DNA from: a phage
Length of the DNA: 64,000 nt
Assembly (NCBI GenBank): GCA_018175075.1
Contig: GCA_018175075.1_4100.1
Reading direction: 5' to 3' (one strand)
Shown: positions 1 through 64,000 of the stretch, piece after piece
Position numbering within the stretch: position 1 is the first letter of the stretch
How the letters are laid out: every line of letters starts with the position of its first letter
Notes under the pieces: generated by a model
What the model was told of the DNA's origin: nothing
The model's input: the letters and a program-made list of their open reading frames with translations, nothing else
The model's database searches: none
Program-made: the position numbers and the translations under genes

Positions 1-165
1 CCTATTAGGAGTGGCAGTGTGAATAACAAAGAGTGGGAAGATTACCGCAAGAAGTGCCGAGAGTTTGATAAAGAACTCACAGGTGCAGTGAACGGGGTAA
101 TGTGGGTATCTGCAATTATTGCAGTACTTGGTTTGGGTGCTATTATTATTAATAAATTATTGTAA
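1..165 (+). CDS. 3' end of CDS entering from upstream; C-terminal TM helix
   Basis: frame 1 open from window edge to TAA 163-165; ...VMWVSAIIAVLGLGAIIINKLL. Confidence 0.4.
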   Translation, partial: PIRSGSVNNKEWEDYRKKCREFDKELTGAVNGVMWVSAIIAVLGLGAIIINKLL

Positions 166-173
166 GGACTAAT

Positions 174-374
174 ATGTTTACTTTATATCTTGCAGTAGTA
201 CTAACTAATGGTGAAATCACTCGCACCGTTGGTGAAGGTGTATATAAAACACCTGATCAGTGTTACTCTGTAACTCATTGGCCTCGTGATGCTGGTGATG
301 AATCTCGCACTGAATACAAATGTATGAAGGTTAAAGGTGACTTTGTAAATCTAAAGGTTATTGAGACTAAGTAA
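174..374 (+). CDS. hypothetical protein
   Basis: 66 aa; AAGGA SD; TAATG overlap with next gene. Confidence 0.6.
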   Translation: MFTLYLAVVLTNGEITRTVGEGVYKTPDQCYSVTHWPRDAGDESRTEYKCMKVKGDFVNLKVIETK

Positions 375-892
375 TGGATATTAATGAGTTGTTGAAATTA
401 GTGTTTAATCGTGAACGCCGCGATACAAGACCAATTGAATATCAAGATGTGATACGCATTGAAACTGATTTCTGTTATGGTAAAACAACTCATGACCTTT
501 TGAATCTCTCTGGAAAACGCTATGCTGATGTTTGTTTTTCAGAGAGAAGTGATGGTTCGGAAATAACGAGTACTGATATTGTTTGTTACGCACGCAGTGC
601 TGATAAATCTTATGAAATAGAACTTATATATTCCCCTAGTTCTAAAACAAATCATCACCGCCATATTTTATATGATGTTTACACACCACCTGGTATTGCT
701 GAATATTTTGTTATTGATTATAGTACTGAAGAAAATGTGTTTCAACAAAGTTTGATTCATAACTTTGAGGTGAATGATCCATTAGTACCAAAGTTGTTCA
801 AACTACTTGACACCATAGATGTTGATTTTGAATTTGTTATGTGCATTAGAACTTCTTTATTCAATGAATTCATGGAACTTTTTAATATATGA
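374..892 (+). CDS. hypothetical protein
   Basis: 172 aa; start/stop coupled to both neighbours. Confidence 0.65.
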   Translation: MDINELLKLVFNRERRDTRPIEYQDVIRIETDFCYGKTTHDLLNLSGKRYADVCFSERSDGSEITSTDIVCYARSADKSYEIELIYSPSSKTNHHRHILYDVYTPPGIAEYFVIDYSTEENVFQQSLIHNFEVNDPLVPKLFKLLDTIDVDFEFVMCIRTSLFNEFMELFNI

Positions 893-1110
893 ATAGATAC
901 TATGTTGTGTATGAACACGTCTCTGAATTTAATAACATACGCGGGTTTTCCAGAGTAGTCACCAAGATGGATGTATTCATTCGTGCTCTTAGTGAAGTAG
1001 ATGCACTGTTTAAATTGTTTGATGAAATTACAAAGTATAACACACCTAAAACACACCGCTATGTGGAAACTGTACATAGCATTATGCTAACTGAAAGTGA
1101 TGAGGAATGA
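889..1110 (+). CDS. hypothetical protein
   Basis: 73 aa; ATGA overlap with upstream stop. Confidence 0.6.
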   Translation: MNRYYVVYEHVSEFNNIRGFSRVVTKMDVFIRALSEVDALFKLFDEITKYNTPKTHRYVETVHSIMLTESDEE

Positions 1111-1113
1111 TAA

Positions 1114-1332
1114 ATGAATTTATATCTAGTTGAAGGTTTAGTACAAGTCTATAAACCAGAAGGTGAAGGTCAACGTTTTTCACACGTAGAAGAATTTAAG
1201 TACGTTGTACAGGCTGATGGTCAGTACGATGCGGAAATTCAAGTAGATGAATCATTCCGTAAGAAAAATGAAATTGGTAAATTTCAATACCAGAACTTAC
1301 AATATAAAGTATGGCCTAGTATAAATGACTAA
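1114..1332 (+). CDS. hypothetical protein
   Basis: 72 aa; GAGGA SD. Confidence 0.6.
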   Translation: MNLYLVEGLVQVYKPEGEGQRFSHVEEFKYVVQADGQYDAEIQVDESFRKKNEIGKFQYQNLQYKVWPSIND

Positions 1333-1540
1333 GATGTGGTGGTGTCATGGTGTATATAACGTGTATGTAAATGGTAGATATAAAATGTCTAGTACCTATG
1401 CAAGACGTGTTAATGCGAACAACCAAGTTGATGCTGCTTGTGAGATCATTGAGTGGTATGCTGAGTTCAATGCACCTGACTATATGTACGAAATAGTTAC
1501 AATAAATGTTGTACAAATCGATACATCTTTGATACAATAA
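1325..1540 (+). CDS. hypothetical protein
   Basis: 71 aa; 8-nt overlap upstream; alternative ATG at 1385. Confidence 0.45.
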   Translation: MTKMWWCHGVYNVYVNGRYKMSSTYARRVNANNQVDAACEIIEWYAEFNAPDYMYEIVTINVVQIDTSLIQ

Positions 1541-1572
1541 CCACATCAAAAAAATTGCATCTGAGGATACTT

Positions 1573-2235
1573 ATGTTAGTTAATCTTAATTTCATCACTT
1601 CACCTGACTGGGCATTACGTGGAGTTTCTTTAAACTTCAAGGAAACTATGTTTGACTACATTGGTGAGTGTACATTGGTAAATGCAACTTTTGATCCAAA
1701 TCATCCGTTTTGGGCTGAAATTCATGATCCAAATGTAAACAACAATACATCTGTTATGACTATTGTCCAGACTAAACATGCAGGTATCCTTGCAGGTTAT
1801 CGACCTGCACATGCAATTGAACACTTCACTGATTACGATGTCGTGGATGAATACCCAATGATCCATGAAGATGGAAGTCTATACACATCTGAAGACTTCC
1901 GTGCTATCTTTAATAGTACTGATGATATTCTACCAAGTGGACGTCCACGTCCTGAGTCTTATCTTATGCATCCATCTTATGGTGTAGCAGATACGCTTGA
2001 ACAGATTATGAATAAGTACAAGAACCTAATTGAAGGTCCAGAAGAAATTGTCCTGTGCTATCACCCAGTACTGAAGTCTGAACAACCAAAGGATGGTGGA
2101 TGGCGTTGGCATAAGAATGGTGATTATATTGGTACTAAACGAAGTAAAGAACGTTTTGAGTACTTGTATGATGAACCAGATGTTGATGTGGTTTTGTGTT
2201 ATAATTTTATTAAGGTGAAAAAGAAATGTATCTAG
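1573..2235 (+). CDS. hypothetical protein
   Basis: 220 aa from first ATG (track uses TTG at 1555). Confidence 0.65.
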   Translation: MLVNLNFITSPDWALRGVSLNFKETMFDYIGECTLVNATFDPNHPFWAEIHDPNVNNNTSVMTIVQTKHAGILAGYRPAHAIEHFTDYDVVDEYPMIHEDGSLYTSEDFRAIFNSTDDILPSGRPRPESYLMHPSYGVADTLEQIMNKYKNLIEGPEEIVLCYHPVLKSEQPKDGGWRWHKNGDYIGTKRSKERFEYLYDEPDVDVVLCYNFIKVKKKCI

Positions 2236-2465
2236 TACTAAGTTTTGTTGTTGCACTATTGTTTATGTTTTATCCTACACTAGTAGCATTAGCCACTAAA
2301 CGACCGATTGTAGATATCACTACTGTATTCTTGCTAAACGTGGCATTAGTACTGGTTTCTATTATCATTCCCGTGAGCTTTACTGTTATTGATATTATTT
2401 CGGTATTACTCTTCGTAATCAGTTATCTTATGCTTATTGAAGAAAAACCAGTTGACAACCATTAG
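2226..2465 (+). CDS. small membrane protein
   Basis: 79 aa, three hydrophobic helices. Confidence 0.6.
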   Translation: MYLVLSFVVALLFMFYPTLVALATKRPIVDITTVFLLNVALVLVSIIIPVSFTVIDIISVLLFVISYLMLIEEKPVDNH

Positions 2466-2479
2466 TAGTACTGTATAAT
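2452..2479 (+). promoter_or_regulatory. sigma70-type promoter
   Basis: TTGACA-N16-TGTATAAT with AGTACT abutting the extended -10; overlaps the 3' end of 2226 gene. Confidence 0.55.
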
Positions 2480-2525
2480 GGTTCCTGTAGTCTGAAACTT
2501 AACACTTAAACTTGAGGTAAAAAAT

Positions 2526-2852
2526 ATGCTATCAGTACTAATTTCAATTCCGTCTTTAATTCTGATTTGGCTTCTGGTTTACGAATGCTTTATTACTGAT
2601 GATAATGATAAAAAAGAGTTCTCTGAGTTGTTTATGCTTGATTCACCGATTGTGCGTATTTTCTATACAGTCGTTGTGGTTTCAGTAATTGTATGGGTTT
2701 TGAGTTTTATCTTCCCACTCGGTGCAGTAGTTAAAACTTTGGATTTAGTTGAGAACTTTGTTGCAATTATGTGGCTAATCAAAGCACTATTTGCAGGAAA
2801 TGTTAAAATTTGGATTGATATTATCAAATTCAAGTTCACGAATAAGATGTAA
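2526..2852 (+). CDS. small membrane protein
   Basis: 108 aa, hydrophobic helices; GAGG SD. Confidence 0.6.
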   Translation: MLSVLISIPSLILIWLLVYECFITDDNDKKEFSELFMLDSPIVRIFYTVVVVSVIVWVLSFIFPLGAVVKTLDLVENFVAIMWLIKALFAGNVKIWIDIIKFKFTNKM

Positions 2853-2878
2853 CAGTCAAAATACCTCTATAGTATTAA

Positions 2879-2915
2879 ATACTTCTGTACATATATATAG
2901 TACAGAAGTATTTCT
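2879..2915 (+). terminator. intrinsic terminator
   Basis: 12-bp stem ATACTTCTGTAC/GTACAGAAGTAT followed by TTTCT. Confidence 0.6.
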
Positions 2916-2930
2916 CGTTAGAGGTTTGTT

Positions 2931-3290
2931 ATGAAAAGTTATATAAAATTAATAGCACTTGTGTGTGCATTATTTTCATGTTTTAGTTATGGTGCAGCAG
3001 CAGAAACATATTGTCGTAGTACTAAGGGAACGTGGCATGTATTGACTAACGACCCTAGAAATGGTAAAAATATAGTTGTTGATGGCGTGATTTATCGTTT
3101 TAAAGTAGAAAGTATTATTGGTAATAAAAAAATCTCGACTTATAGAGATGATTCTGGTACATTAGCAAACGTAATATTAATTGTAGACCCAAGAACTGGT
3201 AATGGTGATATCTATATAGTAATTTACTTGGACTCATCGGTACGCCGTGACCTAGATATAGATAAATTGAACTTACACTGTGAAATATAG
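2931..3290 (+). CDS. secreted small protein, two-Cys family
   Basis: signal peptide MKSYIKLIALVCALFSCFSYGAAA; Cys near both ends of mature part (YCRS...LHCEI). Confidence 0.65.
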   Translation: MKSYIKLIALVCALFSCFSYGAAAETYCRSTKGTWHVLTNDPRNGKNIVVDGVIYRFKVESIIGNKKISTYRDDSGTLANVILIVDPRTGNGDIYIVIYLDSSVRRDLDIDKLNLHCEI

Positions 3291-3301
3291 GACTTAAAAA
3301 A

Positions 3302-3679
3302 ATGGTAAACACTATTTTACTTTTGTTGTTGAATATTCCAATTATTCTGTCTTTTTTAATTTCTATTTTTATGGCAGGATATTGTTTAGTTGCAGTAATT
3401 CATTTTATTTTAACAAACAAATATGTCCTAATTTCTAAGCTTGATTCTATTTTTGCTTGCGATTCAATGGCTTATAACTTATGGTTAATTTGTTCTTGCA
3501 TTATGGGAGTAACTTTCCTTCTGCATGTATTTGATGTCCTTGACCAAAAGTTCGTATACATCAGTACTGGATTGGCTCTTTATCCTGCTACGTGGTACTT
3601 GATTTACGTTGGTGATATATGGTATAGTACTTATAAAGAATATCAGTACAAGAAATCACTTAACGTTGGAGGAAAATAA
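3302..3679 (+). CDS. membrane protein
   Basis: 125 aa, about 4 hydrophobic helices; AGGA SD. Confidence 0.6.
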   Translation: MVNTILLLLLNIPIILSFLISIFMAGYCLVAVIHFILTNKYVLISKLDSIFACDSMAYNLWLICSCIMGVTFLLHVFDVLDQKFVYISTGLALYPATWYLIYVGDIWYSTYKEYQYKKSLNVGGK

Positions 3680-3681
3680 TC

Positions 3682-4032
3682 ATGAAAATTATTTTATTTT
3701 TTGTATGTATGTTAATGTGTGGATTGTCATATGCTGAACCATTGGAAGGTTTAGTTTGTACAGATGGTAATATTAAACATATCTATCAAGGTGATAGTGA
3801 CGATCGAGATATTGTATATATTGATGGACAATCATATACGTTTGTTAAAGAGCATACAGTAGGCGACATTAGCTTCACTGAGTTTTCTAACGACACAGAC
3901 CCTAACTTCTTAGCGTTTATTGAAGTAGATGTATATGAAGATAGTAATGGCACACAATATGCTAAATTAGTTATGATGCGTCGTGGTGCTAAAGAAACTA
4001 GTTTTGGTGGCTTGTGTAAATATAAGGATTGA
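3682..4032 (+). CDS. secreted small protein, two-Cys family
   Basis: signal peptide ...MCGLSYAEP; LVCTDG...GLCKYKD; GGAGG SD. Confidence 0.65.
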   Translation: MKIILFFVCMLMCGLSYAEPLEGLVCTDGNIKHIYQGDSDDRDIVYIDGQSYTFVKEHTVGDISFTEFSNDTDPNFLAFIEVDVYEDSNGTQYAKLVMMRRGAKETSFGGLCKYKD

Positions 4033-4036
4033 TATT

Positions 4037-4228
4037 ATGTTGATTTATCAAAGTGATAATATTCGTGTTATGCAGCATCCCTACTTACAAATCTTTGATG
4101 TGCAGCAGTATATGGAAGGTGATGACCCAAGAACCTATGGTCGTAAGTATGATTACTTCACTGTAAAGCAGTGTAATAATATTAACGAAGTACGACAATT
4201 AGTTCAAGAACTTCAAAACAAAGGTTGA
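4037..4228 (+). CDS. hypothetical protein
   Basis: 63 aa from ATG with AAGGA SD (track start 3983 overlaps upstream gene). Confidence 0.55.
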   Translation: MLIYQSDNIRVMQHPYLQIFDVQQYMEGDDPRTYGRKYDYFTVKQCNNINEVRQLVQELQNKG

Positions 4229-4254
4229 CTTCGGTCAGCCTTTTTTGTTATAAT
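4223..4254 (+). promoter_or_regulatory. fused terminator-promoter hairpin module
   Basis: GGTTGAC-TTCG-GTCAGCC + T6; TTGACT in the stem is a -35, TATAAT 18 nt downstream. Confidence 0.65.
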
Positions 4255-4282
4255 TCTCTTAATAAATTAGAGGATTTTAATT

Positions 4283-4723
4283 ATGTATGTATATCGTTTT
4301 GAACTTAAATTTAGTTACATTGAACCTAACTTAGATCCTGCACGAACTGTAGGTCCGTTTGCACGGTATTCAACCAGATACAGTACTAAAAATGGATTTG
4401 ACCGTTTGCTCATGACTACACCTTCTCAATTCCAACCTGAACCAACTGAGGATGGGATCTATTCAATCAAAAGTGGATGGGTATTTGGCTGTCAAAGTTT
4501 GAAAGATTTGTTCAGATTCTTCACTATGGACTTAGGTAAATTGCATCGTGCTGGGTTTGCTATATCTGTATATGAAGTTCCAGACCACCATGTAGACATT
4601 GGTCGTAATCAGGTTCAGTACTATTGCGGTAGTGCTAAATTAGTTCGTATCATGTCAGTTAAGGAAGCAAAGGATGAGTTCCGACAAAGTAAAAGAGAAA
4701 CACATGAGGTAATATATGGATAA
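4283..4723 (+). CDS. hypothetical protein
   Basis: 146 aa; AGAGGA SD; first gene after hairpin-promoter at 4223. Confidence 0.65.
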   Translation: MYVYRFELKFSYIEPNLDPARTVGPFARYSTRYSTKNGFDRLLMTTPSQFQPEPTEDGIYSIKSGWVFGCQSLKDLFRFFTMDLGKLHRAGFAISVYEVPDHHVDIGRNQVQYYCGSAKLVRIMSVKEAKDEFRQSKRETHEVIYG

Positions 4724-5060
4724 AACTCAAATAGAATTAAAGAAATTTGTTTCATTCTATCTTCCTGATGACCCACGTAATTCACAAAAAGATATTGAAT
4801 ATTATAATATCCTATCTAAACAGTTAATGAGAAAGTTTCAACAGTGTTTAACTATATTCAATACAGATGGAAGACGTAGATACCGAATCGTTTCAATGAA
4901 TGATGAAAACGCAAATTTCTTTGATTACGATGTGGTTTTTAGAGCATATAATGATGATCGTATAAAATTAAATTATGATCAAATTATACTTGACCTGAAT
5001 GTTATATGTGTTATAATCACTCACGTAGCCGAACTTAATGGTTTTAAAGAATGGTATTGA
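4716..5060 (+). CDS. hypothetical protein
   Basis: 114 aa; GAGG SD inside upstream gene. Confidence 0.6.
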   Translation: MDKTQIELKKFVSFYLPDDPRNSQKDIEYYNILSKQLMRKFQQCLTIFNTDGRRRYRIVSMNDENANFFDYDVVFRAYNDDRIKLNYDQIILDLNVICVIITHVAELNGFKEWY

Positions 5061-5074
5061 ATAGAGGATAACAT

Positions 5075-5341
5075 ATGAAGCTTAAATTACAATATAATGG
5101 ATTTACTTTACGTAATGATACTGAATTTATTAATCGTTCTCCTGGTGCTGAACTGTTTTTACGAGAGATGAACATTCCTTTCATCATTACTACAGTGGGC
5201 GACCGTGAAGTTCTACAATACGCAGAGCATCCGATCATTGATGTTCCTTGGTACTCTGAGCATATGTACATGGATATGGCACGTCGCTACAACTGTAAGT
5301 TCGTAGTTGAAGGTGATAAAATTACAGTCGAATTTAAATAA
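5075..5341 (+). CDS. hypothetical protein
   Basis: 88 aa; AGAGGA SD. Confidence 0.6.
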   Translation: MKLKLQYNGFTLRNDTEFINRSPGAELFLREMNIPFIITTVGDREVLQYAEHPIIDVPWYSEHMYMDMARRYNCKFVVEGDKITVEFK

Positions 5342-5352
5342 GGTAAATTAAA

Positions 5353-5646
5353 ATGATCAGTACTTCAGTTAATGAAAGCATCGTCGCTGACGTAGAAATG
5401 GTTAAAGAATGTGCAGATGAAACTCTTCGTGATATGTACATTAATGATTTAATTACTGAATACGGTAGTCGTGGTGTACACGAATTTATTCGTTTAAGTG
5501 GAGAGTTGATGAAAAATCGAATTCGTATGAAGCTTAACGTACATCCAAAAGCATGGGCATTTACATTAAAATACGCAGAAGATATTGTTAATTTGCGTCG
5601 AACTGAAGTATATGAACGTTTGCACAATGGTATGTTAGATAAATGA
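5353..5646 (+). CDS. hypothetical protein
   Basis: 97 aa; AAGG SD; followed by terminator. Confidence 0.6.
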   Translation: MISTSVNESIVADVEMVKECADETLRDMYINDLITEYGSRGVHEFIRLSGELMKNRIRMKLNVHPKAWAFTLKYAEDIVNLRRTEVYERLHNGMLDK

Positions 5647-5655
5647 TTGTAAAAT

Positions 5656-5682
5656 AGGAATTCTTAAATGAATTCCTTTTTG
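5656..5682 (+). terminator. intrinsic terminator
   Basis: AGGAATTC-TTAAAT-GAATTCCT + T5. Confidence 0.65.
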
Positions 5683-5698
5683 TTTATAAGGTATAGTA

Positions 5699-5920
5699 AT
5701 GAAATATATAGTACTTGTACTGATATTATTCAGTACTGTTGTAAGTGCTAAACAAAAAGAATATGTTAAATGTATAAATTATGAAGAGAAATATGTTGAA
5801 ACATATAAAAAAAGTATAATTAAAAACGTTTCGATTACTAACAGAGCAACAATCATTGTACTTAAAAATGGGTTAATTATGCTATATAAACCACACGTTA
5901 AATGTGAAATTATTAATTGA
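5699..5920 (+). CDS. secreted small protein, two-Cys family
   Basis: signal peptide MKYIVLVLILFSTVVSAKQ; YVKCIN...HVKCEIIN. Confidence 0.6.
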   Translation: MKYIVLVLILFSTVVSAKQKEYVKCINYEEKYVETYKKSIIKNVSITNRATIIVLKNGLIMLYKPHVKCEIIN

Positions 5921-5927
5921 GGAAATT

Positions 5928-6500
5928 ATGAATCGTAAAGGTCGTTTTAAAGTATCAAAAAAGAACAAAAGTTCTAGGTTTAAACCTATTGTTTTAACAG
6001 TTAAATCTAACAAAGATTTAACTGCACTTAGTAAAAAGATAATTTCATCTAAGATTGAAGTATCATACGTAAATTCATTAAAATATATGAATGTCAAACC
6101 ACTGGACCAACTCATTTCACTTATATTTGAACGTAATGATTTTGAGATATCAGTAGATGATTATAGAGCCTATAATGCTGGTTTCATTAATGTTACTTGT
6201 AATAAAAAACTAACTGAGTTGGAAAATTTGTCATGTATAATAAATCTAGATAAAGGTGTTGTGAAGTACCATTTTGTACATTTCACTAATATCAATAATG
6301 GAATGGGTGTACAATCCAGACCTATAGTGCCTACGTGTGATGTTACTAAATTAGCAAAGCTCAATGATGAAGAATATTTTCAAGAAAGCATTGTAACTGA
6401 GCATTTAGATGATATAATAGCTACTTACAAAGAATGCATATGGGTGTTGAATGCTATAAAACCTAAATTGTGTTTAATGAATATTGTTCGTGATTTATGA
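5928..6500 (+). CDS. hypothetical protein, basic N-terminus
   Basis: 190 aa from ATG with GAGGA SD (track start 5904 overlaps upstream stop). Confidence 0.6.
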   Translation: MNRKGRFKVSKKNKSSRFKPIVLTVKSNKDLTALSKKIISSKIEVSYVNSLKYMNVKPLDQLISLIFERNDFEISVDDYRAYNAGFINVTCNKKLTELENLSCIINLDKGVVKYHFVHFTNINNGMGVQSRPIVPTCDVTKLAKLNDEEYFQESIVTEHLDDIIATYKECIWVLNAIKPKLCLMNIVRDL

Positions 6501-6513
6501 ATGGGGAATCGTA

Positions 6514-6957
6514 ATGAGTTGGGTAAATGTTAATAGTATTGAACTTAACGAACAAGATATTTTTGCATTTGTAAATTTAACTAATAACACAGTACTAAAA
6601 GGGCGTTTGTTCAGTGCTAGTGATGGGTACAAATGGATCTCTTTGATGGATGATAGTGGTGTGATTTATAATGTAATGCAATTACCCCAATGGGTATATA
6701 GTAACACTGCTGACGATGTTCTTACCGCAGTTATGCGTGAGTTTGAAAAACTCCCAGGTGGTGATATCAAAAACAAAGTTTTTAATGCAGAACGTAAAAA
6801 TTATACAGCACAGCAATTGGAATCCCTTGCCATTGCTGCTTATCAAGCTGCTATTAAGAAGCCAGAGTGCGTTATTCTTAAGTATGTACCAGACTTAAAA
6901 CTTACGTTGGAAAACATGGATGCATTCATTTTTACATCTGAACTTGATCAGTACTAA
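6514..6957 (+). CDS. hypothetical protein
   Basis: 147 aa from MSWVNV; track start 6484 overlaps upstream gene. Confidence 0.6.
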   Translation: MSWVNVNSIELNEQDIFAFVNLTNNTVLKGRLFSASDGYKWISLMDDSGVIYNVMQLPQWVYSNTADDVLTAVMREFEKLPGGDIKNKVFNAERKNYTAQQLESLAIAAYQAAIKKPECVILKYVPDLKLTLENMDAFIFTSELDQY

Positions 6958-7072
6958 TTTAACTTTGGGACAACCATTCTTATTATGATATAATGTTTTA
7001 TGTCATTCGATATAAATGACAACGGAACTATAAATATTATAGTAAAATTTATCTCTTATAGGAGTTATAAAA

Positions 7073-7456
7073 ATGGTTGATAAATGGAATAAGAAAGATC
7101 CATCACATGATGTTGATATTTCTGGTCTAGACAATGCACATAAGCACAAGTATCTAGATTCACTAGGTCTTCTAAAACCAGACCAAAGTCTTGCACATGA
7201 TCGTCCATCCCGTGAAAAAGCATTTAGCCTAGAATCACTAGGTCATGAGCTTAATCGTGTGTTTGAGGATCACCCAATCTATGTACGTGATATTATCGAG
7301 AAACTTAAAGTAACTCCTAAAGAGCACTTTAAAGCAACTGTACACTCTGCATTCCGTGCATTACATGAATCTCTAAAGAAAACTCACAATCTTCGTAAAA
7401 TTCATGATGAAATCGTGAATGCAATCGAAAGTGAAAAACATAAGTTCAAGAAGTAA
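7073..7456 (+). CDS. hypothetical protein (short paralog of 8800..10059)
   Basis: AGGAG SD; KYLDSLGLLKPDQ and IIEKLKVTPKEHFKA motifs shared with 8800 gene. Confidence 0.65.
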   Translation: MVDKWNKKDPSHDVDISGLDNAHKHKYLDSLGLLKPDQSLAHDRPSREKAFSLESLGHELNRVFEDHPIYVRDIIEKLKVTPKEHFKATVHSAFRALHESLKKTHNLRKIHDEIVNAIESEKHKFKK

Positions 7457-7461
7457 TAAAA

Positions 7462-7494
7462 GGGTTGACTAAGGTCAGCCCTTTGTTGTATCAT
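7462..7494 (+). promoter_or_regulatory. fused terminator-promoter hairpin module
   Basis: GGGTTGAC-TAAG-GTCAGCCC + TTTGTT; TTGACT -35, TATCAT -10. Confidence 0.55.
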
Positions 7495-7523
7495 AACTTC
7501 TCAATATAACTGAGGTATCATAT

Positions 7524-7637
7524 ATGCAAGGTTTGAAATTTGTAGTTGCTGCACTCATCGCTGCTGTTGTAGTGGGTACAGTATGTTATTCAATTGACAC
7601 CTATATCAATACACCTAGTGTTGAACAAACCAAATAA
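7524..7637 (+). CDS. 37-aa single-pass membrane peptide
   Basis: below track cutoff; GAGG SD; VVAALIAAVVVGTV helix; first ORF after hairpin-promoter at 7462. Confidence 0.4.
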   Translation: MQGLKFVVAALIAAVVVGTVCYSIDTYINTPSVEQTK

Positions 7638-7645
7638 GGGATATC

Positions 7646-7909
7646 ATGGCTGAAACATTATCACTATATGCGTTAGTACTGTTATTTGTCGGATTTCTTC
7701 CCGCACTCATTACAGCCATTCGTGTTGTTAAACATGAAGCTGCATTGATTGTATGTAGTATTGGGTCGAACATTCTATTGTATTTCTTTTTGACAAATAC
7801 TATTGTACTGTTTGCTTTCTTTATCATGATTCTGTGGGTACTTGTAATTCTCGGATTCTTCATTTGGTCATTGGTTGATCCTAAGAAAAAATCAGGAGAA
7901 GTGAAATGA
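7646..7909 (+). CDS. small membrane protein
   Basis: 87 aa, three hydrophobic helices. Confidence 0.6.
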   Translation: MAETLSLYALVLLFVGFLPALITAIRVVKHEAALIVCSIGSNILLYFFLTNTIVLFAFFIMILWVLVILGFFIWSLVDPKKKSGEVK

Positions 7910-8202
7910 AATTAATTATAGCAATGATAATGTGTTTGGCTTTCCCTGTACTGGCTACTCCTAATCTGGACTGCACACTGTTGCGTTCAGATGGTGACAC
8001 ACTTGAAATCAACACATATGAACTCTTTGGTCCAAGTGTAGTGGAGAATGAAACCACCTACAATTTCAAAGCTATTGACTTTGAAGGTAATGTTCCAGTA
8101 CTAACTACAATGACTATTGACAAAACTACTTTACTCGGACGAATCACCACACAACGCGGAGAAAGTAAAACATTCACAGCGAAAGCTGACTGTAACTACT
8201 AA
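7906..8202 (+). CDS. secreted small protein, two-Cys family
   Basis: signal peptide MKLIIAMIMCLAFPVLATP; LDCTL...KADCNY. Confidence 0.65.
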   Translation: MKLIIAMIMCLAFPVLATPNLDCTLLRSDGDTLEINTYELFGPSVVENETTYNFKAIDFEGNVPVLTTMTIDKTTLLGRITTQRGESKTFTAKADCNY

Positions 8203-8223
8203 TGGTATAGTACAGTGAAAATA

Positions 8224-8254
8224 GGGTTGACTTCGGTCAACCTTTATATATAAT
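8224..8254 (+). promoter_or_regulatory. fused terminator-promoter hairpin module
   Basis: GGGTTGAC-TTCG-GTCAACCT; TTGACT-N16-TATAAT. Confidence 0.6.
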
Positions 8255-8267
8255 GGAAGAAATAAAC

Positions 8268-8795
8268 ATGGAACGTTGGAAATTAATTCCTGATTATGAC
8301 TATTCAATTTCTGATCATGGAAGAGTAAGAAACGAACAAACTGGATATATAAGTTGTGGATTTAAAAATAAAGATGGGTATGTGAAGGTCGATTTGTATC
8401 GCAATTCTGTGAAAAATAGAAAGGCGATTCATCGACTAGTAGCTGAAGCATTTTTACCACCACCCACACAGAAACAGTTACAGTGGGCGAGTAGAACAAA
8501 GAAAAAAGTTGTTCACATAAACCATAAAGATTGTAATAGAAGTAACAATCACTATTTGAATTTGGAATGGAACACAGCATCTGAAAACGTACTATATTCT
8601 TATTCACATGGTAACGCAACAACTAATCGTGGTGCTGCTGTGTTGACATGGGAAATTGTAAGAGAAATAAGAAAAGATTATAATGATAATTATAATGATG
8701 TGATAGAATATGCACGAGAAAATTGTAATAAATACCGTGTATGTAAAAAAACAATACGTCGTATTTTATACAATCAAACATGGATAGAGGATTAA
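8268..8795 (+). CDS. HNH homing endonuclease (NUMOD4-like N-terminus + HNH_3-type core)
   Basis: WKLIPDYDYSISDHGRVRN...; VVHINHKDCNRSNNHYLNLEWNTASEN; the 8253 ATG lies in the -10 box, so 8268 is preferred. Confidence 0.85.
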   Translation: MERWKLIPDYDYSISDHGRVRNEQTGYISCGFKNKDGYVKVDLYRNSVKNRKAIHRLVAEAFLPPPTQKQLQWASRTKKKVVHINHKDCNRSNNHYLNLEWNTASENVLYSYSHGNATTNRGAAVLTWEIVREIRKDYNDNYNDVIEYARENCNKYRVCKKTIRRILYNQTWIED

Positions 8796-8799
8796 AAAT

Positions 8800-10059
8800 A
8801 TGCCACAAGATAATGGGGATATGAAACATCGTAATGGTGGACTAGTACAACACTCGGATAAATGGGCCGACCGAAATCGTCGCAAAAATAGTTATCAAGC
8901 AGGACAAGGTTCACGTGGTTCCAGAAACCAAGGAACGGGACTTGCTGGTAAGGCAAACGCAGAAGCAGGTGAAGTTAAGAGTACTGAGAACATGACTGAG
9001 CTAGAAAAGCTACGTTATGTTAATTCATTGGGACTTCTTAATGCTACACAAAAACAACGTCTAGCTGATATGGAACGTGAAGAAAAAGAAAAGTCTGCTC
9101 CTGCGAAAGAAGAACCAAAACAAGAAGCACCAAAGGCGGTTAACCCTGTCAAAGAACTGTCTGATAAGTTAGGTAAGATTTTTGCTAATAAACCACAACT
9201 TATCCAAGGTATTGTGAAAGAATTGCAATCTGTACCTAAAGAAGAATTAAAAGTCAAAGCACAAGCTGTACTTGATGCAATGAGTGGAAATACCAGTACT
9301 GAACCAACTGAAGTATTCAGTACTATAATGCGTGCACTTGAAGGTACGCAACAAGGTGATGTGCCTGCACAAGAGGAAGTAAGTCTTGAAAGCGTACTTA
9401 AAACATTTGATAGTATTGGTAAAGAAGACCGTGCTAATGCTCAACAAGTTAAGAATGTACTAGCTAAGTTAGAAAACCGTCTGGAAGGTAAAGACGATAA
9501 GATTAAATTAGTATCTGATGCAGTTAACGATGCACTTAAATCTTATGTACAAGGTGAAAAGAGTCGTTTTGTAACTGCAATGGATGCTGCATTCAATACT
9601 ATGAAAAAGTATGAAGCTGATCATGGTGAGAAGGTTACACGAGATGGTTATCTGATGCGTGATGATGAAGAAGGTGCAGTAGAACAGAATGATGTTCATT
9701 CAGACGAAGAAATTGATGACATGGAAGCTGAACTGTCACAAGACCGCCAAATGACTGAAAAATCCCATAACGAACTACAGAAATTAATGCAATGGGTTGC
9801 AGATGTTGGTGAAAAAGCTGGTGCTGATAAGAAGAGTATAAACCGAAATCTTAGTTGGATTAAAGATAAAGTTGGTAACAACGCTCGTAAACTACAAAAA
9901 GCGTGGACTGATGTAGTGAATGGTGCTGTTGACATTGATGTTGAATCCGGTGAGGCATATGATTATGCATTGACTACACTTGATGACTCTTTCCGTGATT
10001 ACGAAAATGGAAATGTAACTCCTTGGGAAAAGGATATCATGAGCAAATACGGTAAATGA
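8800..10059 (+). CDS. acidic low-complexity protein
   Basis: 419 aa, E/K/D/A-rich; AGAGGA SD; LRYVNSLGLLNATQ motif. Confidence 0.65.
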   Translation: MPQDNGDMKHRNGGLVQHSDKWADRNRRKNSYQAGQGSRGSRNQGTGLAGKANAEAGEVKSTENMTELEKLRYVNSLGLLNATQKQRLADMEREEKEKSAPAKEEPKQEAPKAVNPVKELSDKLGKIFANKPQLIQGIVKELQSVPKEELKVKAQAVLDAMSGNTSTEPTEVFSTIMRALEGTQQGDVPAQEEVSLESVLKTFDSIGKEDRANAQQVKNVLAKLENRLEGKDDKIKLVSDAVNDALKSYVQGEKSRFVTAMDAAFNTMKKYEADHGEKVTRDGYLMRDDEEGAVEQNDVHSDEEIDDMEAELSQDRQMTEKSHNELQKLMQWVADVGEKAGADKKSINRNLSWIKDKVGNNARKLQKAWTDVVNGAVDIDVESGEAYDYALTTLDDSFRDYENGNVTPWEKDIMSKYGK

Positions 10060-10069
10060 TAAAACAAAA

Positions 10070-10095
10070 GGTTGACTTCGGTCAGCCTTTTTTTT
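10070..10095 (+). terminator. intrinsic terminator of the same hairpin family
   Basis: GGTTGAC-TTCG-GTCAGCC + T8; no good -10 downstream. Confidence 0.65.
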
Positions 10096-10131
10096 GTAAA
10101 TACAAAAGAGGAATTAAGAAGAGGGATTACA

Positions 10132-10383
10132 ATGAAAAAATATATTATATTTGGAATTGTATTATTTTCCAGTACTGCTTATGGTGCAGATTATCATTGC
10201 TCCGTAGCAAGGCAGGATTTCAGAAATGGGGAGTTCTATACTACCTCATACACAAAAGGAATAATACACGACACCGACAGAACTATTGGATTTAATGTGT
10301 TTGACAACAAAGATTCATATACTTCAGGTATACTATCTGAGCATAAGACTGATGTAATGGGAATAGAAAAAGAGTTCCGGTGA
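10132..10383 (+). CDS. secreted small protein (two-Cys family, possibly truncated)
   Basis: signal peptide MKKYIIFGIVLFSSTAYGADY; only the N-proximal Cys is present. Confidence 0.55.
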   Translation: MKKYIIFGIVLFSSTAYGADYHCSVARQDFRNGEFYTTSYTKGIIHDTDRTIGFNVFDNKDSYTSGILSEHKTDVMGIEKEFR

Positions 10384-10393
10384 TTCAGTAGTA

Positions 10394-10717
10394 ATGTGCA
10401 ATGACATTGAAAGTACTAAAACAATTTATTATAATAATGAACGTAACTATCGTTTTCATAATTTAACCACAAATAAAAGTTTACTATTTTACAATTGTAA
10501 AGAAGTAATACTCCCATCAGACAATAGCTGTACTCCAACTAATCAACCCCCAGCACAATGTAATACTCCCTCTGAACCTGATAAAAATAAAAAAGACAAA
10601 GATAAAGATAAAAAAGAAGACAAAAAACCTTTAAAAGATAAAAAGAAAGATAAAAAACCTAATCCGTTTAAAAATAATAAACCAGCACAACCCGATATGA
10701 CATGTAAAATAAAATAA
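10394..10717 (+). CDS. hypothetical protein with KD-rich tail
   Basis: 107 aa; no SD; FYNCKEV then KDKDKDKK repeats. Confidence 0.4.
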   Translation: MCNDIESTKTIYYNNERNYRFHNLTTNKSLLFYNCKEVILPSDNSCTPTNQPPAQCNTPSEPDKNKKDKDKDKKEDKKPLKDKKKDKKPNPFKNNKPAQPDMTCKIK

Positions 10718-10726
10718 GGATATATA

Positions 10727-11146
10727 ATGAAAAAGATTTTTTTAAGTATTATTTTAGTACTTTTTAGTTTTAATGTATATGCAGCAGATGCTAAACAGGT
10801 TGCAAATACAGTAAAAGATGTTATAGTAGATAATGCTCCTACATTAGAGGAAATTGGGGTAAAAACTTGTGATATAGTAATATATAATTTAGTTAATGAT
10901 GAACGAGTTATGTTGAATACGTATGAACAAGTAGTCCCATTGGTTGAATCTGGTGATGCTTTTAGCTTTACATATAAAGTTAAATTAACAGGAGGGGTTG
11001 AAGTTAATCTTGACATTGATACCGCTTCAGTACTAAAAGATAAACTAGGATATGTGTTCAATCGTATTCGTGAAGAAGGTCATCTTAAGTATGTTTATGA
11101 AAGTAAAATACTAAAACGTGCAATAGTTATAGAAAACTGTAAATGA
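10727..11146 (+). CDS. secreted small protein, two-Cys family
   Basis: signal peptide ...FSFNVYAADA; internal Cys and C-terminal ENCK. Confidence 0.65.
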   Translation: MKKIFLSIILVLFSFNVYAADAKQVANTVKDVIVDNAPTLEEIGVKTCDIVIYNLVNDERVMLNTYEQVVPLVESGDAFSFTYKVKLTGGVEVNLDIDTASVLKDKLGYVFNRIREEGHLKYVYESKILKRAIVIENCK

Positions 11147-11154
11147 TAATAAAA

Positions 11155-11187
11155 GGGTTGACTTCGGTCAGCCTTTTTTGTTATGAT
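11155..11187 (+). promoter_or_regulatory. fused terminator-promoter hairpin module
   Basis: GGTTGAC-TTCG-GTCAGCC + T6; TTGACT-N18-TATGAT. Confidence 0.6.
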
Positions 11188-11215
11188 GTTGGTATTAACT
11201 ACAGAGGATAAAGTA

Positions 11216-11857
11216 ATGACTAAGCAAGACATATTCAAAACTTTAATTGACATTTTGCGTCCATCAAAAACTCGTTGTGCGATGGAGTTTGATATTCCTT
11301 ATGCTGAACGCGTAATCTTTCCACAAGTTAAAGCTGCTGGACTTACTTTGCTTGGAATGGGGATGTACTCTGTAGTAGTTGAACATAAAAACTATCATGG
11401 ACGTGCATTTAAAGTAACCACTTCACGCTGGGATGGTTTTCGTGCTTATGCAAAGTACTGCATTGAAAACGCAGGAACCAAGTTTCTTCCAGTGATCTAC
11501 AGTGCCAACGAACAAGGAAACTTTGGATGGTATGAGATGGACAAGTACTATCCTATAATTAAACAAAAAAATAATTATGATGACTTTGTTAGTACTAAAA
11601 TTGGAGATTTATATTCTTATGCACATGCTGGTCAGTACGCTACTTCAGTGAATGATATGCGTGGAAATTCTGAAGAGATTGCTATTGCAACGGTCGCTGC
11701 TAACATCATGAAAGAGTTTCACGGGCGTTTTGTACCAGACATTCATTCAAGTAATGTGATGATGGATAAAGATGGCAATGTATTCATTACTGATCCTCTT
11801 TCGTGTGATGTACGTAGAGAAATACCAGTTACTGAAGAAGATCCAGTTTTTTATTGA
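11216..11857 (+). CDS. protein-kinase-like protein (mini-kinase 1)
   Basis: LLGMGMYSVVV...RAFKV (G-loop/Lys), PDIHSSNVMMDKDGNVFITDP (catalytic loop, DxG); GAGGA SD. Confidence 0.55.
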   Translation: MTKQDIFKTLIDILRPSKTRCAMEFDIPYAERVIFPQVKAAGLTLLGMGMYSVVVEHKNYHGRAFKVTTSRWDGFRAYAKYCIENAGTKFLPVIYSANEQGNFGWYEMDKYYPIIKQKNNYDDFVSTKIGDLYSYAHAGQYATSVNDMRGNSEEIAIATVAANIMKEFHGRFVPDIHSSNVMMDKDGNVFITDPLSCDVRREIPVTEEDPVFY

Positions 11858-11918
11858 CAGAACTGATGTTCTGGTGTATTCTTAATAAACCATAAAAATT
11901 GCGGTAAAGGATAAAATC

Positions 11919-12200
11919 ATGCGTTCATTTGAAAACTTAATAGGTAAGCATCTTTTATCTGAAATTGATGCAGACGTTAAAGAATTATCCAAATCAAAAA
12001 GTTACATTCATTTGGATGAACTGTTTATTAAGTACGGTGAGATTGGTTTTAAGTCATTATTTGTTTTTACTATGAAAGTACATAGTTTAAAGTACTTCGA
12101 TTTGAGTTCTAAAGATGGTGAACCGAATCTATATTACATGTATTACCTTAAGAACAAAGATGAAGCTAATACATTACTCTCTGAATATATATTGGGGTAA
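11919..12200 (+). CDS. hypothetical protein
   Basis: 93 aa; AAGGA SD. Confidence 0.6.
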   Translation: MRSFENLIGKHLLSEIDADVKELSKSKSYIHLDELFIKYGEIGFKSLFVFTMKVHSLKYFDLSSKDGEPNLYYMYYLKNKDEANTLLSEYILG

Positions 12201-12202
12201 AA

Positions 12203-12541
12203 ATGGAACAATATTTTGAATTAATAAACAAAGTATCATTTTATGTAGTATCTTTGGTTTGGGTGTATTATATGTTTTGCTATATTATTGCATTCTTCCG
12301 ATATACTACTTTATATGAACGTATCTACTATGATGCCCCAATTTCATTCTTGATGTTTTGTGCATGTACGTGGGGAATATTAGAAGTACTGATATGTGGG
12401 TATAGTACTGATGAATTAAATCTGGTATCGGTGTTGACTGGGTTTTCATTTGTTGTTATGATAGCTGCCGTTCCAGTATGGTTGTTCTTTGGACTAGTTC
12501 ATCGCATTGATATATGGCGTTCTAATATCCCTGAAAAGTAA
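12203..12541 (+). CDS. membrane protein, TM-FK paralog family
   Basis: 112 aa; TM1 then AFFRY motif; tail WRSNIPEK. Confidence 0.65.
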   Translation: MEQYFELINKVSFYVVSLVWVYYMFCYIIAFFRYTTLYERIYYDAPISFLMFCACTWGILEVLICGYSTDELNLVSVLTGFSFVVMIAAVPVWLFFGLVHRIDIWRSNIPEK

Positions 12542-12550
12542 GGATTGGAA

Positions 12551-12892
12551 ATGATTTATTACACTAACATGTTTGCCTATGCTGTTGCTTGCATTTACAT
12601 TGTTTACTTCTTATTCGGTGGAGTACTGTGCTTCTTTAAGTACAAAACGTTGTTCAACCGAATGTACCCAAATCATCCAATTGTAGTTGTACTTTTGATT
12701 CTTTCAGTTTCTCAAATAATCGTTGAAACTACAATGGGTATCAGTAGTGTACATTATAGTTTTGGCACTATAGTAATTATTACTATGCTTATTGCATACA
12801 TTTTAGTACTTGGATATGGTATCTTTGGTAATATTGGTATGAAAATGTATCATCGAATTAAAACATTACGTGATAATCTACCGGAGCGTTGA
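12551..12892 (+). CDS. membrane protein, TM-FK paralog family
   Basis: ATG start (track uses TTG at 12545); CFFKYKTLFNRMYP; tail LRDNLPER. Confidence 0.65.
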   Translation: MIYYTNMFAYAVACIYIVYFLFGGVLCFFKYKTLFNRMYPNHPIVVVLLILSVSQIIVETTMGISSVHYSFGTIVIITMLIAYILVLGYGIFGNIGMKMYHRIKTLRDNLPER

Positions 12893-12893
12893 T

Positions 12894-13238
12894 ATGTATA
12901 ATTTGAACCTAATCTCATATATTATAACAACACTGTTTACATTCTATGCCTTTGTTGGTATAATCCTACTGTACTTTAAATTTTATAAAGTGTTTAACCG
13001 TTTCTATCCTTCAATGGAGAATGAGTTTTTCTTTGTGTTGTACGTAGGTTACACATTAATGGCTACATGTTTCACTGTAGCCGATGGTGTCATCGGCATT
13101 AAAACTGATTCCCCAAATGGTAGTACGCTGGTTGCATTTATTCTTACTGGATTCCTTGCAACTTATATTGCCTTCATTACAACATGGTCAGTGGTTGAAT
13201 TTCTCTTGCGACTACGAAAGAATATGCCGAATCGATAG
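12894..13238 (+). CDS. membrane protein, TM-FK paralog family
   Basis: GGAG SD; LYFKFYKVFNRFYP; tail LRKNMPNR. Confidence 0.65.
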   Translation: MYNLNLISYIITTLFTFYAFVGIILLYFKFYKVFNRFYPSMENEFFFVLYVGYTLMATCFTVADGVIGIKTDSPNGSTLVAFILTGFLATYIAFITTWSVVEFLLRLRKNMPNR

Positions 13239-13247
13239 GAGACATAT

Positions 13248-13502
13248 ATGTTTGCGTTGCGTAATAAAAACACTAAAGAATTATTATGTATTGATACCGT
13301 ATGGGATTGTGCGGGATCAACTACAGTTCTTGAAGAAGGAACTGGATATTGCGTGTTTGTTGTTCATGATAGGAATGAACTCGAATTATTACTTGCTGAG
13401 TTCAATGCTGGTGGTAATCCTAACAGTACTGAATACCCTGAGATTATCAATCCAGCACCACCAGGCTCTTATGAAATTCTACAACTGTGGGAGTTGAAGT
13501 AA
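13248..13502 (+). CDS. hypothetical protein (paralog of 15366..15635)
   Basis: 84 aa; AGGAG SD; MFALRNKN... resembles MYALYNKE... Confidence 0.6.
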   Translation: MFALRNKNTKELLCIDTVWDCAGSTTVLEEGTGYCVFVVHDRNELELLLAEFNAGGNPNSTEYPEIINPAPPGSYEILQLWELK

Positions 13503-13882
13503 TGCGTCAAATGCACAAAGTAACCGAGCTAAACAAGCGTCTGGTTAAACAATCAATGTTCGAGGATAAAGAGTCTTATTATAACTTTAAACGTGCTGTA
13601 GAGGCTGCTATCCACATTCAGAAGCTTAAAGAACGTGGTTGTATTATTCTGGAAAATGGGTCGGAAGTTGTAACGGATGACTTTAGTGTAGCGTTTGATG
13701 TTTCACCTGACGGGACGCTATCAATGCCCCGCTTAGGAACTGGAAACATGACTGTTTGGGTTGGCTTCACTATGGGGAATGTACCTGGTACTGTGTACGT
13801 AGATGATGCGGAATTGAAAGACAGTTTCAAAAACTTATCTTATCTTGAACCACAATACGCACATGAAATGAATTTATTTTGA
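13502..13882 (+). CDS. hypothetical protein
   Basis: 126 aa from MRQMHK; TAATG coupling. Confidence 0.6.
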   Translation: MRQMHKVTELNKRLVKQSMFEDKESYYNFKRAVEAAIHIQKLKERGCIILENGSEVVTDDFSVAFDVSPDGTLSMPRLGTGNMTVWVGFTMGNVPGTVYVDDAELKDSFKNLSYLEPQYAHEMNLF

Positions 13883-13883
13883 G

Positions 13884-13941
13884 TTGACAAACACATTCAG
13901 TACTGTATAATGCTTATCAAGGGGATGAACTTCTCATCCCT
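13884..13941 (+). promoter_or_regulatory. promoter + 5'UTR hairpin unit
   Basis: TTGACA-N16-TGTATAAT, then GGGATGA-ACTTC-TCATCCC, then GAGGA SD. Confidence 0.6.
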
Positions 13942-13958
13942 ACAATCGAGGAACTACC

Positions 13959-14513
13959 ATGATTACTTTTAAGAAAACTGCTAACCACATCCATGAAATC
14001 TACATTAACGGTCACAAAGCTGGCCTTCTTCGTTTACTCGCCCATCATCCTGATGTTACCGTATCTGATAATGAACCTAAAGATTGGCGTGTATTTTTCT
14101 TTGGAAAGTACAGTGATTTTCAAGTATCAAACCTGAAGAACATTCGTTCAGTATGCACGTTAACTGAAATTAAAGAAAAGTTAGAAAAAGCATTGAAAAC
14201 TAATCCAGATGGTGTTCTTCCACCTGATAACTTTGTAGAGAAAGGTTATGCATTAGCTCATTTCAAAGATGGTACTATTCAATCTATCAGTACTGAATAT
14301 GAATATCAATGGACTGAGTACTTCACTTATGGATCGCGTAATACATTGATGGCTTCACGTAGTAAATTGGAAGAAGTACTGACTCGTATGAATGAACGCG
14401 AACGTCAATTTTATGACAAACCAGAAATGTGGAGTTCAACTTACATTGACCGTATTGACTATGTTATTATGACTCCAATCTTTGACACTGCTTACTATGA
14501 TTCTTTGAAATAA
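13959..14513 (+). CDS. hypothetical protein
   Basis: 184 aa; own promoter + GGGATGA/TCATCCC leader hairpin + GAGGA SD. Confidence 0.65.
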   Translation: MITFKKTANHIHEIYINGHKAGLLRLLAHHPDVTVSDNEPKDWRVFFFGKYSDFQVSNLKNIRSVCTLTEIKEKLEKALKTNPDGVLPPDNFVEKGYALAHFKDGTIQSISTEYEYQWTEYFTYGSRNTLMASRSKLEEVLTRMNERERQFYDKPEMWSSTYIDRIDYVIMTPIFDTAYYDSLK

Positions 14514-14524
14514 GGATAACTTAT

Positions 14525-14701
14525 ATGAAACTACGTACTCGTAATCGACTGATGGATGCACTGTACCATGAACAGCTTTCACTGAATGAAGTGAAGCGAC
14601 AGTTAATGTACACATATCTGTTACCCGCTCGCATTGCAAAACAACGTGCTAAAGAATTGCTGAAAGAAGCAATCGAGTACTGGGAATCTGATTCGTACTA
14701 A
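14525..14701 (+). CDS. hypothetical small protein
   Basis: 58 aa, below track cutoff; AAGGA SD; MKLRTRNRLMDALYHEQ... Confidence 0.45.
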   Translation: MKLRTRNRLMDALYHEQLSLNEVKRQLMYTYLLPARIAKQRAKELLKEAIEYWESDSY

Positions 14702-14729
14702 TTGTCACGTTAATTAAGTGAGGCGATAA

Positions 14730-14981
14730 ATGAAAATTTTATTAGTTCTAATACTACTAATTGTTTTACCATTTACGTTAGTATCCCCTGAACTTGCATG
14801 GAATGTGTTTGTGTACTTACTATGTACTATTGTAGTAAATGGTATCTTGTTCTTAGTTCTATTCATAAATGGAATAGGACACGGTGGAGGATGGACCAGT
14901 ACTGCTGATATTGTACATAAAACCACTATGTCTTTATTTGTAGTGTGGAATTTATTCTGGACTTGGTTTGTGTTCTTCTAA
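14730..14981 (+). CDS. small membrane protein
   Basis: 83 aa, three hydrophobic helices; GAGG SD. Confidence 0.6.
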   Translation: MKILLVLILLIVLPFTLVSPELAWNVFVYLLCTIVVNGILFLVLFINGIGHGGGWTSTADIVHKTTMSLFVVWNLFWTWFVFF

Positions 14982-14992
14982 TTAAAAAAAAT

Positions 14993-15364
14993 ATGAATAT
15001 AGATTTGAAAGGTGCAACACGAACTGTCATACTCATTGGGGAATATGCTATCAAGATTCCAACCTTTAAAAGTTGGAAGCTATTCTTAACAGGGATGATA
15101 GCTAACCTCAATGAATGTTCGTGGATGCAGTACTCCAAGCGTAGTAATAGTGGTATCTGCCCTACGTTGTGGTCATCATGTACTGGACTAGTAACTGTAC
15201 AGAAACGTTGTAAGCCAGTACAACATAGGGGTTTATTTTGGGTGGAGTTGTGTGCTTTAGCATTGGATTCAGAGTTAAGTACTGACTTCTTCTATTCAGA
15301 TGCGAAGCCAGAAAACTTTGGGTATCTGTGTGGTAAGTTGGTTAAACTTGATTATGGAGATTAA
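14993..15364 (+). CDS. protein-kinase-like protein (mini-kinase 2, 123 aa)
   Basis: GEYAIKIP (VAIK-like Lys), SDAKPENFG...KLVKLDYGD (DxKxxN + DxG); start at MNIDLKG. Confidence 0.45.
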   Translation: MNIDLKGATRTVILIGEYAIKIPTFKSWKLFLTGMIANLNECSWMQYSKRSNSGICPTLWSSCTGLVTVQKRCKPVQHRGLFWVELCALALDSELSTDFFYSDAKPENFGYLCGKLVKLDYGD

Positions 15365-15365
15365 T

Positions 15366-15635
15366 ATGTACGCACTGTATAATAAAGAAAAGAAACGATT
15401 TGCTAAGGTTGAAATTTCGATTGATACATTTGACATGTTGGAGTACTGTATTGTAACGGACTTATATGCTAACTTGTATTACGTTCTTGATGACGTATCA
15501 GTACTGCAACGATTGCTTGAGAATTCCAAAAGTCAATGCCAGGACATCCATGATGGTTCATCTTATGAAACACCTGAGTGTCCCCACGGGCAACTCGATG
15601 GGTATGAGATTGTTAAGTTGGGAATTGTTGAGTAA
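15366..15635 (+). CDS. hypothetical protein (paralog of 13248..13502)
   Basis: 89 aa; GGAG SD; start at MYALYNK. Confidence 0.6.
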   Translation: MYALYNKEKKRFAKVEISIDTFDMLEYCIVTDLYANLYYVLDDVSVLQRLLENSKSQCQDIHDGSSYETPECPHGQLDGYEIVKLGIVE

Positions 15636-15641
15636 AAGGTA

Positions 15642-15670
15642 TTGACACCGTACTCATTTAACTGTATTAT
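15642..15670 (+). promoter_or_regulatory. sigma70-type promoter
   Basis: TTGACA-N17-TATTAT. Confidence 0.55.
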
Positions 15671-15700
15671 GTATGTACACCAACTAATGAGGAATCGGAA

Positions 15701-16060
15701 ATGGCATCTTTATCTGAAATCACTGAACTGAATCCACTGGTAATTAGTACTGTTCAACGCACCAAGACGTTTTACTTCCGTCCTGCTGATGGATGGAAAC
15801 GTGGAATGAATGGTGACTATCGAGTACTGGAAGATTCGCTCATCGAGCGTATCAACTCTGAACTACAGAAGTATGAAGGTGTTAAAGTTGTCCGTTCAAC
15901 TTCTCGTTATTTTGAGTACTACATTGAGTCTTCAACTGTAAATGAAAACTCATCATTCTCGGTGGATAACACTGATATTCTTCGCAATGCAGTTGGTTTG
16001 CTATGCAACATTGCAGAAGAAATGGGATTAACTATCACCACAATGAGTGAGTTAGAATAG
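15701..16060 (+). CDS. hypothetical protein
   Basis: 119 aa; TTGACA-N17-TATTAT promoter at 15642; GAGGA SD. Confidence 0.6.
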   Translation: MASLSEITELNPLVISTVQRTKTFYFRPADGWKRGMNGDYRVLEDSLIERINSELQKYEGVKVVRSTSRYFEYYIESSTVNENSSFSVDNTDILRNAVGLLCNIAEEMGLTITTMSELE

Positions 16061-16070
16061 AATAAAAAAA

Positions 16071-16102
16071 GGGTTGACTTAGGTCGGCCCTTTTGCTATT
16101 AT
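16071..16102 (+). promoter_or_regulatory. fused terminator-promoter hairpin module
   Basis: GGGTTGAC-TTAG-GTCGGCCC + T4; TTGACT-N17-TATTAT. Confidence 0.65.
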
Positions 16103-16130
16103 ATCTATATCGAAACGAAGGAGACAAACC

Positions 16131-16904
16131 ATGACCCGTCAAGAGAAAGCAATCCAAATCGAAAAAAACTTCAATAGCATGATGGCTGCACTGGAATGCC
16201 TTCTTGATACACAAGCTAACTCTATCAACTCTCTGATCGTATCAGGTAAAGGTGGTGTTGGTAAAACTTATAACGTTGACCAACGGTTGCAGAAAGCTGA
16301 TGATAACTTTGAAATCGACTACAAGAAAATCAGTGGTAAAGTAACTACTTTGGGTCTGTACGAAGCACTGTATCGTTCACGTCATGCCGCATCAGTACTG
16401 TTACTTGATGACGTTGATATCTTCTCTGACGAGACTAACATTGATTTGCTTAAAGCTGTGTTGGATACGTCAGAGAAGCGTGTAGTTTCTTACGCGACTT
16501 CTGCTAAGTACCTGGAACAGCAGGGTATCCCTAAGCAGTTTGAATTCCGTGGTAAAGTAATCTTTCTGACTAACAAAAACCTGTCACAGATTGCTAAAGG
16601 TAAAAGCAGCTTAGCACCACACATCGATGCACTGATCACTCGTAGTATCTTTGTTGACCTGCAACTGTTCACCAACGAAGAAGTGATGATTCACATTGAG
16701 AACATCATGAACAAAACTAACATCCTTGAAAACAATGGTGTTAACAAAAATGGTTGTAAAGCAATCCTGAATTGGATGCTGAACAACGAAGAACGTTTGC
16801 GTAGTCCATCACTGCGTATGCCAGTACTGATCGCTGGTTTGTATAATAAATTCCCATACGATTGGGAATCAATGGCAGAGAATATGTTCCTTGAGAAAAT
16901 TTAA
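16131..16904 (+). CDS. P-loop NTPase (AAA-like)
   Basis: Walker A SGKGGVGKT, Walker B VLLLDDVD; AAGGAG SD. Confidence 0.8.
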   Translation: MTRQEKAIQIEKNFNSMMAALECLLDTQANSINSLIVSGKGGVGKTYNVDQRLQKADDNFEIDYKKISGKVTTLGLYEALYRSRHAASVLLLDDVDIFSDETNIDLLKAVLDTSEKRVVSYATSAKYLEQQGIPKQFEFRGKVIFLTNKNLSQIAKGKSSLAPHIDALITRSIFVDLQLFTNEEVMIHIENIMNKTNILENNGVNKNGCKAILNWMLNNEERLRSPSLRMPVLIAGLYNKFPYDWESMAENMFLEKI

Positions 16905-16913
16905 TTACATGTA

Positions 16914-16942
16914 TTGACAGTACTACACTATGGTAGTACTAT
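16914..16942 (+). promoter_or_regulatory. sigma70-type promoter
   Basis: TTGACA-N17-TACTAT, two AGTACT sites in the spacer. Confidence 0.5.
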
Positions 16943-16971
16943 AACTTAATATTCACCACCGGAGATACGAT

Positions 16972-17310
16972 ATGCTTGAGTTTTTTAATTCAGATACAAT
17001 GATTAGTATTACTTTGATTTATCTGTTTGGTTTTTTCTTTTATCATGCACTGGTTGTAGTACTGTGGTATTTTAAAAAGAAAATTGTTTTTAAACTGTAT
17101 CCAGTAAGGAATTCATCACTAGTTCTTTACACACTAGTTCAAGGTTTGTTTGCAATTGTTGGTCTTATGGCACACTTAATTTATTGTGCCAATCCTCACT
17201 TGAACTCAATCTCACAATATATTGTATTCTTTGGGTTGTTCATTTGGTTAGTTGTATACTTAATCCATCTCATTATTCATGGTAGAGATAAAATTCGCGG
17301 AGACTTCTAA
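16972..17310 (+). CDS. membrane protein, TM-FK paralog family
   Basis: 112 aa; VLWYFKKKIVFKLYP; GGAG SD. Confidence 0.65.
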   Translation: MLEFFNSDTMISITLIYLFGFFFYHALVVVLWYFKKKIVFKLYPVRNSSLVLYTLVQGLFAIVGLMAHLIYCANPHLNSISQYIVFFGLFIWLVVYLIHLIIHGRDKIRGDF

Positions 17311-17657
17311 TGTTTGAAGCTTATCTTGAGTTTTTAAGGAGTAGTTCAGTTGCACATTCACTTGCAGGGATTATTCTAACAACTTATGTATCATTTTGGG
17401 TAGTTATGTTTCTAGGATGGTATTTTAAACGACAATTCTATAAACGTAATGGTGAAGATTTTATGAATTCTGCCATTAATCAATCGTTGTTTGCATCAAC
17501 ATTGATTGCATGTATTGTAGCAACACTCACAGGAAAGGTACTACCAGCTTTTTCCGCAGTTTACGGCACACTTGGGATGATATGTTTAACTTTTATATTG
17601 ACCATTAAAATTTGTTGTGTTATGATTGAACTTCGAAATAAGATACCGGAGGAATGA
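17310..17657 (+). CDS. membrane protein, TM-FK paralog family
   Basis: 115 aa; GWYFKRQFYKR; tail LRNKIPEE. Confidence 0.65.
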   Translation: MFEAYLEFLRSSSVAHSLAGIILTTYVSFWVVMFLGWYFKRQFYKRNGEDFMNSAINQSLFASTLIACIVATLTGKVLPAFSAVYGTLGMICLTFILTIKICCVMIELRNKIPEE

Positions 17658-17992
17658 TGGAGTACTTTATTGATTTACTGCCGTGGTATATGAAAGTTAG
17701 TACCATGTACTATATTATTAGTGCTGGATTCTACTTTCTGATGTGGTTCTTTAAACGACCAATTTCAGTATTCATCGCTGATAACATGCTGCAATTAAAA
17801 TTACACGCATGGTTTGGTATGGCGATGATTATGCCTATTATTCACTACTCAATGATTAGTAGAGGTTTCCGTTCTAATGGTGAACCAATTGTATTAGTAT
17901 TCTATTGGGGTTCAACTATTGCATATGTAAGTTTGTTGTTGTTCCCAGTCGTTCATAAGTTACGTGCTAAAGTTCCTGATGCGAGGTACTAA
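17654..17992 (+). CDS. membrane protein, TM-FK paralog family
   Basis: 112 aa; MWFFKRPISVF; tail LRAKVPDARY. Confidence 0.65.
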   Translation: MMEYFIDLLPWYMKVSTMYYIISAGFYFLMWFFKRPISVFIADNMLQLKLHAWFGMAMIMPIIHYSMISRGFRSNGEPIVLVFYWGSTIAYVSLLLFPVVHKLRAKVPDARY

Positions 17993-18306
17993 TGGATATA
18001 GTAACATTGATTTACACGTTGTATTCATTCTATTTCATTATGTGTTGGGTTGGATTTTTATTTGTACTCAAGATGTTTGATTATGTTGAAAAACAGATAA
18101 AAGAATTTTGTATTCCTTTTATCGGTTCAACCATTATTAGTGTTTCTTGTGTGTATTTTTTGGTTTTTGATCCACCAGATAACACTGCAATGATTGACTT
18201 GATGTTACTACCAACAACTGTTACTTTTTTATGTAGTCTGATGCCGCCGATTAGCCGTGGACTAACAGAATTTAGACGCAATCAAAAGCGTAAACGAGGG
18301 ATGTAA
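17992..18306 (+). CDS. membrane protein, TM-FK paralog family (diverged)
   Basis: 104 aa; tail RRNQKRKRGM. Confidence 0.6.
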   Translation: MDIVTLIYTLYSFYFIMCWVGFLFVLKMFDYVEKQIKEFCIPFIGSTIISVSCVYFLVFDPPDNTAMIDLMLLPTTVTFLCSLMPPISRGLTEFRRNQKRKRGM

Positions 18307-18674
18307 TGGAAATTGCTCTTATTATCTTAACTGCTATGCTGTTTATTAGTACTGTGGTTATAATTGGTAAATTCTTTTGTGTATCATTTTTAGAAACGGT
18401 ATACGATGAAATTGCTGATGATTATGAATTACAAGCCGGATTTTTCATTACGTATTGGCTTAGTTTATTTTGTCTAGTCATTGCTTGGATTTTACATATC
18501 TTTAAATGGGGTATGGTAGACGGTGATCCTATTATGGCAATTATTGTTCTAGTGTTTGGTATCCTTGGTGGTGCAGTGCATAATCTAATGGTTATCTGGC
18601 AAACTGTTCAATATGTTTTGGTTCCCTATTTCGAAAAGATGCACAGTACAATTAAAAAACGTAAACGAGGTTAG
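18306..18674 (+). CDS. membrane protein, TM-FK paralog family (diverged)
   Basis: 122 aa; tail IKKRKRG. Confidence 0.6.
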   Translation: MEIALIILTAMLFISTVVIIGKFFCVSFLETVYDEIADDYELQAGFFITYWLSLFCLVIAWILHIFKWGMVDGDPIMAIIVLVFGILGGAVHNLMVIWQTVQYVLVPYFEKMHSTIKKRKRG

Positions 18675-18675
18675 T

Positions 18676-19038
18676 ATGAACGGGATAGAATTATCTTTTG
18701 TTGGTCAATTACTAGTAATGGCGTATACATTTATCTTCTCACTGAATGCATTCGTGTGCATTGGGAAGTACTTCCATAAGCGACCATTATCAAATATATA
18801 TGATGTAATCCAAAAGAGATATAGTCCAGCATATACTGTGTTGGGTACAGTATTCAATTTTGGTTTTATTGTATTAATAATTGGACTGTTCACATCCTCT
18901 TTGAATACAATAACCTTCGGTCTTATGATATGTTCATTGGTATTAGCCGTAATTATATGTTGTTTAGTACTGCACCTTGTGGTACTATTGTATATAAAGA
19001 TCTCTGAAATCCACCAACGTTTGGGTATGAGGAAATAA
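18676..19038 (+). CDS. membrane protein, TM-FK paralog family
   Basis: GAGG SD; start MNGIELSF (track start 18613 overlaps upstream gene); GKYFHKRPL. Confidence 0.6.
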   Translation: MNGIELSFVGQLLVMAYTFIFSLNAFVCIGKYFHKRPLSNIYDVIQKRYSPAYTVLGTVFNFGFIVLIIGLFTSSLNTITFGLMICSLVLAVIICCLVLHLVVLLYIKISEIHQRLGMRK

Positions 19039-19039
19039 T

Positions 19040-19411
19040 ATGAGTTACCGTGAGATATTTTCCATTATTTCAATTATTATGTTCAGTACTGGAACACTGG
19101 TATGGTTATTATACTTCTTCTGTATTAATCCAGTGTATAATATGTTATGTAATATTAAATCAAGTGCCGGATATATCACTTTTATGGTCTTTATGGGATA
19201 TTATTGTCTAAGCATTTTAGGTGTTGTTTTGGTTGTTATATTTGATGTGGGACCAAATAGTGATGGTATGGAAATACATGAATTAATAACCATGTTTGGA
19301 TGTATGATACCAACAGCACTACTGTTTGTAGCTACTGGTAGTGGATTGATAAAATTATATAATTATTTAAAATCCATTCATAATTCCATTCATAATAAGC
19401 GTATGTCATAA
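19040..19411 (+). CDS. membrane protein, TM-FK paralog family (diverged)
   Basis: 123 aa; GAGGA SD; hydrophobic helices, basic tail. Confidence 0.6.
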   Translation: MSYREIFSIISIIMFSTGTLVWLLYFFCINPVYNMLCNIKSSAGYITFMVFMGYYCLSILGVVLVVIFDVGPNSDGMEIHELITMFGCMIPTALLFVATGSGLIKLYNYLKSIHNSIHNKRMS

Positions 19412-19428
19412 TAAAAAATCCAGTACTA

Positions 19429-19450
19429 TTAAGTACTGGATGTATAAGGA
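19429..19450. terminator. palindromic hairpin between convergent gene blocks
   Basis: TCCAGTAC-TATTAA-GTACTGGA, no U-tract. Confidence 0.4.
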
Positions 19451-19453
19451 GTT

Positions 19454-20116
19454 ATGATGAAATCAAAATTAGGTTTGTTTTATAAAAACTATTTTGTTAA
19501 ACAACGTAAATTTATAAAAAAATATTTCTCTGGCGAGAAGTCTAGTCCTATAATCTTTAAAAGACCAAGTTATAATACTTACTTAGCTGGTGCTAAACAG
19601 TCTAAGAAATTTATTACTCTTTTACATAAAAACAAAATTAAAGCTTCTTATGTTGAAACGAGAAGAAACTCATCAATAACTCCTGGTGATTTTATTGAGT
19701 ACGGATGTTTCAATATTAAGTACAATGATAATACATACTTTATGGATATTGATTGTAATACATCCAATCTTTTTAACATTGTAGTAAATCCATTAAAACA
19801 ATATAATGTTTATGGTGATTCTATTATCAAATTAATCAAAAACAAAGATAGCTTTGATTTTGAAATAAATGTTTTAGATGATAATTTTGACGAAGTACCA
19901 GTAAACCCTGAAATCTGTGATATTTTAAACAGTTTAAAAGGTAGTACCTACACTATATCATCTGATTTAATGTTTCAGTACTCATTAATCCATAAAGATA
20001 TTGAAAAGTATATTGAATGCTCCAAAATTTTGAATTATCTTTACGATGAATTTAAAAAGAGTTCTAAAATAACCGCATACACTTTGTACAATATTCCTAA
20101 AATGGTGAATCTTTGA
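19454..20116 (+). CDS. hypothetical protein, basic N-terminus
   Basis: 220 aa; AAGGAG SD; last + strand gene, converges on the - strand array. Confidence 0.6.
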   Translation: MMKSKLGLFYKNYFVKQRKFIKKYFSGEKSSPIIFKRPSYNTYLAGAKQSKKFITLLHKNKIKASYVETRRNSSITPGDFIEYGCFNIKYNDNTYFMDIDCNTSNLFNIVVNPLKQYNVYGDSIIKLIKNKDSFDFEINVLDDNFDEVPVNPEICDILNSLKGSTYTISSDLMFQYSLIHKDIEKYIECSKILNYLYDEFKKSSKITAYTLYNIPKMVNL

Positions 20117-20993
20117 CAAATACAGTACTGGCAACTCCACCGTCTGTAACATATTGTCCAGTACTGTAAATTTGTATACCATCGGTTAAGTAAGTTCTGT
20201 ATAAAGTTGCTGTAACATATACGTTATTCATATTCATCTCTATTGGTAGTACACATTTGGTATAGGCTGAGACATCTGTTTGTGTACCTATACCTAATTG
20301 ACCTGCGTTATCGCCTGTGTTATAACCAGTTGCGTAAACACCTAATGAAGTTATAATATGATTAGAAAAATATGAATAACCCACACTGCTTCTTATTATA
20401 TCACCTGGTGCTTGTGTTGTTTGTCTTAACGAAATATATGTTTGTGATGTAGAACCATTTGCTAACTGACCAAAGTATTGTCCACCACCATGATATGCAA
20501 ATAATTTATTACTACTATTATTACTTGCTATAGCAAAAGCGAAGTAACTTGAGTTTGTTGTATAATCTTTCACCGTATAGGTATTAGTTATTTGAGAACA
20601 TAACGTGTACTTTGAATATAACGTCATGTCGGTTGTACCTACGCCTGATATTGCACCAGTATAATACAATCTCCCATCGGTTCCAATAAATCCTTGCATA
20701 AGAAAATTTGCCAGTATTTTGGATGGTGTTACTCCAGTAGGTACTGTTCCTTGTACAAATGATGAAAGTGAATCGGTACTTCTACCATTTCCCAGTTGTC
20801 CATAACTACCATAACCCGTATTCCATATCGTGTTGTCTGTACATAATACGCTTAATGCACCTGCACTAACTGCAATTTGTTTTATTGTTTTTCCAAGTGC
20901 TGTTATCCTATCAAACACTATCTTTGCAGAAGCCCACGTTGTTGACTTATCAGTTGATAAACCGAATGATGCACCATTTCCAGCATACCACAT
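20097..20993 (-). CDS. RCC1-like repeat protein, C-terminal part of a frameshifted gene
   Basis: GYGSYGQLGNG, DNAGQLGIGT; frame stays open upstream of the listed Met to about 21058. Confidence 0.7.
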   Translation of the reverse strand: MWYAGNGASFGLSTDKSTTWASAKIVFDRITALGKTIKQIAVSAGALSVLCTDNTIWNTGYGSYGQLGNGRSTDSLSSFVQGTVPTGVTPSKILANFLMQGFIGTDGRLYYTGAISGVGTTDMTLYSKYTLCSQITNTYTVKDYTTNSSYFAFAIASNNSSNKLFAYHGGGQYFGQLANGSTSQTYISLRQTTQAPGDIIRSSVGYSYFSNHIITSLGVYATGYNTGDNAGQLGIGTQTDVSAYTKCVLPIEMNMNNVYVTATLYRTYLTDGIQIYSTGQYVTDGGVASTVFVKDSPF

Positions 20994-21024
20994 CGTATTA
21001 TCTTTCTTTTTAATTAATGTTGAC

Positions 21025-21249
21025 TCATACCCGAACCCATAGATCTTCTACGTTTGTATTGCACAAAACCCATTTGGTTTGTGTTATAATATTACCTATA
21101 CCCATTTGCCCAAACTCTTGAGAGCCTCTACTGTACAACGTACCATCTGACATAAGGGCAAAAACTGTTGTATCAGATGAAGCTATTTTTGTAACAGAAG
21201 GTTGTATGTTCTTTTTTGATGATGTGATAATTCTTCCAAAGGGTAGCAT
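21025..21249 (-). CDS. RCC1-like repeat protein, N-terminal fragment (MLPF leader)
   Basis: GGAGG SD; MLPFGRIITS...QEFGQMGIGN; ends EDLWVRV* where paralogs continue. Confidence 0.65.
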   Translation of the reverse strand: MLPFGRIITSSKKNIQPSVTKIASSDTTVFALMSDGTLYSRGSQEFGQMGIGNIITQTKWVLCNTNVEDLWVRV

Positions 21250-21320
21250 TGTATCCTCCAAATGTAAATCGTTATTATATTTAGGACAAAAAAATGCCAG
21301 TACAAAATACTGGCTTTATT
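21250..21320 (-). promoter_or_regulatory. RCC1-array cassette (diverged copy)
   Basis: GCCAGTAT-TTT-GTACTGGC hairpin, TATAAT, GGAGG SD. Confidence 0.5.
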
Positions 21321-22526
21321 TTATATACCACGACTGGGTATTTTATATAATTGAAATTTAGTGTAATAATCAGAAACTGTTGTACCTGTCGCTTGTGGGA
21401 TATAGCCACTCAAATACACATCCCCTTGATTATCCATATACACATTTGTACATTCACTTGGACAGAATAACTCGATGCTGCCAACTTTAGGTGCATCAAC
21501 TGGAACTACAAATGTAGTACTTGATGTTGTATTACCGCGACCGAGCCTACCATATGTGTTTATACCACACATATAAAGTGAATTGTTAGTTTTAACCGTA
21601 AGACCACCATATGTTAATGAATTTGATTTCATTATCATATCATCTGATATTGGTAGAGTGGAGATTGTAGATAATACTGTCCCTGATGAAGCGGCTGAAC
21701 CATTACCCAAGTTACCTTCCGATTGAATCCCACTTGCACGAACTGTATATGTATTATTCGTGTTGTGTTTAGATACAACCCATGATGCACTCCCACCAAG
21801 TTCATAATGTATAACAGTATTGTTGGCTAATGCACCCATTTGTGTCCATACTCTAATGTTAGTTTCACCATTACTTATACCAAGTGAACCCCATGTGTTT
21901 TGACCAGTTACCCAAAGTGTTTTATCAATTTTCTGCACAATCACTGCACTTGAACCTGTTTTTACACTATCCACATTCGTATTAATTGAAGTAAATGTTG
22001 ATAATCTTGTGGTTGTGTTATTACCAAAATATCCCTGTGTATTTGCCCCCATTCCATATAGCGTACCATTTTGAAGTAAAACAAAAATACCCTCCCCTAC
22101 AATTTGAATGTCCTTAATTTGCGACAATTGTGTTGCATTGAATACTGATGTAAAATATGAAGTACAATCAGTATAAGTACTGACAGTACTTAATCCTGCA
22201 CCAATAGCTCTACCTACGCCACTGTAATAAAATTTATTATCTTCGGTTTGGATTAAATTAAAAGAACCTTGGGCTGTTCTAAAACGTTTTACATTTTGGT
22301 ATATTAAAGTCCACTCTTTTACTTTCGCATTAGGTACACCATTTCCGAATCCATAGTTTTGTGAACTAGTTCCACCTATACCCATTAAGTCTCCATTTTT
22401 ATATAATAGTAAGAGTGCTGTTGCTGGAATAACTGACGCACTATAACCATTGTAAATAAAGATTTCTTTCACTTCAGGAACTTTCATTTTATTTGCGTAT
22501 TTTATCATCCTTGGAAAAGGTAACAT
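21321..22526 (-). CDS. RCC1-like beta-propeller protein with MLPF leader
   Basis: MLPFPRMIKYAN; NTWGSLGISNG, GINTYGRLGRGN, QSEGNLGNGS. Confidence 0.8.
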   Translation of the reverse strand: MLPFPRMIKYANKMKVPEVKEIFIYNGYSASVIPATALLLLYKNGDLMGIGGTSSQNYGFGNGVPNAKVKEWTLIYQNVKRFRTAQGSFNLIQTEDNKFYYSGVGRAIGAGLSTVSTYTDCTSYFTSVFNATQLSQIKDIQIVGEGIFVLLQNGTLYGMGANTQGYFGNNTTTRLSTFTSINTNVDSVKTGSSAVIVQKIDKTLWVTGQNTWGSLGISNGETNIRVWTQMGALANNTVIHYELGGSASWVVSKHNTNNTYTVRASGIQSEGNLGNGSAASSGTVLSTISTLPISDDMIMKSNSLTYGGLTVKTNNSLYMCGINTYGRLGRGNTTSSTTFVVPVDAPKVGSIELFCPSECTNVYMDNQGDVYLSGYIPQATGTTVSDYYTKFQLYKIPSRGI

Positions 22527-22597
22527 AAAATCCTCCTTTATTCATTATACTATATTTAATCAAAAAGAAAAGCCAGTGTTAAGTACTGGCATAAAAT
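22527..22597 (-). promoter_or_regulatory. RCC1-array cassette: hairpin + promoter + SD
   Basis: mRNA sense GCCAGTACTTAACACTGGC...TTAAATATAGTATAATGAATAAAGGAGG. Confidence 0.6.
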
Positions 22598-23767
22598 CTA
22601 AGCAGAAGGCATATTCTTCATCTTAATAAATGAAAATTGTGTACCAGTATTTGTGGTTTGATCAGTAAAATATGAATTACTCCCAGCCCAGTACAATTCA
22701 TTATTGACTATACAATATATAACAGAACTCGAACTCTGTGAATACACACGACTTATATTTGATTGTTCTACTCCAGTACTGAACTGAACTACCCCCAACT
22801 GTGAACTTGGTATTACATTAGTTGGTCTACCTAAACCGTTAACACCCGCTCCACCACCACATGTATATACTCCAGTACTATCAGTTGATATATTAACATA
22901 ACCATTTCCGGCATTTTCAAATAGTATTTCACTGGGAACAACACCAAATCCTGTAAGATCTATTTTCCTGAATGTAGTGTAAACAGTAGAACCACCAACA
23001 CCTCTTCCACCATAATCATTAGAACCAGCCATATAGATACTATATCCAGAACTTCCTAAACATAATAACTGTACGTTGTCATATAAAATTTGCATAGATA
23101 TAACGTTATCAGGAATACTCAATACCGTAAAAGTAGTTAAAGAAGAACTTCCAATATTACTACCAACCGATGTTCCACATCTGTAGTACTTACCGCCTTT
23201 TATATAATGGAACGATGAACCGCCTAACTTATGTGCTCCTATTTCACTTACCCCAGTATCTATAAGAATGGGAGATACAACTTTGTTATTAACACCTAAC
23301 TCAGATCTACTGTTCATACCGAACCCATATAAACGACCATCTAACATCAATATTAGTGTACTACCTGACGTACCTGCTGACGTAAATTCTATATTCTTTA
23401 TTTGCGACACGTCAATACCTACAAATAATGAAGTTACTTCAGTCCAGTTAACATATGAACCACTAGCCCCAAAATATCCACCCATGTATAGTCCGGCACA
23501 ATATAACTTATTATCAACCGTCTTTATTAATGTACCGGATACACACGCCCAAAAATCATCAACTTCATAGGGTACATGTACCCAACCACCTAATACATCA
23601 CTATCATTCCCTGTTCCTAATTTGTAGTTCGATCCAGAACCACGCATATACATATTCCCTGTACTATAAAGTAATCCGACATGTAATTGACTACCATCCA
23701 ATTTCTTTATTTCGGGAAGAGTTGGTTTAATATTTCCGTACTTTAACATTCTTCCAAAAGGTAACAT
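22598..23767 (-). CDS. RCC1-like beta-propeller protein with MLPF leader
   Basis: start at MLPFGRMLKYGNI behind GGAGG; GSNYKLGTGND, NSRSELGVNN. Confidence 0.8.
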   Translation of the reverse strand: MLPFGRMLKYGNIKPTLPEIKKLDGSQLHVGLLYSTGNMYMRGSGSNYKLGTGNDSDVLGGWVHVPYEVDDFWACVSGTLIKTVDNKLYCAGLYMGGYFGASGSYVNWTEVTSLFVGIDVSQIKNIEFTSAGTSGSTLILMLDGRLYGFGMNSRSELGVNNKVVSPILIDTGVSEIGAHKLGGSSFHYIKGGKYYRCGTSVGSNIGSSSLTTFTVLSIPDNVISMQILYDNVQLLCLGSSGYSIYMAGSNDYGGRGVGGSTVYTTFRKIDLTGFGVVPSEILFENAGNGYVNISTDSTGVYTCGGGAGVNGLGRPTNVIPSSQLGVVQFSTGVEQSNISRVYSQSSSSVIYCIVNNELYWAGSNSYFTDQTTNTGTQFSFIKMKNMPSA

Positions 23768-23845
23768 AATTCCTCCTTTATTCATTATACTATATTTAAT
23801 ACAAATAAGAAAGCCAGTACAAAGTACTGGCATAGTTTTATAGTA
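23768..23845 (-). promoter_or_regulatory. RCC1-array cassette: hairpin + promoter + SD
   Basis: GCCAGTAC-TTT-GTACTGGC then TTAAATATAGTATAATGAATAAAGGAGG. Confidence 0.6.
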
Positions 23846-24955
23846 TTATTTCGGCATTGTAATTGCAGACCATGAGTTCGTGGTAATAGGACCTGGCACA
23901 TACAAAAAAGAACCACAAGCATAAATTTGATTATTACCATCAAATACTATACTAAAATGTGCACATGTGTATAATGCTGATTTTTCTGGGTTGTAATTAT
24001 CTAAAGTTAGTGTATTGGTGAATCTACTCAAACCACCACCAGAACCATTTCTACCAAATTCACCAGTACTGTATATCTTTCCTTCGGTTGTTGCGTACAT
24101 ATTAACATATGAAGTCGCACTTGATTTTGATATTTTATGTATCTTACTATCAATAGTAGTGGAGTTAAATGCAAATGGATATACTTGTGTGTTCGTTGTA
24201 ATACCGTTACCAAGTTGACCAATATACTGCCAACCTGCGTTGTATATATTGCTGGCTGAATAAGCAAGAGTACCAGTACTGTTACCACCAAATAGTTTAA
24301 CACTTGTTAACCTGCTTACTAGTGTAGTATACTGTCCGGGACTTACGCCAAGTGAACCATATCCACTGCTCCCGCAACCGAGAAGTTCATTATTTGATGT
24401 TAATATTAATGTGTTATTCTGTGTACCCAATATATCAAGGACTGTATTAGCTCCGGTATTAACAACTGAAACAAAAGTACTCTGAACCGTGGAATACCCA
24501 CCACCGAGTGAATAGTTACCATTCATGCCTCTACCATAAACAATCGAACCACTAGCATCAACGTAGTGCATTGTATCTGCACCAATTGATATCATTTTAA
24601 TATTAGATATATGTGGAAATGAAGAAGTAACATTCAAACCACCCAACGGAATCATAGTATTTCCTGTGCCTAATTGTGTGGTAACTCCATGCATTATGAA
24701 TTCTTCACCCTTGAGATAAAGAATATTGTACGCACCAGCCCATGCATCAGTAACACCTTCTGAAATTAATATCCAAGTATTTCTTGTTGCTGTATTTTCA
24801 ACGTTTAACTGCAAATACGTATTAACCCCACAACCATAAAGTGAGCCATCGCCATAGAGGACGTACAAATTATCAAGACCGCACAGAACTTTCTTTATCT
24901 TTGGAGCTTCAGGTGCAATATTTCCGTACTTAACCATTCTAGCAAAAGGTAACAT
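23846..24955 (-). CDS. RCC1-like beta-propeller protein with MLPF leader
   Basis: MLPFARMVKYGNI; SGYGSLGVS, QYIGQLGNGIT. Confidence 0.8.
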   Translation of the reverse strand: MLPFARMVKYGNIAPEAPKIKKVLCGLDNLYVLYGDGSLYGCGVNTYLQLNVENTATRNTWILISEGVTDAWAGAYNILYLKGEEFIMHGVTTQLGTGNTMIPLGGLNVTSSFPHISNIKMISIGADTMHYVDASGSIVYGRGMNGNYSLGGGYSTVQSTFVSVVNTGANTVLDILGTQNNTLILTSNNELLGCGSSGYGSLGVSPGQYTTLVSRLTSVKLFGGNSTGTLAYSASNIYNAGWQYIGQLGNGITTNTQVYPFAFNSTTIDSKIHKISKSSATSYVNMYATTEGKIYSTGEFGRNGSGGGLSRFTNTLTLDNYNPEKSALYTCAHFSIVFDGNNQIYACGSFLYVPGPITTNSWSAITMPK

Positions 24956-24965
24956 AAATTCCTCC

Positions 24966-25367
24966 TTAAATTTGTGGCAATTGGTATTCAGTTAAAGTCC
25001 ATGTACCAACAACTGTCCCTACTGGAGACATACCAGTGTAGTATAATTTCCCACTCACATATGCAAATAATGCATTGTCATTCGCAGCAACCAACGATGT
25101 TGACGGATCATAAACTACAGAATTTGGAAATTGTGCTTGGACGAAAATTGAAGCATTATTAGATGAATTGTTACCAAGCTGTCCATAATTATTATACCCT
25201 GTTCCAAAAATACGACTTCCATTTCTATATAATAATCCCCTAGGGTTTTGTGAATATGTTTGTATAAATTCAAAATCGGAAACATTAGTTAATTGTAAAT
25301 AAGTACTTTGTGGCGTTAAAGATATCTTATTAGTATTAGATAGAACACCATTTCCTAATTGTCCGTG
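24966..25367 (-). pseudogene. RCC1-like protein, displaced C-terminal 133 codons of the 25336..26145 gene
   Basis: stop-free frame, no usable ATG: HGQLGNGVLSNT...NNYGQLGNNSS...TLTEYQLPQI*. Confidence 0.65.
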
Positions 25368-26145
25368 AATTTTGTGACCCTACACCATATAGCGGATAAG
25401 TATTATCTACATTAAGAACTATACCCAACATATTGTTATATGAAATTATATCAACTGGGTACTGGCCTGTAGGAAAACTATACTTTGTCCAACTCGTCAA
25501 AGTATCAGTAGCAGAACCAGTTAACAATGTACCAGTACTAGTTTTACCACATCTCCATGCTGAATTATCATTTTTAATTATCCAAGTTGGACTATTGAAA
25601 AATGAACTAACCTTTTTAACATTAATATTAACCTGTGTAAATGATGTAAGTGTAGATGAACTACTACCCAACTCATAGGTTGAATTATCACCTATTGCGT
25701 AAAGAACACTATCATTTGTTAGTAAAAACATATTACGAACATTTGGATATATCTCCTTGATATTATCCACATTAAAACCTGAAAAATAAGACGTACAATC
25801 AACAAATGTAGTACTTTGAACTGCCCTAGATGTACCAGTCCAAAAGTTCCAACCTGCATAATAAAATTTATTATCATTGGTCTGAACTAAGCTATATGAA
25901 GCATTCCTTGTGCACCAAAAATTTTTCACATTTTGCATTAAGCGAACCCATTTGGTCTGTGTCGTTGTATTTCCAAGACCGAATATACCAGCATTGTTAC
26001 CGCCAATACCCCACAAATCACCGTTCTTATACAGAATCATCAATGTGTTGTTGGTAAAAGCCGATGGTGCTTGCATTTTAATTACATTAGATTCATATAC
26101 AGGTGCTATATTCCCGTACTTTAACATTCTCCCAAAAGGTAACAT
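25336..26145 (-). CDS. RCC1-like repeat protein with MLPF leader, truncated by frameshift
   Basis: MLPFGRMLKYGNI; NNAGIFGLGNT, DNSTYELGSSS; ends GVGSQNSRTIRKWCSI* inside a repeat motif. Confidence 0.75.
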   Translation of the reverse strand: MLPFGRMLKYGNIAPVYESNVIKMQAPSAFTNNTLMILYKNGDLWGIGGNNAGIFGLGNTTTQTKWVRLMQNVKNFWCTRNASYSLVQTNDNKFYYAGWNFWTGTSRAVQSTTFVDCTSYFSGFNVDNIKEIYPNVRNMFLLTNDSVLYAIGDNSTYELGSSSSTLTSFTQVNINVKKVSSFFNSPTWIIKNDNSAWRCGKTSTGTLLTGSATDTLTSWTKYSFPTGQYPVDIISYNNMLGIVLNVDNTYPLYGVGSQNSRTIRKWCSI

Positions 26146-26153
26146 ATTCCCTC

Positions 26154-27329
26154 CTATTCCGGTAAAATCATTTTCTTCATTTTAACTTGTTGTGTACCTG
26201 GACTCTGTTCCTGAAACATAGACCCGTTACCACACCAGTACACCTCATTAGTACCCACTAACGCGTATAACACACCAGAACCACCTTGTACTGAAAATGC
26301 ATTAACATCTGGTGCAACATCCATATCCTCATATTGTACCTGGTGGTAATAAGATCTTTCTGATGCAGTAGTAACAGGCCAACCAAGAGGAACACCACTA
26401 CCACATGTATAAAGTTTACCATTCTGTGTCATTGCCATTATAAAATAATTCAAACTGTGATTGTTCATCGACCCAGCATCTGGTATAATACCACTAATTG
26501 CAGGAGTGGTACTAAATGGACTCATGATAATAGTAGTGTCGCCATACCCTATTCCTAAACAATAATCAGTGTTTTTTCCAGCAGTATATACATTAATCTT
26601 ATTTCTATTGGATGTAAGTACTGAAGTGGTTTCAGGAGTACATGAAATACCAATAACTGTTCCAGATATATCAGTACTTACTGTAAATGTGGATAGTTTA
26701 GATGAACTTGAACCTAGGTTATAACTTGCATTATTACCACATCTGTAATATTGTCCATTTTTTACAAAATGGAAAGCACCACCCGACTGTGTTCCTGCGA
26801 TTAAAGTAACACCCGTGTTAATCAAAATAGGTGTTGATTTTATTCCAGTAACACCCAATTCACCCCCAGCATTACGGCCTATCCCATATAAGTTACCATC
26901 ACTTAACAGAATTAACAAAGAACCATTGGATGCGGTAGTTTCGGTAGAAGCTATATCTTGAACTGTAGTAAGGCTTGGAATTGTAGACAATATAGATGTA
27001 ATATTAGTCCATCCGGGAACAGGTGATGCAGATACACCGACATAGTTCATTTGCCCTGCTAAGTAAAATTCTCCGTCAGTCGTAAGTATAATTGTCCCTG
27101 CGAATAAACACCAAACATTAGAAACTTTATATGGACACTGTACCCACCCATTTTGTACATACTCCGTACTATTATTTCCTAGCCTATAATGTGCACCACT
27201 TCCACGTAGATATAAGTTACCACTATCAAATAACATACCCATATGTGATGACGATGTACTAATCTTTAATACACCAGAAGGTGCAGGTTTAATATTTCCA
27301 TACTTAACCATTCTTGCAAAAGGTAACAT
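26154..27329 (-). CDS. RCC1-like beta-propeller protein with MLPF leader
   Basis: start at MLPFARMVKYGNI; GAHYRLGNNS, RNAGGELGVTG. Confidence 0.8.
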   Translation of the reverse strand: MLPFARMVKYGNIKPAPSGVLKISTSSSHMGMLFDSGNLYLRGSGAHYRLGNNSTEYVQNGWVQCPYKVSNVWCLFAGTIILTTDGEFYLAGQMNYVGVSASPVPGWTNITSILSTIPSLTTVQDIASTETTASNGSLLILLSDGNLYGIGRNAGGELGVTGIKSTPILINTGVTLIAGTQSGGAFHFVKNGQYYRCGNNASYNLGSSSSKLSTFTVSTDISGTVIGISCTPETTSVLTSNRNKINVYTAGKNTDYCLGIGYGDTTIIMSPFSTTPAISGIIPDAGSMNNHSLNYFIMAMTQNGKLYTCGSGVPLGWPVTTASERSYYHQVQYEDMDVAPDVNAFSVQGGSGVLYALVGTNEVYWCGNGSMFQEQSPGTQQVKMKKMILPE

Positions 27330-27399
27330 ATTTCCTCCTTTATTCATTATACTATATTTAATCAAAAAGAAAAGCCAGTACTCTGTACTGGCCTATATT
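27330..27399 (-). promoter_or_regulatory. RCC1-array cassette: hairpin + promoter + SD
   Basis: same ~70-bp cassette. Confidence 0.6.
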
Positions 27400-28137
27400 T
27401 TAGACTGAATTGTTAGGATAATATCTCCCACGTCCCCATATTATTCGCACAGCACCACCACCAGCAGCCGTATAAGAAAAATTATCCCATATACTACCAC
27501 CACCACCATACATCTTACCAGCACCACCACTACCAGCACCACCATTATATGAACCATCGTATCTACCGCCAATACCATTAGCACCTTGAACAATGATACC
27601 AGTACCACCACCCGTACCAATGAACGAGGTATTATAGAATGCACCACCACCACCGCCGCCGCCAGCACCATTTTCACCAGTGATTGCATCTCCGTTACCA
27701 CCTTTACCAGTGTAGCCACCAGCACCACCACCAATGACTGCACCACCACTTACACCAGCGTTGCCCCCATTACCACCACCATCATTAATAGCGTTAGCAG
27801 CTTTCCCACCTAGTCCACCAACCCTATATTCACCAGTGAAGCTAACACATAGTTTTTCAGTTCCACGATATAAACCGTTTTCAACTGCTGTAGTAGTGTT
27901 GGGATGTGTAAGAGAAACACTTAAGTACTCACCACTAGTAACCGGAATATTATTACGCCACGATAAGCCGCCACCAGCACCACGTTGACCACCCGGCGAA
28001 ATAACACATACTGATATTTCGGTAACGCCAGCAGGAACTGTAAATTGTGTTGTTCCTATTGTCGTGATTAATTGTTCACCATGTGGCTTATATTCAATTT
28101 TATTCCCGTACTTAACCATTCTTCCAAAAGGTAACAT
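27400..28137 (-). CDS. glycine-rich (Gly_rich-type) protein with the same MLPF leader
   Basis: MLPFGRMVKYGN; FTVPAGVTEISVCVISPGGQRGAGGG then GGxGG tracts; no RCC1 motifs. Confidence 0.75.
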   Translation of the reverse strand: MLPFGRMVKYGNKIEYKPHGEQLITTIGTTQFTVPAGVTEISVCVISPGGQRGAGGGLSWRNNIPVTSGEYLSVSLTHPNTTTAVENGLYRGTEKLCVSFTGEYRVGGLGGKAANAINDGGGNGGNAGVSGGAVIGGGAGGYTGKGGNGDAITGENGAGGGGGGGAFYNTSFIGTGGGTGIIVQGANGIGGRYDGSYNGGAGSGGAGKMYGGGGSIWDNFSYTAAGGGAVRIIWGRGRYYPNNSV

Positions 28138-28210
28138 AATTCCCTCCTTTATTCATTATAATATATTTAATACAAAAAAGAAAAGCCAGTACTCTGTACT
28201 GGCTTTTACA
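28138..28210 (-). promoter_or_regulatory. RCC1-array cassette: hairpin + promoter + SD
   Basis: same ~70-bp cassette. Confidence 0.6.
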
Positions 28211-29401
28211 TTACAATTGTCTAGGTGTATCCAGTACATATCTATTTGTACGAGGACCACCATCATCATGCGTTCCGGTTGAATATATATTTTTCATATC
28301 AGCAGTTAGGAAAGTACGATACGAACCGCGATATATTTTAATTTTATCATACATAGAATATGTTATTCCTGACGGCAATGGACATGCAGTAAATTTACCA
28401 ATGGTAACATTAGAACCAACACCTAATGTACCAGCATAACCACTCGCATTTAAACCAGTTGCATATACACCTGTACTCGTAACTAGTATACTAGATTGTG
28501 ATGCATATCCAGTATGGATTGAATAATAAGTTCCTGATGGTAATGTAGTACTATTATTCCCTAATACTGCTAGTGCTGTACTATTCGTAGTGTTATTACC
28601 CCATGCCCCATTATTAGCTAATCCACCAACTAGAAACTGACGTGCTCCTGTATTTGGATTCTCCACTAAAGCACTGACAGCACCAAATGAACAAACAGTA
28701 TATTGTAATGTTTTTGTATATGTGGTACTTGGCTTATACAAAGTATATTCATTAAATGGTGTCCATGTGGTACTAGTACTTATGCCAGATGTACTACCAC
28801 CAATATATAAATTATTTTGTGTATCAAAAAACATTGCACAGTAATTTGTTGACTGTATTTGTGCAATATCTACATCTGGTGTTACCGCTTTAACAAATGA
28901 ACCATCTGATATTTGATAAGTAGTTCCTGTACCATCTGCGAATTGTCTAGCACTATTCCACCCTGTACTCCATATTGTATTATTATCCATTAAGAAAGTA
29001 AACCACGTAGTACCTGCATACATCTGTTTAATTGAAGTACTTGAACTTTGTGTGTACAAATTTTCAATATATTGGTTATAACTTAAAAATGATGTAGTAC
29101 TAGTTTCTAAACCAATATGACTACCATATCCACAATAAAAATAATTTAAGTCATTATCTTGTACTAACAAAGTTCCTTGTGTCATCCAGCAATCTTTGAC
29201 ATTTTCTCTAATTAATGTCCACGACCTTACTGCATTATTATTTCCTCTACCAAACTTCCCATAACTATTACTGCCTCGTGCGTATAGTTGACCGTCGGTA
29301 TAAAGTACAACAACCTCAGTATCAGTTGGTATTATTTTCTTAATTTGTAGTGGTACAGGCACAATATTCCCATAATTCATCATTCTTGCAAAAGGTAACA
29401 T
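28211..29401 (-). CDS. RCC1-like beta-propeller protein with MLPF leader
   Basis: MLPFARMMNYGNI; SNSYGKFGRGNN, GYAGTLGVGS. Confidence 0.8.
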   Translation of the reverse strand: MLPFARMMNYGNIVPVPLQIKKIIPTDTEVVVLYTDGQLYARGSNSYGKFGRGNNNAVRSWTLIRENVKDCWMTQGTLLVQDNDLNYFYCGYGSHIGLETSTTSFLSYNQYIENLYTQSSSTSIKQMYAGTTWFTFLMDNNTIWSTGWNSARQFADGTGTTYQISDGSFVKAVTPDVDIAQIQSTNYCAMFFDTQNNLYIGGSTSGISTSTTWTPFNEYTLYKPSTTYTKTLQYTVCSFGAVSALVENPNTGARQFLVGGLANNGAWGNNTTNSTALAVLGNNSTTLPSGTYYSIHTGYASQSSILVTSTGVYATGLNASGYAGTLGVGSNVTIGKFTACPLPSGITYSMYDKIKIYRGSYRTFLTADMKNIYSTGTHDDGGPRTNRYVLDTPRQL

Positions 29402-29472
29402 AATTCCCCTCCTTATTCATTATACTATATTTAATACAAATAAGAAAGCCAGTATCAAGTACTGGCCTATAT
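29402..29472 (-). promoter_or_regulatory. RCC1-array cassette: hairpin + promoter + SD
   Basis: same ~70-bp cassette. Confidence 0.6.
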
Positions 29473-30642
29473 TTAAACTGGCGAATCTAATATAAATTCT
29501 AAACTACTAATGCCACCATATGTGACATCTGTTCCCGTGCTATATACAAAATTACCATCAGTTATATAAGTTCGGTTATAACTACCTGCCATCTGTGACT
29601 TACTATAATCAAACCCATCAGGTACGATTGCTTTGGTATATACTAATGCATTAGTAGATGTACCAATACCTAACATACCAGCTTGTGTAGATTGATTGTA
29701 GCCGCAACAATATATACCATCTGTTGTAGCAATAACTTGGTTATAATATGAAGTATTGTTAGCAATGCTTACTACATCACCAGGTGGCATTAGTGATGCT
29801 GTTTGTACCTCAAATGCTCTATAATCTTTGAGAGAACCATCTTTCCCATCTGCTTGTGCACCAAATATTCTTGAACCACCATTTGCGATGATAGTTTTAC
29901 CAGTGGGATCAGTGCCTATTGCCATTGCCATTGAAGTACCATTATTCACATAGTACTTTATATTAATTGTATTACTTAAGCTGGTAGGAGCACCATAATA
30001 TATATTATATAACTTACTTCCTGAACTTGTAACTGCATTGACTCTTCCTGTATAAAATAACCATCCTTGGTTTGTAACATAACCGTGCATTAAATTACTT
30101 GCAAACAATTTAACAGGTAATTGATTTGCTGCGGTAGGAACAGTACTTTTGACGAATCTACCAGAAACATGGTTAATTGTTGTCCCATCACCCAACTGAC
30201 CATCCGACCCTACTCCAGTACTCCATATTGTTTGGTCTGATAGTAACACACTTGTAGTCTGATAACTAACGGCTATATCTAATATTGGTAATGTTAATGT
30301 ATTGAATATAGGCATAGCAGATGTCCATATTGATACTCCTGACCCTTTCATACCAACAGTTGTTGAACTTCCACTGTACCATATTTCATTATTGCTTTTC
30401 TTAACAACTATCGACGTGGCACCCATCCAAAAATCTTCAACACCAGAAGTACTAAAAGTCCATGTAGTAACAGTATTTTTGTGACCTAAACCCAAAATAC
30501 CATATGCATTATCACCACGCACATATAAATCACCACTGTTTGTTAAAACAGCAACATTATAGTTGTTAGCAAGTATTTTTTTAATATTTGGTTTATCAGG
30601 TGCAATATTCCCGTACTTAAACATCCTCGCAAAAGGTAACAT
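29473..30642 (-). CDS. RCC1-like beta-propeller protein with MLPF leader
   Basis: MLPFARMFKYGNI; DNAYGILGLGH, GSDGQLGDGT, TQAGMLGIGT. Confidence 0.8.
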   Translation of the reverse strand: MLPFARMFKYGNIAPDKPNIKKILANNYNVAVLTNSGDLYVRGDNAYGILGLGHKNTVTTWTFSTSGVEDFWMGATSIVVKKSNNEIWYSGSSTTVGMKGSGVSIWTSAMPIFNTLTLPILDIAVSYQTTSVLLSDQTIWSTGVGSDGQLGDGTTINHVSGRFVKSTVPTAANQLPVKLFASNLMHGYVTNQGWLFYTGRVNAVTSSGSKLYNIYYGAPTSLSNTINIKYYVNNGTSMAMAIGTDPTGKTIIANGGSRIFGAQADGKDGSLKDYRAFEVQTASLMPPGDVVSIANNTSYYNQVIATTDGIYCCGYNQSTQAGMLGIGTSTNALVYTKAIVPDGFDYSKSQMAGSYNRTYITDGNFVYSTGTDVTYGGISSLEFILDSPV

Positions 30643-30711
30643 ATTTCCTCCTTATTCATTATACTATATTTAATACAAATAAGAATGCCAGTATCAAGTA
30701 CTGGCATTATG
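30643..30711 (-). promoter_or_regulatory. RCC1-array cassette: hairpin + promoter + SD
   Basis: same ~70-bp cassette. Confidence 0.6.
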
Positions 30712-31821
30712 TTATTTTGGTAAATCAATTTTAGTAAAGACTGCAACATCTGCACTTGCACCTGGAATGGCGTAATACGATCCAGTACTATATACATTCC
30801 CGTCTTTGGTTAATAATGATGTTAATCCGTCACTAAAAGCAACATCACTAATCTCACTAACTTCTACAGGTAATTGTAAATTAGCAGCACTATAGATAGC
30901 ACCCGTTTGAGAATTGTTTAATCCCAAACCACGGTTTCCCCCAATACCTTTCTGATATGCACTAGTTAATATAATTTGCGTAGCCGTGCTTGTTGCCTCT
31001 GAATTTGTCATAAACAAAGGTGAATTATTAGGTAAAGTACTTACAGGAACTGCTTTGAATGTAGTTGAATCTGAACTAAGAAAGTTTGGAGTTGTACCAC
31101 ATGTGAAATATGATGTACCATTATAGTAATTGAGTGTATGTCCACCAATAGCTGCATCTATTACACCAGAACTACGCAGTCCCCAAATGTTAACTTGTGT
31201 TCTGTTCCCTGTGCCATGTAATCCACGGTCATTCCACCCTGAACTATATAACTTATTATCTATGCTAATATACATACTATCATTAGGAGTAGACATAACT
31301 TTACGCACATTAGAAGCACATAGTGTTAATGTATATATTGATGAAGAACCAATCCCCAATACACCACGGTATCCATTAGCCCCAGCACCATAGAGTACTG
31401 AACTTGAACTTAGTACAAATATTACACCACTATTGCATACAATATTAGCAATTTGATTCACTGGTATTGTATTTGTAAACCACTCGGTTCTATCAACTAA
31501 TGTAGTACTGTAAGAAGTAGTTGTAGAAGATGTGAACCAGTACGTTTGACCTGATGTCCATATCGTATTATCATTTTTAATAATAACAAGTGTTCGTCCT
31601 CCAGTGAAAAAATTAGAAACATCTGCACTTACTAATATCCATGAAGATACCGTGTTGGTATTACCATTTCCAGATTCACCACCTTGATTTCTGCCTATGT
31701 AATACAATTCATGTGAATCAGTCAATACGAATTGACCTTGAGTAGAAGCACCAACTTTAATTATATTTTTAGGACCAGAGGTAATATTCCCATAATCAAA
31801 TAGTCTTACAAAAGGTAACAT
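30712..31821 (-). CDS. RCC1-like beta-propeller protein with MLPF leader
   Basis: start at MLPFVRLFDYGNI behind GGAGGG; RNQGGESGNGNT, NGYRGVLGIGS. Confidence 0.8.
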   Translation of the reverse strand: MLPFVRLFDYGNITSGPKNIIKVGASTQGQFVLTDSHELYYIGRNQGGESGNGNTNTVSSWILVSADVSNFFTGGRTLVIIKNDNTIWTSGQTYWFTSSTTTSYSTTLVDRTEWFTNTIPVNQIANIVCNSGVIFVLSSSSVLYGAGANGYRGVLGIGSSSIYTLTLCASNVRKVMSTPNDSMYISIDNKLYSSGWNDRGLHGTGNRTQVNIWGLRSSGVIDAAIGGHTLNYYNGTSYFTCGTTPNFLSSDSTTFKAVPVSTLPNNSPLFMTNSEATSTATQIILTSAYQKGIGGNRGLGLNNSQTGAIYSAANLQLPVEVSEISDVAFSDGLTSLLTKDGNVYSTGSYYAIPGASADVAVFTKIDLPK

Positions 31822-31829
31822 ATTCCCTC

Positions 31830-33032
31830 CTATTGTTGCCATAACTGCGTTGGCATTAATGTTAGTGTAGTAATACTATAAGTGCCATCAGGCAATCTAC
31901 CACCATTACCATTCCAGCCACCACATGCATATAATTTATAATCTTTAGTAATTATTATGGTTCTGCTCCAATCTTTAGATGCCATAAGAACATTGTCATA
32001 ACCACCACTTATTGCACTAAGATTAAAAATAGCCCAAGTCTTAACTAATGTATTAGTTCCATTACCTTCTTGACCATATGAGTTAGGACCACTACTTCTA
32101 ACATATGGTGCGTATTGTGCCATAGGTGAACCAATTGATGCATTTCCCATATTACTTGGACAAATAAAATTACTGTACTTACTTACATCAACCGTGACCG
32201 ATGTATTCCTAATTGGTGTTAGCTGATTTACTGATGTAGTCGTACCATTACCAGCTTGTCCAGTATTGTTAGACCCACTATAATATACAGGCCCACCAGT
32301 AGTAAACCACCAAGTAACATTGTATGTAGTACTAATATGTTCTACATTACTAATCACGAATTTGTTCAAATATACAACAGAACTACCACCACATCCACTT
32401 TCACCAAAGTTATCCTTACCACAAAACCATGCATCTTTATTTGATTTAATATAGTGCGTTCCTTGTAATGAACATGCCATATCTATAACTTCACCCATAT
32501 TAGTCATAACTGTTAGTGTAGGGATTGAATTTTGATTACCCGACCCACATTCACCATTAGTATTTTTTCCACACGCAATTACTCTACCATCTGTTAATAA
32601 TATTCTAGTACTTTCACCTATATATACACTCTTGATCATATTAGCCATTACGCCAATTTTATTAAATGAAGCAGTAACATCAGTCCATGTTCTCAAATAA
32701 CCACTAACAGGTGTTGCATCTCCATAATCAGAAAATGCACCCACCGACCCAGTGTAGTATATTTTATTATCCAAATCAACCATCAATGAACCATGAACAC
32801 CCAGCCAATAGGCTGCACAGTTACGTGCAAGTACAGTAAATGACGGAACTGCTGCTGAATTCCCAAGACCAAATTGAGACATGTTATTACTACCATAACC
32901 ATATAAAGTATTAGTTGGGCTATGTAGATACATACAGTTTGTATAATGTTGTTGTAAAACATCTGAGAACTCTATAGGTTCTGGCCCTGGTGCAATATTA
33001 CCGTACTTAACCATTCTAGCAAAAGGTAACAT
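31830..33032 (-). CDS. RCC1-like beta-propeller protein with MLPF leader
   Basis: MLPFARMVKYGNI; NNMSQFGLGN, NNTGQAGNGT, NSYGQEGNGT. Confidence 0.8.
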   Translation of the reverse strand: MLPFARMVKYGNIAPGPEPIEFSDVLQQHYTNCMYLHSPTNTLYGYGSNNMSQFGLGNSAAVPSFTVLARNCAAYWLGVHGSLMVDLDNKIYYTGSVGAFSDYGDATPVSGYLRTWTDVTASFNKIGVMANMIKSVYIGESTRILLTDGRVIACGKNTNGECGSGNQNSIPTLTVMTNMGEVIDMACSLQGTHYIKSNKDAWFCGKDNFGESGCGGSSVVYLNKFVISNVEHISTTYNVTWWFTTGGPVYYSGSNNTGQAGNGTTTSVNQLTPIRNTSVTVDVSKYSNFICPSNMGNASIGSPMAQYAPYVRSSGPNSYGQEGNGTNTLVKTWAIFNLSAISGGYDNVLMASKDWSRTIIITKDYKLYACGGWNGNGGRLPDGTYSITTLTLMPTQLWQQ

Positions 33033-33104
33033 ATTTCCCTCCTTTATTCATTATATTATATTTAATCAAAAATAAAAGCCAGTACTTGAGTACTGGCATA
33101 TCAA
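33033..33104 (-). promoter_or_regulatory. RCC1-array cassette: hairpin + promoter + SD
   Basis: same ~70-bp cassette. Confidence 0.6.
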
Positions 33105-34271
33105 TTACGAAAAACGTGGATCATCAAGAACAAACACGGTACTACTTGGACCACCTTGTGTGGTGACAGCACTAGTACTGTAAAGAAAGTTACCATCTGT
33201 CATATAAGTTCTACGATTCGTACAAATAACTCTTACTTTATTCATATCGATATCAGGATTAGGTAATGGACATGAAGTATACACTGATACATCAGTACTT
33301 GTTCCTATTCCCAGCGTACCTTCATTTGTGGTTGAACCGCTATTCAACCCACTAGCATATATACCACTGCTTGTAATAACAAAAGTGGCGTAGAATGGAG
33401 AACCTTCACCTATATTTAATTTAGTTCCAGGTGGTTGTCTTGCCGCAGCAACCGCACCATATGCTTTCCCACCAGATGTGGCAAGATTACCAAGAGCACC
33501 ATACTGTTGTTGTCCACCATTATACACTGTGTTAGTGCCATCACTGTTAGTGTGGATACCAATAGAATTATAGTTACTGTTGCTATATACTAAAGCGGCA
33601 TTAGAAGTAACTGTATTTCGTGTATATACTTTATATTGTTGGGTAAAATTACCACTAGTGGACGTACCCTGTACAGTTCCAGTGTAGTATATATATCCGT
33701 CTGTACCAATGAATGAGTGCATAACACTACCTGCAAAAATTTTTTCTGGAGTAACACCTGACGGTATTGTTGATTGTACAAATCTACCCACTACATTTGT
33801 TGTTGTATTATTTCCCAATTGACCGGAGTCACCATAACCACTTGACCATATGGTATTGTTCTCAAGAAGAACACTAATTGATAATCTTGATAAAGCTATT
33901 TCTTTAACATCACTTTCTAATGTATCAAAAAATGAAGTACAATTTGTCCAAGTGTTCACTACGCTAGAACTAACACCAATTTGTTTATTATCACCAGAAC
34001 TATAATAATTCCCATCATATGTTTGTATAAGTATAACAGAACCACCAACCCATACTTTATCAACTGAACCAAACGTTCTTGTCCATGTGGTAACTATATC
34101 CCCGCTATTATTACCCAATCCAAAGCAACCACTACTATCTACGCCTCGTACATATAAATCTCCTGAAGTCATCAGAACTGCACAGAATGATTGTGCACCT
34201 TTAACATCTTTAATTGGCTCTGGTTCAGGTGCAACATTTCCATAATCAAACATTCTAACAAAAGGTAACAT
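33105..34271 (-). CDS. RCC1-like beta-propeller protein with MLPF leader
   Basis: start at MLPFVRMFDYGNV; DSSGCFGLGNN, GDSGQLGNNT, NEGTLGIGT. Confidence 0.8.
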   Translation of the reverse strand: MLPFVRMFDYGNVAPEPEPIKDVKGAQSFCAVLMTSGDLYVRGVDSSGCFGLGNNSGDIVTTWTRTFGSVDKVWVGGSVILIQTYDGNYYSSGDNKQIGVSSSVVNTWTNCTSFFDTLESDVKEIALSRLSISVLLENNTIWSSGYGDSGQLGNNTTTNVVGRFVQSTIPSGVTPEKIFAGSVMHSFIGTDGYIYYTGTVQGTSTSGNFTQQYKVYTRNTVTSNAALVYSNSNYNSIGIHTNSDGTNTVYNGGQQQYGALGNLATSGGKAYGAVAAARQPPGTKLNIGEGSPFYATFVITSSGIYASGLNSGSTTNEGTLGIGTSTDVSVYTSCPLPNPDIDMNKVRVICTNRRTYMTDGNFLYSTSAVTTQGGPSSTVFVLDDPRFS

Positions 34272-34319
34272 ATTTCCTCCTTTATTCATTATATCATATT
34301 TACCCCATAAACAAAACCC

Positions 34320-34348
34320 TTGACAACCTTCCAGTACTGGTGTACTAT
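34320..34348 (+). promoter_or_regulatory. sigma70-type promoter of the small-gene array (divergent from RCC1 array)
   Basis: TTGACA-N17-TACTAT, CAGTACTGG in the spacer. Confidence 0.55.
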
Positions 34349-34373
34349 AGAAGGAATATAAGGAGAACTACAC

Positions 34374-34601
34374 ATGACAAATACTCTTAAGTACTACATT
34401 AATACTCTAAATGAACTAGAGTACGCGAAGTTTCTCGCGGATAGTTCGTGGCTAATTGAGCTAAAAAATTATAATAGTCCAGGATGCACCCTTATGATGA
34501 ACAATGCAATTGATACCCTCATTGTGAGTATTTTACACAGCAACATCTGCGGGGATAGAAACAAACAATTATCAAAAATCTTAGTACTGCTATCTATATG
34601 A
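34374..34601 (+). CDS. small protein, YY/LIYRY tandem family
   Basis: 75 aa; AAGGAG SD after the 34320 promoter; MTNTLKYYINTL... Confidence 0.6.
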   Translation: MTNTLKYYINTLNELEYAKFLADSSWLIELKNYNSPGCTLMMNNAIDTLIVSILHSNICGDRNKQLSKILVLLSI

Positions 34602-34801
34602 ATATCGAACAGTACTACATCGATGCACTACCAACAAAAGGTCTACGTGAAAGCCTACTGCATACACAAACTAATTTCAAACACCTCAAACGTAGCCCTA
34701 AACTCCTGAACTCGTACAGGAATAATAACATAAGAAATGCTTTACAAGGGGTAGAATGTATGCAATACTATTACATCCTTACCCTATTAATCGAGTACTA
34801 A
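34598..34801 (+). CDS. small protein, YY/LIYRY tandem family
   Basis: MNIEQYYIDALP...LTLLIEY; ATGA coupling. Confidence 0.6.
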   Translation: MNIEQYYIDALPTKGLRESLLHTQTNFKHLKRSPKLLNSYRNNNIRNALQGVECMQYYYILTLLIEY

Positions 34802-34802
34802 T

Positions 34803-35012
34803 ATGAATACTGAACATAAAGAATTCTACACCAAATACCTTAGCAACGAAGAACAATTGTTTCTAAGGAGTGTATCACCTGTAAGTACCAATACTCAATT
34901 CGGTAGAGATTGCTTTAATAATTGTATACGTAGTACTCTAGAAGCAATCGAATGCAATAACAAAAATATTATGTACTCAGGTTTAATAGGACTAATATAT
35001 TTCTATGAATAA
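34803..35012 (+). CDS. small protein, YY/LIYRY tandem family
   Basis: MNTEHKEFYTKYL...GLIYFYE; close paralog of 38188. Confidence 0.65.
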   Translation: MNTEHKEFYTKYLSNEEQLFLRSVSPVSTNTQFGRDCFNNCIRSTLEAIECNNKNIMYSGLIGLIYFYE

Positions 35013-35199
35013 TCATAAAGATTTCTATTGTAGTAAACTACCCAAACAAGAACAGCTATCATTCTCTTTAGCACCACCTATGAGAAAGGATAATCTGTAT
35101 TATAATTACGATTTCAGGATGGTGACACGTTATGCAATAGAACATCAGTTCCCTGAAACTAAGTACCGCTCTATCCTGAACCTCATCTTTAAGTTCTAA
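35005..35199 (+). CDS. small protein, YY/LIYRY tandem family
   Basis: MNNHKDFYCSKLP...; paralog of 38390. Confidence 0.6.
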   Translation: MNNHKDFYCSKLPKQEQLSFSLAPPMRKDNLYYNYDFRMVTRYAIEHQFPETKYRSILNLIFKF

Positions 35200-35251
35200 A
35201 AGGTACACCAGGGACCGAGTACTTTAATATAGTAAGGCTAATTACATTATA

Positions 35252-35437
35252 ATGAATCATATAAGCTACTACTACCAACAACTATCCGACAGAGACAAGT
35301 ACAGTCACAACTCCCATGTGTGGTACTACAAACGCGGCAGTATAAGAGACAAACAACATTACTTCTGTATTTCTATTAAAGAAGCACTGACAACTAAGTA
35401 CACGTACCGAGCAGTACTTAAACTTATTGAAATGTAA
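35252..35437 (+). CDS. small protein, YY/LIYRY family (VLKLI subgroup)
   Basis: MNHISYYYQQLSD...YRAVLKLIEM. Confidence 0.6.
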   Translation: MNHISYYYQQLSDRDKYSHNSHVWYYKRGSIRDKQHYFCISIKEALTTKYTYRAVLKLIEM

Positions 35438-35447
35438 AGAGAATACT

Positions 35448-35630
35448 ATGAACATTGAATTGTACTTAAGTAAATTACAGCCTGGCGATAGATTCATCTA
35501 CAATAAGTTCGAATTCAACTACAAGAACGGGAGCAACAAATATCGTCGAGGATACCTATATACAAGCACAAGAGATGCACAAAACGAAAAGTACACATAC
35601 AGAGAAGTACTTAAACTAATCTCTATTTGA
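35448..35630 (+). CDS. small protein, YY/LIYRY family (VLKLI subgroup)
   Basis: MNIELYLSKLQP...EKYTYREVLKLISI. Confidence 0.6.
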   Translation: MNIELYLSKLQPGDRFIYNKFEFNYKNGSNKYRRGYLYTSTRDAQNEKYTYREVLKLISI

Positions 35631-35638
35631 GGTAATAT

Positions 35639-35824
35639 ATGAATACATTTGAGTACTATACCAATAAACTATCTATGCCTGAAAGATCTCATCTCTATGT
35701 GTGGAGAAATGCGTATAAAAGCGGCAATAAACTTATACAAAGAAATTCCCTTACAGTGTGTACAAATTTAATTAAAGCAGAGTACCGCACATATATTGAA
35801 GTACTGAAACTAATCTCTATCTAA
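35639..35824 (+). CDS. small protein, YY/LIYRY family (VLKLI subgroup)
   Basis: MNTFEYYTNKLS...YIEVLKLISI; GAGG SD. Confidence 0.6.
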   Translation: MNTFEYYTNKLSMPERSHLYVWRNAYKSGNKLIQRNSLTVCTNLIKAEYRTYIEVLKLISI

Positions 35825-35832
35825 GGTACTCT

Positions 35833-36012
35833 ATGCAAGAATTCTATATCTATAAACTTCAGCACAAAGATAGATACAACTATAATAAATTCCAAAGGTA
35901 CTACACAGTCGGGAACAAAAGAGATAAAAAACGATACTTTCTATCATGTACAGTAGAAGCACAAAACGAAAAGTACACGTACAGAGAAGTACTGAAACTC
36001 ATCTCTATGTAA
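35833..36012 (+). CDS. small protein, YY/LIYRY family (VLKLI subgroup)
   Basis: 59 aa, below track cutoff: MQEFYIYKLQ...EKYTYREVLKLISM; AAGG SD. Confidence 0.55.
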   Translation: MQEFYIYKLQHKDRYNYNKFQRYYTVGNKRDKKRYFLSCTVEAQNEKYTYREVLKLISM

Positions 36013-36020
36013 GGAATAAT

Positions 36021-36200
36021 ATGCAAGAATACTATATAGAACACATAAGCATTAAAGACCGTTTCATGTACGACACCTTCGTGAAGTACTACAACCTGGC
36101 AACTAACAGTACTAAAAATATTAATCTCAATAGCTGCATTCATCACGCACTAACAAAAGATAATCCCTTCAGGGAAATCCTCGCACTAGCATCTGTATAA
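36021..36200 (+). CDS. small protein, YY/LIYRY family (VLKLI subgroup)
   Basis: MQEYYIEHISIK...FREILALASV; AAGGA SD. Confidence 0.6.
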   Translation: MQEYYIEHISIKDRFMYDTFVKYYNLATNSTKNINLNSCIHHALTKDNPFREILALASV

Positions 36201-36210
36201 AGGAAACCAA

Positions 36211-36870
36211 ATGAAACTTAATGCACACAGCAAACAATACCTTAAGCACTTTAAGTACCTCAACAGTATTCAAGCAGAATCTTTTACACCAGCATATACG
36301 TATCACCCAAATGTACTAAAGAAACGAAATAAAAAGAAAAAATCCAGAAATGTTCTCGTATCTAAGAACCTCAAATCGTACTTGAAGAAAAATAATATAG
36401 CTCTTGCTTTTATTAATATCTATAATACTGATTTAAAAGTATTGAGTACTAATACCAGCACAAAAGCACTAAAGAATGCATCTATCTATATACACATGGA
36501 TAATATCCCGTGCACTATAATTCTATCTTTCGGGAATGTATACTTCTTCGGGAATTGTAATAGCACCCATGATATCAGTACTGCACAATTCCAAATCGGC
36601 GATATGTACTGCATGGGTTCAGAAAAAATACACGATAACATGCACTTCTTCCAAAAGCAACGTACTAACGAAACTGATACAGTACTGCAATTCCTCAAAG
36701 AACTAGAACACAAAGAATTATCCGAGGAAGAAGAATTCATGTACAGTACTGTAATCGATAATCCAGAACTCTATAAAAACGCGTACAAACTAACAAAACA
36801 TGTACAGGAACTTATCAGTACTGATAAGAAATTTCATCACCTCATTACGTATATTTCAAACTATGTATAA
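36211..36870 (+). CDS. hypothetical protein, basic N-terminus (interrupts the small-gene array)
   Basis: 219 aa; AAGGA SD. Confidence 0.6.
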   Translation: MKLNAHSKQYLKHFKYLNSIQAESFTPAYTYHPNVLKKRNKKKKSRNVLVSKNLKSYLKKNNIALAFINIYNTDLKVLSTNTSTKALKNASIYIHMDNIPCTIILSFGNVYFFGNCNSTHDISTAQFQIGDMYCMGSEKIHDNMHFFQKQRTNETDTVLQFLKELEHKELSEEEEFMYSTVIDNPELYKNAYKLTKHVQELISTDKKFHHLITYISNYV

Positions 36871-37045
36871 AGAATACTACAAAGATAAAATCCCAATGCA
36901 TCTACAACACCATATACCAAACGTTGCATTGGGTATCAAAGATCACGCAAAGATAATGTTCCAACAATGTACTAAGTACACGCTCATATACGATGATAAT
37001 CCATATATGCTGTACTACGTAGTAATGCTAACATTCAGGTACTAA
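36863..37045 (+). CDS. small protein, YY/LIYRY tandem family
   Basis: MYKEYYKDKIPMHL...VVMLTFRY. Confidence 0.6.
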   Translation: MYKEYYKDKIPMHLQHHIPNVALGIKDHAKIMFQQCTKYTLIYDDNPYMLYYVVMLTFRY

Positions 37046-37046
37046 T

Positions 37047-37226
37047 ATGAATACTTATAAAGAATTCTACCTCTCGTACCTTAATTCCGATATAGTAACA
37101 TCCAATACATTCAGTACTAAAATTATCTATAATGAATTAATGAAAGAATGTATTAAAGGTGCTATTAACCCTAAAGATACGTATGACTTGTACTATGCAG
37201 TACTAACCCTTGTTTTCACGAAATAA
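37047..37226 (+). CDS. small protein, YY/LIYRY tandem family
   Basis: 59 aa, below track cutoff: MNTYKEFYLSYL...AVLTLVFTK. Confidence 0.55.
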   Translation: MNTYKEFYLSYLNSDIVTSNTFSTKIIYNELMKECIKGAINPKDTYDLYYAVLTLVFTK

Positions 37227-37234
37227 CACATAAT

Positions 37235-37426
37235 ATGAATAACCACAAAGAATACTACATAGAGAAACTCCCAATGTATCTCCAACACCTTGTACCAACA
37301 GAACCATTGGGTATAGAAAAAAACTACGAAAAAGACTACTTCATTCAGTGCACTAAATCCTCGATATATATTGAAGACTATAATCGAGTACTGTATCACA
37401 TCCTTTTACTAATATATAGGTACTAA
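37235..37426 (+). CDS. small protein, YY/LIYRY tandem family
   Basis: MNNHKEYYIEKLPMYL...ILLLIYRY. Confidence 0.65.
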   Translation: MNNHKEYYIEKLPMYLQHLVPTEPLGIEKNYEKDYFIQCTKSSIYIEDYNRVLYHILLLIYRY

Positions 37427-37427
37427 T

Positions 37428-37610
37428 ATGCACAAAGAATACTACACACAATTTCTCCCCAGCATTTTTGAACACTACGCCAGATACAAAGTCCCTATGG
37501 ATAACGATTTGGCAGTACTGGGATTCAATAACTGCATAGAACGAAGTATAGAAAATAGTAGTAGTTATGACCAGCTATATAACACTATCCTACTTATATT
37601 CAGGTACTAA
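37428..37610 (+). CDS. small protein, YY/LIYRY tandem family
   Basis: MHKEYYTQFLP...TILLIFRY; AGGTACTAATATG junction. Confidence 0.65.
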   Translation: MHKEYYTQFLPSIFEHYARYKVPMDNDLAVLGFNNCIERSIENSSSYDQLYNTILLIFRY

Positions 37611-37611
37611 T

Positions 37612-37800
37612 ATGCATAAAGAATACTACACAAAATATTTCCCAATGTACCTCAGTACTAATCTATTAGATAAACCTCGCGGTATCAATGCACAAAACGA
37701 TAAAGTGTATTTTACTATGTGTACTAAAGCATGTATACTAGATTTTGACAGCTACCATCGAGTACTGTATCATACCCTGTACCTAGCTTTCGTATTCTAA
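37612..37800 (+). CDS. small protein, YY/LIYRY tandem family
   Basis: MHKEYYTKYFPMYL...; same junction. Confidence 0.65.
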   Translation: MHKEYYTKYFPMYLSTNLLDKPRGINAQNDKVYFTMCTKACILDFDSYHRVLYHTLYLAFVF

Positions 37801-37809
37801 AAGAACAAT

Positions 37810-37995
37810 ATGCATAAAGAATTCTACTTAAGCCATCTCGATCTAAACTCCCAAATGCTTATACCACTAATCCCAATAGATATCAAGGATAAGAAAAATA
37901 CCGAACAATTCATTTACCATACACAGTGTGCGATCACCCCAAATTACATTCCATATGAATTGTACTACATTATCGCCCTAATATATAGGTACTAA
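37810..37995 (+). CDS. small protein, YY/LIYRY tandem family
   Basis: MHKEFYLSHL...IIALIYRY. Confidence 0.65.
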   Translation: MHKEFYLSHLDLNSQMLIPLIPIDIKDKKNTEQFIYHTQCAITPNYIPYELYYIIALIYRY

Positions 37996-37996
37996 T

Positions 37997-38182
37997 ATGC
38001 ATAGAGAATACTACACACAATTTGTTAAAGGGAACTACAAACATGCCGTACCCAGAACCCCTTTAAATTCTCATGACCCAAGTACTATATTCTTGTTTAA
38101 TGACGCAATACGTACAGTACTCAATACTAAAGATGAAGATGTGCAGTACGTATTCTTACTATTACTTATATACAGACACTAA
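37997..38182 (+). CDS. small protein, YY/LIYRY tandem family
   Basis: MHREYYTQFV...FLLLLIYRH. Confidence 0.65.
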   Translation: MHREYYTQFVKGNYKHAVPRTPLNSHDPSTIFLFNDAIRTVLNTKDEDVQYVFLLLLIYRH

Positions 38183-38187
38183 CTAAT

Positions 38188-38397
38188 ATGAATAAAGAAC
38201 ATAAAGAATTCTACTCCAAATACATAAGCCCCTCAGAACAAATGTTTCTAAGAACTACTCCACCTTTAAGTACTAATACATTTTTCGGCAGAGTATGCTA
38301 CAATAATTGTATTCAAATGACTTTAAACGCAAACGAAGATGGTAACAGTACTAACCTGTACTCAGGTATCATAGGTATACTATTCCTGTATGAATAA
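38188..38397 (+). CDS. small protein, YY/LIYRY tandem family
   Basis: MNKEHKEFYSKYI...GILFLYE; paralog of 34803. Confidence 0.65.
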   Translation: MNKEHKEFYSKYISPSEQMFLRTTPPLSTNTFFGRVCYNNCIQMTLNANEDGNSTNLYSGIIGILFLYE

Positions 38398-38581
38398 TTA
38401 CAAAGACTTCTATTTGAATACACTACCTACTGTACTTTCTCTAAGTGCTCAATGTAAAATCCCGCTGGATAATGCTTACGCCAGATATAGCTATTCCATA
38501 ACTGTTAATCGATGTATAGAGAATCATTGCAGTACTAACACTAGTACTATCATATTAATTAATAGAGAATACTATGTATAA
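38390..38581 (+). CDS. small protein, YY/LIYRY tandem family
   Basis: MNNYKDFYLNTLP... Confidence 0.6.
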   Translation: MNNYKDFYLNTLPTVLSLSAQCKIPLDNAYARYSYSITVNRCIENHCSTNTSTIILINREYYV

Positions 38582-38765
38582 AAACTTCTATATAAGTAAA
38601 CTAAAAGAAAATGAACAAGTATGGATTAGATCTATAATTCCACTGGCATTTAATAGATATGCATTTAACAGATGTACCGAGATTGCTATAGACCCTTATA
38701 ATATTAAAGAGAATGTACAGTATAATCAGTACTACTATATCTTAATGCTTATATATAGAAAGTAA
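38574..38765 (+). CDS. small protein, YY/LIYRY tandem family
   Basis: MYKNFYISKLKE...YILMLIYRK; last gene of the array. Confidence 0.6.
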   Translation: MYKNFYISKLKENEQVWIRSIIPLAFNRYAFNRCTEIAIDPYNIKENVQYNQYYYILMLIYRK

Positions 38766-38782
38766 TTAAACACATAGAGACA

Positions 38783-38872
38783 GGGGAAGCTCCTAGTGAA
38801 CAACCTTTATGTACAGGCGAATTGTTAAAATTCAGCCTGGACAAATGCGATCACTAGGATTCTCCCCAGGCT
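38783..38872 (+). other. long-range inverted repeat / structured element after the small-gene array
   Basis: GGGGA..TCCTAGTGA (38783-99) pairs with TCACTAGGA..TCCCC (38851-67); AGCCTGG/CCAGGCT alternative stem. Confidence 0.4.
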
Positions 38873-39403
38873 AAACCCCGTAATCATAGGTAGTCATAAG
38901 TAATCATATATAAACATTTATATGAGCACCGTAGAATCACAGAATGATTATATATGATTCAGTACTGATTAGTATAGACAAGATTGCTCAAGAATGCACG
39001 GAAATGTGTGTGAATGATTCAGTACTGATATCCCACTAAGTAGGCAGAGGAAGTCTGCCGTACTTTGTAGTTTCCAAGCTCCTTTTCCATTTTGCAAATT
39101 ACATCAAATGTAATCAAAAGTAATCACACAATGATTAGTACTGAATTATTACTTTCACCTTAATTACAATTACCCTTTTACCCTTCGGGGTAAAATTCCA
39201 TTACCCCTTGAGGCTCCAGCAAAAAGTTGGTTAGTACTCCATCCTAAATCTCGATCCTAAAAATTTTGGAGTACCTATGAAATAAAAGTTGGATCTTCGA
39301 AAGTTGAAATTTACGTTGGGACGTTTATGATTTGTGGGATATAATGATGTTTGTAGTCGGGTAGTTCTCAAGAATATCAGTACTGAATGATGAAAGAAAG
39401 CTA

Positions 39404-39431
39404 TTGACTTTATGATTCAGTACTGTATAAT
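39404..39431 (+). promoter_or_regulatory. orphan promoter in the ORF-free hub
   Basis: TTGACT-N16-TGTATAAT-GTTTTACAT, same class as the mini-gene promoters. Confidence 0.55.
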
Positions 39432-39437
39432 GTTTTA

Positions 39438-39550
39438 CATAGAGAGATGAGTTGCCGCAAACAATTCATTCACTCTACTTCCTGTCGTGAGACAGTACAG
39501 AAAGATAGTTCCTCCTATGGGTGGTACATCTTTTAGAACCTCTTTTTTCG
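39438..39550 (+). ncRNA. candidate non-coding transcript (or 29-aa peptide mRNA, ORF 39447..39536)
   Basis: runs from the orphan promoter to T6 at 39543-48; contains CTGTC-GTGA-GACAG hairpin. Confidence 0.3.
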
Positions 39551-39819
39551 TAATATGAACAGTACTGATATTAACAGAATGGTGTCAGTACTGATTTTAA
39601 TTTAATGCATTATGCCACCAGCACAAGCTGGTGGATTCCCTCTAACAGTATTCAGTACTACATGATGGTCTTCATCCTCCTAGGGTAACATAGTGAGGGC
39701 TATGATGGCAGTACTGAATACTCCCTTTCAAAAGATAGATCTATGGTATAGTACTGACGGATTTTGGGCGTAGTTACCCTGGATGGATTTTGGGCGTAGA
39801 TATGTCTAGCCCTCCAGAA

Positions 39820-39950
39820 GTCTGGAAGTAAAGATGGCTATCCATCTAGACGGCTAAACGGCTAGATTTCTGGATGGCTGGATGGCTAGACGTTTGGACG
39901 GCTAAACGGCTAGATGGTTACACGTCTGGAAGTATAGACGGCTAAATCAA
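39820..39950 (+). repeat. iteron-like direct repeats
   Basis: GACGGCTAAACGGCTAGAT x2 (39849, 39897) + GACGGCTAAAT (39938); GGATGGCT x3; GTCTGGAAGTA x2; A/T tract follows. Confidence 0.6.
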
Positions 39951-40094
39951 AATTTTATTTTGTTTTTTCCAATAGTTCCCCTACCGCGTGGGGATAGTTT
40001 CCCCGCAGTATCTGGTGTTAGATTTTTCTGAATCTGGAATCATTATCTTATAAACTGGGGGCAATGTCAACGGCCTGGACGGATATTTTTAAAA

Positions 40095-40195
40095 ATTTTT
40101 TCAGTACTGAATTTTGGGCGTAACTATGCACCCGGTGGGCTGGAGTCTTTCTCGACTTGATGGAACTATTATACAGTACTGGAAAAATAAAGCAA
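40095..40195 (-). ncRNA. GGGTGC-core promoter-proximal RNA element, copy 1 (with promoter)
   Basis: TTGCTT-N16-TATAAT then ..GUCGAGAAAGAC..AGCCCACCGGGUGC..UACGCCCAAAAU. Confidence 0.35.
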
Positions 40196-40319
40196 TACCC
40201 TGGATGAAAAAAGTTTTAATTAATTTGCTTGCCATCCTGGGCCGGACTATGGTACTATAATTCAGTACTGAGAAAGTGCGTTAACCTGCTAGGGTGCGGG
40301 AGTGTATCCTTTTTTTATA

Positions 40320-40410
40320 TCTTGAATTTTGGGCGTAATTCCGCACCCTCTGGGGTTTCCGCTTTCTCGCGTCTATGTAGTAATTATACGCTTTTTCAGG
40401 ATCAAGTCAA
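40320..40410 (-). ncRNA. GGGTGC-core RNA element, copy 2 (with promoter)
   Basis: TTGACT-N16-TATAAT then ..CGCGAGAAAGCG..CCCCAGAGGGUGC..UACGCCCAAAAU. Confidence 0.35.
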
Positions 40411-40561
40411 TACCTAAAAACAAATAATTGAAAATAATTTAACGCGTTTAAACGGCCCGTAACGCCCTGGAATGATTAGAATGGTGCAAATGTATAGCTT
40501 AGGTGTATTAATGCGTTAGAATGCGTCTGAGGCCGTTTTATGGGGTGTAGTAGTGATTTGG

Positions 40562-40654
40562 TTGATTCAGTACTGAATAATAGTACTCCTATATAGAAAG
40601 ATAGTTCCCCTGGATTGATTCAGTACTGAATAATAGTACTCCTATATAGAAAGA
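40562..40654 (+). repeat. tandem direct repeat, period 53 bp
   Basis: TTGATTCAGTACTGAATAATAGTACTCCTATATAGAAAGA at 40562 and 40615. Confidence 0.7.
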
Positions 40655-40685
40655 AAACTATTTTAAAAGTACATGTAGAAAGTAC

Positions 40686-40745
40686 TTGCACCGTACTGAT
40701 AAAAGCGTATAATGTTTTACATCGAGAGCGGGAACACTTCCCGCT
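40686..40745 (+). promoter_or_regulatory. mini-gene promoter + 5'UTR hairpin unit
   Basis: AGTACTTGCAC..TATAATGTTTTACATC + AGCGGGAA-CAC-TTCCCGCT. Confidence 0.6.
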
Positions 40746-40768
40746 ACACTTTAAAAGAGATGAAAACG

Positions 40769-41131
40769 ATGGCGACTCAAATCAATAAAATCATGCTTAA
40801 CCTGGTAAACTTCCGCGATGAGATGAAAGGTCTTCCGGCTGAAACTGTAAAAATTCACATTGCAGCTTATCGGGAACTTATTGCAATGTTGCCGCTTAAG
40901 CGTGAACAATACGCCGCTACTTTGATGCTGGATTCAATGATCCATGTAATGATCTCAAATGATTTAACGATGGTTTATCAGTACATGGGAGAAAATTTCG
41001 CGGTGTGTAGTAAGCCAGTACCAGGGATGGCAACTACTGAGGAATTGCACGGTTTAAATTTAAAGCAAGATGCATGGGATAATATGCCTCGTTTCCTGGT
41101 ATGGGCTGACAGTGGCAAAATTTACAAATAA
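40769..41131 (+). CDS. hypothetical protein
   Basis: 120 aa from MATQINK; the track start 40712 lies inside the -10 box. Confidence 0.6.
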   Translation: MATQINKIMLNLVNFRDEMKGLPAETVKIHIAAYRELIAMLPLKREQYAATLMLDSMIHVMISNDLTMVYQYMGENFAVCSKPVPGMATTEELHGLNLKQDAWDNMPRFLVWADSGKIYK

Positions 41132-41145
41132 GTTTAATAAAGTAC

Positions 41146-41204
41146 TTGCAAACTATGTTTAATGGCGTATAATGTTTTACATCAGGTGGGGAATAGTTCC
41201 CCAC
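41146..41204 (+). promoter_or_regulatory. mini-gene promoter + 5'UTR hairpin unit
   Basis: TTGCAA-N16-TATAATGTTTTACATC + GTGGGGAA-TAG-TTCCCCAC. Confidence 0.6.
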
Positions 41205-41224
41205 TATATAAGAGGATTAAAAAA

Positions 41225-41464
41225 ATGGCTAAATCAAAAATGTTCTTAGGTCACAAAAACAAAACTCATTGGAATGTAAGCCTGTGGATTAATAACGATG
41301 AGGGATTGTATCGGTTGGCCCTGGATTTTATTAACGACAACACTAATCGCAATGATGCGGCCCGTCATATGATGTTATTTTTAGAACAGACTGGACAAGA
41401 TAAAACACCGGACGGATTCAAATATAGCACTACTGCGATCCGTGCGGCGATGGTTGGAATGTAA
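41225..41464 (+). CDS. hypothetical protein (paralog of 43265..43504)
   Basis: MAKSKMFLGHKNKTHWNVSLWINNDEGLY...TPDGFKYSTTAIRAAMVGM. Confidence 0.7.
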   Translation: MAKSKMFLGHKNKTHWNVSLWINNDEGLYRLALDFINDNTNRNDAARHMMLFLEQTGQDKTPDGFKYSTTAIRAAMVGM

Positions 41465-41554
41465 TAGAATAGAATTTATTTAAAGTACTATCGCAAAAAA
41501 TGATAGTACTTTATAATAGTGTTTTATTCATACACCAACGATAAGGGCAACAGC

Positions 41555-41818
41555 ATGAATATTAAGTATTTTGCGACGCGTGAACAAGCTCGGATCGCTG
41601 CACGCCAGGACGGGGCAACGTTTAAAGATATGGGCGTACAATCGGAACGTGGTAAACGTTGGGCCATTGTAAAGCGTAGTACCGCCAGATCATTACAGTA
41701 CTGGTTAGCGGCCTTAAAAAGTCCCGATAGTGTATCGCGTCGAGTGGTAGAAATAAAGCTCGACCGAAAGGGCAACCGCGTGACCGTGTACCGTACTAAA
41801 AAGATTGCAGTACTATAA
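41555..41818 (+). CDS. hypothetical protein (paralog of 54831..55226)
   Basis: MNIKYFATREQARIAARQDGATFKDMG...DRKGNRVTVYRTKK. Confidence 0.65.
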   Translation: MNIKYFATREQARIAARQDGATFKDMGVQSERGKRWAIVKRSTARSLQYWLAALKSPDSVSRRVVEIKLDRKGNRVTVYRTKKIAVL

Positions 41819-41826
41819 AAAAGTAC

Positions 41827-41885
41827 TTGCAAACTCTGTTTAATGGCGTATAATGTTTTACATCGAGAGCGGGAACACTTCCCGC
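41827..41885 (+). promoter_or_regulatory. mini-gene promoter + 5'UTR hairpin unit
   Basis: TTGCAA-N16-TATAATGTTTTACATC + GCGGGAA-CAC-TTCCCGC. Confidence 0.6.
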
Positions 41886-41906
41886 CTATAACCTGGAGTA
41901 ATAAAA

Positions 41907-42137
41907 ATGACTAATATGTATATGACTGAAGTTAAAACCGTAAAAGATACTACCACAAATAAAGTTACTTACTTACAGCGGATCTGTGGTGTATGGCAAC
42001 GTATCAGCAAATCAAAGTACTATAAATTAACATCATATGCAAACCGTTCTGATTCATTCAGTACTGAAATAAAAGGTAATAAAGTACACCAATACGGCAC
42101 TTATTATTATTACAGCCTGGACGCGATTGCAGTATAA
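41907..42137 (+). CDS. hypothetical protein
   Basis: 76 aa; promoter + GCGGGAA/TTCCCGC hairpin + GGAG SD. Confidence 0.65.
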   Translation: MTNMYMTEVKTVKDTTTNKVTYLQRICGVWQRISKSKYYKLTSYANRSDSFSTEIKGNKVHQYGTYYYYSLDAIAV

Positions 42138-42167
42138 GCAGTTTACAAATCTTTACAATTGCCGGTA

Positions 42168-42260
42168 TTGACTTATTTTGTCAGTACTGGCATAATGTAT
42201 TCATTGGCAGATAAGCCGTAGCCCATAGGGTGCGGGAGTGTATCTATAGAAAAATTAGTT
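42168..42260 (+). ncRNA. GGGTGC-core RNA element, copy 3 (with promoter)
   Basis: TTGACT-N17-CATAAT then ..GGCAGAUAAGCC..GCCCAUAGGGUGC. Confidence 0.35.
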
Positions 42261-42340
42261 TAGTATAGTTACAATTGTGCACCCGGTGGGTTAGCTGTTG
42301 TCATGGGGTATATTATGCCAGTACTGGATAGTGCTGTCAA
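42250..42340 (-). ncRNA. GGGTGC-core RNA element, copy 4 (with promoter), convergent with copy 3
   Basis: TTGACA-N17-CATAAT then ..ACCCACCGGGUGCACAAUUGUAACUAU. Confidence 0.35.
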
Positions 42341-42384
42341 TACTTTTTTAATATTCAGTACTGAAAACTATTTTTAAAAAGTAC

Positions 42385-42530
42385 TTGCAAACTATGTTTA
42401 AAGGCGTATAATGTTTTACATCAGGACGGGGAACGAAATAAGTAACTTCCCGTTAAGTAGCCCAGGAGTAAGGCACACGAAAAACTCCCCTGATAAAATA
42501 GTTTGACAATTGTTTTTAAAAGCGTATAAT
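42385..42530 (+). ncRNA. conserved ~80-nt leader RNA L1 between tandem promoters
   Basis: TTGCAA..TATAAT, AUCAGG..ACGGGGAA/UUCCCGU..UAAGUAG..GGAG/CUCC..CCUGAU, then TTGACA-N16-TATAAT. Confidence 0.4.
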
Positions 42531-42562
42531 ACTTACATCAACTACTGAATGAGGGTTACAAA

Positions 42563-43174
42563 ATGAAAACTATCACTACTACTACTTTCGTTATGGATTT
42601 TTCTGAATTGAACGCAGAACAAAAAACGTCAGCTATCGAACTGGTTCGGGAACGTGAAAAAAACTCAAACGACAATTATTTTTCTGAAAGTGAAATTGAA
42701 TACTATAAAGAAACAGTACTACCGGAATATGGCATTAATGACGCTGAAATACAATTCAGTGGCTTTTGGTCCCAGGGTGACGGTGCATCAATCAGTACTG
42801 ACCACGTTGACGCAGTGAAGTTTTTACGCAAGGTAAGAGCATTAACTAAGTATCGCTCAATCCGTCACCTGCTGAATGAAGATGATTTGGCGATGAGTGT
42901 AAAGCGTTCGCACTCCCACTACTCGCATGAGAATACTGTAAGCGGGTACATTGAATCGGCTTACACTGATTTAACCGCAAAACAAGAAACGTTAGTTAAT
43001 GAGCTTGAGGAACTACTCACTGAAACTATTCGTGAATTGTCCCGCAAGTTGTACCGTGATTTAGAGAATGCATATGAGGATCAATTCACCACTGAAAACA
43101 TTACGGCACTGATTGAGGGTAACGAATATCAATTCAATGTTATTGATGGCGTAGTAGAATCAATCGAATATTAA
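42563..43174 (+). CDS. hypothetical acidic protein
   Basis: 203 aa; FSGFWSQGDGASI motif; tandem promoters + conserved leader upstream. Confidence 0.7.
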   Translation: MKTITTTTFVMDFSELNAEQKTSAIELVREREKNSNDNYFSESEIEYYKETVLPEYGINDAEIQFSGFWSQGDGASISTDHVDAVKFLRKVRALTKYRSIRHLLNEDDLAMSVKRSHSHYSHENTVSGYIESAYTDLTAKQETLVNELEELLTETIRELSRKLYRDLENAYEDQFTTENITALIEGNEYQFNVIDGVVESIEY

Positions 43175-43185
43175 TTTAAAAAGTA

Positions 43186-43245
43186 CTTGCAAACTAAGTT
43201 TAAAAGCGTATAATACTTTATATCGAGGCGGGGAATGGTTCCCCG
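43186..43245 (+). promoter_or_regulatory. mini-gene promoter + 5'UTR hairpin unit
   Basis: TTGCAA-N16-TATAAT + GCGGGGAA-TGG-TTCCCCGC. Confidence 0.6.
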
Positions 43246-43264
43246 CTCAAACGAGGATTTAAAA

Positions 43265-43504
43265 ATGGCTAGTACTAAAACTTACAACGGTCACAAAAAC
43301 AAAACTCATTGGAATGTAAGCCTTTGGATTAATAACGGTGAGTCATTGTATCGGCTTGCTCAAAGTTGCATCGCACAAAGTAGAACTAAAGATATTGCTG
43401 CGGAATGTATGTACCGCAGATTAAAAGCCAACGGTACTACTACAACGCCGGACGGCTTTAAGTATAGCACTACTGCGATCCGTGCTGCAATGGTTGGAAT
43501 GTAA
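43265..43504 (+). CDS. hypothetical protein (paralog of 41225..41464)
   Basis: MASTKTYNGHKNKTHWNVSLWINNGESLY... Confidence 0.7.
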   Translation: MASTKTYNGHKNKTHWNVSLWINNGESLYRLAQSCIAQSRTKDIAAECMYRRLKANGTTTTPDGFKYSTTAIRAAMVGM

Positions 43505-43561
43505 TATTCAGTACTGAGATAATGGCGGGGAATGGTTCCCGCCTTTACTGAGGGTTATCTA

Positions 43562-43849
43562 ATGAGTAAAGTAATAAAGTACAATGTGTTAAGTAAATCA
43601 TTGTCTATCAGTGAATGCACCGATGGTTTTTGGATGTACGATGAAACGCGTGGCATGAATTTAGCTATGCGTGCAAAAACTGCTGAGGCGGCGTATATTC
43701 AAGCACTGGAATACTACCAGGAACGTTTAAAGGAAGTAGAAGAAGATTATAAAAGCCTCAAAGCGAAAGTAGATCATTTCGTCGGTCAATTCGTGGAAGA
43801 CAACGACGAGGACGGGCACTACTGCGACCGTTGCGGATCTTACAGTTAA
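43562..43849 (+). CDS. hypothetical protein
   Basis: 95 aa; leader hairpin GGCGGGGAA/TTCCCGCC; GAGGG SD. Confidence 0.65.
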   Translation: MSKVIKYNVLSKSLSISECTDGFWMYDETRGMNLAMRAKTAEAAYIQALEYYQERLKEVEEDYKSLKAKVDHFVGQFVEDNDEDGHYCDRCGSYS

Positions 43850-43866
43850 GTACTAAGGATTATATA

Positions 43867-44079
43867 ATGAGTGATTTAATTGAACGTATCAAAGAGCTTG
43901 AAGAAAAAGAATTGCAGTTGATCGGGTTACGGAATAAAGTATTCCATGATTTAGGTGGCTTTATTAATGCCTGGGATAGTGGCGATCCTGATGCGTTACC
44001 TGCTAACCGCCAGGCGATGATCAATGATGTGCGTGGTGTCTTTGAGTATGTTTTAAAAGTACTAGACACTAAGCAATAA
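43867..44079 (+). CDS. hypothetical protein
   Basis: 70 aa from MSDLIERIKE; AAGGA SD. Confidence 0.6.
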   Translation: MSDLIERIKELEEKELQLIGLRNKVFHDLGGFINAWDSGDPDALPANRQAMINDVRGVFEYVLKVLDTKQ

Positions 44080-44140
44080 AGGCGTATAATACTTTATATT
44101 GGTACTGACAAACATTATAAGCGATTCAGGAGCTTTAATC

Positions 44141-44326
44141 ATGACAACATTATCTGAGGTTATCCGCGTTCAAGCTGCAAAGGCTGGAATGACTGTTATC
44201 AATGTAGGGATCAAGATTGAGATCTCCCCTAACGAGTTGCAAGGGATTCCCGATCCTACTAGCTGGGATCGTGCTGGGCGAATGATGCGTAATGCTTCAT
44301 TACTGGACGGTACAAAATTTAATTAA
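44141..44326 (+). CDS. hypothetical protein
   Basis: 61 aa from MTTLSEV; AGGAG SD. Confidence 0.6.
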   Translation: MTTLSEVIRVQAAKAGMTVINVGIKIEISPNELQGIPDPTSWDRAGRMMRNASLLDGTKFN

Positions 44327-44333
44327 AAAGTAC

Positions 44334-44392
44334 TTGCAATTAGTTTTTAGTACTGTATAATGGTTTACATCAAAGGGAGAAATGGTTCTCCC
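44334..44392 (+). promoter_or_regulatory. mini-gene promoter + 5'UTR hairpin unit
   Basis: TTGCAA-N16-TGTATAAT + GGGAGAA-ATGG-TTCTCCC. Confidence 0.6.
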
Positions 44393-44411
44393 TGGTAATG
44401 AGGAAAATAAA

Positions 44412-44633
44412 ATGGCTAATATCACTACTCTTTCCCAACTGGAAGCACTGGTTAAATCTATGCGGGAACATGCCGACAAAATCGGCGTACAAGATCCAGC
44501 CGTTTGCTTCTGCGACGAAATGAATGATGATACACTGGTAATAGCAGAAGTCCAGGACGTTTCTAACTATTCCTCGCGTTACACTGGCGGCGTAGCAAAT
44601 AAAGGTGACTTCTGTTTATACCTTACAAAATAA
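44412..44633 (+). CDS. hypothetical protein
   Basis: 73 aa from MANITT; promoter+hairpin; terminator follows. Confidence 0.65.
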   Translation: MANITTLSQLEALVKSMREHADKIGVQDPAVCFCDEMNDDTLVIAEVQDVSNYSSRYTGGVANKGDFCLYLTK

Positions 44634-44638
44634 CAACG

Positions 44639-44668
44639 CGGGGAGATAATAACTCCCCGTTACTTTTT
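44639..44668 (+). terminator. intrinsic terminator
   Basis: CGGGGAG-ATAATAA-CTCCCCG + TTACTTTTT. Confidence 0.6.
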
Positions 44669-44768
44669 CAGTACTGAATCATTTAATAGACGGATCTCGG
44701 CACCCGGTGGGTTAGTGACTGTTTCGTCTTGATGTAGTAATTATGCCAGTACTGGATGCACTTGTCAA
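44639..44768 (-). ncRNA. GGGTGC-core small RNA candidate, copy 5 (promoter to hairpin)
   Basis: TTGACA-N17-CATAAT (44763-44740); ..GACGAAACAGUC..ACCCACCGGGUGC..; ends at CGGGGAG/CTCCCCG hairpin. Confidence 0.4.
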
Positions 44769-44876
44769 CAACTATTTTTCAAATACTTTTTATTAAAATA
44801 CTTGCAATTAGTTTTTAAACGCGTATAATGTTTTGCATAGGGGGAGCGGTTCCCCTGGTAACTAAGGAATAATAAA

Positions 44877-45113
44877 ATGCTTGAACAAATCAAATCAACG
44901 TCTGCGAATGTAACGGGAACGGTAGCACACTTTACTAGTGATGAATCGCGGGGCGTTCCCTATTGTGCTGTACATGTAAACACTGAGGGTAACTACTGGT
45001 TTACGGTTTACGGATCATATTCATTTGGACGGCCTGGACATCAAAAAATTCTGGATAAAGTACAGCCAACGGGTAAAAATATCACTGCTGAAATGTTTTA
45101 TAAAAAATCATAA
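44877..45113 (+). CDS. hypothetical protein
   Basis: 78 aa; promoter+hairpin+AAGGA SD. Confidence 0.65.
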   Translation: MLEQIKSTSANVTGTVAHFTSDESRGVPYCAVHVNTEGNYWFTVYGSYSFGRPGHQKILDKVQPTGKNITAEMFYKKS

Positions 45114-45198
45114 AGTACTTGATAATAGTTTTTAGTACTGTATAATATTTTACATCGCAAGGGGGGAGCGGTTCCCCCTGGTAACTAAGGATAATCAA

Positions 45199-45498
45199 AT
45201 GAAAATTGCAATCATCGCCCTGGCTTTATCTGTTTCCTCTTTCGCTGTTAATGCGTCGTTAGATGTAAGTAGTGAAAAATTCATTCAGTGCACTGTAGCG
45301 ATGACCAATGAAAGTACTGGCGAGATTGTTTTAAAGGATTTAGAGATCCAGCCAGAAGCATTTAAAAACGGGCCGTTCCATGAAGAAGACGAAAAAGGTA
45401 GCACGACAATTTATTACGATGCAAGTACTAAACGCGGTTCGGTCACTGTTATGGATACTGAGAAAGTAACGCATTCCGGCGTTATTAATTGCCGTTGA
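45199..45498 (+). CDS. secreted small protein, two-Cys type
   Basis: signal peptide MKIAIIALALSVSSFAVNAS; FIQCTV...GVINCR. Confidence 0.65.
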   Translation: MKIAIIALALSVSSFAVNASLDVSSEKFIQCTVAMTNESTGEIVLKDLEIQPEAFKNGPFHEEDEKGSTTIYYDASTKRGSVTVMDTEKVTHSGVINCR

Positions 45499-45519
45499 TA
45501 GATACTACGGGGTAACATC

Positions 45520-45750
45520 ATGACTAAGCGAATTGTTTTACTTAACGAAAGCAGTACTACACAACTACTTAACGCCGTGCATTATGATATTGAAACGAGC
45601 GTTAATCTTATCAGTACTGTAGTACTGTTGGACACTGGAAAGGTCGCCAATGATAAAGCGATTGCAGGTATATTAACGGATCTTGAGCCTGGTAGCAGTG
45701 CACCAATAACGTTAAATGGTAAAGTGTTTAATATTTTACTCACTGATTAA
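45520..45750 (+). CDS. hypothetical protein
   Basis: 76 aa; followed by strong terminator. Confidence 0.6.
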   Translation: MTKRIVLLNESSTTQLLNAVHYDIETSVNLISTVVLLDTGKVANDKAIAGILTDLEPGSSAPITLNGKVFNILLTD

Positions 45751-45756
45751 GTACAT

Positions 45757-45779
45757 AGCCCACCTGGTGGGCTTTTTTG
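45757..45779 (+). terminator. intrinsic terminator
   Basis: AGCCCAC-CTG-GTGGGCT + T6. Confidence 0.7.
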
Positions 45780-45867
45780 TTTTTGTAGTATCGTAGTACT
45801 GAGATACTTTGAAAATAGTTTTAAAAAAATAGTTGACATTACCGCAAAAAGGCGTAGAATATATTAC

Positions 45868-45940
45868 ATCAAGACGGGGAGCACTAAGTAGACCGCCAGT
45901 AAGTCGAACGAAAAACTGGACACGTCGAGAAAACTTTGAT
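45868..45940 (+). ncRNA. leader RNA L3 (diverged copy)
   Basis: AUCAA-GACG..UAAGUAG..CCAGU-loop-ACUGG..CGUC..UUGAU nested pairs after TTGACA-N16-TAGAAT. Confidence 0.35.
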
Positions 45941-45983
45941 ACACTAATAAACGTAAACTAAACTTTAATTGAGGATTTATAAA

Positions 45984-46466
45984 ATGGCTAATGTAAAATC
46001 ATTCATCAAAGCACTGGTAGCAAATGAAACTAACGTCGCGGCTGAGATCCTGGCTGAACTGGATAACGATACCATGAAAGCGGTACGCAATAATTTTAAC
46101 ATCGCTTACAGTACTGCGAAAGAACTACAAGCAAATAAAGCGGCAGAAATTGAAGCGGCAAAGGCGGCCCGTGAAGCAGAACTACAAGCAACAATTGAAA
46201 GTATTCAGGCGGCAGTAGTTGGATTGGATCTGGAAGTAGTTACAGAGATGGCACAAAAAGCCCTGGCGAAAAAGTACGGTGAAGATAAGCCAGAAGTAAA
46301 AGCTAAAAAATGGATTCAAGAACGTGTAGCGGTAGTACTTGATAACGGGGAAGAATATCTGATTCCGGTGCGTGGTAACTGCATTGCGGTAGTACTGGAT
46401 GCGATTAACTCCAGTGGTATGACTCGCGAGGAATGGATCGAAGCTCATCGCAAAGTTGAAGCATAA
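45984..46466 (+). CDS. hypothetical Ala/Glu-rich helical protein
   Basis: 160 aa from MANVKSF; GAGGA SD; ~110-nt structured leader. Confidence 0.65.
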   Translation: MANVKSFIKALVANETNVAAEILAELDNDTMKAVRNNFNIAYSTAKELQANKAAEIEAAKAAREAELQATIESIQAAVVGLDLEVVTEMAQKALAKKYGEDKPEVKAKKWIQERVAVVLDNGEEYLIPVRGNCIAVVLDAINSSGMTREEWIEAHRKVEA

Positions 46467-46487
46467 CAATTAAAGTACTGAATCATT

Positions 46488-46514
46488 AGCCCACTTATAC
46501 AGTGGGCTTTTTTG
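46488..46514 (+). terminator. intrinsic terminator
   Basis: AGCCCACT-TATAC-AGTGGGCT + T6. Confidence 0.7.
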
Positions 46515-46750
46515 TGTTTATCGTTTACCAGGCCACCAGCACCGCCTAGAAACGATTCTAACGTATTAAACTGTTTATCTGATGCATTGCCCTAGCTGGT
46601 GGCGTTAAAGTCGTTAGAATGCGATTGAGTGCGTTTAAAGTATTTTGCAAAAAGTAATAAAAAGTACTTGCACGATTAAGAGATTAGCGTATAATGTTTT
46701 ACATCGAGAGGGGGAAACGGTTCTCCTTCCAAATCAAAGGAATCAAAACA

Positions 46751-46978
46751 ATGGCTATTATCATTACTCGCGTATCTGGTACTACTGGCAACGAACAAGT
46801 AGTTGCAGTCATTACCAACAAGGAAGGTGCGGAATTGCAAAATGCAATGAATACCTGGGCCGTTAATGAGTTCGGTCAGTGGGCAAGTGTAGCATACATT
46901 GAAACCTATCAAGTGCCGTCGATTAGTTTAACTGATTTGGGCGTTGAGCGTATCCTTTGCCTTGATGAATTAAATTAA
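46751..46978 (+). CDS. hypothetical protein
   Basis: 75 aa from MAIIITRV; track start is a -10 box artefact. Confidence 0.65.
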   Translation: MAIIITRVSGTTGNEQVVAVITNKEGAELQNAMNTWAVNEFGQWASVAYIETYQVPSISLTDLGVERILCLDELN

Positions 46979-47064
46979 AAAAGTACTTGCAAAGTAAATC
47001 GAATAAAGTATAATACATTACATCAAGGGGAGAAAATGGTTCTCCCCACTACAAGGAAACTAAA

Positions 47065-47208
47065 ATGAAAACTTGTCAATGTGGTCAGAAATCTATTACT
47101 GGTTTAAAGCGGGGCGTTGCTCTTTGCCAGTACCATTATAATTTACAAGTATGGGGTAAAGAATGGGCCGACCAGGTGGAAGCAGCAAAGAAAGCAAAAA
47201 GTAAGTAA
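47065..47208 (+). CDS. 47-aa Cys-rich small protein
   Basis: below track cutoff; promoter+hairpin+AAGGA SD; MKTCQCGQ...ALCQYH. Confidence 0.5.
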   Translation: MKTCQCGQKSITGLKRGVALCQYHYNLQVWGKEWADQVEAAKKAKSK

Positions 47209-47268
47209 AAATATTATCACAGTACTATTGACATAGTTTGATAGTACTGGCATAATAGATTTTATCAA
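47207..47268 (+). repeat. type-2 ~60-bp promoter repeat
   Basis: AAAATATTATCACAGTACTATTGACATAGTTTGATAGTACTGGCATAAT..; TTGACA-N17-CATAAT. Confidence 0.6.
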
Positions 47269-47287
47269 AACAACTGAGGAAAATAAA

Positions 47288-47500
47288 ATGGCTATCATCA
47301 CTAAAATCAAAGTTAACAAGACTATCGTTAAACTGGCAGAAGTGAAAGAAGGTTATAAAGTATCTTGGTGCGGTATGTATCGGACGTTCGCAGATATAGA
47401 TGATGCAATCAATTACTACACTGACACGGTTAAAAACTTTGTTCGTGCTGATGTGGTTATGGCAGTGGCAACATATAAAGCAGCGAAAGAAAGTAAGTAA
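47288..47500 (+). CDS. hypothetical protein (paralog of 50419..50598)
   Basis: MAIITKIKVNK...; type-2 promoter repeat upstream. Confidence 0.65.
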   Translation: MAIITKIKVNKTIVKLAEVKEGYKVSWCGMYRTFADIDDAINYYTDTVKNFVRADVVMAVATYKAAKESK

Positions 47501-47560
47501 AAATATTATCACAGTACTATTGACATAGTTTGATAGTACTGGCATAATAGATTTTATCAA
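47499..47560 (+). repeat. type-2 ~60-bp promoter repeat
   Basis: near-identical to 47207 copy, including the upstream gene's last codons (AGTAAGTAA). Confidence 0.6.
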
Positions 47561-47589
47561 GACAACATATTAATTTAAGGAATACAAAA

Positions 47590-47913
47590 ATGGCTAAAAC
47601 TATCATTAACACCGTTTCCCTGGCTGCAATCCGTGCAATCAATGTTGACGGTAAACGTTGGACTGATTCATATGGCAATACTTATCATTCTTGTCATGTA
47701 AGCGTTGAACTGGATAACGGTTTGAATGATCTGGCGGTTGAATCATTTACTTATGGCTATGAAGATGCATATCAACAAACGGCGTTATCTCTCTTAAAGG
47801 AATCAGTAGACGGGCTTAATACTGATGAAACCTCCCTTACTCGTTTGTGTAATGATTTGTCTATCCCGTTGCATTGTACTGTACAGAATGTTAAACGCAA
47901 AAAAGATCTTTAA
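47590..47913 (+). CDS. hypothetical protein (paralog of 54412..54735)
   Basis: DGKRWTDSYGNTYHSCHVS...FTYGYEDAY...VKRKKDL. Confidence 0.7.
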   Translation: MAKTIINTVSLAAIRAINVDGKRWTDSYGNTYHSCHVSVELDNGLNDLAVESFTYGYEDAYQQTALSLLKESVDGLNTDETSLTRLCNDLSIPLHCTVQNVKRKKDL

Positions 47914-47993
47914 TTAGCTTTACTTTATGCAGATACTTTGATATAGTGTCTGCATAGGGGAAAGAAATTAAATTAACTTAAGAGGATCGTATA

Positions 47994-48263
47994 ATGAAAA
48001 ATATCAGTACTTTAATCGACGCAGGTACACATGTTCGGCGGTCTATGGTTGCAACCAGTACTACAAAACAAGTAGCGAGCGGTTATCTTGTATTTGTGCA
48101 CGATGGTAAACTCCTGGAACGTTCAATCAATTTTGATGTTAAAAACAATTGCCGTTTTATTATCTTTAAGCGTGAACAATATAAAATCGATTTGCCAGCA
48201 AAGCCCATTAGCGGGGCGTACAACGTGCAATCATTGTTTGAGCGTCAACCTTACACCTATTAA
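47994..48263 (+). CDS. hypothetical protein
   Basis: 89 aa; AGAGGA SD. Confidence 0.6.
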   Translation: MKNISTLIDAGTHVRRSMVATSTTKQVASGYLVFVHDGKLLERSINFDVKNNCRFIIFKREQYKIDLPAKPISGAYNVQSLFERQPYTY

Positions 48264-48314
48264 TCAAAACATCGTTAGCGGTCGTTTTAGGCCGCTTATA
48301 TTGGGGATTATACC

Positions 48315-48587
48315 ATGAACGTTAATCAAGTACTGAATGAGATCGAAAGCATCATTAAACCGATGAAGCGTACTGATGCTATGTTAACACCGGAAGAATG
48401 CCGCCTTTATGAGCGTTACAGCGTCGAACAAGTCCAGGCAATGGCTATGGCTACCCCAGCCGTTAAACCGCCTGAGAATGCGTTACAGGACGTTACAGGG
48501 GATTATATCATCAATCCAGTACTAGGGAAGATGGCTGCAATCACCGAAGATCAACAAGACTACTTAAGCCAGTACTTAAAAGGTTAA
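48315..48587 (+). CDS. hypothetical protein
   Basis: 90 aa. Confidence 0.6.
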   Translation: MNVNQVLNEIESIIKPMKRTDAMLTPEECRLYERYSVEQVQAMAMATPAVKPPENALQDVTGDYIINPVLGKMAAITEDQQDYLSQYLKG

Positions 48588-48592
48588 TTAAT

Positions 48593-48802
48593 ATGCTTAC
48601 TGTACAGGATAAGATCGACATCTTAAAGGTTAATATGTATGTGATTGATGCAGTACCTGGTAAAGTATTTGCATACGATGACACCACTGTAAGCGATTTC
48701 TACTATAGCCAGGCCGTGGGGGATCTTTCTGTACAGTCGGTTATTGAAAACGTAGTTAATGCAGCGTATGAGCATTTACTTTCAAATAGTACTTGCAATT
48801 AG
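48593..48802 (+). CDS. hypothetical protein
   Basis: 69 aa; last codons (STCN*) double as the next -35 region. Confidence 0.6.
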   Translation: MLTVQDKIDILKVNMYVIDAVPGKVFAYDDTTVSDFYYSQAVGDLSVQSVIENVVNAAYEHLLSNSTCN

Positions 48803-48871
48803 TTTTTAAACGCGTATAATGTTTTACATGAAGGGGAGAAATGATTCTCCCCACTAATTAAGGAATATGAA

Positions 48872-49018
48872 ATGAAAGCATCAAAAAAGAGTACTAACAA
48901 GAAAGCACGTTCAACCTTAGATGGGGTATTCCCTTTACGTTTCGTTGATGAAGTGGTTTCCTACCCGCCTGGCCTTACTCCTGAGATGGTAGAAAGTTTG
49001 CGTAAATCTAAAAAATAG
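48872..49018 (+). CDS. 48-aa basic small protein
   Basis: below track cutoff; promoter+GGGGAGAA/TTCTCCCC hairpin+AAGGA SD. Confidence 0.5.
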   Translation: MKASKKSTNKKARSTLDGVFPLRFVDEVVSYPPGLTPEMVESLRKSKK

Positions 49019-49021
49019 TAC

Positions 49022-49081
49022 TTGCAATTAGTTTTTAGTACTGTATAATGTTTTACATGAAGGGGAGAAATGATTCTCCCC
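49022..49081 (+). promoter_or_regulatory. mini-gene promoter + 5'UTR hairpin unit
   Basis: TTGCAA-N16-TGTATAATGTTTTACAT + GGGGAGAA-ATGA-TTCTCCCC. Confidence 0.6.
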
Positions 49082-49099
49082 AATAACAGGAGAAACAAA

Positions 49100-49252
49100 A
49101 TGAAACAATACAACGCTCGGTTTGATGTTACTATCGGTAACGGCAAAGGTCAATTCTCTTTCAGTACTCGCCGCAGTTATACAGAAAACTTCCTGCGTAA
49201 TTGTGCACTGACCGCCGCACAAATTAAACATTACTTTCAGGCTAAAAAATGA
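49100..49252 (+). CDS. 50-aa small protein
   Basis: start MKQYNARF after promoter+hairpin; track start is an artefact. Confidence 0.55.
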   Translation: MKQYNARFDVTIGNGKGQFSFSTRRSYTENFLRNCALTAAQIKHYFQAKK

Positions 49253-49338
49253 AATCATTAGCTTATTACAGTTCGGCCCTGGTCGGTGCATTGATCGCGG
49301 CATTGTTAGTAACCTATCTATTCTTTATGGTGATTTAA
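49249..49338 (+). CDS. 29-aa single-pass membrane peptide
   Basis: ATGA coupling; MKSLAYYSSALVGALIAALLVTYLFFMVI. Confidence 0.4.
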   Translation: MKSLAYYSSALVGALIAALLVTYLFFMVI

Positions 49339-49473
49339 ATGAATCCTAACGGTATAATTTACAGTACTCCTAAAACGAAAGCAGACAAGGTAAACGCTAA
49401 AAAAGCGAAAGTAAAGGAGTACATCAAGCAAGGCATGACGCGAAAGGCCGCAGTACTTAAAGCTAAAAAATAA
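49339..49473 (+). CDS. 44-aa Lys-rich small protein
   Basis: ATG directly after upstream TAA; followed by hairpin-promoter at 49484. Confidence 0.4.
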   Translation: MNPNGIIYSTPKTKADKVNAKKAKVKEYIKQGMTRKAAVLKAKK

Positions 49474-49483
49474 ATGAAAAAAG

Positions 49484-49570
49484 TGGTTGACTTCGGTCAG
49501 CCATTTTGCTATTATATATTCATTGAGAGATAGCTCACTAGCCCACAGGGTGCGGAAGTGTATCTATTAT
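49484..49570 (+). promoter_or_regulatory. fused terminator-promoter hairpin + GGGTGC-core element, copy 6
   Basis: TGGTTGAC-TTCG-GTCAGCCA; TTGACT-N17-TATTAT; ..UGAGAGAUAGCUCA..GCCCACAGGGUGC. Confidence 0.55.
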
Positions 49571-49687
49571 ATAAGTATTGAGTACTGAAAACTATTTTTA
49601 AAAAGTACTTGCAAACTATCTCAATAGGCGTATAATGTTTTACATCGAAAGGGGAAACGGTTTCCCCTGGTAATAAGGAAACAAATC

Positions 49688-50029
49688 ATGACTATTGCAA
49701 TTGCTCAATCTAACTTTGAAAATGAAATCATCGCTCAGACACTGCGTTTAAGTGATGGTCGGGCCGAAATTAATTACGGTTTCAATTCAGGCGGTTGTGA
49801 AAAATATCAGTACTTTGTAACGGCTGATGGCGGTGTCCTGGGTATCAATACAGTTATTGTAAACATACAGAAAATTAATTTCAATGATCCAGACGATAGC
49901 CAGTTTTACATCACAGGCGTAGACGTGAACTATGAGGATGACTCACTAACTGATGATCACACTGGCGAGCGGTTAGAAAGTGCATACGGTGAAGATGATT
50001 ATCAGTCCGGTCCAGAAGATTTCGAATAA
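49688..50029 (+). CDS. hypothetical acidic protein
   Basis: 113 aa; promoter+hairpin+AAGGA SD. Confidence 0.65.
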   Translation: MTIAIAQSNFENEIIAQTLRLSDGRAEINYGFNSGGCEKYQYFVTADGGVLGINTVIVNIQKINFNDPDDSQFYITGVDVNYEDDSLTDDHTGERLESAYGEDDYQSGPEDFE

Positions 50030-50122
50030 TATAAAAAATAGTTTGACAATAGATTATAGTACTGTATAATAGTTTACATCAAGGGGAGAAATGATTCTCC
50101 CCACTAACAGAGAGAAAACAAA

Positions 50123-50335
50123 ATGGCTAATATCTGCACTGTACTGAAAAATGCAAAACAAGTTTTATTTTCTGATCACGATCATTTAAACAAGGATATT
50201 ACTGGCGTTCGGAATATCAAAGATGTAAAAAGTGTTATGGGTATCTATTGCAATATGAAACGTGTTGGAACGTTCGGCGACAAAGTACTATACCAGGCAG
50301 GGGATTACAATTTTACACTGACTATCATTAACTAA
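50123..50335 (+). CDS. hypothetical protein
   Basis: 70 aa; promoter+hairpin. Confidence 0.65.
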   Translation: MANICTVLKNAKQVLFSDHDHLNKDITGVRNIKDVKSVMGIYCNMKRVGTFGDKVLYQAGDYNFTLTIIN

Positions 50336-50395
50336 AAATATTATCACAGTACTATTGACATAGTTTGATAGTACTGACATAATAACTTTTATCAA
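50334..50395 (+). repeat. type-2 ~60-bp promoter repeat
   Basis: same repeat; -10 CATAAT. Confidence 0.6.
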
Positions 50396-50418
50396 CTACA
50401 CTACTAAGGAATTAAAAA

Positions 50419-50598
50419 ATGGCTATCATCGCAAAAACTGAAATCGTTGGTCTGGATTCTATCATCATGACGTTTGAAGATCAAAAAGGTATGTATGTAG
50501 TTTCATATGGTGATTATGTTCGGGAGTATGAAACGGTAGACGAAGCCTTTGAAAGTTATATTCGCCAGGTGAATAAAGCATACGACGACTACCGCTAA
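50419..50598 (+). CDS. hypothetical protein (paralog of 47288..47500)
   Basis: 59 aa, below track cutoff: MAIIAKTEIVG...; type-2 promoter repeat. Confidence 0.55.
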   Translation: MAIIAKTEIVGLDSIIMTFEDQKGMYVVSYGDYVREYETVDEAFESYIRQVNKAYDDYR

Positions 50599-50655
50599 AA
50601 TATATTACCAGTACTATTGACAACGTTTGATAGTACTGTATAATAAGTTTTATAA
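50597..50655 (+). repeat. type-2 promoter repeat (variant)
   Basis: ..CCAGTACTATTGACAACGTTTGATAGTACTGTATAAT. Confidence 0.55.
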
Positions 50656-50688
50656 ACAGTAGTTAACTTAACCTAAGAGAGAAATAAA

Positions 50689-50832
50689 ATGATCGCACTG
50701 GATTCATTCATCGACGCAGTACTGGCAAAAACTGGCGAGGATCTGACCGCAGAACAATACGCAATGATCGAGCAATGCCAGCAAGACGGTAAATCGGTGA
50801 AAGATACTGTTAAGATTATCCGCAAGATGTAA
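50689..50832 (+). CDS. 47-aa small protein
   Basis: below track cutoff; AGAGAG SD-like; MIALDSFIDAVLAKTG... Confidence 0.45.
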   Translation: MIALDSFIDAVLAKTGEDLTAEQYAMIEQCQQDGKSVKDTVKIIRKM

Positions 50833-50937
50833 TATTATAGCCCACTGGTTAACGCTGGTGGGCTTTAATTCATTACCCTATACAATGCCAGTACTAAACC
50901 GTTTATCTCGTTAGAATGCATTACAGGACGTTTGACA

Positions 50938-51135
50938 ATGATTAGCATGAAATCAGTACAAAAACAAATAGAAACATTATCAAAAATTAAACGTAAACAG
51001 TACTCGTTAGAATATACAATCAATGGTAACTATCATCTAATGAAAGAAAATAATTTTATAGTCATTGATGAATCATTGCAAATCATTAGTATAGTACTGA
51101 AAGCATTAATTAATGATAGAAAAAAATTAAAATAA
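50938..51135 (+). CDS. hypothetical protein
   Basis: 65 aa from first ATG; atypically AT-rich; weak signals. Confidence 0.35.
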   Translation: MISMKSVQKQIETLSKIKRKQYSLEYTINGNYHLMKENNFIVIDESLQIISIVLKALINDRKKLK

Positions 51136-51139
51136 TCTA

Positions 51140-51235
51140 TTGACAATATCCTCCAGTACTGGCATAATACTTACATCAAGACGAGAACGTCACTAACCCA
51201 TAGGGTGCACAAATGTAACTATATAACATCGATCA
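51140..51235 (+). ncRNA. GGGTGC-core RNA element, copy 7 (with promoter)
   Basis: TTGACA-N17-CATAAT then ..GACGAGAACGUC..ACCCAUAGGGUGCACAAAUGUAACUAU. Confidence 0.35.
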
Positions 51236-51303
51236 ATAAATGATCAAAAAAGTACTGGATCAATTTAGCATAAGGCGTATAATTCTGATCAATTCTTGAT
51301 CAA
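51231..51303 (+). promoter_or_regulatory. GATCAA cluster around a promoter (operator / Dam-site candidate)
   Basis: five GATCAA in 73 bp; TATAAT at 51278-83; palindrome TGATCAATTCTTGATCA at 51286-51302. Confidence 0.45.
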
Positions 51304-51464
51304 AGGCAATATACGCAGTTGAATTTATATAGACAGTACAAAGGCGTTACTATCCGTGGTAATGCTGGTGGATATGTAGTATCATGTGGTTTGAATAAGA
51401 TTAGCACTAGTAGTATTATTGTAGCATTACAGTACTATAGTATTTTTATAATGAGGTTAAAATA

Positions 51465-51722
51465 ATGGCAGTAGGATACGCGAAAGACGGGGCCGAACAA
51501 GACGAGATTAACGCAGTGATTCAGGCCGCCGTTAACCACGCTAGAAAGCAAATTAACGCACAAAGAGAATCACTAGTACATTGCCTCGACTGCGGCGATA
51601 AAATCCCTGAGAATCGACGCCAGGCCGTTATAGGGTGCATGTATTGTATTACTTGCCAGGCGGATCATGATAGTACTTTTAAAAGAGATCCGCGTAATTG
51701 TTGGCATAGATCTATGAGATAA
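51465..51722 (+). CDS. TraR/DksA-family C4 zinc-finger protein
   Basis: CLDCGDKIPENRRQAVIGCMYCITCQ = CxxC-N17-CxxC with the IPxxRR motif. Confidence 0.8.
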   Translation: MAVGYAKDGAEQDEINAVIQAAVNHARKQINAQRESLVHCLDCGDKIPENRRQAVIGCMYCITCQADHDSTFKRDPRNCWHRSMR

Positions 51723-51786
51723 AAAGTAATTGACAGTACTGAAAGATAGTGTATAATGTTTTATATCTTAAATGAGGATAGAAATC

Positions 51787-52143
51787 ATGGGAATACAACA
51801 TATCACGCGTACTACTGACAATGGCGAGATCACTGGTTATCAGGTACAGGGCAAAGTAGCACAATTGCAGTACTGGTTTGTTAAACGTGGAATCATTGCA
51901 CCGGATCTTGATTATGACCGTGTTGCTTTCATTGATTCTCTTTATGTTGATCCTGATAGTCGGGGCAATGGTGAAGGTAACGAATTAATGAATGCCTTTA
52001 TCGATGCCGCCGATGATTCAGATTGTATCATCTTAGAATGCGATACGGGAGAAGATAACGCCTTTAATCTTAAAGAATGGTACGAAGGTTTCGGATTCGA
52101 GGTATTGATAGATAGTGAATATCCTATCATGATTTTATCATAG
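51787..52143 (+). CDS. GNAT-family N-acetyltransferase
   Basis: YVDPDSRGNGEGNELMNAFID (motif A-like), WYEGFGFE; GAGGA SD. Confidence 0.7.
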   Translation: MGIQHITRTTDNGEITGYQVQGKVAQLQYWFVKRGIIAPDLDYDRVAFIDSLYVDPDSRGNGEGNELMNAFIDAADDSDCIILECDTGEDNAFNLKEWYEGFGFEVLIDSEYPIMILS

Positions 52144-52215
52144 TACTTGCATTTAGTTTTCAGTACTGTTATAGTACTTACATCAAGGGGAAACATCTTC
52201 CCCTACTAAGAGGAA

Positions 52216-52410
52216 ATGAAAATGGAAAACTTATCAAGTATTTTAGTACAAGATGATTTCGGTAATCCTGGAAGTGCTATCATAGTTCGGGGCAATAAAG
52301 CAACGTTTGTTATTGCTGGTGGACCCGTACAGCGTAGCATTAAAAATAATGCTGTTACCATTAATAATGTACGCTATCGCTTAGATAAAGAATTAATTCA
52401 TAAACTGTAA
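52216..52410 (+). CDS. hypothetical protein
   Basis: 64 aa (or start 52222); promoter+GGGGAA/TTCCCC hairpin. Confidence 0.6.
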   Translation: MKMENLSSILVQDDFGNPGSAIIVRGNKATFVIAGGPVQRSIKNNAVTINNVRYRLDKELIHKL

Positions 52411-52437
52411 TATTAATTTAATAGAGGATAACAATAA

Positions 52438-52761
52438 ATGTACATTCATACTACTATCACAAAGGAAGTCCGTTGCCAGTTCGAAAGTATTCCGGGCGTA
52501 TGTTTCATCACTGGTACGTTTTCCCCTGGTGATCGTGATAATCCAGTACTGTTACAATTACGCCATCCATCATGGGATAAAGCATTTGATCTACCGTTGA
52601 ATGAATTCGCAACTACTGCTGAAAAGTACATTAAAAATATTCGCGAGAATGATCGACTATTCATTAATGCTTTTAGTGATTCCGCGTTAAGCGAGATCCA
52701 CGGTGTATTGGTTGCAATCATGGAATCAATGGAGAAAACTAAATTCAAACAAGGTGAATAA
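52438..52761 (+). CDS. hypothetical protein
   Basis: 107 aa; AGAGGA SD. Confidence 0.65.
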   Translation: MYIHTTITKEVRCQFESIPGVCFITGTFSPGDRDNPVLLQLRHPSWDKAFDLPLNEFATTAEKYIKNIRENDRLFINAFSDSALSEIHGVLVAIMESMEKTKFKQGE

Positions 52762-52844
52762 AAACTATTGACAAGATAATCTAGTACTGTATAATAAGTT
52801 ACATGAAGGGGAGAAATGATTCTCCCCACTGAGAGGAAAGAAAA

Positions 52845-53057
52845 ATGCAAGGTCAACTAATCGTTCGTAAATGGTCTGATACTAACGCTAAACCGTGGGA
52901 TGTACAATACATCGGCCCCAATGGTGAATCCAGATATCAACCAGGTGTAACGCATAGTACTGAGCAATTCGCCGCCGCTCATCGTGAACGTCTGTTACAA
53001 TCAATGCAGCAAGGTTCCGGTGAAAAATTCATTCAGGATCATTGGCTGAAAGATTAA
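52845..53057 (+). CDS. hypothetical protein
   Basis: 70 aa; promoter+hairpin+GAGAGG SD. Confidence 0.65.
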   Translation: MQGQLIVRKWSDTNAKPWDVQYIGPNGESRYQPGVTHSTEQFAAAHRERLLQSMQQGSGEKFIQDHWLKD

Positions 53058-53143
53058 AAAGTACTTGCACAGTACTGAATAAAGTGTATAATGTTTTATA
53101 TCGGAAGGGGAATAGTTCCCCTCCCAACAAAGAGGAAAGTATA

Positions 53144-53317
53144 ATGATCCAAGTAGAATTATCAGTACTGAAAGATCTGTTTTATCGGTTAGGTACTAAT
53201 GGCGAGTATCCTAAAAGTGATACCGCAAAACTTTTTGTATCACTCGACTTATGGCAACGCGAACAATTAGTAATGTCCTGGCGTAAAGGTAAAGCAGATC
53301 GCGAGGTGAAAGCATGA
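53144..53317 (+). CDS. hypothetical protein
   Basis: 57 aa from MIQVELSVL; promoter+hairpin. Confidence 0.55.
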   Translation: MIQVELSVLKDLFYRLGTNGEYPKSDTAKLFVSLDLWQREQLVMSWRKGKADREVKA

Positions 53318-53463
53318 AAGAATTCTTATTCGAAGTAGTGTTTCAAGGTGTCGGTAGTAACCAACTGATTCGATCAAGTGGTTACAATGTCAACCAGGCA
53401 TGGAATAACATTAAACAAATGTACCCGAACGCTATCACCTATCGCAACCCGAAAGAAGTTTAA
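53314..53463 (+). CDS. 49-aa small protein
   Basis: ATGA coupling; MKEFLFEVVFQGVGSNQ... Confidence 0.45.
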   Translation: MKEFLFEVVFQGVGSNQLIRSSGYNVNQAWNNIKQMYPNAITYRNPKEV

Positions 53464-53477
53464 AAATAATTGAAAAA

Positions 53478-53560
53478 GGGATTGACTCCGGTCAGTCCCT
53501 TTGCTATTATATACGCATAGAAACAAATCAGCCCACCGGGTGCATAAATGTATCTATTGT
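53478..53560 (+). promoter_or_regulatory. fused terminator-promoter hairpin + GGGTGC-core element, copy 8
   Basis: GGGATTGAC-TCCG-GTCAGTCCC; TTGACT-N17-TATTAT; ..GCCCACCGGGUGC.. Confidence 0.55.
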
Positions 53561-53600
53561 TTGCTGGTGGCTAGTACTGAAAACTATTTTAAAAAAGTAC

Positions 53601-53744
53601 TTGCATTGTACTTAGAATAAAGTATAATGTTTTACATCAGGACGGGGAACGAAACAAGTAACCCCGTTAAGTAGTCCAGGAGTAAGACATACGAAAAACT
53701 CCCCTGATAAAATAGTTTGACAATAGAAAGTAAACGAGTATAAT
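53601..53744 (+). ncRNA. conserved ~80-nt leader RNA L2 between tandem promoters
   Basis: near-copy of L1 with ACGGGG/CCCCGU stem variant; downstream gene unrelated to that of L1. Confidence 0.4.
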
Positions 53745-53777
53745 ACTCACATCAACCACTGATAAGGAAACATAAAA

Positions 53778-54053
53778 ATGCGGATTCTACTGACAGCTAA
53801 CGAAATCGAACAAGTACTGACTACTAACCTGGAAGACTGGAAACGTGAAGCAGATATCCAGGCGGTTCAACAGCTTAACGATGAGTTAACGCCGGATGAC
53901 TTAAGCAAGATTGTAGATCCTCAATTCTACGAAGATATCCACGACACCGCGTTAAGCGTCGAGGATGTACTAGATAAGCACTACATTGATATTGATTTGC
54001 AGGTTTACGGTCGTAAAAACTTTATCACTATTCACGACATTTACAATAATTAA
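53778..54053 (+). CDS. hypothetical acidic protein
   Basis: 91 aa; tandem promoters + conserved leader upstream. Confidence 0.65.
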   Translation: MRILLTANEIEQVLTTNLEDWKREADIQAVQQLNDELTPDDLSKIVDPQFYEDIHDTALSVEDVLDKHYIDIDLQVYGRKNFITIHDIYNN

Positions 54054-54056
54054 GTA

Positions 54057-54118
54057 TTGACAAAGTATCTTAGTACTGTATAATAGTTTACATCGAGTGA
54101 GGGGAAACGGTTCCCCTC
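54057..54118 (+). promoter_or_regulatory. mini-gene promoter + 5'UTR hairpin unit
   Basis: TTGACA-N16-TGTATAAT + GAGGGGAA-ACGG-TTCCCCTC; near-identical copy at 54328-54390. Confidence 0.6.
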
Positions 54119-54141
54119 CTAACAAAGAGAGAGAAATAAAA

Positions 54142-54324
54142 ATGGCTAAGTGCACTATCTGCAAGAAAGAAATAGTATTAGTTCCAAGTGCCCGTGAACG
54201 TGCCGCTCGGTTCGGTGGCAAAGCGTCAGACTATACAAAAATGTTTACTACCCATGCAGCTTGCCAGGTAGCAAAACGTTCACAAGAAAGCGTAGAATTA
54301 ATGCGTAAACTTTCCAAAAAATAA
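54142..54324 (+). CDS. small Cys-containing protein (possible Zn ribbon)
   Basis: MAKCTICKKEIVLVP...THAACQV; promoter+hairpin. Confidence 0.6.
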   Translation: MAKCTICKKEIVLVPSARERAARFGGKASDYTKMFTTHAACQVAKRSQESVELMRKLSKK

Positions 54325-54411
54325 GTATTGACAAAGTATCTTAGTACTGTATAATAGTTTACATCAAGTGAGGGGAATGGTTCCCCTCCTAACTAAAAGA
54401 GAGAAATAAAA

Positions 54412-54735
54412 ATGGCTATGATCCTTGCCCAGAAAGTAGAATTGAAAATTGTAACCTCATTTGACATTAACGTTAATCGGTGGACTGATTCACACGGCAA
54501 TACTTACCACTCTTGCTACGTGTCTGCGTTAATTGGCGACCGCTGGGAAGACCTGGGACATGAAACCTTTACATACGGTTACGGCACACAAGGCGAATAC
54601 ACGGGCTTGGAGATCATTAAAGAAACCGTTATAGGTTTCAACCCGAAAGAAAAAGTTATTCACCAAATCGAAAAAGAGATTAACAAAGAAATAACAGTTC
54701 GATACAACGATGTAAAACGTAAGAAAGACATGTAA
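54412..54735 (+). CDS. hypothetical protein (paralog of 47590..47913)
   Basis: NRWTDSHGNTYHSCYVS...FTYGYGTQ...VKRKKDM. Confidence 0.7.
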   Translation: MAMILAQKVELKIVTSFDINVNRWTDSHGNTYHSCYVSALIGDRWEDLGHETFTYGYGTQGEYTGLEIIKETVIGFNPKEKVIHQIEKEINKEITVRYNDVKRKKDM

Positions 54736-54830
54736 TAGAATCCATTTAAAGTACTATTTGACATTGCCCAGATAGTACTTTATAATAGACTCTAACTTGT
54801 AGTACTAACTTAACTAATAGGATGTATACC

Positions 54831-55226
54831 ATGATTACTAAATTCTACGCTACCCGTGAAGCTGCCCGTATTGTTGCACGCGAGGAAGGAGCAGCATTTA
54901 AAGACATGGGCAAAGATGCACCGAAAGGCCAACGCTGGGCCGTACAGTTCAAAGAGATCTCTGATATTGTGAATTCACCTGAGCCAGTACTAACAGCAGC
55001 AGAACTAAAACGAGCGGATATGCTGGCGGCAATACTTGACGCACAAGATGAGTTTATCGCTGGTTCTGATATCAAAGTACAGGTAAACCACACCGCATGG
55101 ACTCACGCGGATCACCTGGCAAACCTTAAGCGTCCAAGTGAACTGATTCGCAACCAGAAAGAGATCCGACATGATCGTAAGGGTAATCGTGTAACAGTAT
55201 ACAGTAAACGCCGCCAGGTTATCTAA
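54831..55226 (+). CDS. hypothetical protein (paralog of 41555..41818)
   Basis: MITKFYATREAARIVAREEGAAFKDMG...DRKGNRVTVYSKRR. Confidence 0.65.
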   Translation: MITKFYATREAARIVAREEGAAFKDMGKDAPKGQRWAVQFKEISDIVNSPEPVLTAAELKRADMLAAILDAQDEFIAGSDIKVQVNHTAWTHADHLANLKRPSELIRNQKEIRHDRKGNRVTVYSKRRQVI

Positions 55227-55248
55227 TAACTTGCAGTACTAACAACAC

Positions 55249-55273
55249 GGCGGGATCAGTTCCCGCCTTTTTT
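55249..55273 (+). terminator. intrinsic terminator
   Basis: GGCGGGA-TCAG-TTCCCGCC + T6. Confidence 0.7.
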
Positions 55274-55287
55274 ATAGGACAAACAAA

Positions 55288-55542
55288 ATGATTAAGGTTC
55301 AACTATATAAAGATAACATCTTACGGGTACACTATAAAGCACCTCAGAGAATCATCACAAAGGCCGTACAGCTTGCTAATGAGTTTATTAATGGTAACCT
55401 ATTACCTAGGAAGTTAAGCAACGGGAAACTGCGTGTAATCGACGTGGACACTAACAACAGGATAGTAATCGAGAACACAGGAAAGATAAACCTTTATGAG
55501 CATCAACAATACAATAAGAAAATAAAACTAATATCACGTTGA
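55288..55542 (+). CDS. hypothetical protein
   Basis: 84 aa; follows terminator at 55249. Confidence 0.6.
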   Translation: MIKVQLYKDNILRVHYKAPQRIITKAVQLANEFINGNLLPRKLSNGKLRVIDVDTNNRIVIENTGKINLYEHQQYNKKIKLISR

Positions 55543-55595
55543 CAGTACTCAAATGTTTTAGTACTATGTACACATACCAACACGGGAGAAACAAA

Positions 55596-55814
55596 ATGAA
55601 ATTATCTAAAATCGAAAAGAAAACTATTGATGAAGCAGTTAAGCACGGTTATACCTTTCGTAATGATTCACATTTTACCAATTTTCAACAAGGGTATCGT
55701 ACTATTAAAAAACTAATTGACAAAGGTTTATTAGTTGAAGTCAATAACGGTAACGGTATCGAGTATCAACCAACACAAGACGCATTTTATTTTAAGAAAT
55801 ATAATATTATCTAA
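55596..55814 (+). CDS. hypothetical protein
   Basis: 72 aa from MKLSKIEKK; TTGACA-N17-TACTAT promoter at 55540. Confidence 0.6.
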   Translation: MKLSKIEKKTIDEAVKHGYTFRNDSHFTNFQQGYRTIKKLIDKGLLVEVNNGNGIEYQPTQDAFYFKKYNII

Positions 55815-55872
55815 TTGACAGTACTCAAATGTTTTAGTACTATATGTACATACCAACACGGGGAGAAACAAA

Positions 55873-56115
55873 ATGATTACTTTAGAAAAACGTATCAAAG
55901 AAACTACATCGCTGGTGGAACTGTTAACAGTACTGAAATGTAAAACAACACCATTCAGCACGCCGGACTTTATTAATATGGTTGATGTTAATGGTCGCTA
56001 TCGTATCACGGTCGTGAATGGTGCGGCGAAAGTATTCAGTACTAAAAACACTAAGGAAGTGATCCACGCCGTTAATGTTAAAAAAGTAGTTGCCATTGAT
56101 AGTAAAGTACTGTAA
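55873..56115 (+). CDS. hypothetical protein
   Basis: 80 aa; near-identical copy of the 55540 promoter upstream. Confidence 0.6.
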   Translation: MITLEKRIKETTSLVELLTVLKCKTTPFSTPDFINMVDVNGRYRITVVNGAAKVFSTKNTKEVIHAVNVKKVVAIDSKVL

Positions 56116-56146
56116 GATAGTTTCATTAACTCAAGGAGTAAATGCA

Positions 56147-56731
56147 ATGCGTAATTATACTAAATTCATCCGTACACTGTCAGAAATGGAAACCAACAAA
56201 GAGATCCTTTCAGCTTGTCGGTTAGCTGGCCTGGAGATCATCGGGGCGGGATCTTCCCGTATAGTTTTCGCTTTAAATGATCGGTTAGTGATTAAGGTCG
56301 CGAATTGTGATGCGGGTGTAGAACAAAATGAAACTGAATGTAAGGTATGGAATTTTTTAGACTATGACCGCCCTCAGTTGAAACAGTACTTTGCAAAGGT
56401 GCATATGCATTTATGCGATCCTGATAATATGTTTATCGTTATGGATCGGTTGAGTACTGCAAGCAAAGGCAGTGTGAAGCACGTTAACGCGTGCAATGAA
56501 TTAAAGTACAATATTAAACGTAATGCAATCGAACGCCAGCACCGCTTTGCTGATGCACTACAACACGTTGATGATACATTATCAACACTAACGATAAGAG
56601 ATATCAGAAAACAGAATATCGGCCAGGATCGTAATGGACTTATTAAAGTACTTGATTACGGTTTAACCCGCAATATCTGGAATCAGTACTATAAAAAGCG
56701 TGATGTAGCAGCAAGTAAGGTAACACGATAA
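56147..56731 (+). CDS. protein-kinase-like protein (mini-kinase 3)
   Basis: IIGAGSSRIVF...LVIKVA; RDIRKQNIGQDRNGLIKVLDYG; AAGGAG SD. Confidence 0.55.
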   Translation: MRNYTKFIRTLSEMETNKEILSACRLAGLEIIGAGSSRIVFALNDRLVIKVANCDAGVEQNETECKVWNFLDYDRPQLKQYFAKVHMHLCDPDNMFIVMDRLSTASKGSVKHVNACNELKYNIKRNAIERQHRFADALQHVDDTLSTLTIRDIRKQNIGQDRNGLIKVLDYGLTRNIWNQYYKKRDVAASKVTR

Positions 56732-56745
56732 AAAAGATTAAAAAA

Positions 56746-56832
56746 GGGATTGACTCCGGTCAGTCCCTTTGCTATTATATATTCATTGAGAGATAACTCA
56801 CTGACCCATAGGGTGCATAAGTGTATCTATTA
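56746..56832 (+). promoter_or_regulatory. fused terminator-promoter hairpin + GGGTGC-core element, copy 9
   Basis: same hairpin; TTGACT-N17-TATTAT; ..UGAGAGAUAACUCA..ACCCAUAGGGUGC. Confidence 0.55.
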
Positions 56833-56953
56833 TATAAGTATTCAGTACTGGAAACTATTTTTAAAAAGTACTTGCATTGTACTTAGAATCAAGTATAATG
56901 TTTTATATCGAGAGGGGGAAATGGTTCTCCCTGGTACATTAAGGAATAAAATC

Positions 56954-57175
56954 ATGACTACAATGACTTGCATTCACGCTTCAAACCTGCTTAATGATGC
57001 GGCCTTTAATGTTGATTCAGAATATCAATGTTATCGGGATGAAAATAAAAAAGTTTTTGTAGTTGATAATAATGGTTTCCATATTGAATTACAATCCGGC
57101 TTCACTGGTGTTGATGGTAAATCAGTATGGGGCGTACAGGATGATAAAGGTACATATCATTTTAAACGTAATTAA
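56954..57175 (+). CDS. hypothetical protein
   Basis: 73 aa from MTTMTCIH; the long track ORF runs through the regulatory module. Confidence 0.6.
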   Translation: MTTMTCIHASNLLNDAAFNVDSEYQCYRDENKKVFVVDNNGFHIELQSGFTGVDGKSVWGVQDDKGTYHFKRN

Positions 57176-57261
57176 GTATTGACAAAGTATATCAGTACTG
57201 TATAATAGTTTACATCAAGGGGAGAATAGTTCTCCCCACACCAATAAAAGGAAACAAAATT

Positions 57262-57534
57262 ATGTCCAGCTACTCCGCTACTATGATCATTAAAGATATG
57301 AACGGTAATCCTACTTCTGCTGGTGGATCATTTGGAAACATTAATTTAGATGGTCGGTTATCCATGCAATCAGCCATTGATGCAGCTAAAGAAGTTTTTA
57401 AGAATGAATGTACTGTAAGCAAGCTGGATTATATGGGATTCGCTATCGAGAAAACTAATCGTTTTGTGAACTACAAAAAGCCTATGATGATTGATACTAA
57501 CCTGAAAGCTAACGAAGTGGAATACTTATTATGA
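57262..57534 (+). CDS. hypothetical protein
   Basis: 90 aa; promoter+hairpin. Confidence 0.65.
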   Translation: MSSYSATMIIKDMNGNPTSAGGSFGNINLDGRLSMQSAIDAAKEVFKNECTVSKLDYMGFAIEKTNRFVNYKKPMMIDTNLKANEVEYLL

Positions 57535-57722
57535 CAGTAGAAGAAGTTAAAAAAGTACTGGCAGTACTACGCTATCATAATCATTGTAAGGTGAAGAATG
57601 ATCCTGATTATCTTGATTCATCCCTGGAGGAAGACACCTTAAACGCGATAAGCTATATGCAAACATTAGCAAAGCGTATGACCGAAAAGAATAGGCCGGA
57701 CTATATAGGAAATAAAATTTAA
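57531..57722 (+). CDS. hypothetical protein
   Basis: 63 aa; ATGA coupling. Confidence 0.6.
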   Translation: MTVEEVKKVLAVLRYHNHCKVKNDPDYLDSSLEEDTLNAISYMQTLAKRMTEKNRPDYIGNKI

Positions 57723-57809
57723 AAAGTACTTGCATTGTAGTTAGATTAACGTATAATGTTTTATATCGAGAGGGGGAAATGGTTTCCCCTCAAGTCCAGG
57801 AGATACACC

Positions 57810-58073
57810 ATGAACACTATCGAAATCACTATCAATGCACACGTATACGACAACGTAGTACTGCAAACTACTATGACCGCTAATGATACCAGTACTTTGC
57901 GGAATACTGTTATTAGTGCCGTATGTGCTGCAATCGGTGATGTCGCCCTGGAAAATGCAAAACACGTAAACGATGGTTTCACTATGTGCAAACGTGATAA
58001 CGCAAAACATATCATCGTGGAAGGTTACGGCGGTGTAGAATTTAATGTTTATATGAAAAAAGTACTTGCATAA
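57810..58073 (+). CDS. hypothetical protein
   Basis: 87 aa from MNTIEITI; 3' end (KKVLA*) overlaps the next -35. Confidence 0.65.
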   Translation: MNTIEITINAHVYDNVVLQTTMTANDTSTLRNTVISAVCAAIGDVALENAKHVNDGFTMCKRDNAKHIIVEGYGGVEFNVYMKKVLA

Positions 58074-58140
58074 TAACTAAAACAAAGTATAATGTTTTGC
58101 ATAGGGGGAGATATCCTCCCCCACTAAAAGGAGTAATAAA

Positions 58141-58365
58141 ATGGCTAACTTTGATGAACTGATGCGGGAAGTAGCTACCCTGGCAGAAGAGAAGAAATCA
58201 TTCGATTCTATCTATAACACCGCTCACCGTGATTCAGTACTGGCATGTACTCAGGATCAAAAAGATGAACTAATCGCCACCTATCATGAAGCATGGAAGT
58301 ACTACCGCCAATGGGAGAAAGAAGAAAGCGAGTCTACCATCAACGGCATCAATAATCTAATCTAA
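58141..58365 (+). CDS. hypothetical protein
   Basis: 74 aa; promoter+GGGGGAG/CTCCCCC hairpin. Confidence 0.65.
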   Translation: MANFDELMREVATLAEEKKSFDSIYNTAHRDSVLACTQDQKDELIATYHEAWKYYRQWEKEESESTINGINNLI

Positions 58366-58371
58366 AAGTTT

Positions 58372-58425
58372 TATTTCAGTACTATTGACATAGCTTGATA
58401 GTACTGATGTAATAACTTTACTAAC
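58372..58425 (+). repeat. type-2 promoter repeat (variant)
   Basis: ..TCAGTACTATTGACATAGCTTGATAGTACTGATGTAAT. Confidence 0.55.
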
Positions 58426-58441
58426 TACAAGGGGAAACATC

Positions 58442-58699
58442 ATGGAACAATTCACACAATATCGGGTAAATCCTCAAGCTATGGCCTACGTAGAAGACCA
58501 TAAAACGTTACCAGTACTGCAACCAGTTAAAGGCCATATCTATCGTGGCCTTGCCTGGGATACGGCCCAGGATGGATATAAAACCGTCGCAGTGGGGATG
58601 TATTGCGGGAATGGTGAATGGTTTGATCCTAACAATCCGATTGCACTTGACAGTACTGAAAAAATGAAATGGGCCGACTACATCGAAGATATTTCATAA
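58442..58699 (+). CDS. hypothetical protein
   Basis: 85 aa; type-2 promoter repeat upstream. Confidence 0.6.
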   Translation: MEQFTQYRVNPQAMAYVEDHKTLPVLQPVKGHIYRGLAWDTAQDGYKTVAVGMYCGNGEWFDPNNPIALDSTEKMKWADYIEDIS

Positions 58700-58789
58700 A
58701 AACTATTTGACAGTACTAACCAGTAATGTATAATGTTTTACATAGAGCGGGGGAATAGTTCTCCCGCCAATAGTTTGGAGTAAAACATT

Positions 58790-58990
58790 ATGTCTATCGC
58801 TATCGCCCTGGTTGAAGTACTGAAAGAAGCTAAAGCCAACCTTATCGATGTACAGATTAAGGAATTGCAAAACGGCTTAATCGGCTGTACTTGTACCGCT
58901 GGCGGTGCGGCAGACTATCGAGAACACGAATCACTCGAATCACTGGTTCGGTATCTTACCATGATCGTTGATGATTGGAGAATCATCTAA
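58790..58990 (+). CDS. hypothetical protein
   Basis: 66 aa; promoter+hairpin. Confidence 0.6.
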   Translation: MSIAIALVEVLKEAKANLIDVQIKELQNGLIGCTCTAGGAADYREHESLESLVRYLTMIVDDWRII

Positions 58991-59009
58991 CAAAAAAAGA
59001 ATAAAAAAA

Positions 59010-59090
59010 GGGATTGACTCCGGTCAGTCCCTTTGCTATTATATACGCATAGACAAAAACTAGCCCACAGGGTGCATAAGTGTATCCAAA
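59010..59090 (+). promoter_or_regulatory. fused terminator-promoter hairpin + GGGTGC-core element, copy 10
   Basis: same hairpin; TTGACT-N17-TATTAT; ..UAGACAAAAACUA..GCCCACAGGGUGC. Confidence 0.55.
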
Positions 59091-59238
59091 ATATATAGTT
59101 AATAACGGTGAGTAACTATCTGCTGGTGGAGTGAAAACTATTAATAAAAAAAAGTATTGACAAAGTATATCAGTACTGCAATAATGTATCTCGTAGGGCG
59201 GCAATGGTGCGACGGCCCACAAAGTTAGGAGATTCAAA

Positions 59239-59571
59239 ATGACTACTTCAATCGCTATCGTTAAAGCTTTCATCCGTACTAATGTTTCCTCTGTATTCAT
59301 CGACGGCCTCGACCGTAACGTAGAATACTCAATCATTATCGCACAAACGGCAAACGGTTCTCGGTACATCCTGAATGATAGTGAAGCAAATCACTACTAC
59401 TTCACTAAAGCCACTGGCTTTAAACGCATCGATGCTGATGTAGTATACGCTAAGATGAATAAGCTGGTAGACAAGATTAACGCGAAAGGTACTATCGATT
59501 TACAGTACTGGACCGAAACCGATCCAGAATATGGATCTCACCGCTACCTGAATCCAGGTATTAAAATGTAA
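59239..59571 (+). CDS. hypothetical protein
   Basis: 110 aa; TTGACA promoter at 59158; AGGAG SD. Confidence 0.65.
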   Translation: MTTSIAIVKAFIRTNVSSVFIDGLDRNVEYSIIIAQTANGSRYILNDSEANHYYFTKATGFKRIDADVVYAKMNKLVDKINAKGTIDLQYWTETDPEYGSHRYLNPGIKM

Positions 59572-59578
59572 AAAGTAC

Positions 59579-59640
59579 TTGCATAGTACTTAGAATCAAG
59601 TATAATGTTTTACATAGAGAGGGGGAAATGGTTCTCCCTC
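59579..59640 (+). promoter_or_regulatory. mini-gene promoter + 5'UTR hairpin unit
   Basis: TTGCAT-N16-TATAATGTTTTACAT + GAGGGGGAA-ATGG-TTCTCCCTC. Confidence 0.6.
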
Positions 59641-59660
59641 CTACTTTAAGGAGTATTATC

Positions 59661-60062
59661 ATGACCTTCACTATCACTTCTTACGCTGACGTTTTAGTAC
59701 TGGCCCGGACTTTTGGTAAAGCTGGCCTTGAACACGCTGTAAGTAATGGTCATATGCACCCTGAATATTGCCGCATCATTGGAAGCTGTAAACGTTGGGC
59801 CGTGTCCCGTAACATTGAGATTGAAAACTTCAATGACGGTAACAACGAATATACAGTTGATGCAGTATTCGAATCCGTTGATCTCGGCGGTATCTATAAC
59901 ACTAACCTGAATGATGTGCGTATCGTTCGCACGGGGTTCGGTGCTTATGATGTATCTATCCGTGAAGCTATGGACAAGGGATACATTAGCAAGGACCAGT
60001 TAGCTTACATCATGCAGCAAACTAAGGAACGTAACGAAGCACGTACTATCTTAGGGCTGTAA
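59661..60062 (+). CDS. hypothetical protein
   Basis: 133 aa from MTFTITSY; promoter+hairpin+AAGGAG SD. Confidence 0.65.
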   Translation: MTFTITSYADVLVLARTFGKAGLEHAVSNGHMHPEYCRIIGSCKRWAVSRNIEIENFNDGNNEYTVDAVFESVDLGGIYNTNLNDVRIVRTGFGAYDVSIREAMDKGYISKDQLAYIMQQTKERNEARTILGL

Positions 60063-60130
60063 GCAATACACATCACCAAACATCATAGGCCGCTCTCTAG
60101 CGGCCTTAACTATATCAGGAGGGCATACAT

Positions 60131-60340
60131 ATGTTCTATACAGTATACAGCGTTCTAGGCACTATTGCAGGCGTACATGATAACGTCAATGATGCTATGC
60201 GTACAGTACTGCAACAGGTTCCACTAAAGCCTAAGACCATTAAGCAGATGACAGCACGACTAACCAGGGCGACCGATGGCGTGGAAGTATGGCAGGACTA
60301 CGGGGATACACAGATAATCGTTAGCGTAACGAAGGATTAA
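60131..60340 (+). CDS. hypothetical protein
   Basis: 69 aa; AGGAGG SD; last gene of the G+C-richer block. Confidence 0.6.
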   Translation: MFYTVYSVLGTIAGVHDNVNDAMRTVLQQVPLKPKTIKQMTARLTRATDGVEVWQDYGDTQIIVSVTKD

Positions 60341-60368
60341 TGCGTAAAGGGATCTAGTACTGATTCAG

Positions 60369-60434
60369 AAAAAAGTCAAGGCGTTTTTAAAATTATGCGT
60401 TAAAAAAATGCATAGGTAATCCCTTGACTTTTTT
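60369..60434. repeat. 13-bp inverted repeat at the block boundary
   Basis: AAAAAAGTCAAGG (60369-81) / CCTTGACTTTTTT (60422-34). Confidence 0.5.
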
Positions 60435-60531
60435 GAAATAAAAGGGATTGGACTATGGCAAAATGCGTAGGGGGCTAAAGGGCGGGTAACCTTAGCGACT
60501 TCGATAAAGGGGTATTACGAATAAAATGTTA

Positions 60532-60559
60532 TTGACTTTTTATATGAATCGTATAAAAT
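60532..60559 (+). promoter_or_regulatory. sigma70-type promoter of the GTNYQ array
   Basis: TTGACT-N16-TAAAAT, about 30 nt upstream of 60590. Confidence 0.45.
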
Positions 60560-60589
60560 ATGATTGATATTAATTTTAAGGGAGTCCCT

Positions 60590-60787
60590 ATGCGTATTTT
60601 AACTAAAGAACAGCACCACGAAAGACTTATCAATAACATGGCTATGATAATGTATAAGTCCCATGACCGTGGTATTGCCTATAAGCGTGAATTAATTATG
60701 GCACTATTCATTGGAACTAACTTTCAGGAAAGGTATGTCAACGATTGGATTTGGTATTTAATTGAAGATATAACGAGTAAACTATGA
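60590..60787 (+). CDS. small protein, GTNYQ tandem family
   Basis: MRILTKEQHHERL...FIGTNFQERYV...ITSKL; promoter at 60532. Confidence 0.65.
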   Translation: MRILTKEQHHERLINNMAMIMYKSHDRGIAYKRELIMALFIGTNFQERYVNDWIWYLIEDITSKL

Positions 60788-60984
60788 AAATGCGTATTTT
60801 AAATAAAGAAGAATATCAATCACTGTTACGTAAAAACTACGTAAAGATTTACAACACAGACACACATGTAGAACGAATGGAGTTATACCTTTTGATTACA
60901 TTGGGAACAAACTATCAGGGTAGATGGGTGTGGCAATATATGGATACATTGAAAAATAAAATATTGTCCACGAGGAAACAATGA
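60784..60984 (+). CDS. small protein, GTNYQ tandem family
   Basis: MKMRILNKEEYQSLL...TLGTNYQGRWV; ATGA coupling. Confidence 0.65.
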   Translation: MKMRILNKEEYQSLLRKNYVKIYNTDTHVERMELYLLITLGTNYQGRWVWQYMDTLKNKILSTRKQ

Positions 60985-61190
60985 AAACTATAACACGAAC
61001 CCAATCATACGGTCTTATCTTGAAATACATGGACTTAATGGTGGATATCAGCAAAGACCTGCCTAAAACTGAAATTGAAGTTGCAAGAGCAGAGATCCGC
61101 ATGTTGGCTGTACTGAACACAAACCATCAGGAAGAGTATGTTCAAGATTGGATTCGATTTTTAATAGAAGATATTAAGAGTAAACTATGA
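60981..61190 (+). CDS. small protein, GTNYQ tandem family
   Basis: ...IRMLAVLNTNHQEEYV...IKSKL. Confidence 0.65.
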   Translation: MKTITRTQSYGLILKYMDLMVDISKDLPKTEIEVARAEIRMLAVLNTNHQEEYVQDWIRFLIEDIKSKL

Positions 61191-61399
61191 TTATATTAAC
61201 ACCTGAAGAATATAAGAAACGTTTTAAATCTGTCCAGGCTGAAATATTACTTATATACCTTTCAAATGCAGATCTTAACTTATCAAGGGTAATGGAGAAG
61301 GATTTACTTATGGGTGCATTTTTGGATACAGACTTTCAGGAGTATTATGTAGGAGAATACTTTATTGCACTTCAGAACCACATTAAGAGTAAACTATGA
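61187..61399 (+). CDS. small protein, GTNYQ tandem family
   Basis: MIILTPEEYKKRF...FLDTDFQEYYV...IKSKL. Confidence 0.65.
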   Translation: MIILTPEEYKKRFKSVQAEILLIYLSNADLNLSRVMEKDLLMGAFLDTDFQEYYVGEYFIALQNHIKSKL

Positions 61400-61611
61400 T
61401 TATTCTAGAAAAATCATATCAATATACTGAACGCATCGCTGCCAGACAACTTGAAATCCTCATAATATACGAAGAGACTTCTGATTTAAACTTAGCCGAG
61501 GTATTGGAAAATGAAATACTTTTGGGTGCATTCTTGGGAACAGACTATCAGGAGTATTATGAGGAAAAGTATTTGTCATCTCTTGAGAAATACGTCAGGA
61601 GCAAACTATGA
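61396..61611 (+). CDS. small protein, GTNYQ tandem family
   Basis: MIILEKSYQYTERI...FLGTDYQEYYE...VRSKL. Confidence 0.65.
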   Translation: MIILEKSYQYTERIAARQLEILIIYEETSDLNLAEVLENEILLGAFLGTDYQEYYEEKYLSSLEKYVRSKL

Positions 61612-61835
61612 AACATTTAAGTAATATAGAGAAGAATAAAATTATCATTGCTGTAATAAACAAATATTTTACACTTCCACAAAAAGAATGTTTATCTATA
61701 AGGGAACACAGGATAAACACCACCGAGATTCGCATGTTGGCTGTACTGGGGACTAACTTCCAAGAAGGCTATGTTCATGAGCACATCGTTGCACTCACTA
61801 ATTACATAATGGACAAATGTAATGAACATCATTAA
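61608..61835 (+). CDS. small protein, GTNYQ tandem family
   Basis: ...IRMLAVLGTNFQEGYV. Confidence 0.65.
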   Translation: MKHLSNIEKNKIIIAVINKYFTLPQKECLSIREHRINTTEIRMLAVLGTNFQEGYVHEHIVALTNYIMDKCNEHH

Positions 61836-62046
61836 TAACTTTGAATACGAGGCCCGTGCTAAGAGTGCCAGAAAAAAAGAGAACACCATTTACTTCACTA
61901 TGATGTACTTACAATGGACTGAAATTGAAGAAAAGGTTGCTGAAGTATGGATGTTGGAATTCATGGGGACGCAGTATCAGAATAGGTTTGCGGGTGAGTA
62001 TATCAATGTTCTTATGAAACAAATAGAAAGAAAGGAAAAGAACTAA
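61822..62046 (+). CDS. small protein, GTNYQ tandem family
   Basis: ...MLEFMGTQYQNRFA. Confidence 0.6.
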   Translation: MNIINNFEYEARAKSARKKENTIYFTMMYLQWTEIEEKVAEVWMLEFMGTQYQNRFAGEYINVLMKQIERKEKN

Positions 62047-62204
62047 TGGTTTTCATTAACATATCTGACCAACTCGATACTAAACTAGAAGTCGAGCAGA
62101 GTGAGGGATGGATGTTGTACTTTCTTGGAACTTCTCATCAGAATTTTTATATCCATGAACACATAGTTGCACTCACAAATCTAATAAGGGATAAATGTAA
62201 ATGA
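62046..62204 (+). CDS. small protein, GTNYQ family, N-terminally truncated member
   Basis: 52 aa, below track cutoff: ...MLYFLGTSHQNFYIHEHIVALTNLI. Confidence 0.45.
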   Translation: MVFINISDQLDTKLEVEQSEGWMLYFLGTSHQNFYIHEHIVALTNLIRDKCK

Positions 62205-62458
62205 AACACTTGACGAACGATGAATATTCACTTAGAATTCGAAAGCTCACCCCAGAAGCAAGAGTAATCTACGATGACGATGCACTTTCATGGAACGAGA
62301 TGAAAGTTAAAGTTCATGAGCTATGGTTGCTGTACTTTGTGGGAACCCAATATCAAGAGAAATATTGTACCGATTATCTTGAACAACTAATGGATCTTAT
62401 ACAGATAAAACTAAATGAACGAATTGTGGAAAAATATGAAAACTTTATCAAGCTCTGA
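62201..62458 (+). CDS. small protein, GTNYQ tandem family
   Basis: MKHLTNDEYSLRI...LLYFVGTQYQEKYC. Confidence 0.65.
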   Translation: MKHLTNDEYSLRIRKLTPEARVIYDDDALSWNEMKVKVHELWLLYFVGTQYQEKYCTDYLEQLMDLIQIKLNERIVEKYENFIKL

Positions 62459-62687
62459 GTATCAAGCCGCCCTCTTCTCTATTCTTAACACCCTTAGAAA
62501 AAACTATGCATTACATGGTGCACCTGAATTGGATGTTATCAACGGTGATGTTTATCTTATGAAATTCATTGGAACAAACTATCAAGAACTGTTCATTCTA
62601 CGATACCTATCAGCATTAAGAAACCAAATCCAATATAAAACCGTCAAGGCCAAAAAAGAATGGAATAAACAATGCGACAAAGACTAA
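62436..62687 (+). CDS. small protein, GTNYQ tandem family
   Basis: MKTLSSSEYQAAL...MKFIGTNYQELFI. Confidence 0.6.
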   Translation: MKTLSSSEYQAALFSILNTLRKNYALHGAPELDVINGDVYLMKFIGTNYQELFILRYLSALRNQIQYKTVKAKKEWNKQCDKD

Positions 62688-62923
62688 ATCACAAAATGTA
62701 TTGTAAACTATTGCAGACACTGGCACAGAAACACTATGACACTGTATCTGAAATATTACCCTATGATATCATGCGTTTAATTCATAGTGAGGCAGAGATG
62801 CTTGTACTGATGACAGGCACTGATAAAAAAGCAATTGCCAAATCAATAGATATGTTCATCGAAGCACAATGTCAACACATTAGAACCGAGATATGGAGAC
62901 GAGAGAATGATAACACTAAATGA
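62672..62923 (+). CDS. small protein, GTNYQ family (diverged)
   Basis: ...EMLVLMTGTDKKAIA; same size and position. Confidence 0.55.
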   Translation: MRQRLNHKMYCKLLQTLAQKHYDTVSEILPYDIMRLIHSEAEMLVLMTGTDKKAIAKSIDMFIEAQCQHIRTEIWRRENDNTK

Positions 62924-63122
62924 GTTTCAGTATCATTGGAGGTTACAAGCTATAAGAAGGAAAGTTGTTAGTATTTCTTTAGACAAGTCTATTGCACAAG
63001 AGGACAAATGTGTTATAATAGCTGAAATGAAGTTGGGTGCTTTCGTAGGAACAAACTATCAAAACATCTACACTGACGTATTGTTAAGTGCCTTACGTAA
63101 CAAGGTGATATCTAAAGAATGA
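62907..63122 (+). CDS. small protein, GTNYQ tandem family
   Basis: MITLNEFQYHWRL...LGAFVGTNYQNIYT. Confidence 0.65.
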   Translation: MITLNEFQYHWRLQAIRRKVVSISLDKSIAQEDKCVIIAEMKLGAFVGTNYQNIYTDVLLSALRNKVISKE

Positions 63123-63337
63123 GAAAATTACAAGGCTTTGAATACATCAGACTCCTGAAAACATGTGCCAACAGAAGAGTAAAGATTCAATCTGATAAGA
63201 GCATCCCTGCCAACCTAAAACATGCAATGGTAGCTGAACTCTATGCAGGGGCACTCATAGGGACAAACTATCAACAAATGTATATAGACATGTGGGTTGA
63301 TGCATTAGTCAAGGTGACCCAAAGTAAATGCAAATGA
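63119..63337 (+). CDS. small protein, GTNYQ tandem family
   Basis: ...YAGALIGTNYQQMYI. Confidence 0.65.
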   Translation: MRKLQGFEYIRLLKTCANRRVKIQSDKSIPANLKHAMVAELYAGALIGTNYQQMYIDMWVDALVKVTQSKCK

Positions 63338-63546
63338 TTAATTTAAGTAAAGATGAATATTATGAACGTCTTGCAAAAACTTATCCAGCACGTAACGCCG
63401 TTTATAATAGTAACATTATTGAACGCTCAAAGAAGTTGATTGTAGTAAATGAGATTAAGATGCTTTCAGTCTTAGGAACAAACTATCAAGAGAATGCTGT
63501 ACTGTTGTTAATTGATGCCCTCCAGAGAGAGATACAAAGTAAATGA
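63328..63546 (+). CDS. small protein, GTNYQ tandem family
   Basis: MQMINLSKDEYYERL...MLSVLGTNYQENAV. Confidence 0.65.
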   Translation: MQMINLSKDEYYERLAKTYPARNAVYNSNIIERSKKLIVVNEIKMLSVLGTNYQENAVLLLIDALQREIQSK

Positions 63547-63791
63547 TTCATTTATCTTACCATGATTATCAAAAACGTTTAAATGCATCAAGGGATATAA
63601 GGATTCAAATCTTCAATAACAAAAAATTGAAACCTGACACCAGAAGAATCAAAATGATAGAAGCAGAGTTATGCAACTTCCTGGGGACGAACTATCAGGC
63701 AGGTAAGGTAAAAAACTATCTTAGAGAACTAATGATTTGTATCGAAAATAAATGTGAGGTTGATGAACATGCAAATGATCAATTTAAGTAA
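63543..63791 (+). CDS. small protein, GTNYQ tandem family
   Basis: ...ELCNFLGTNYQAGKV. Confidence 0.65.
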   Translation: MIHLSYHDYQKRLNASRDIRIQIFNNKKLKPDTRRIKMIEAELCNFLGTNYQAGKVKNYLRELMICIENKCEVDEHANDQFK

Positions 63792-64000
63792 AGATGAATA
63801 TACCGAGCGTATGACAAAAATTACGCACAAACGTAATACAATCTATCACAACCCAGAAATCCAACACAGTAAGAAAATGATTATGATGCGTGAGTTAAAG
63901 ATGGGTGTATTCTTAGGAACAAACTATCAAGATACAGAAGTAAATCGCTTAATCGCGGAGTTACTACTGGAAATCAAAGGTAAGCTGTACTTTCATCAAA
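63769..64000 (+). CDS. small protein, GTNYQ tandem family (3' end outside window)
   Basis: MQMINLSKDEYTERM...MGVFLGTNYQDTEV; open to window edge. Confidence 0.6.
   Translation, partial: MQMINLSKDEYTERMTKITHKRNTIYHNPEIQHSKKMIMMRELKMGVFLGTNYQDTEVNRLIAELLLEIKGKLYFHQ

What the first reader, a model, noticed from the sequence alone, without database searches (positions are those of the whole stretch)
27400..28137. A non-RCC1 glycine-rich protein carries the same leader, so the leader is a portable module
Gene 27400..28137 begins MLPFGRMVKYGN. It continues as ..FTVPAGVTEISVCVISPGGQRGAGGG followed by long GGxGG tracts. That is the pattern of Gly_rich-type domains seen in some phage fibre-like proteins, and there is no RCC1 motif. 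It sits inside the array between two identical cassettes. Two unrelated folds sharing the tag is the strongest argument that the 13-mer is an addressing or docking signal and not part of the propeller.
Basis: partly seen in the sequence, partly recalled or inferred. Interest (0 to 1): 0.6.

Follow-up and report, generated by a model that had tools for sequence, protein, structure and literature searches.

The report
Shared docking tag on phage adhesins
A giant E. coli phage puts the same 12-amino-acid N-terminal tag on a glycine-rich, fibre-tip-type binding protein and on its eleven RCC1-like propeller genes; in related phages the tag sits on at least three further protein types, nearly all of which are found in the virus particle, so it most likely acts as a plug that fixes interchangeable binding modules to the virion.

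Summary
ORF 27400..28137 (minus strand, 245 aa) starts MLPFGRMVKYGN. It has no RCC1 signal and lies inside an array of RCC1-like genes that carry the same tag.

The tag is predicted to be disordered in both the glycine-rich protein and an RCC1-like neighbour, with the fold starting at residue 20. Synonymous codons vary under the conserved residues, and genes that lack the promoter cassette still keep the tag.

In related phages (CBB, GAP32, Yersinia fHe-Yen9-04, uncultured contigs) the tag also heads Kelch propellers, LamG lectins and other small proteins. Published virion proteomics detect 9 of 11 tagged CBB proteins, including the glycine-rich homolog CBB_144, and 8 tagged phAPEC6 proteins. 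Two CBB virion peptides include tag residues, so at least tag residues 7–12 survive in the mature particle, unlike a cleaved T4 targeting sequence.

The docking partner is unknown.

The parts
27400..28137 (-). Gene for the 245-aa glycine-rich virion accessory protein (ortholog of 121Q gp243); stop codon at 27400-27402
   Evidence: ORF and translation. 99.6% identical to 121Q gp243, and full-length matches in 18 Asteriusvirus records. PHROG 4474, function unknown.
28102..28137 (-). Codons 1-12: the shared N-terminal tag MLPFGRMVKYGN
   Evidence: Same 12-mer pattern on 11 complete genes in the window. pLDDT about 52 with no secondary structure. Synonymous variation at P3, Y10 and G11 across 56 copies.
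28081..28101 (-). Codons 13-19: variable linker (KIEYKPH) between tag and fold
   Evidence: The first beta-strand starts at residue 20 in the AlphaFold model. The RCC1-like neighbour has the same layout.
27838..28080 (-). Codons 20-100: TNF-like beta-sandwich (approximate boundary)
27403..27837 (-). Codons 101-245: polyglycine 'brush' / glycine-rich domain (39% Gly), ending in the conserved AVRIIWG...P motif
28138..28210 (-). Upstream cassette: terminator hairpin of the preceding gene (28181-28207), AT-rich promoter-like stretch (TATAATGAATAAA) and Shine-Dalgarno site
   Evidence: Terminator scan: 6 found against 1.3 expected. Repeat families D2-D4. Alignment of upstream regions.
27372..27394 (-). 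Intrinsic terminator hairpin downstream of the glycine-rich gene; same hairpin core as the one upstream
33105..34271 (-). Tagged RCC1-like paralog (MLPFVRMFDYGN), first gene of the array
31830..33032 (-). Tagged RCC1-like paralog (MLPFARMVKYGN)
30712..31821 (-). Tagged RCC1-like paralog (MLPFVRLFDYGN); it has no promoter/terminator cassette upstream and abuts the preceding gene
29473..30642 (-). Tagged RCC1-like paralog (MLPFARMFKYGN)
28211..29401 (-). Tagged RCC1-like paralog (MLPFARMMNYGN). In the AlphaFold model, residues 1-12 have pLDDT below 50 and lie outside the propeller.
26154..27329 (-). Tagged RCC1-like paralog (MLPFARMVKYGN). The true start is the ATG at 27329, not the TTG at 27365.
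25336..26145 (-). Tagged, shorter (269 aa) RCC1-like paralog with no cassette upstream. Its phAPEC6 ortholog gp007 is detected in virions.
23846..24955 (-). Tagged RCC1-like paralog with no cassette upstream
22598..23767 (-). Tagged RCC1-like paralog (MLPFGRMLKYGN)
21321..22526 (-). Tagged RCC1-like paralog with the variant tag MLPFPRMIKYAN
20097..21249 (-). Frameshift-split RCC1-like gene with a degenerate tag (MLPFGRIITSSKK); last member of the array
   Evidence: Split in the same way in 121Q, as genes 235 and 234.

Best explanation
The gene encodes a small accessory virion protein, probably expressed late, built in three parts. Residues 1-12 (MLPFGRMVKYGN) are a flexible tag. Residues 13-19 are a short linker. 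Residues 20-245 form a TNF-like sandwich plus a polyglycine 'brush' domain, the kind of domain that forms the host-binding tip of phage fibres.

The tag is a portable virion-docking element. It is retained on the mature protein and most likely binds a common site on the particle, plausibly as an added beta-strand, since residues 2, 4, 8 and 10 are hydrophobic or aromatic and alternate with other residues. In this way many unrelated binding modules (RCC1-like and Kelch propellers, LamG lectins, the glycine-rich brush) are displayed from one kind of socket. The terminator-promoter-RBS-tag cassette repeated between genes provides homology for swapping or duplicating cargo genes.

Shown here: the gene, the tag and its conservation; the fold; the unrelatedness of the cargo proteins; the predicted disorder of the tag; and selection acting at the protein level.

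Shown by published proteomics: virion association of most tagged proteins in CBB and phAPEC6, and survival of tag residues in mature virions.

Inferred: docking to a common site, an exterior location, host-surface binding, and late expression.

For: The tag lies outside the fold in two unrelated proteins: pLDDT 52 and 45 for residues 1-10, with the first strand at residue 20 in both.

Selection acts on the protein. In 56 copies P3 is CCA 28 / CCT 24, Y10 is TAC 38 / TAT 18, and G11 is GGG 23 / GGA 19 / GGT 10. Upstream DNA is unrelated between genera. Three window genes lack the promoter cassette and keep the tag.

Portability. Phage CBB has at least 11 tagged genes: glycine-rich, three Kelch, LamG-type (two above the Pfam cut-off, one weak) and four with no Pfam match. 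Other contigs of 355-371 kb add a 168-aa family and RCC1+Kelch double propellers.

Virion association. 9 of 11 tagged CBB proteins are among the 55 detected by MS out of 554 ORFs (Fisher p = 2e-8). CBB_144, the glycine-rich homolog, has 5 peptides and 34% coverage. phAPEC6 gp003, 005, 006, 007, 009, 010, 549 and 551 are all tagged and all detected. GAP32 gp001 is tagged and is a structural protein by MS.

Retention. The CBB virion peptides R.LFEYANVIIPPNYK (CBB_536 residues 7-20) and K.YANVIVEYATK (CBB_548 residues 10-20) contain tag residues.

Co-variation within genomes. In metagenomic contig L042 the glycine-rich ortholog and the adjacent RCC1-like gene both start MIPFARIVKYGN.
Against: No docking partner has been identified and no structure shows the tag bound.

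The glycine-rich protein of this phage lineage has never been detected in virions. The gene is mis-annotated in phAPEC6, so it was probably absent from that MS database, if the database was built from the annotated ORFs. Its virion status rests on CBB_144, which is only 36% identical over 129 residues.

Residues 1-6 of the tag were not observed in any peptide, so trimming of the extreme N-terminus is not excluded.

Virion MS does not separate the outside of the particle from the inside.

The invariance of M-L-P-F and Y-[GA]-N in the cross-genus set is partly due to how the set was collected, because those positions were in the search pattern.

Within one genome, gene conversion could contribute to tag identity.
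Confidence: 0.6

Rival explanations
1. The tag is a capsid-targeting sequence of the T4 internal-protein type. It directs diverse proteins into the prohead, and they end up inside the head (inner body, DNA-associated or ejected proteins), as the 'DNA condensation protein' annotation and the phAPEC6 authors' suggestion imply.
For: Like the T4 internal-protein locus (general knowledge of T4), this is a short N-terminal tag shared by otherwise unrelated proteins in a variable locus. The tagged proteins are in the virion. phAPEC6 has an inner body of unknown composition, and its authors proposed the RCC1-like proteins for it. These phages encode a T4-like prohead protease.
Against: Tag residues 7-20 and 10-20 occur in peptides from mature CBB virions, whereas T4 targeting sequences are cut off. 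There is no conserved Glu or protease motif after the tag. The cargo folds are the kinds used for surface binding: a TNF-like plus polyglycine brush known from fibre tips and an extracellular receptor, LamG lectins and Kelch propellers. The proteins are not basic, with pI 4.9-9.3 and K+R about 5-8%.
Confidence: 0.15
2. The conserved start is a nucleic-acid feature. It is part of a duplicated terminator-promoter-RBS-start cassette, kept uniform by tandem duplication, gene conversion or translation-initiation needs, and the peptide itself has no function.
For: Within the window, ATG TTA CCT TTT is invariant at the DNA level, and the repeat runs from the terminator through the first 36 nt of coding sequence. 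In L042 the two neighbouring genes share both RBS and start sequence.
Against: Synonymous codons vary at P3, F4, R6, Y10, G11 and N12 while the amino acids stay the same. Upstream sequences differ completely between genera while the peptide persists. Three window genes without the cassette keep the tag. The paralog bodies have diverged to 16-32% identity while the tag is invariant. Presence of the tag tracks virion incorporation.
Confidence: 0.07
3. The tag is recognised by an assembly factor rather than by the virion itself. Candidates are a chaperone, or a phage-encoded protease or adaptor that controls folding, timing or turnover of these proteins.
For: Fibre-tip glycine-rich domains often need dedicated chaperones, for example Pam3 gp25. 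CBB encodes ClpS-like and ClpP-like proteins. The tag is exposed and disordered.
Against: Known fibre chaperones bind the distal fold, not an N-terminal peptide. It is hard to see why propellers, lectins and brush domains would share one chaperone. Retention of the tag in virions and the strong link with virion presence are explained more simply by docking.
Confidence: 0.1
4. The tagged proteins polymerise head-to-tail. The tag of one subunit inserts into the next, as in donor-strand exchange, and this forms the long hair-like whiskers seen on phAPEC6 and CBB.
For: The tag has alternating hydrophobic or aromatic residues at positions 2, 4, 8 and 10. Hairs of about 119 nm with small terminal globules are seen in CBB, and hairs are also seen in phAPEC6; their proteins are unidentified.
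Against: Both modelled cargo domains are complete, confident folds with no obvious missing strand. Very different folds would all need an acceptor groove. MS coverage of each tagged protein is low, which does not fit a major filament subunit.
Confidence: 0.05

Closest known systems
Cyanophage Pam3 tail fibre gp24 (PDB 7YPX)
   Different: Only 17% identity. Pam3 gp24 docks through a folded, trimerising alpha-helical N-terminal domain. Here that is replaced by a 12-residue disordered tag plus a 7-residue linker. Pam3 has a single fibre gene, whereas here the protein is one of about 12 tagged paralogous or unrelated modules.
Mycobacteriophage Bxb1 gp33 'tail wing brush' (PDB 9D93)
   Different: A Gram-positive-type host and a siphovirus. 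It attaches via gp30/gp31 and has no MLPF tag. It is not part of a multi-fold tagged family.
T4 internal-protein capsid targeting sequence (general knowledge of T4 biology, not tested here)
   Same: An N-terminal tag of about 10 residues shared by otherwise unrelated proteins encoded in a variable locus. The tag determines incorporation into the particle.
   Different: The T4 tag is removed by the prohead protease and its cargo is inside the head. Here tag residues persist in mature virions, there is no protease motif, and the cargo folds are surface-binding types.
gp38-type adhesins of T2/S16-like phages
   Different: gp38 has a folded N-terminal attachment domain and a beta-helix instead of a TNF-like sandwich. 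It has one partner (gp37) and no family-wide short tag.
Pfam PF21722 (Gly_rich_2) glycine-rich domain proteins
   Same: The window protein is linked by phmmer to 194 homologs, many of which carry PF21722. 22 of the 72 aligned sequences hit the model.
   Different: The window protein itself does not reach any Pfam threshold. Most family members lack the MLPF tag.
Conserved N-terminal anchor domains of multi-tailspike phages such as CBA120, G7C and RaK2/K64-1 branched fibres (general knowledge, not tested here)
   Same: The logic is the same: a conserved N-terminal attachment element with an exchangeable C-terminal host-binding module, and several such proteins per virion.
   Different: Those anchors are folded domains of tens to hundreds of residues and the cargo is usually trimeric beta-helix enzymes. 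Here the element is 12 residues and the cargo is small propellers, lectins and brush domains.

Membership tests
RCC1-like beta-propeller (the family of the neighbouring genes) | RCC1 repeat / RCC1-like domain signal in the sequence | tested here: not met
   Pfam gives 0 families at E<=0.1 for the glycine-rich protein, while all six neighbours scanned hit PF25390, most of them also PF00415 or PF13540. BLASTP against the neighbour aligns only residues 1-12 meaningfully.
RCC1-like beta-propeller (the family of the neighbouring genes) | Seven-bladed propeller fold | tested here: not met
Glycine-rich 'brush' domain proteins (PF21722 / TNF-like + polyglycine domain) | Sequence match to PF21722 above threshold | tested here: inconclusive
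   The window protein has no hit. 22 of the 72 aligned sequences hit PF21722 (best E 3.8e-13), and the query reaches such proteins with phmmer E down to about 1e-17.
Glycine-rich 'brush' domain proteins (PF21722 / TNF-like + polyglycine domain) | TNF-like beta-sandwich followed by stacked glycine-rich loops (GGGxGG motifs, about 40% Gly) | tested here: met
Glycine-rich 'brush' domain proteins (PF21722 / TNF-like + polyglycine domain) | Binds a host surface receptor | not testable with these tools
   Inferred only from structural relatives.
T4-type capsid targeting sequence | Short N-terminal sequence shared by otherwise unrelated virion proteins | tested here: met
   with virion MS.
T4-type capsid targeting sequence | Removed by the prohead protease at a conserved site during maturation | tested here: not met
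   Peptides covering tag residues 7-20 (CBB_536) and 10-20 (CBB_548) are in the mature-virion peptide report. There is no conserved Glu or cleavage motif after the tag. Residues 1-6 were not observed, so the test covers residues 7 onward only.
T4-type capsid targeting sequence | Cargo located inside the head | not testable with these tools
   The MS data do not resolve location.
Modular receptor-binding proteins with a conserved N-terminal virion anchor | Conserved N-terminus with variable C-terminal binding modules, several per genome | tested here: met
   11 complete tagged genes plus one frameshifted copy in the window, at least 11 in CBB, and 5-8 in other jumbo contigs, with at least 5 cargo families.
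Modular receptor-binding proteins with a conserved N-terminal virion anchor | Proteins are components of the virion | tested here: met
   Published MS detects 9 of 11 in CBB and 8 in phAPEC6, plus GAP32 gp001. For the glycine-rich protein this is shown only through its CBB homolog.
Modular receptor-binding proteins with a conserved N-terminal virion anchor | The anchor is a folded domain that binds an identified virion partner | tested here: not met
   The tag is 12 residues and is predicted to be disordered in isolation. No partner has been identified.

The most novel reading that the evidence does not exclude
The 12-residue tag is a universal plug. Through it, Rak2-like jumbo phages (Asteriusvirus, Mimasvirus, Eneladusvirus) load a changeable set of a dozen small binding modules onto the hair-like whiskers that cover the tail and capsid of phAPEC6 and CBB. 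The tagged proteins would be the 'tiny terminal globular structures' seen on the CBB hairs. If so, the system is a combinatorial adhesin display, and any protein could be attached to the virion by adding 12-20 residues.
Probability: 0.25. Interest if true: 0.8.

Novelty: new variant of a known kind. Interest (0 to 1): 0.62.

Why it matters
The result gives a concrete, testable reading of a gene family that is annotated in more than 30 jumbo-phage genomes as 'regulator of chromosome condensation / DNA condensation protein', a label the evidence here does not support. It names candidate proteins for the unexplained hairs on phAPEC6 and CBB. It also shows that six CBB virion proteins singled out by that phage's authors as absent from GAP32 all share one N-terminal tag.

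If the tag is sufficient for incorporation, it would be a very small handle for displaying foreign proteins on a large phage particle. It would also explain how these phages exchange host-binding modules by recombination between repeated cassettes.

The glycine-rich protein on its own is an ordinary member of a widespread fibre-tip domain family. The interest lies in the tag.

Tried and rejected
- Direct Pfam scan of the glycine-rich protein found nothing. Family assignment had to go through homologs and structure.
- A profile search of PDB sequences gave only a chance-level galectin hit, E 0.11.
- The 'degenerate propeller' idea is rejected.
- A cleaved, T4-like targeting peptide is rejected for residues 7 onward. 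Searching the CBB peptide report for MLPF or LPFS found nothing, so the status of residues 1-6 stays open.
- A Sec or lipoprotein signal was considered and dropped, because the tag has no hydrophobic core.
- tblastn with CBB_144 to look for a tagged glycine-rich gene in Eneladusviruses returned only CBB and Asteriusviruses, probably because of low-complexity masking. BFVD does list a similar protein in Erwinia phage pEa_SNUABM_47, but its N-terminus could not be read.
- Comparing the conservation of the array with a flanking 15 kb was only weakly informative. The best single-record coverage was 36% for the array and 95% for the flank, but the flank is itself variable.
- Full-text searches for the tag strings found no paper.
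- Probable chance pattern hits were set aside: two identical 548-aa proteins on 20-23 kb contigs, a 197-aa protein, and several ORFs under 30 aa.

Full report
**What is there.** The window (36% G+C) is a piece of an Asteriusvirus, the 121Q / PBECO4 / phAPEC6 group of roughly 350-kb 'Rak2-like' jumbo coliphages. ORF 27400..28137 lies on the minus strand and encodes 245 aa starting MLPFGRMVKYGN. It has a strong Shine-Dalgarno site upstream. It is 99.6% identical to 121Q gp243 ('hypothetical protein'), and 18 Asteriusvirus records match it over its full length at 85-99.6% identity.

The gene sits in a minus-strand array (20097..34271) of RCC1-like genes. Ten of these are complete and start with the same motif, MLPFxR[ML]xxY[GA]N. 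A further copy is frameshifted and has a degenerate tag. Pfam finds RCC1 / RCC1-like domains in every neighbour tested and nothing in the glycine-rich protein. BLASTP between the glycine-rich protein and its neighbour aligns only the first 12 residues.

**The tag.** Among the ten RCC1-like paralogs, identity to the reference paralog is 16-32% overall, yet M1 L2 P3 F4 R6 Y10 N12 are invariant. AlphaFold predicts the tag to be disordered and outside the fold in both the glycine-rich protein (mean pLDDT 52 for residues 1-10) and an RCC1-like neighbour (residues 1-12 below 50). In both models the first strand starts at residue 20.

Within the window the first four codons are identical at the DNA level, and the repeat extends upstream through the RBS, an AT-rich promoter-like stretch and a terminator hairpin. 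Three observations argue that selection acts on the peptide:
- Codons for R6, Y10 and G11 vary synonymously within the window. Across 56 copies from several phages, P3, F4, Y10, G11 and N12 all use alternative codons.
- Three window genes (starts at 31821, 26145 and 24955) have no promoter/terminator cassette and still carry the tag.
- In other genera the upstream DNA is unrelated while the peptide persists.

One caveat applies: M-L-P-F and Y-[GA]-N were part of the search pattern, so their invariance in the cross-genus set is partly built in.

**Portability beyond the window.** Degenerate DNA pattern scans of viral contigs found the tag almost only in jumbo contigs of 348-378 kb. These include 121Q, Pectobacterium phage CBB, GAP32, a 357-kb and a 355-kb contig, Yersinia phage fHe-Yen9-04 and uncultured relatives.

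In 121Q every hit lies in the array, so the glycine-rich gene is the only non-RCC1 cargo found in that genome. CBB has no RCC1-like genes, according to its authors. It still has at least 11 tagged genes:
- CBB_144, glycine-rich, MLPFSPLIVYGN, 36% identical to the window protein;
- CBB_247, a weak LamG match below the Pfam cut-off;
- CBB_536, 537, 549 and 553, with no Pfam match;
- CBB_548 and 551, LamG;
- CBB_550, 552 and 554, Kelch.

Other contigs add a 168-aa family, a 202-aa protein, and 667-676-aa proteins in which RCC1-like and Kelch propellers follow one tag.

Two short metagenomic contigs show the glycine-rich gene embedded among tagged RCC1-like genes in more distant relatives. In L042 the glycine-rich ortholog (58% identity) and the next, RCC1-like gene both begin MIPFARIVKYGN, so the tag variant co-varies across folds within a genome. 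A third contig (L038) has a LamG gene, a 69-aa gene and a glycine-rich gene starting MFPLPII / MLPFPII / MLPFPIM. Homologs of the glycine-rich domain in unrelated phages, such as PVP-SE1 gp018, lack the tag.

**Link to the virion.** Published ESI-MS/MS of CBB virions detected 55 of 554 proteins (PMC5259590). Nine of the 11 tagged proteins are among them: CBB_144, 247, 536, 537, 548, 549, 551, 552 and 553 (Fisher p = 2e-8). The six virion proteins that the CBB authors singled out as absent from GAP32 (144, 247, 536, 537, 551, 552) are all tagged.

In phAPEC6, eight 'DNA condensation' or hypothetical proteins of the array (gp003, 005, 006, 007, 009, 010, 549, 551) were detected in virions (PMC7247149), and all carry the tag. 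The glycine-rich gene is not annotated in that record. gp004 there is a wrong-frame ORF inside it, so, if the MS database was built from the annotated ORFs, it was probably not searched for. GAP32 gp001 is tagged and RCC1-like, and is reported as a structural protein by MS.

The CBB peptide report contains R.LFEYANVIIPPNYK.V (CBB_536 residues 7-20) and K.YANVIVEYATK.F (CBB_548 residues 10-20). The tag is therefore still on the mature protein, at least from residue 7.

**Mechanism.** The simplest reading is a retained, flexible N-terminal docking peptide that fixes diverse small binding modules to a shared site on the particle. The repeated intergenic cassette plus tag would serve as a recombination handle for gaining, losing and duplicating modules.

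An exterior, host-binding role is favoured for three reasons. The cargo folds are brush domains, LamG lectins and propellers. The glycine-rich domain is known from fibre tips and tail-tip accessory proteins. The proteins are not basic (pI 4.9-9.3), which does not fit the 'DNA condensation' label.

phAPEC6 and CBB carry unexplained hair-like fibres on tail and capsid, and the CBB hairs have small terminal globules. The tagged proteins are plausible components, but nothing tested here shows that. GAP32 also has tagged proteins and has not been reported to be hairy.

Four rivals are scored in the report: a T4-like capsid-targeting role, a purely nucleic-acid constraint, recognition by an assembly factor, and donor-strand polymerisation.

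**Novelty.** The glycine-rich protein is a new member of a known domain family. A conserved N-terminal attachment element with exchangeable binding modules is a familiar design in phages, and a short shared targeting tag is known from T4 internal proteins. What is different here is a 12-residue, retained, apparently unstructured tag shared by at least five unrelated cargo families across three genera of jumbo phages. No paper in the searchable library contains the tag strings, and the phAPEC6 and CBB papers do not mention a shared N-terminus. I rate it a new variant of a known kind, with moderate to high interest.

Noticed in passing
window 20097-21249 (minus strand): The last array member is split by a frameshift. 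A 74-codon ORF starts at 21249 with a degenerate tag (MLPFGRIITSSKK, no YGN) and RCC1-like sequence. The 298-aa RCC1-like ORF 20097-20993 follows in another frame. 121Q annotates the same split as genes 235 and 234. It is probably a decaying copy.
   Followed up: partly
window 27365, 31842, 23833, 34289 (mechanical ORF starts) versus 27329, 31821, 23767, 34271: The longest-ORF starts are over-extended. Every array gene has a GGAGG site 5-8 nt before the tag ATG. Genes starting at 31821, 26145 and 24955 have no terminator/promoter cassette and abut the preceding gene, so they are probably co-transcribed with it.
   Followed up: partly
proteins P0005-P0116; locus L036 7879-9372: 33 of the 120 listed glycine-rich homologs from other phages start with a different short motif, M[LI]E[LMT][LM] (MLELL, MIELL, MLETL and similar). 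In L036 two such paralogs sit in tandem just upstream of a terminase-portal-capsid module. This may be a second class of N-terminal tag on the same domain.
   Followed up: partly
L004 (phAPEC6, MK817115.1) 7325-8059, 2434 and 6063: The phAPEC6 GenBank record does not annotate the glycine-rich gene; gp004 is a wrong-frame ORF inside it. Two further tagged RCC1-like genes are also unannotated, and gp002 is called from an upstream start. The record ends also duplicate gp550/gp551 as the first genes.
   Followed up: partly
L010 6413-8416, L026 1903-3933, L030 140-2161: Proteins of 667-676 aa in uncultured relatives carry one tag followed by an RCC1-like propeller and then a Kelch propeller. This was confirmed by Pfam for the L010 protein; the other two are grouped with it by BLAST clustering and size.
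   Followed up: partly
upstream of the first genes of arrays: window about 34300, L015, L016, L010, L023, L026, L011, L017: A GGTAAATA(C/T) motif lies about 25-35 nt upstream of the start codon in several genera. It resembles the ATAAATA late-promoter consensus proposed for CBB and GAP32 structural genes. Inside the window array the cassettes have TTAAATATAGTATAATGAATAAA instead.
   Followed up: no
window 21321-34271 and annotations in related records: The array genes are annotated in public records as 'regulator of chromosome condensation', 'DNA condensation protein', 'S-layer protein', 'Ig domain-containing protein' or 'X-linked retinitis pigmentosa GTPase regulator'. Their near-neutral pI (4.9-9.3) and their virion association suggest these names are misleading.
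   Followed up: partly
L003 (121Q) 1-3805, corresponding to the window just beyond 34.3 kb: Next to the array, on the opposite strand, 121Q has a run of about 17 tiny genes of 180-230 nt each, plus one of 672 nt. They look like another tandem paralog family of unknown function.
   Followed up: no
window 20000-35000 versus related genomes: No related phage record covers more than 36% of the 15-kb array at megablast level, although the genomes are otherwise reported as 95-99% identical. The array is a hotspot of gene turnover.
   Followed up: partly

Follow-up and report, generated by a model that had tools for sequence, protein, structure and literature searches.

Why should a phage keep 1.95 kb of DNA without genes? 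The question is raised by positions 38766–40711 of a 64,000-nucleotide stretch of DNA, the whole of which was analysed and is called the window here; its source is an Asteriusvirus, a PBECO4/121Q-type, Rak2-like jumbo phage of E. coli. The initial annotation described this region, the hub, as the only long stretch without a credible ORF, placed it at a compositional boundary and read it as a cis-acting control region. Each of these points is borne out. The gap measures 1463 + 294 bp, the runner-up in the window being 596 bp, and GC content climbs from 0.325 to 0.388, with a change of sign in the GC skew at ~39 kb. Taking conservation across relatives as the criterion for protein coding, we found no conserved ORF in the 1.95-kb region: a 99-aa ORF on the minus strand is disrupted in four of eight relatives, the region of a 62-aa TTG ORF carries an 8-nt indel in Klebsiella phage Muenster, and relatives show a frame shift or no ATG in the mini-ORF of the P2 transcript. 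As none of these small ORFs is conserved, we rejected them as coding genes. Searches of the whole window with Rfam at gathering scores and with a tRNA scan returned no known RNAs or tRNAs.

The lack of ORFs in the initial 1.3–1.8 kb is a property of five Rak2-like genera, in all of which a palindromic element, orphan sigma-70 promoters, a double Chi site, an array of host-repressor-type operators, promoter cassettes and the first early promoter (Table 1) follow one another in identical order, and the right-hand ~700 bp of the hub is near-invariant, the 78%-identical EJP2 included. We conclude that the region is probably a hub, conserved and non-coding, at the left edge of a ~21.4-kb direct terminal repeat (DTR), a counterpart of the T5 injection-stop region (iss), and we propose for it several roles in the biology of DNA ends.

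Table 1. Features in and around the hub, in window coordinates; ^ marks the cut.
Feature	Coordinates	Strand	Description
Unique-side flank of the DTR boundary	38766–39038		hairpin, GTAATCA/GTAGTCA repeats, two AATGATTCAGTACTGAT sites
Terminase cut site and left end, as placed by relatives	39019–39065		TCAGTACTGATATCCCACTA^AGTAGGCAGAGGAAGTCTGCCGTACTT, cut between 39038 and 39039
DTR	39039–60492	+	small early genes, one sigma-70 promoter per gene
Palindromic element, ~45 bp	39231–39277		AGTACTCCATCCTAAATCTCGATCCTAAAAATTTTGGAGTACC; internal direct repeat ATCCTAAA, two copies
Rightward promoters P1 and P2	39316–39431	+	P1 39316–39345; P2 TTGACT-16-TATAAT, 39404–39431
Orphan P2 transcript, predicted non-coding	39438–39556 (3' end nominal)	+	invariant CCUCCUGUCGUGAGACAG hairpin; fold z = −2.2
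Double Chi hairpin	39615–39634		CCACCAGC-acaa-GCTGGTGG; distance to left end 576 bp
GGATTTTGGGCGTAG repeat pair	39756–39802	+	just 5' of the array; more copies at 40111 and 40326
Array of 14 in-phase 8-bp units (AGAYGKCT)	39832–39943		matches MetJ operator boxes
Conserved block with leftward promoter	39960–40075	−	TTTTTCCAATAGTTCCCCTACCGCGTGGGG; TTGACA-17-GATAAT at 40070–40042; fold z = −3.2
Promoter cassettes	40128–40410		leftward 40197–40168; rightward ~40229–40261; leftward 40410–40383
Module with AATGCGTTAGAATGCGTCTGAGGCCGTTTTATGG	40437–40545	+	common to T5 Repeat Region 3 (T5 9346–9380); near-invariant in eight relatives
53-bp tandem duplication	40562–40667	+	carries TCAGTACTGAATAATAGTACT
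Promoter and 5' leader hairpin of the first DTR gene	40681–40758	+	AGTACTTGCAC-N17-TATAAT; hairpin GCGGGAACACTTCCCGC

The left end of the genome

The records of ELP-22, fEgEco12 and G17 start or stop exactly at window position 39039, and the ends of fEgEco12, a close relative, were set in published work by PhageTerm and restriction digests. Judged by the ends of these close relatives, the physical left end of the genome is shown to lie at 39038^39039, which by the same sequence comparison is also the left edge of the DTR. A packaging site or terminus had been among the functions suggested for the hub, and this suggestion is now strongly supported. Moreover, the cut-site motif TTCAGTACTGATATSCCACTA^AGT (that is, GATATSCCACTA^AGT) is common to the window and Muenster, and both cut-site motifs are conserved with the Muenster ends, which were defined by PhageTerm; the consensus of window and Muenster reads TTCAGTACTGATAT(C/G)CCACTA^AGT at the left end and CT^TAGC(G)ACTT at the right.

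The DTR opens with an interrupted palindrome of 27 nt (fold z = −2.95), and the non-coding stretch that follows the cut inside the repeat is 1.67 kb long. On the unique side, the flank hairpin is located downstream of the last small ORF, the two AATGATTCAGTACTGAT sites stand immediately upstream of the cut, and TTCAGTACTG repeats precede it in two to three copies, differing among relatives; in Muenster, seven AGTACT sites are found within the 150 bp ahead of the cut. The five copies of GTAATCA originally counted between 38880 and 39130 comprise four exact ones and a variant, GTAGTCA.

DTRs with the same repeat and the same ends have already been published for the Rak2-like phages CBB, G17, fEgEco12, Sharanji and Muenster. 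The papers on CBB, fEgEco12, G17 and Sharanji, where searched for these features, give repeat lengths only, and the hub, the cut-site motif, the arrays and the Chi pattern are undescribed in them. The right end of ELP-22 corresponds to 60364, 128 bp earlier than 60492, a mismatch that counts against the preferred reading.

Chi occurs 15 times compared with an expectation of 0.69, and its orientation pattern is conserved in three relatives. The double Chi hairpin is conserved in six of eight relatives, its loop flipping between ACAA and TTGT, and is also present in Munch.

Repeats, promoters and transcripts

All 19 AGTACT sites reported for 38766–40711 are present, but the hexamer is no local feature. 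It occurs 283 times in the window against 22 expected, a 13-fold over-representation, with the region at about twice the window background, and it is over-represented 20- to 27-fold in all five Rak2-like genera, an excess across genome and clade that rules it out as a local signal. AGTACT is built into early promoters and the cut site; we found no paper on it in jumbo phages in the literature searched. The 10-bp palindrome TCAGTACTGA, on the other hand, is truly concentrated, with 8 of its 16 exact window copies within the region, and across the DTR both sequences are found inside promoter spacers and beside −35 and −10 elements.

The remaining repeats of the initial annotation were recovered with little change. 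The four copies of ATTTTGGGCGTA are found exactly where they had been placed (39761, 39787, 40111 and 40326) and nowhere else in the window, and the motif GATTTTGGG(C/T)GTA is present at the equivalent location in pEa12 and Munch. Both tetraloop hairpins, TACCC-TTCG-GGGTA at ~39181 and CTGTC-GTGA-GACAG at ~39482, are there, the latter being invariant across eight relatives. The 53-bp tandem duplication was found at 40562–40601 and 40615–40654; because G17, 121Q, A4 and EJP2 have only 1–1.5 copies, it is recent and variable. The stretch around the palindromic element is conserved in eight Asteriusviruses, with both copies of ATCCTAAA changed to ATCGTAAA in A4 and UE-S1, and in Munch, XbC2 and pEa12 the element is located 75–240 bp from the end.

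The claim of at least three strong promoters without genes also holds, as three matches of 11/12 and several of 10/12 to the sigma-70 consensus were found. Promoter-like matches in total are not above shuffle expectation; the strong promoters are conserved across relatives and genera, the orphan ones pointing in both directions, and each of the five genera has, between +270 and +400, a strong promoter directed rightward. P2, whose spacer contains AGTACT, is invariant in eight relatives and is a duplicate of the promoter and leader of the first DTR gene, itself an example of the standard early-promoter design that is repeated ~19 times in the DTR. The leftward promoter of the conserved block points toward the 8-bp array. 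Within the cassettes, whose inverted repeat is formed by AGGGTGCGG and CCGCACCCT, the rightward promoter is accompanied by a small terminated RNA. The cassette block shows ~68–70% identity to the Klebsiella phages Muenster, RaK2 and K64-1, its distance from the end in Muenster being as in the window, and paralogous cassettes are present at ~42155–42335 and ~44560–44760. For the convergent-promoter cassette RNA, RNAalifold favoured short local hairpins over a long-range hairpin, with little covariation.

An array of MetJ-type boxes

Among the repeats had been some described as iteron-like. An array with a period of 8 is real, but its units match MetJ boxes and classic iterons are absent. Under published criteria a MetJ operator consists of at least two adjacent in-phase 8-bp boxes, each scoring at least a quarter of the consensus score and together at least the consensus score (Augustus and Spicer 2011), and the array qualifies with 102.8 bits by the published matrix, the threshold being 12.6. 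It is the sole such site in the 64-kb window, shuffled sequences yielding at most three boxes. In a positive control, only the true metJ/metB and metF operators were recovered from 8 kb of E. coli DNA, and a scan of ~149 kb from other phages found arrays of at least four boxes solely at the hub position. Indels in the array among relatives are multiples of 8, and in five DTR-bearing records the array is found ~753 nt from the start.

Like the MetJ operators of E. coli (consensus AGACGTCT), the hub array is built of 8-bp units that follow one another in phase, without gaps, and have CTAG where they join. The E. coli operators, however, have two to five boxes rather than 14, and the hub array, unlike them, has no overlap with a met gene promoter and frequently has G at box position 6 (9 of 17 units), where the consensus has T. 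By their match to the matrix, the 14 units are candidate MetJ binding sites; a phage-encoded ribbon-helix-helix protein could bind them instead. Box scans of the window hub found no DnaA, Fur or LexA boxes, and the DnaA box TTWTNCACA is likewise absent from the hubs of four other genera.

Related arrays recur in other phages. Fur-box clusters occupy the matching position in Muenster and Munch, of sister genera, and are also found in T5 Repeat Region 3. MetJ-type arrays are present in the T5-like phages AhSzq-1 (28 boxes) and Pontus (15 boxes) and, at most ~120 nt from an end, in the T7-like phages PGT2 and KPV811; in T7-like and Vibrio T5-like phages such arrays are found 10–900 bp from the ends. 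In IMG/VR contigs, five of eight array-bearing stretches are no more than 0.8 kb away from the end of a contig. XbC2 has the array and its recorded host is Xanthomonas, which counts against the MetJ reading, as Xanthomonas is not known to have MetJ. The literature searched yielded no paper that treats Fur or MetJ boxes in the terminal repeats of phages.

Possible functions and comparison with T5 and T7

If the hub serves the DNA end, terminase would recognise and cut the concatemer there late in infection. After ejection, host RNA polymerase would start from the promoters of the hub and the DTR, and RecBCD entering at the ends would encounter correctly oriented Chi, stop degrading the DNA and instead promote recombination between the two repeats. 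Together with S-adenosylmethionine, host MetJ may polymerise on the 14-box array, as Fur may in the sister genera, and the coat would then constitute a nucleoprotein block beside the DNA end, for which a pause in DNA entry, end protection, transcription insulation and the soaking up of repressor are candidate roles. A broader idea, which we put forward only tentatively and with some doubt, is that long repressor-operator arrays, with MetJ and Fur interchangeable, are a shared, unrecognised end element in the unrelated Rak2-like, T5-like and T7-like phages, and that the MetJ or Fur coat pauses, anchors or protects the entering DNA.

A replication origin or partition site had also been suggested, for which we found no specific evidence. 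An origin here would be of the T4/ColE1 R-loop type, with orphan transcripts that remain paired with neighbouring AT-rich DNA as primers of the leading strand and with the repeats as origin-binding sites. Strong, conserved promoters that face both ways and lack genes, structured untranslated transcripts, AT-rich runs adjoining the promoters, a cumulative GC-skew minimum at ~38–39 kb and the distant relationship of Rak2-like phages to T4 are all consistent with this. The skew change coincides, however, with a switch of gene modules, DnaA boxes are absent, the array is one of MetJ-type boxes and not of classic iterons, T7-like and T5-like phages have the same array types at their ends, the origins of T5 being reported near the genome centre, and the physical end alone accounts for the position of the hub; we regard such an origin as distinctly improbable. 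The promoters could instead belong to a region for early-transcription control only, in which they would act with small regulatory RNAs and with operators (TCAGTACTGA, ATTTTGGGCGTA and the 8-bp array) for phage-encoded regulators that set the timing of the early genes, and the nearby end would be incidental. The placement of AGTACT and TCAGTACTGA around promoter elements throughout the DTR argues for this, as do the promoter cassettes that recur deeper in the DTR and the fact that P2 duplicates promoter and leader of the first gene. It is nevertheless quite unlikely, given that the cut site lies within the region and is conserved between genera, and that the same 8-bp unit is found near the DNA ends of phage families without detectable shared repeat-encoded proteins, a distribution that suggests a host factor and a link with the biology of DNA ends.

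The arrays might also act as decoys, replicated MetJ boxes (and Fur, LexA and DnaA boxes elsewhere) titrating host repressors and de-repressing the methionine/SAM, iron or SOS regulons to the benefit of the phage. At 14–36 boxes the arrays greatly exceed natural operators, which have four; one and the same position is taken by MetJ arrays or by Fur arrays, the T5-family regions have LexA-box and DnaA-box matches too, and an array that lies in the DTR is present in twice the number of copies in each virion genome. We consider titration an unlikely purpose all the same, as it leaves unexplained the recurrent distance of 10–900 bp to DNA ends in three phage families.

A hub concerned with DNA ends remains the probable reading, and it has several consequences. 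The conserved cut-site motif would hold for the whole giant-phage clade and aid genome finishing and engineering. The non-coding ends of jumbo phages and T5 relatives share the same building blocks, though homologues of the repeat-encoded proteins were not found (T5 repeat proteins against window ORFs, E ≤ 0.01), and phages may recruit abundant host repressors, MetJ and Fur, to their DNA ends. For decades no mechanism has been accepted for the T5 injection stop signal; the coat reading, if true, would supply its molecular identity and couple genome entry to host SAM or iron status.

The likeness to the T5 injection-stop region, noted at the outset, is supported by the array types and the 34-nt module that iss/Repeat Region 3 has in common with the hub, and we propose that the hub is the functional counterpart of this region of the T5 family. 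Like the hub, T5 Repeat Region 3 is a long (~1.2 kb) untranslated stretch, rich in repeats and palindromes, that lies in a DTR of early genes just inside one of its boundaries, with an overrun of ~270 bp in T5 and 273 bp in the hub, and both regions are conserved more than the adjacent genes. Within the T5 family the arrays are of the Fur type in T5 and of the MetJ type in AhSzq-1 and Pontus. The module GCGTTAGAATGCG..CGTTTTA is common to the hub and Repeat Region 3, the 34-nt shared module having a local score of 41 against a shuffle maximum of 40 (0/200), which is of marginal significance; blastn-short between the hub and the T5 repeat gave marginal matches only, and the regions overall are not alignable. 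The T5 region differs in lying at the opposite (right) repeat boundary with a mirrored module order, its order and strand being not simply colinear with the hub, and in having DnaA-box and LexA-box matches, both of which the hub lacks; AGTACT is wholly absent from T5. Transfer of the DNA in two steps is on record for T5 alone, and a possible injection stop at the hub is suggested by analogy of architecture. In T5, the calculated shear point 9618 falls within the Fur-box array at 9540–9725.

The left end of T7 has a non-coding leader, strong host-polymerase promoters before the first gene and precise terminase cuts at the DTR boundaries. The hub resembles it in that a defined DNA end is followed by non-coding sequence and, ahead of the first gene, by strong promoters for the host polymerase. 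The T7 repeat, however, is 160 bp and its leader ~0.9 kb, and the hub adds leftward promoters, Chi sites and a repressor-box array, although some T7-like phages (PGT2 and KPV811) do have metbox-type arrays at their ends.

A genome end within the ORF-free region

The ORF-free stretch at 38766-40711 (the hub) is the longest such gap in the window, and no conserved ORF was found in it among the eight relatives compared. By nucleotide comparison, 46 phage records match the region and its flanks at 84-98% identity, all from jumbo phages of Escherichia and Salmonella that belong to the genus Asteriusvirus (PBECO4, 121Q, G17, fEgEco12 and others); they are Rak2-like myophages, a group with reported direct terminal repeats of ~20 kb. 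Position 39039 is the exact start or end of three independently deposited two-repeat records, ELP-22, fEgEco12 and G17 (reverse), and the other repeat boundary is 60492 in fEgEco12 and G17 and 60364 in ELP-22. The fEgEco12 ends were set by PhageTerm, with restriction digests in agreement; PhageTerm likewise determined those of Muenster, a Klebsiella phage of another genus, and both of its cut sites are nearly identical in sequence to those of the window. The left end lies inside the region, with 273 bp of unique DNA before it and the leading 1673 bp of the repeat after it. The physical genome end thus sits within the region, and the packaging site proposed in the initial annotation is borne out by the relatives' deposited ends, the PhageTerm and digest data and the Muenster-like cut sequences; the origin and partition site proposed alongside it found no specific support.

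The deposited right end of ELP-22 (…AGTACTGAT) falls 128 bp short of the end common to fEgEco12 and G17. In PBECO4, SD-15_S21, Ecwhy_1 and others the match to 38700-40800 is spread over 3.2-3.5 kb (window ~40711-40800), which implies that directly downstream of the hub these phages have either another first gene or an insertion of 1.2-1.4 kb. To its left, at 34000-38765, lies a series of apparently paralogous plus-strand ORFs of ~60 aa with negative GC skew, several with AGTACT ~30 nt ahead of the next start codon. The minus-strand block of repeated genes at 20000-35000 is annotated as regulator of chromosome condensation in ELP-22, and DNA condensation proteins are annotated at the equivalent position in Munch.

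Conserved leader modules and a MetJ-type array

Across five genera (Asteriusvirus; Alcyoneusvirus, Muenster; Eneladusvirus, pEa_SNUABM_12; Mimasvirus, XbC2; and the Munch group) no gene is annotated in the first 1.3-1.8 kb past the left end, and the leader modules follow an identical order. Over its rightmost ~700 bp the hub is nearly invariant within Asteriusvirus, including EJP2, whose overall identity is 78%.

Features of the leader, the repeat and related phages (slash, cut site)
Feature	Sequence or description	Window position	Other phages
Left cut	TTCAGTACTGATATCCCACTA/AGT	39038/39039	Muenster TTCAGTACTGATATGCCACTA/AGT
Right cut	ACCT/TAGCGACTT		Muenster GGCT/TAGCACTT
Module 1	terminal ~20 nt, AAGTC at +13 to +17		4 of 5 genera, absent in Munch
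Module 2	palindromic element, ~45 bp
Module 3	strong rightward sigma-70 promoter and untranslated transcript
Module 4	GATTTTGGG(C/T)GTA repeats
Module 5	tandem array	39832-39943
Module 6	block ATTTTTCCATTAGYTCCCCTWCCGCGT
Module 7	convergent-promoter cassette with nearly invariant TTCCGCACCCTCTGGGGTYTCCGCTTTCTCGCGTCTATGTAGTAATTATAC
Chi closest to left end	minus strand	39615
Further non-coding gaps		42138-42562, ~44560-44760, 50336-50931, 53318-53777
Common 20-23-mer	E = 3e-4	59187-59206	T5 5020-5039
Common 20-23-mer	E = 1e-3	48283-48305	T5 6257-6279
Injection stop signal			T5 9140-10149
Fur-box match array			T5 ~9540-9725
Calculated shear point			T5 9618
LexA-box match	CTGTATAAATATACAG		T5 6213 and 9411; Pontus 1304 (position in analysed stretch)
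LexA-box match	CTGTATATCCATACAG		AhSzq-1 108639

The tandem 8-bp units, described initially as iteron-like, match MetJ operators in sequence. When scanned with the published half-metbox matrix and thresholds, the window holds exactly one qualifying site, the array, with 14 contiguous in-phase boxes that together score 102.8 bits (threshold 12.58); shuffled sequence gave at most three boxes, and the same script applied to 8 kb of E. coli K-12 returned nothing but the genuine metJ/metB and metF operators, each of four boxes. Other phage DNA, ~149 kb in all, has arrays of at least four boxes at the hub position only. The array lies ~753 nt from the record start in five records with both repeat copies, and its length differs among relatives by multiples of 8 bp. 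In Muenster and Munch the equivalent position is occupied by clustered matches to the Fur box (up to 16/19) instead of the metbox array. To judge by these sequences, MetJ or Fur would bind the arrays; we likewise infer a role for the array and the order of DNA entry.

AGTACT, promoters and Chi sites

The features listed in the initial annotation are all present, save that GTAATCA, reported five times, has four exact copies and a variant fifth. AGTACT does not serve as a hallmark of the region: its 19 sites are only ~2x the local background, and it is the most over-represented hexamer of window 1-64000 (283 observed vs 22 expected), with no copy in 60493-64000. The 10-bp palindrome TCAGTACTGA is genuinely clustered, with 8 of its 16 window copies in the region, and each of the five Rak2-like genera shows a 20-27x enrichment of AGTACT in its leaders. 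Early promoters of the repeat follow the pattern AAAGTACTTGCA-N17-TATAAT or else have AGTACTG directly upstream of the -10 element; many AGTACT copies lie within coding sequence, and promoters alone are therefore an insufficient explanation.

Conserved gene-less promoters face both ways in the hub. Three of their predicted transcripts fold better than shuffles, and the covariation behind a defined RNA structure is weak. In at least two of the further non-coding gaps in the repeat there are convergent-promoter cassettes, paralogous and with AGTACTGGCATAAT promoters face to face (AGGGTGC...GCACCC).

The window has 15 Chi sites (GCTGGTGG) vs 0.69 expected, 11 of them in the terminal repeat (39039-60492), where Chi is ~50-fold enriched. 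The Chi closest to the left end forms a hairpin with an inverted partner and is oriented to suit RecBCD entry from the left, and all seven in the right half of the repeat are oriented for entry from the right, a pattern kept in ELP-22, fEgEco12 and G17. About 7 of the 11 look intergenic or non-coding, judged by sequence context apart from gene calls. Three further Chi lie on the coding strand of the minus-strand block at 20000-35000, amid abundant ACC/CAC triplet repeats.

Comparison with T5 and other terminal-repeat phages

T5 Repeat Regions 1 and 2 have exact or near-exact 20-23-mers in common with intergenic, apparently promoter-proximal DNA of the window repeat. Matches near the LexA (SOS) box consensus adjoin DnaA-box and Fur/MetJ-box matches in non-coding repeat regions of T5-like phages.

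Metbox-type arrays recur in other phages. The T5-like phages AhSzq-1 (Aeromonas) and Pontus (Vibrio) have 28 and 15 such units, respectively, in the equivalent region, many records of Vibrio T5-like phages have arrays 10-600 nt from the record start, and in the T7-like PGT2 and KPV811 they lie 38-121 nt from an end. Of eight array-bearing stretches in IMG/VR, five are no more than 0.8 kb from a contig end. Every recorded host except one comes from MetJ-possessing orders.

The T5 repeat shares no proteins with the window and has no AGTACT (3.6 expected), and the T5 region sits at the opposite repeat boundary. The likeness to T5 drawn in the initial annotation nonetheless holds: the annotated T5 injection stop signal includes an array of Fur-box matches, within which the calculated shear point falls, so that both regions carry host-repressor-type box arrays, and T5 and the hub have a single 34-nt module in common, of marginal significance. 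The resemblance is one of mirrored architecture with common building blocks, not colinear homology.
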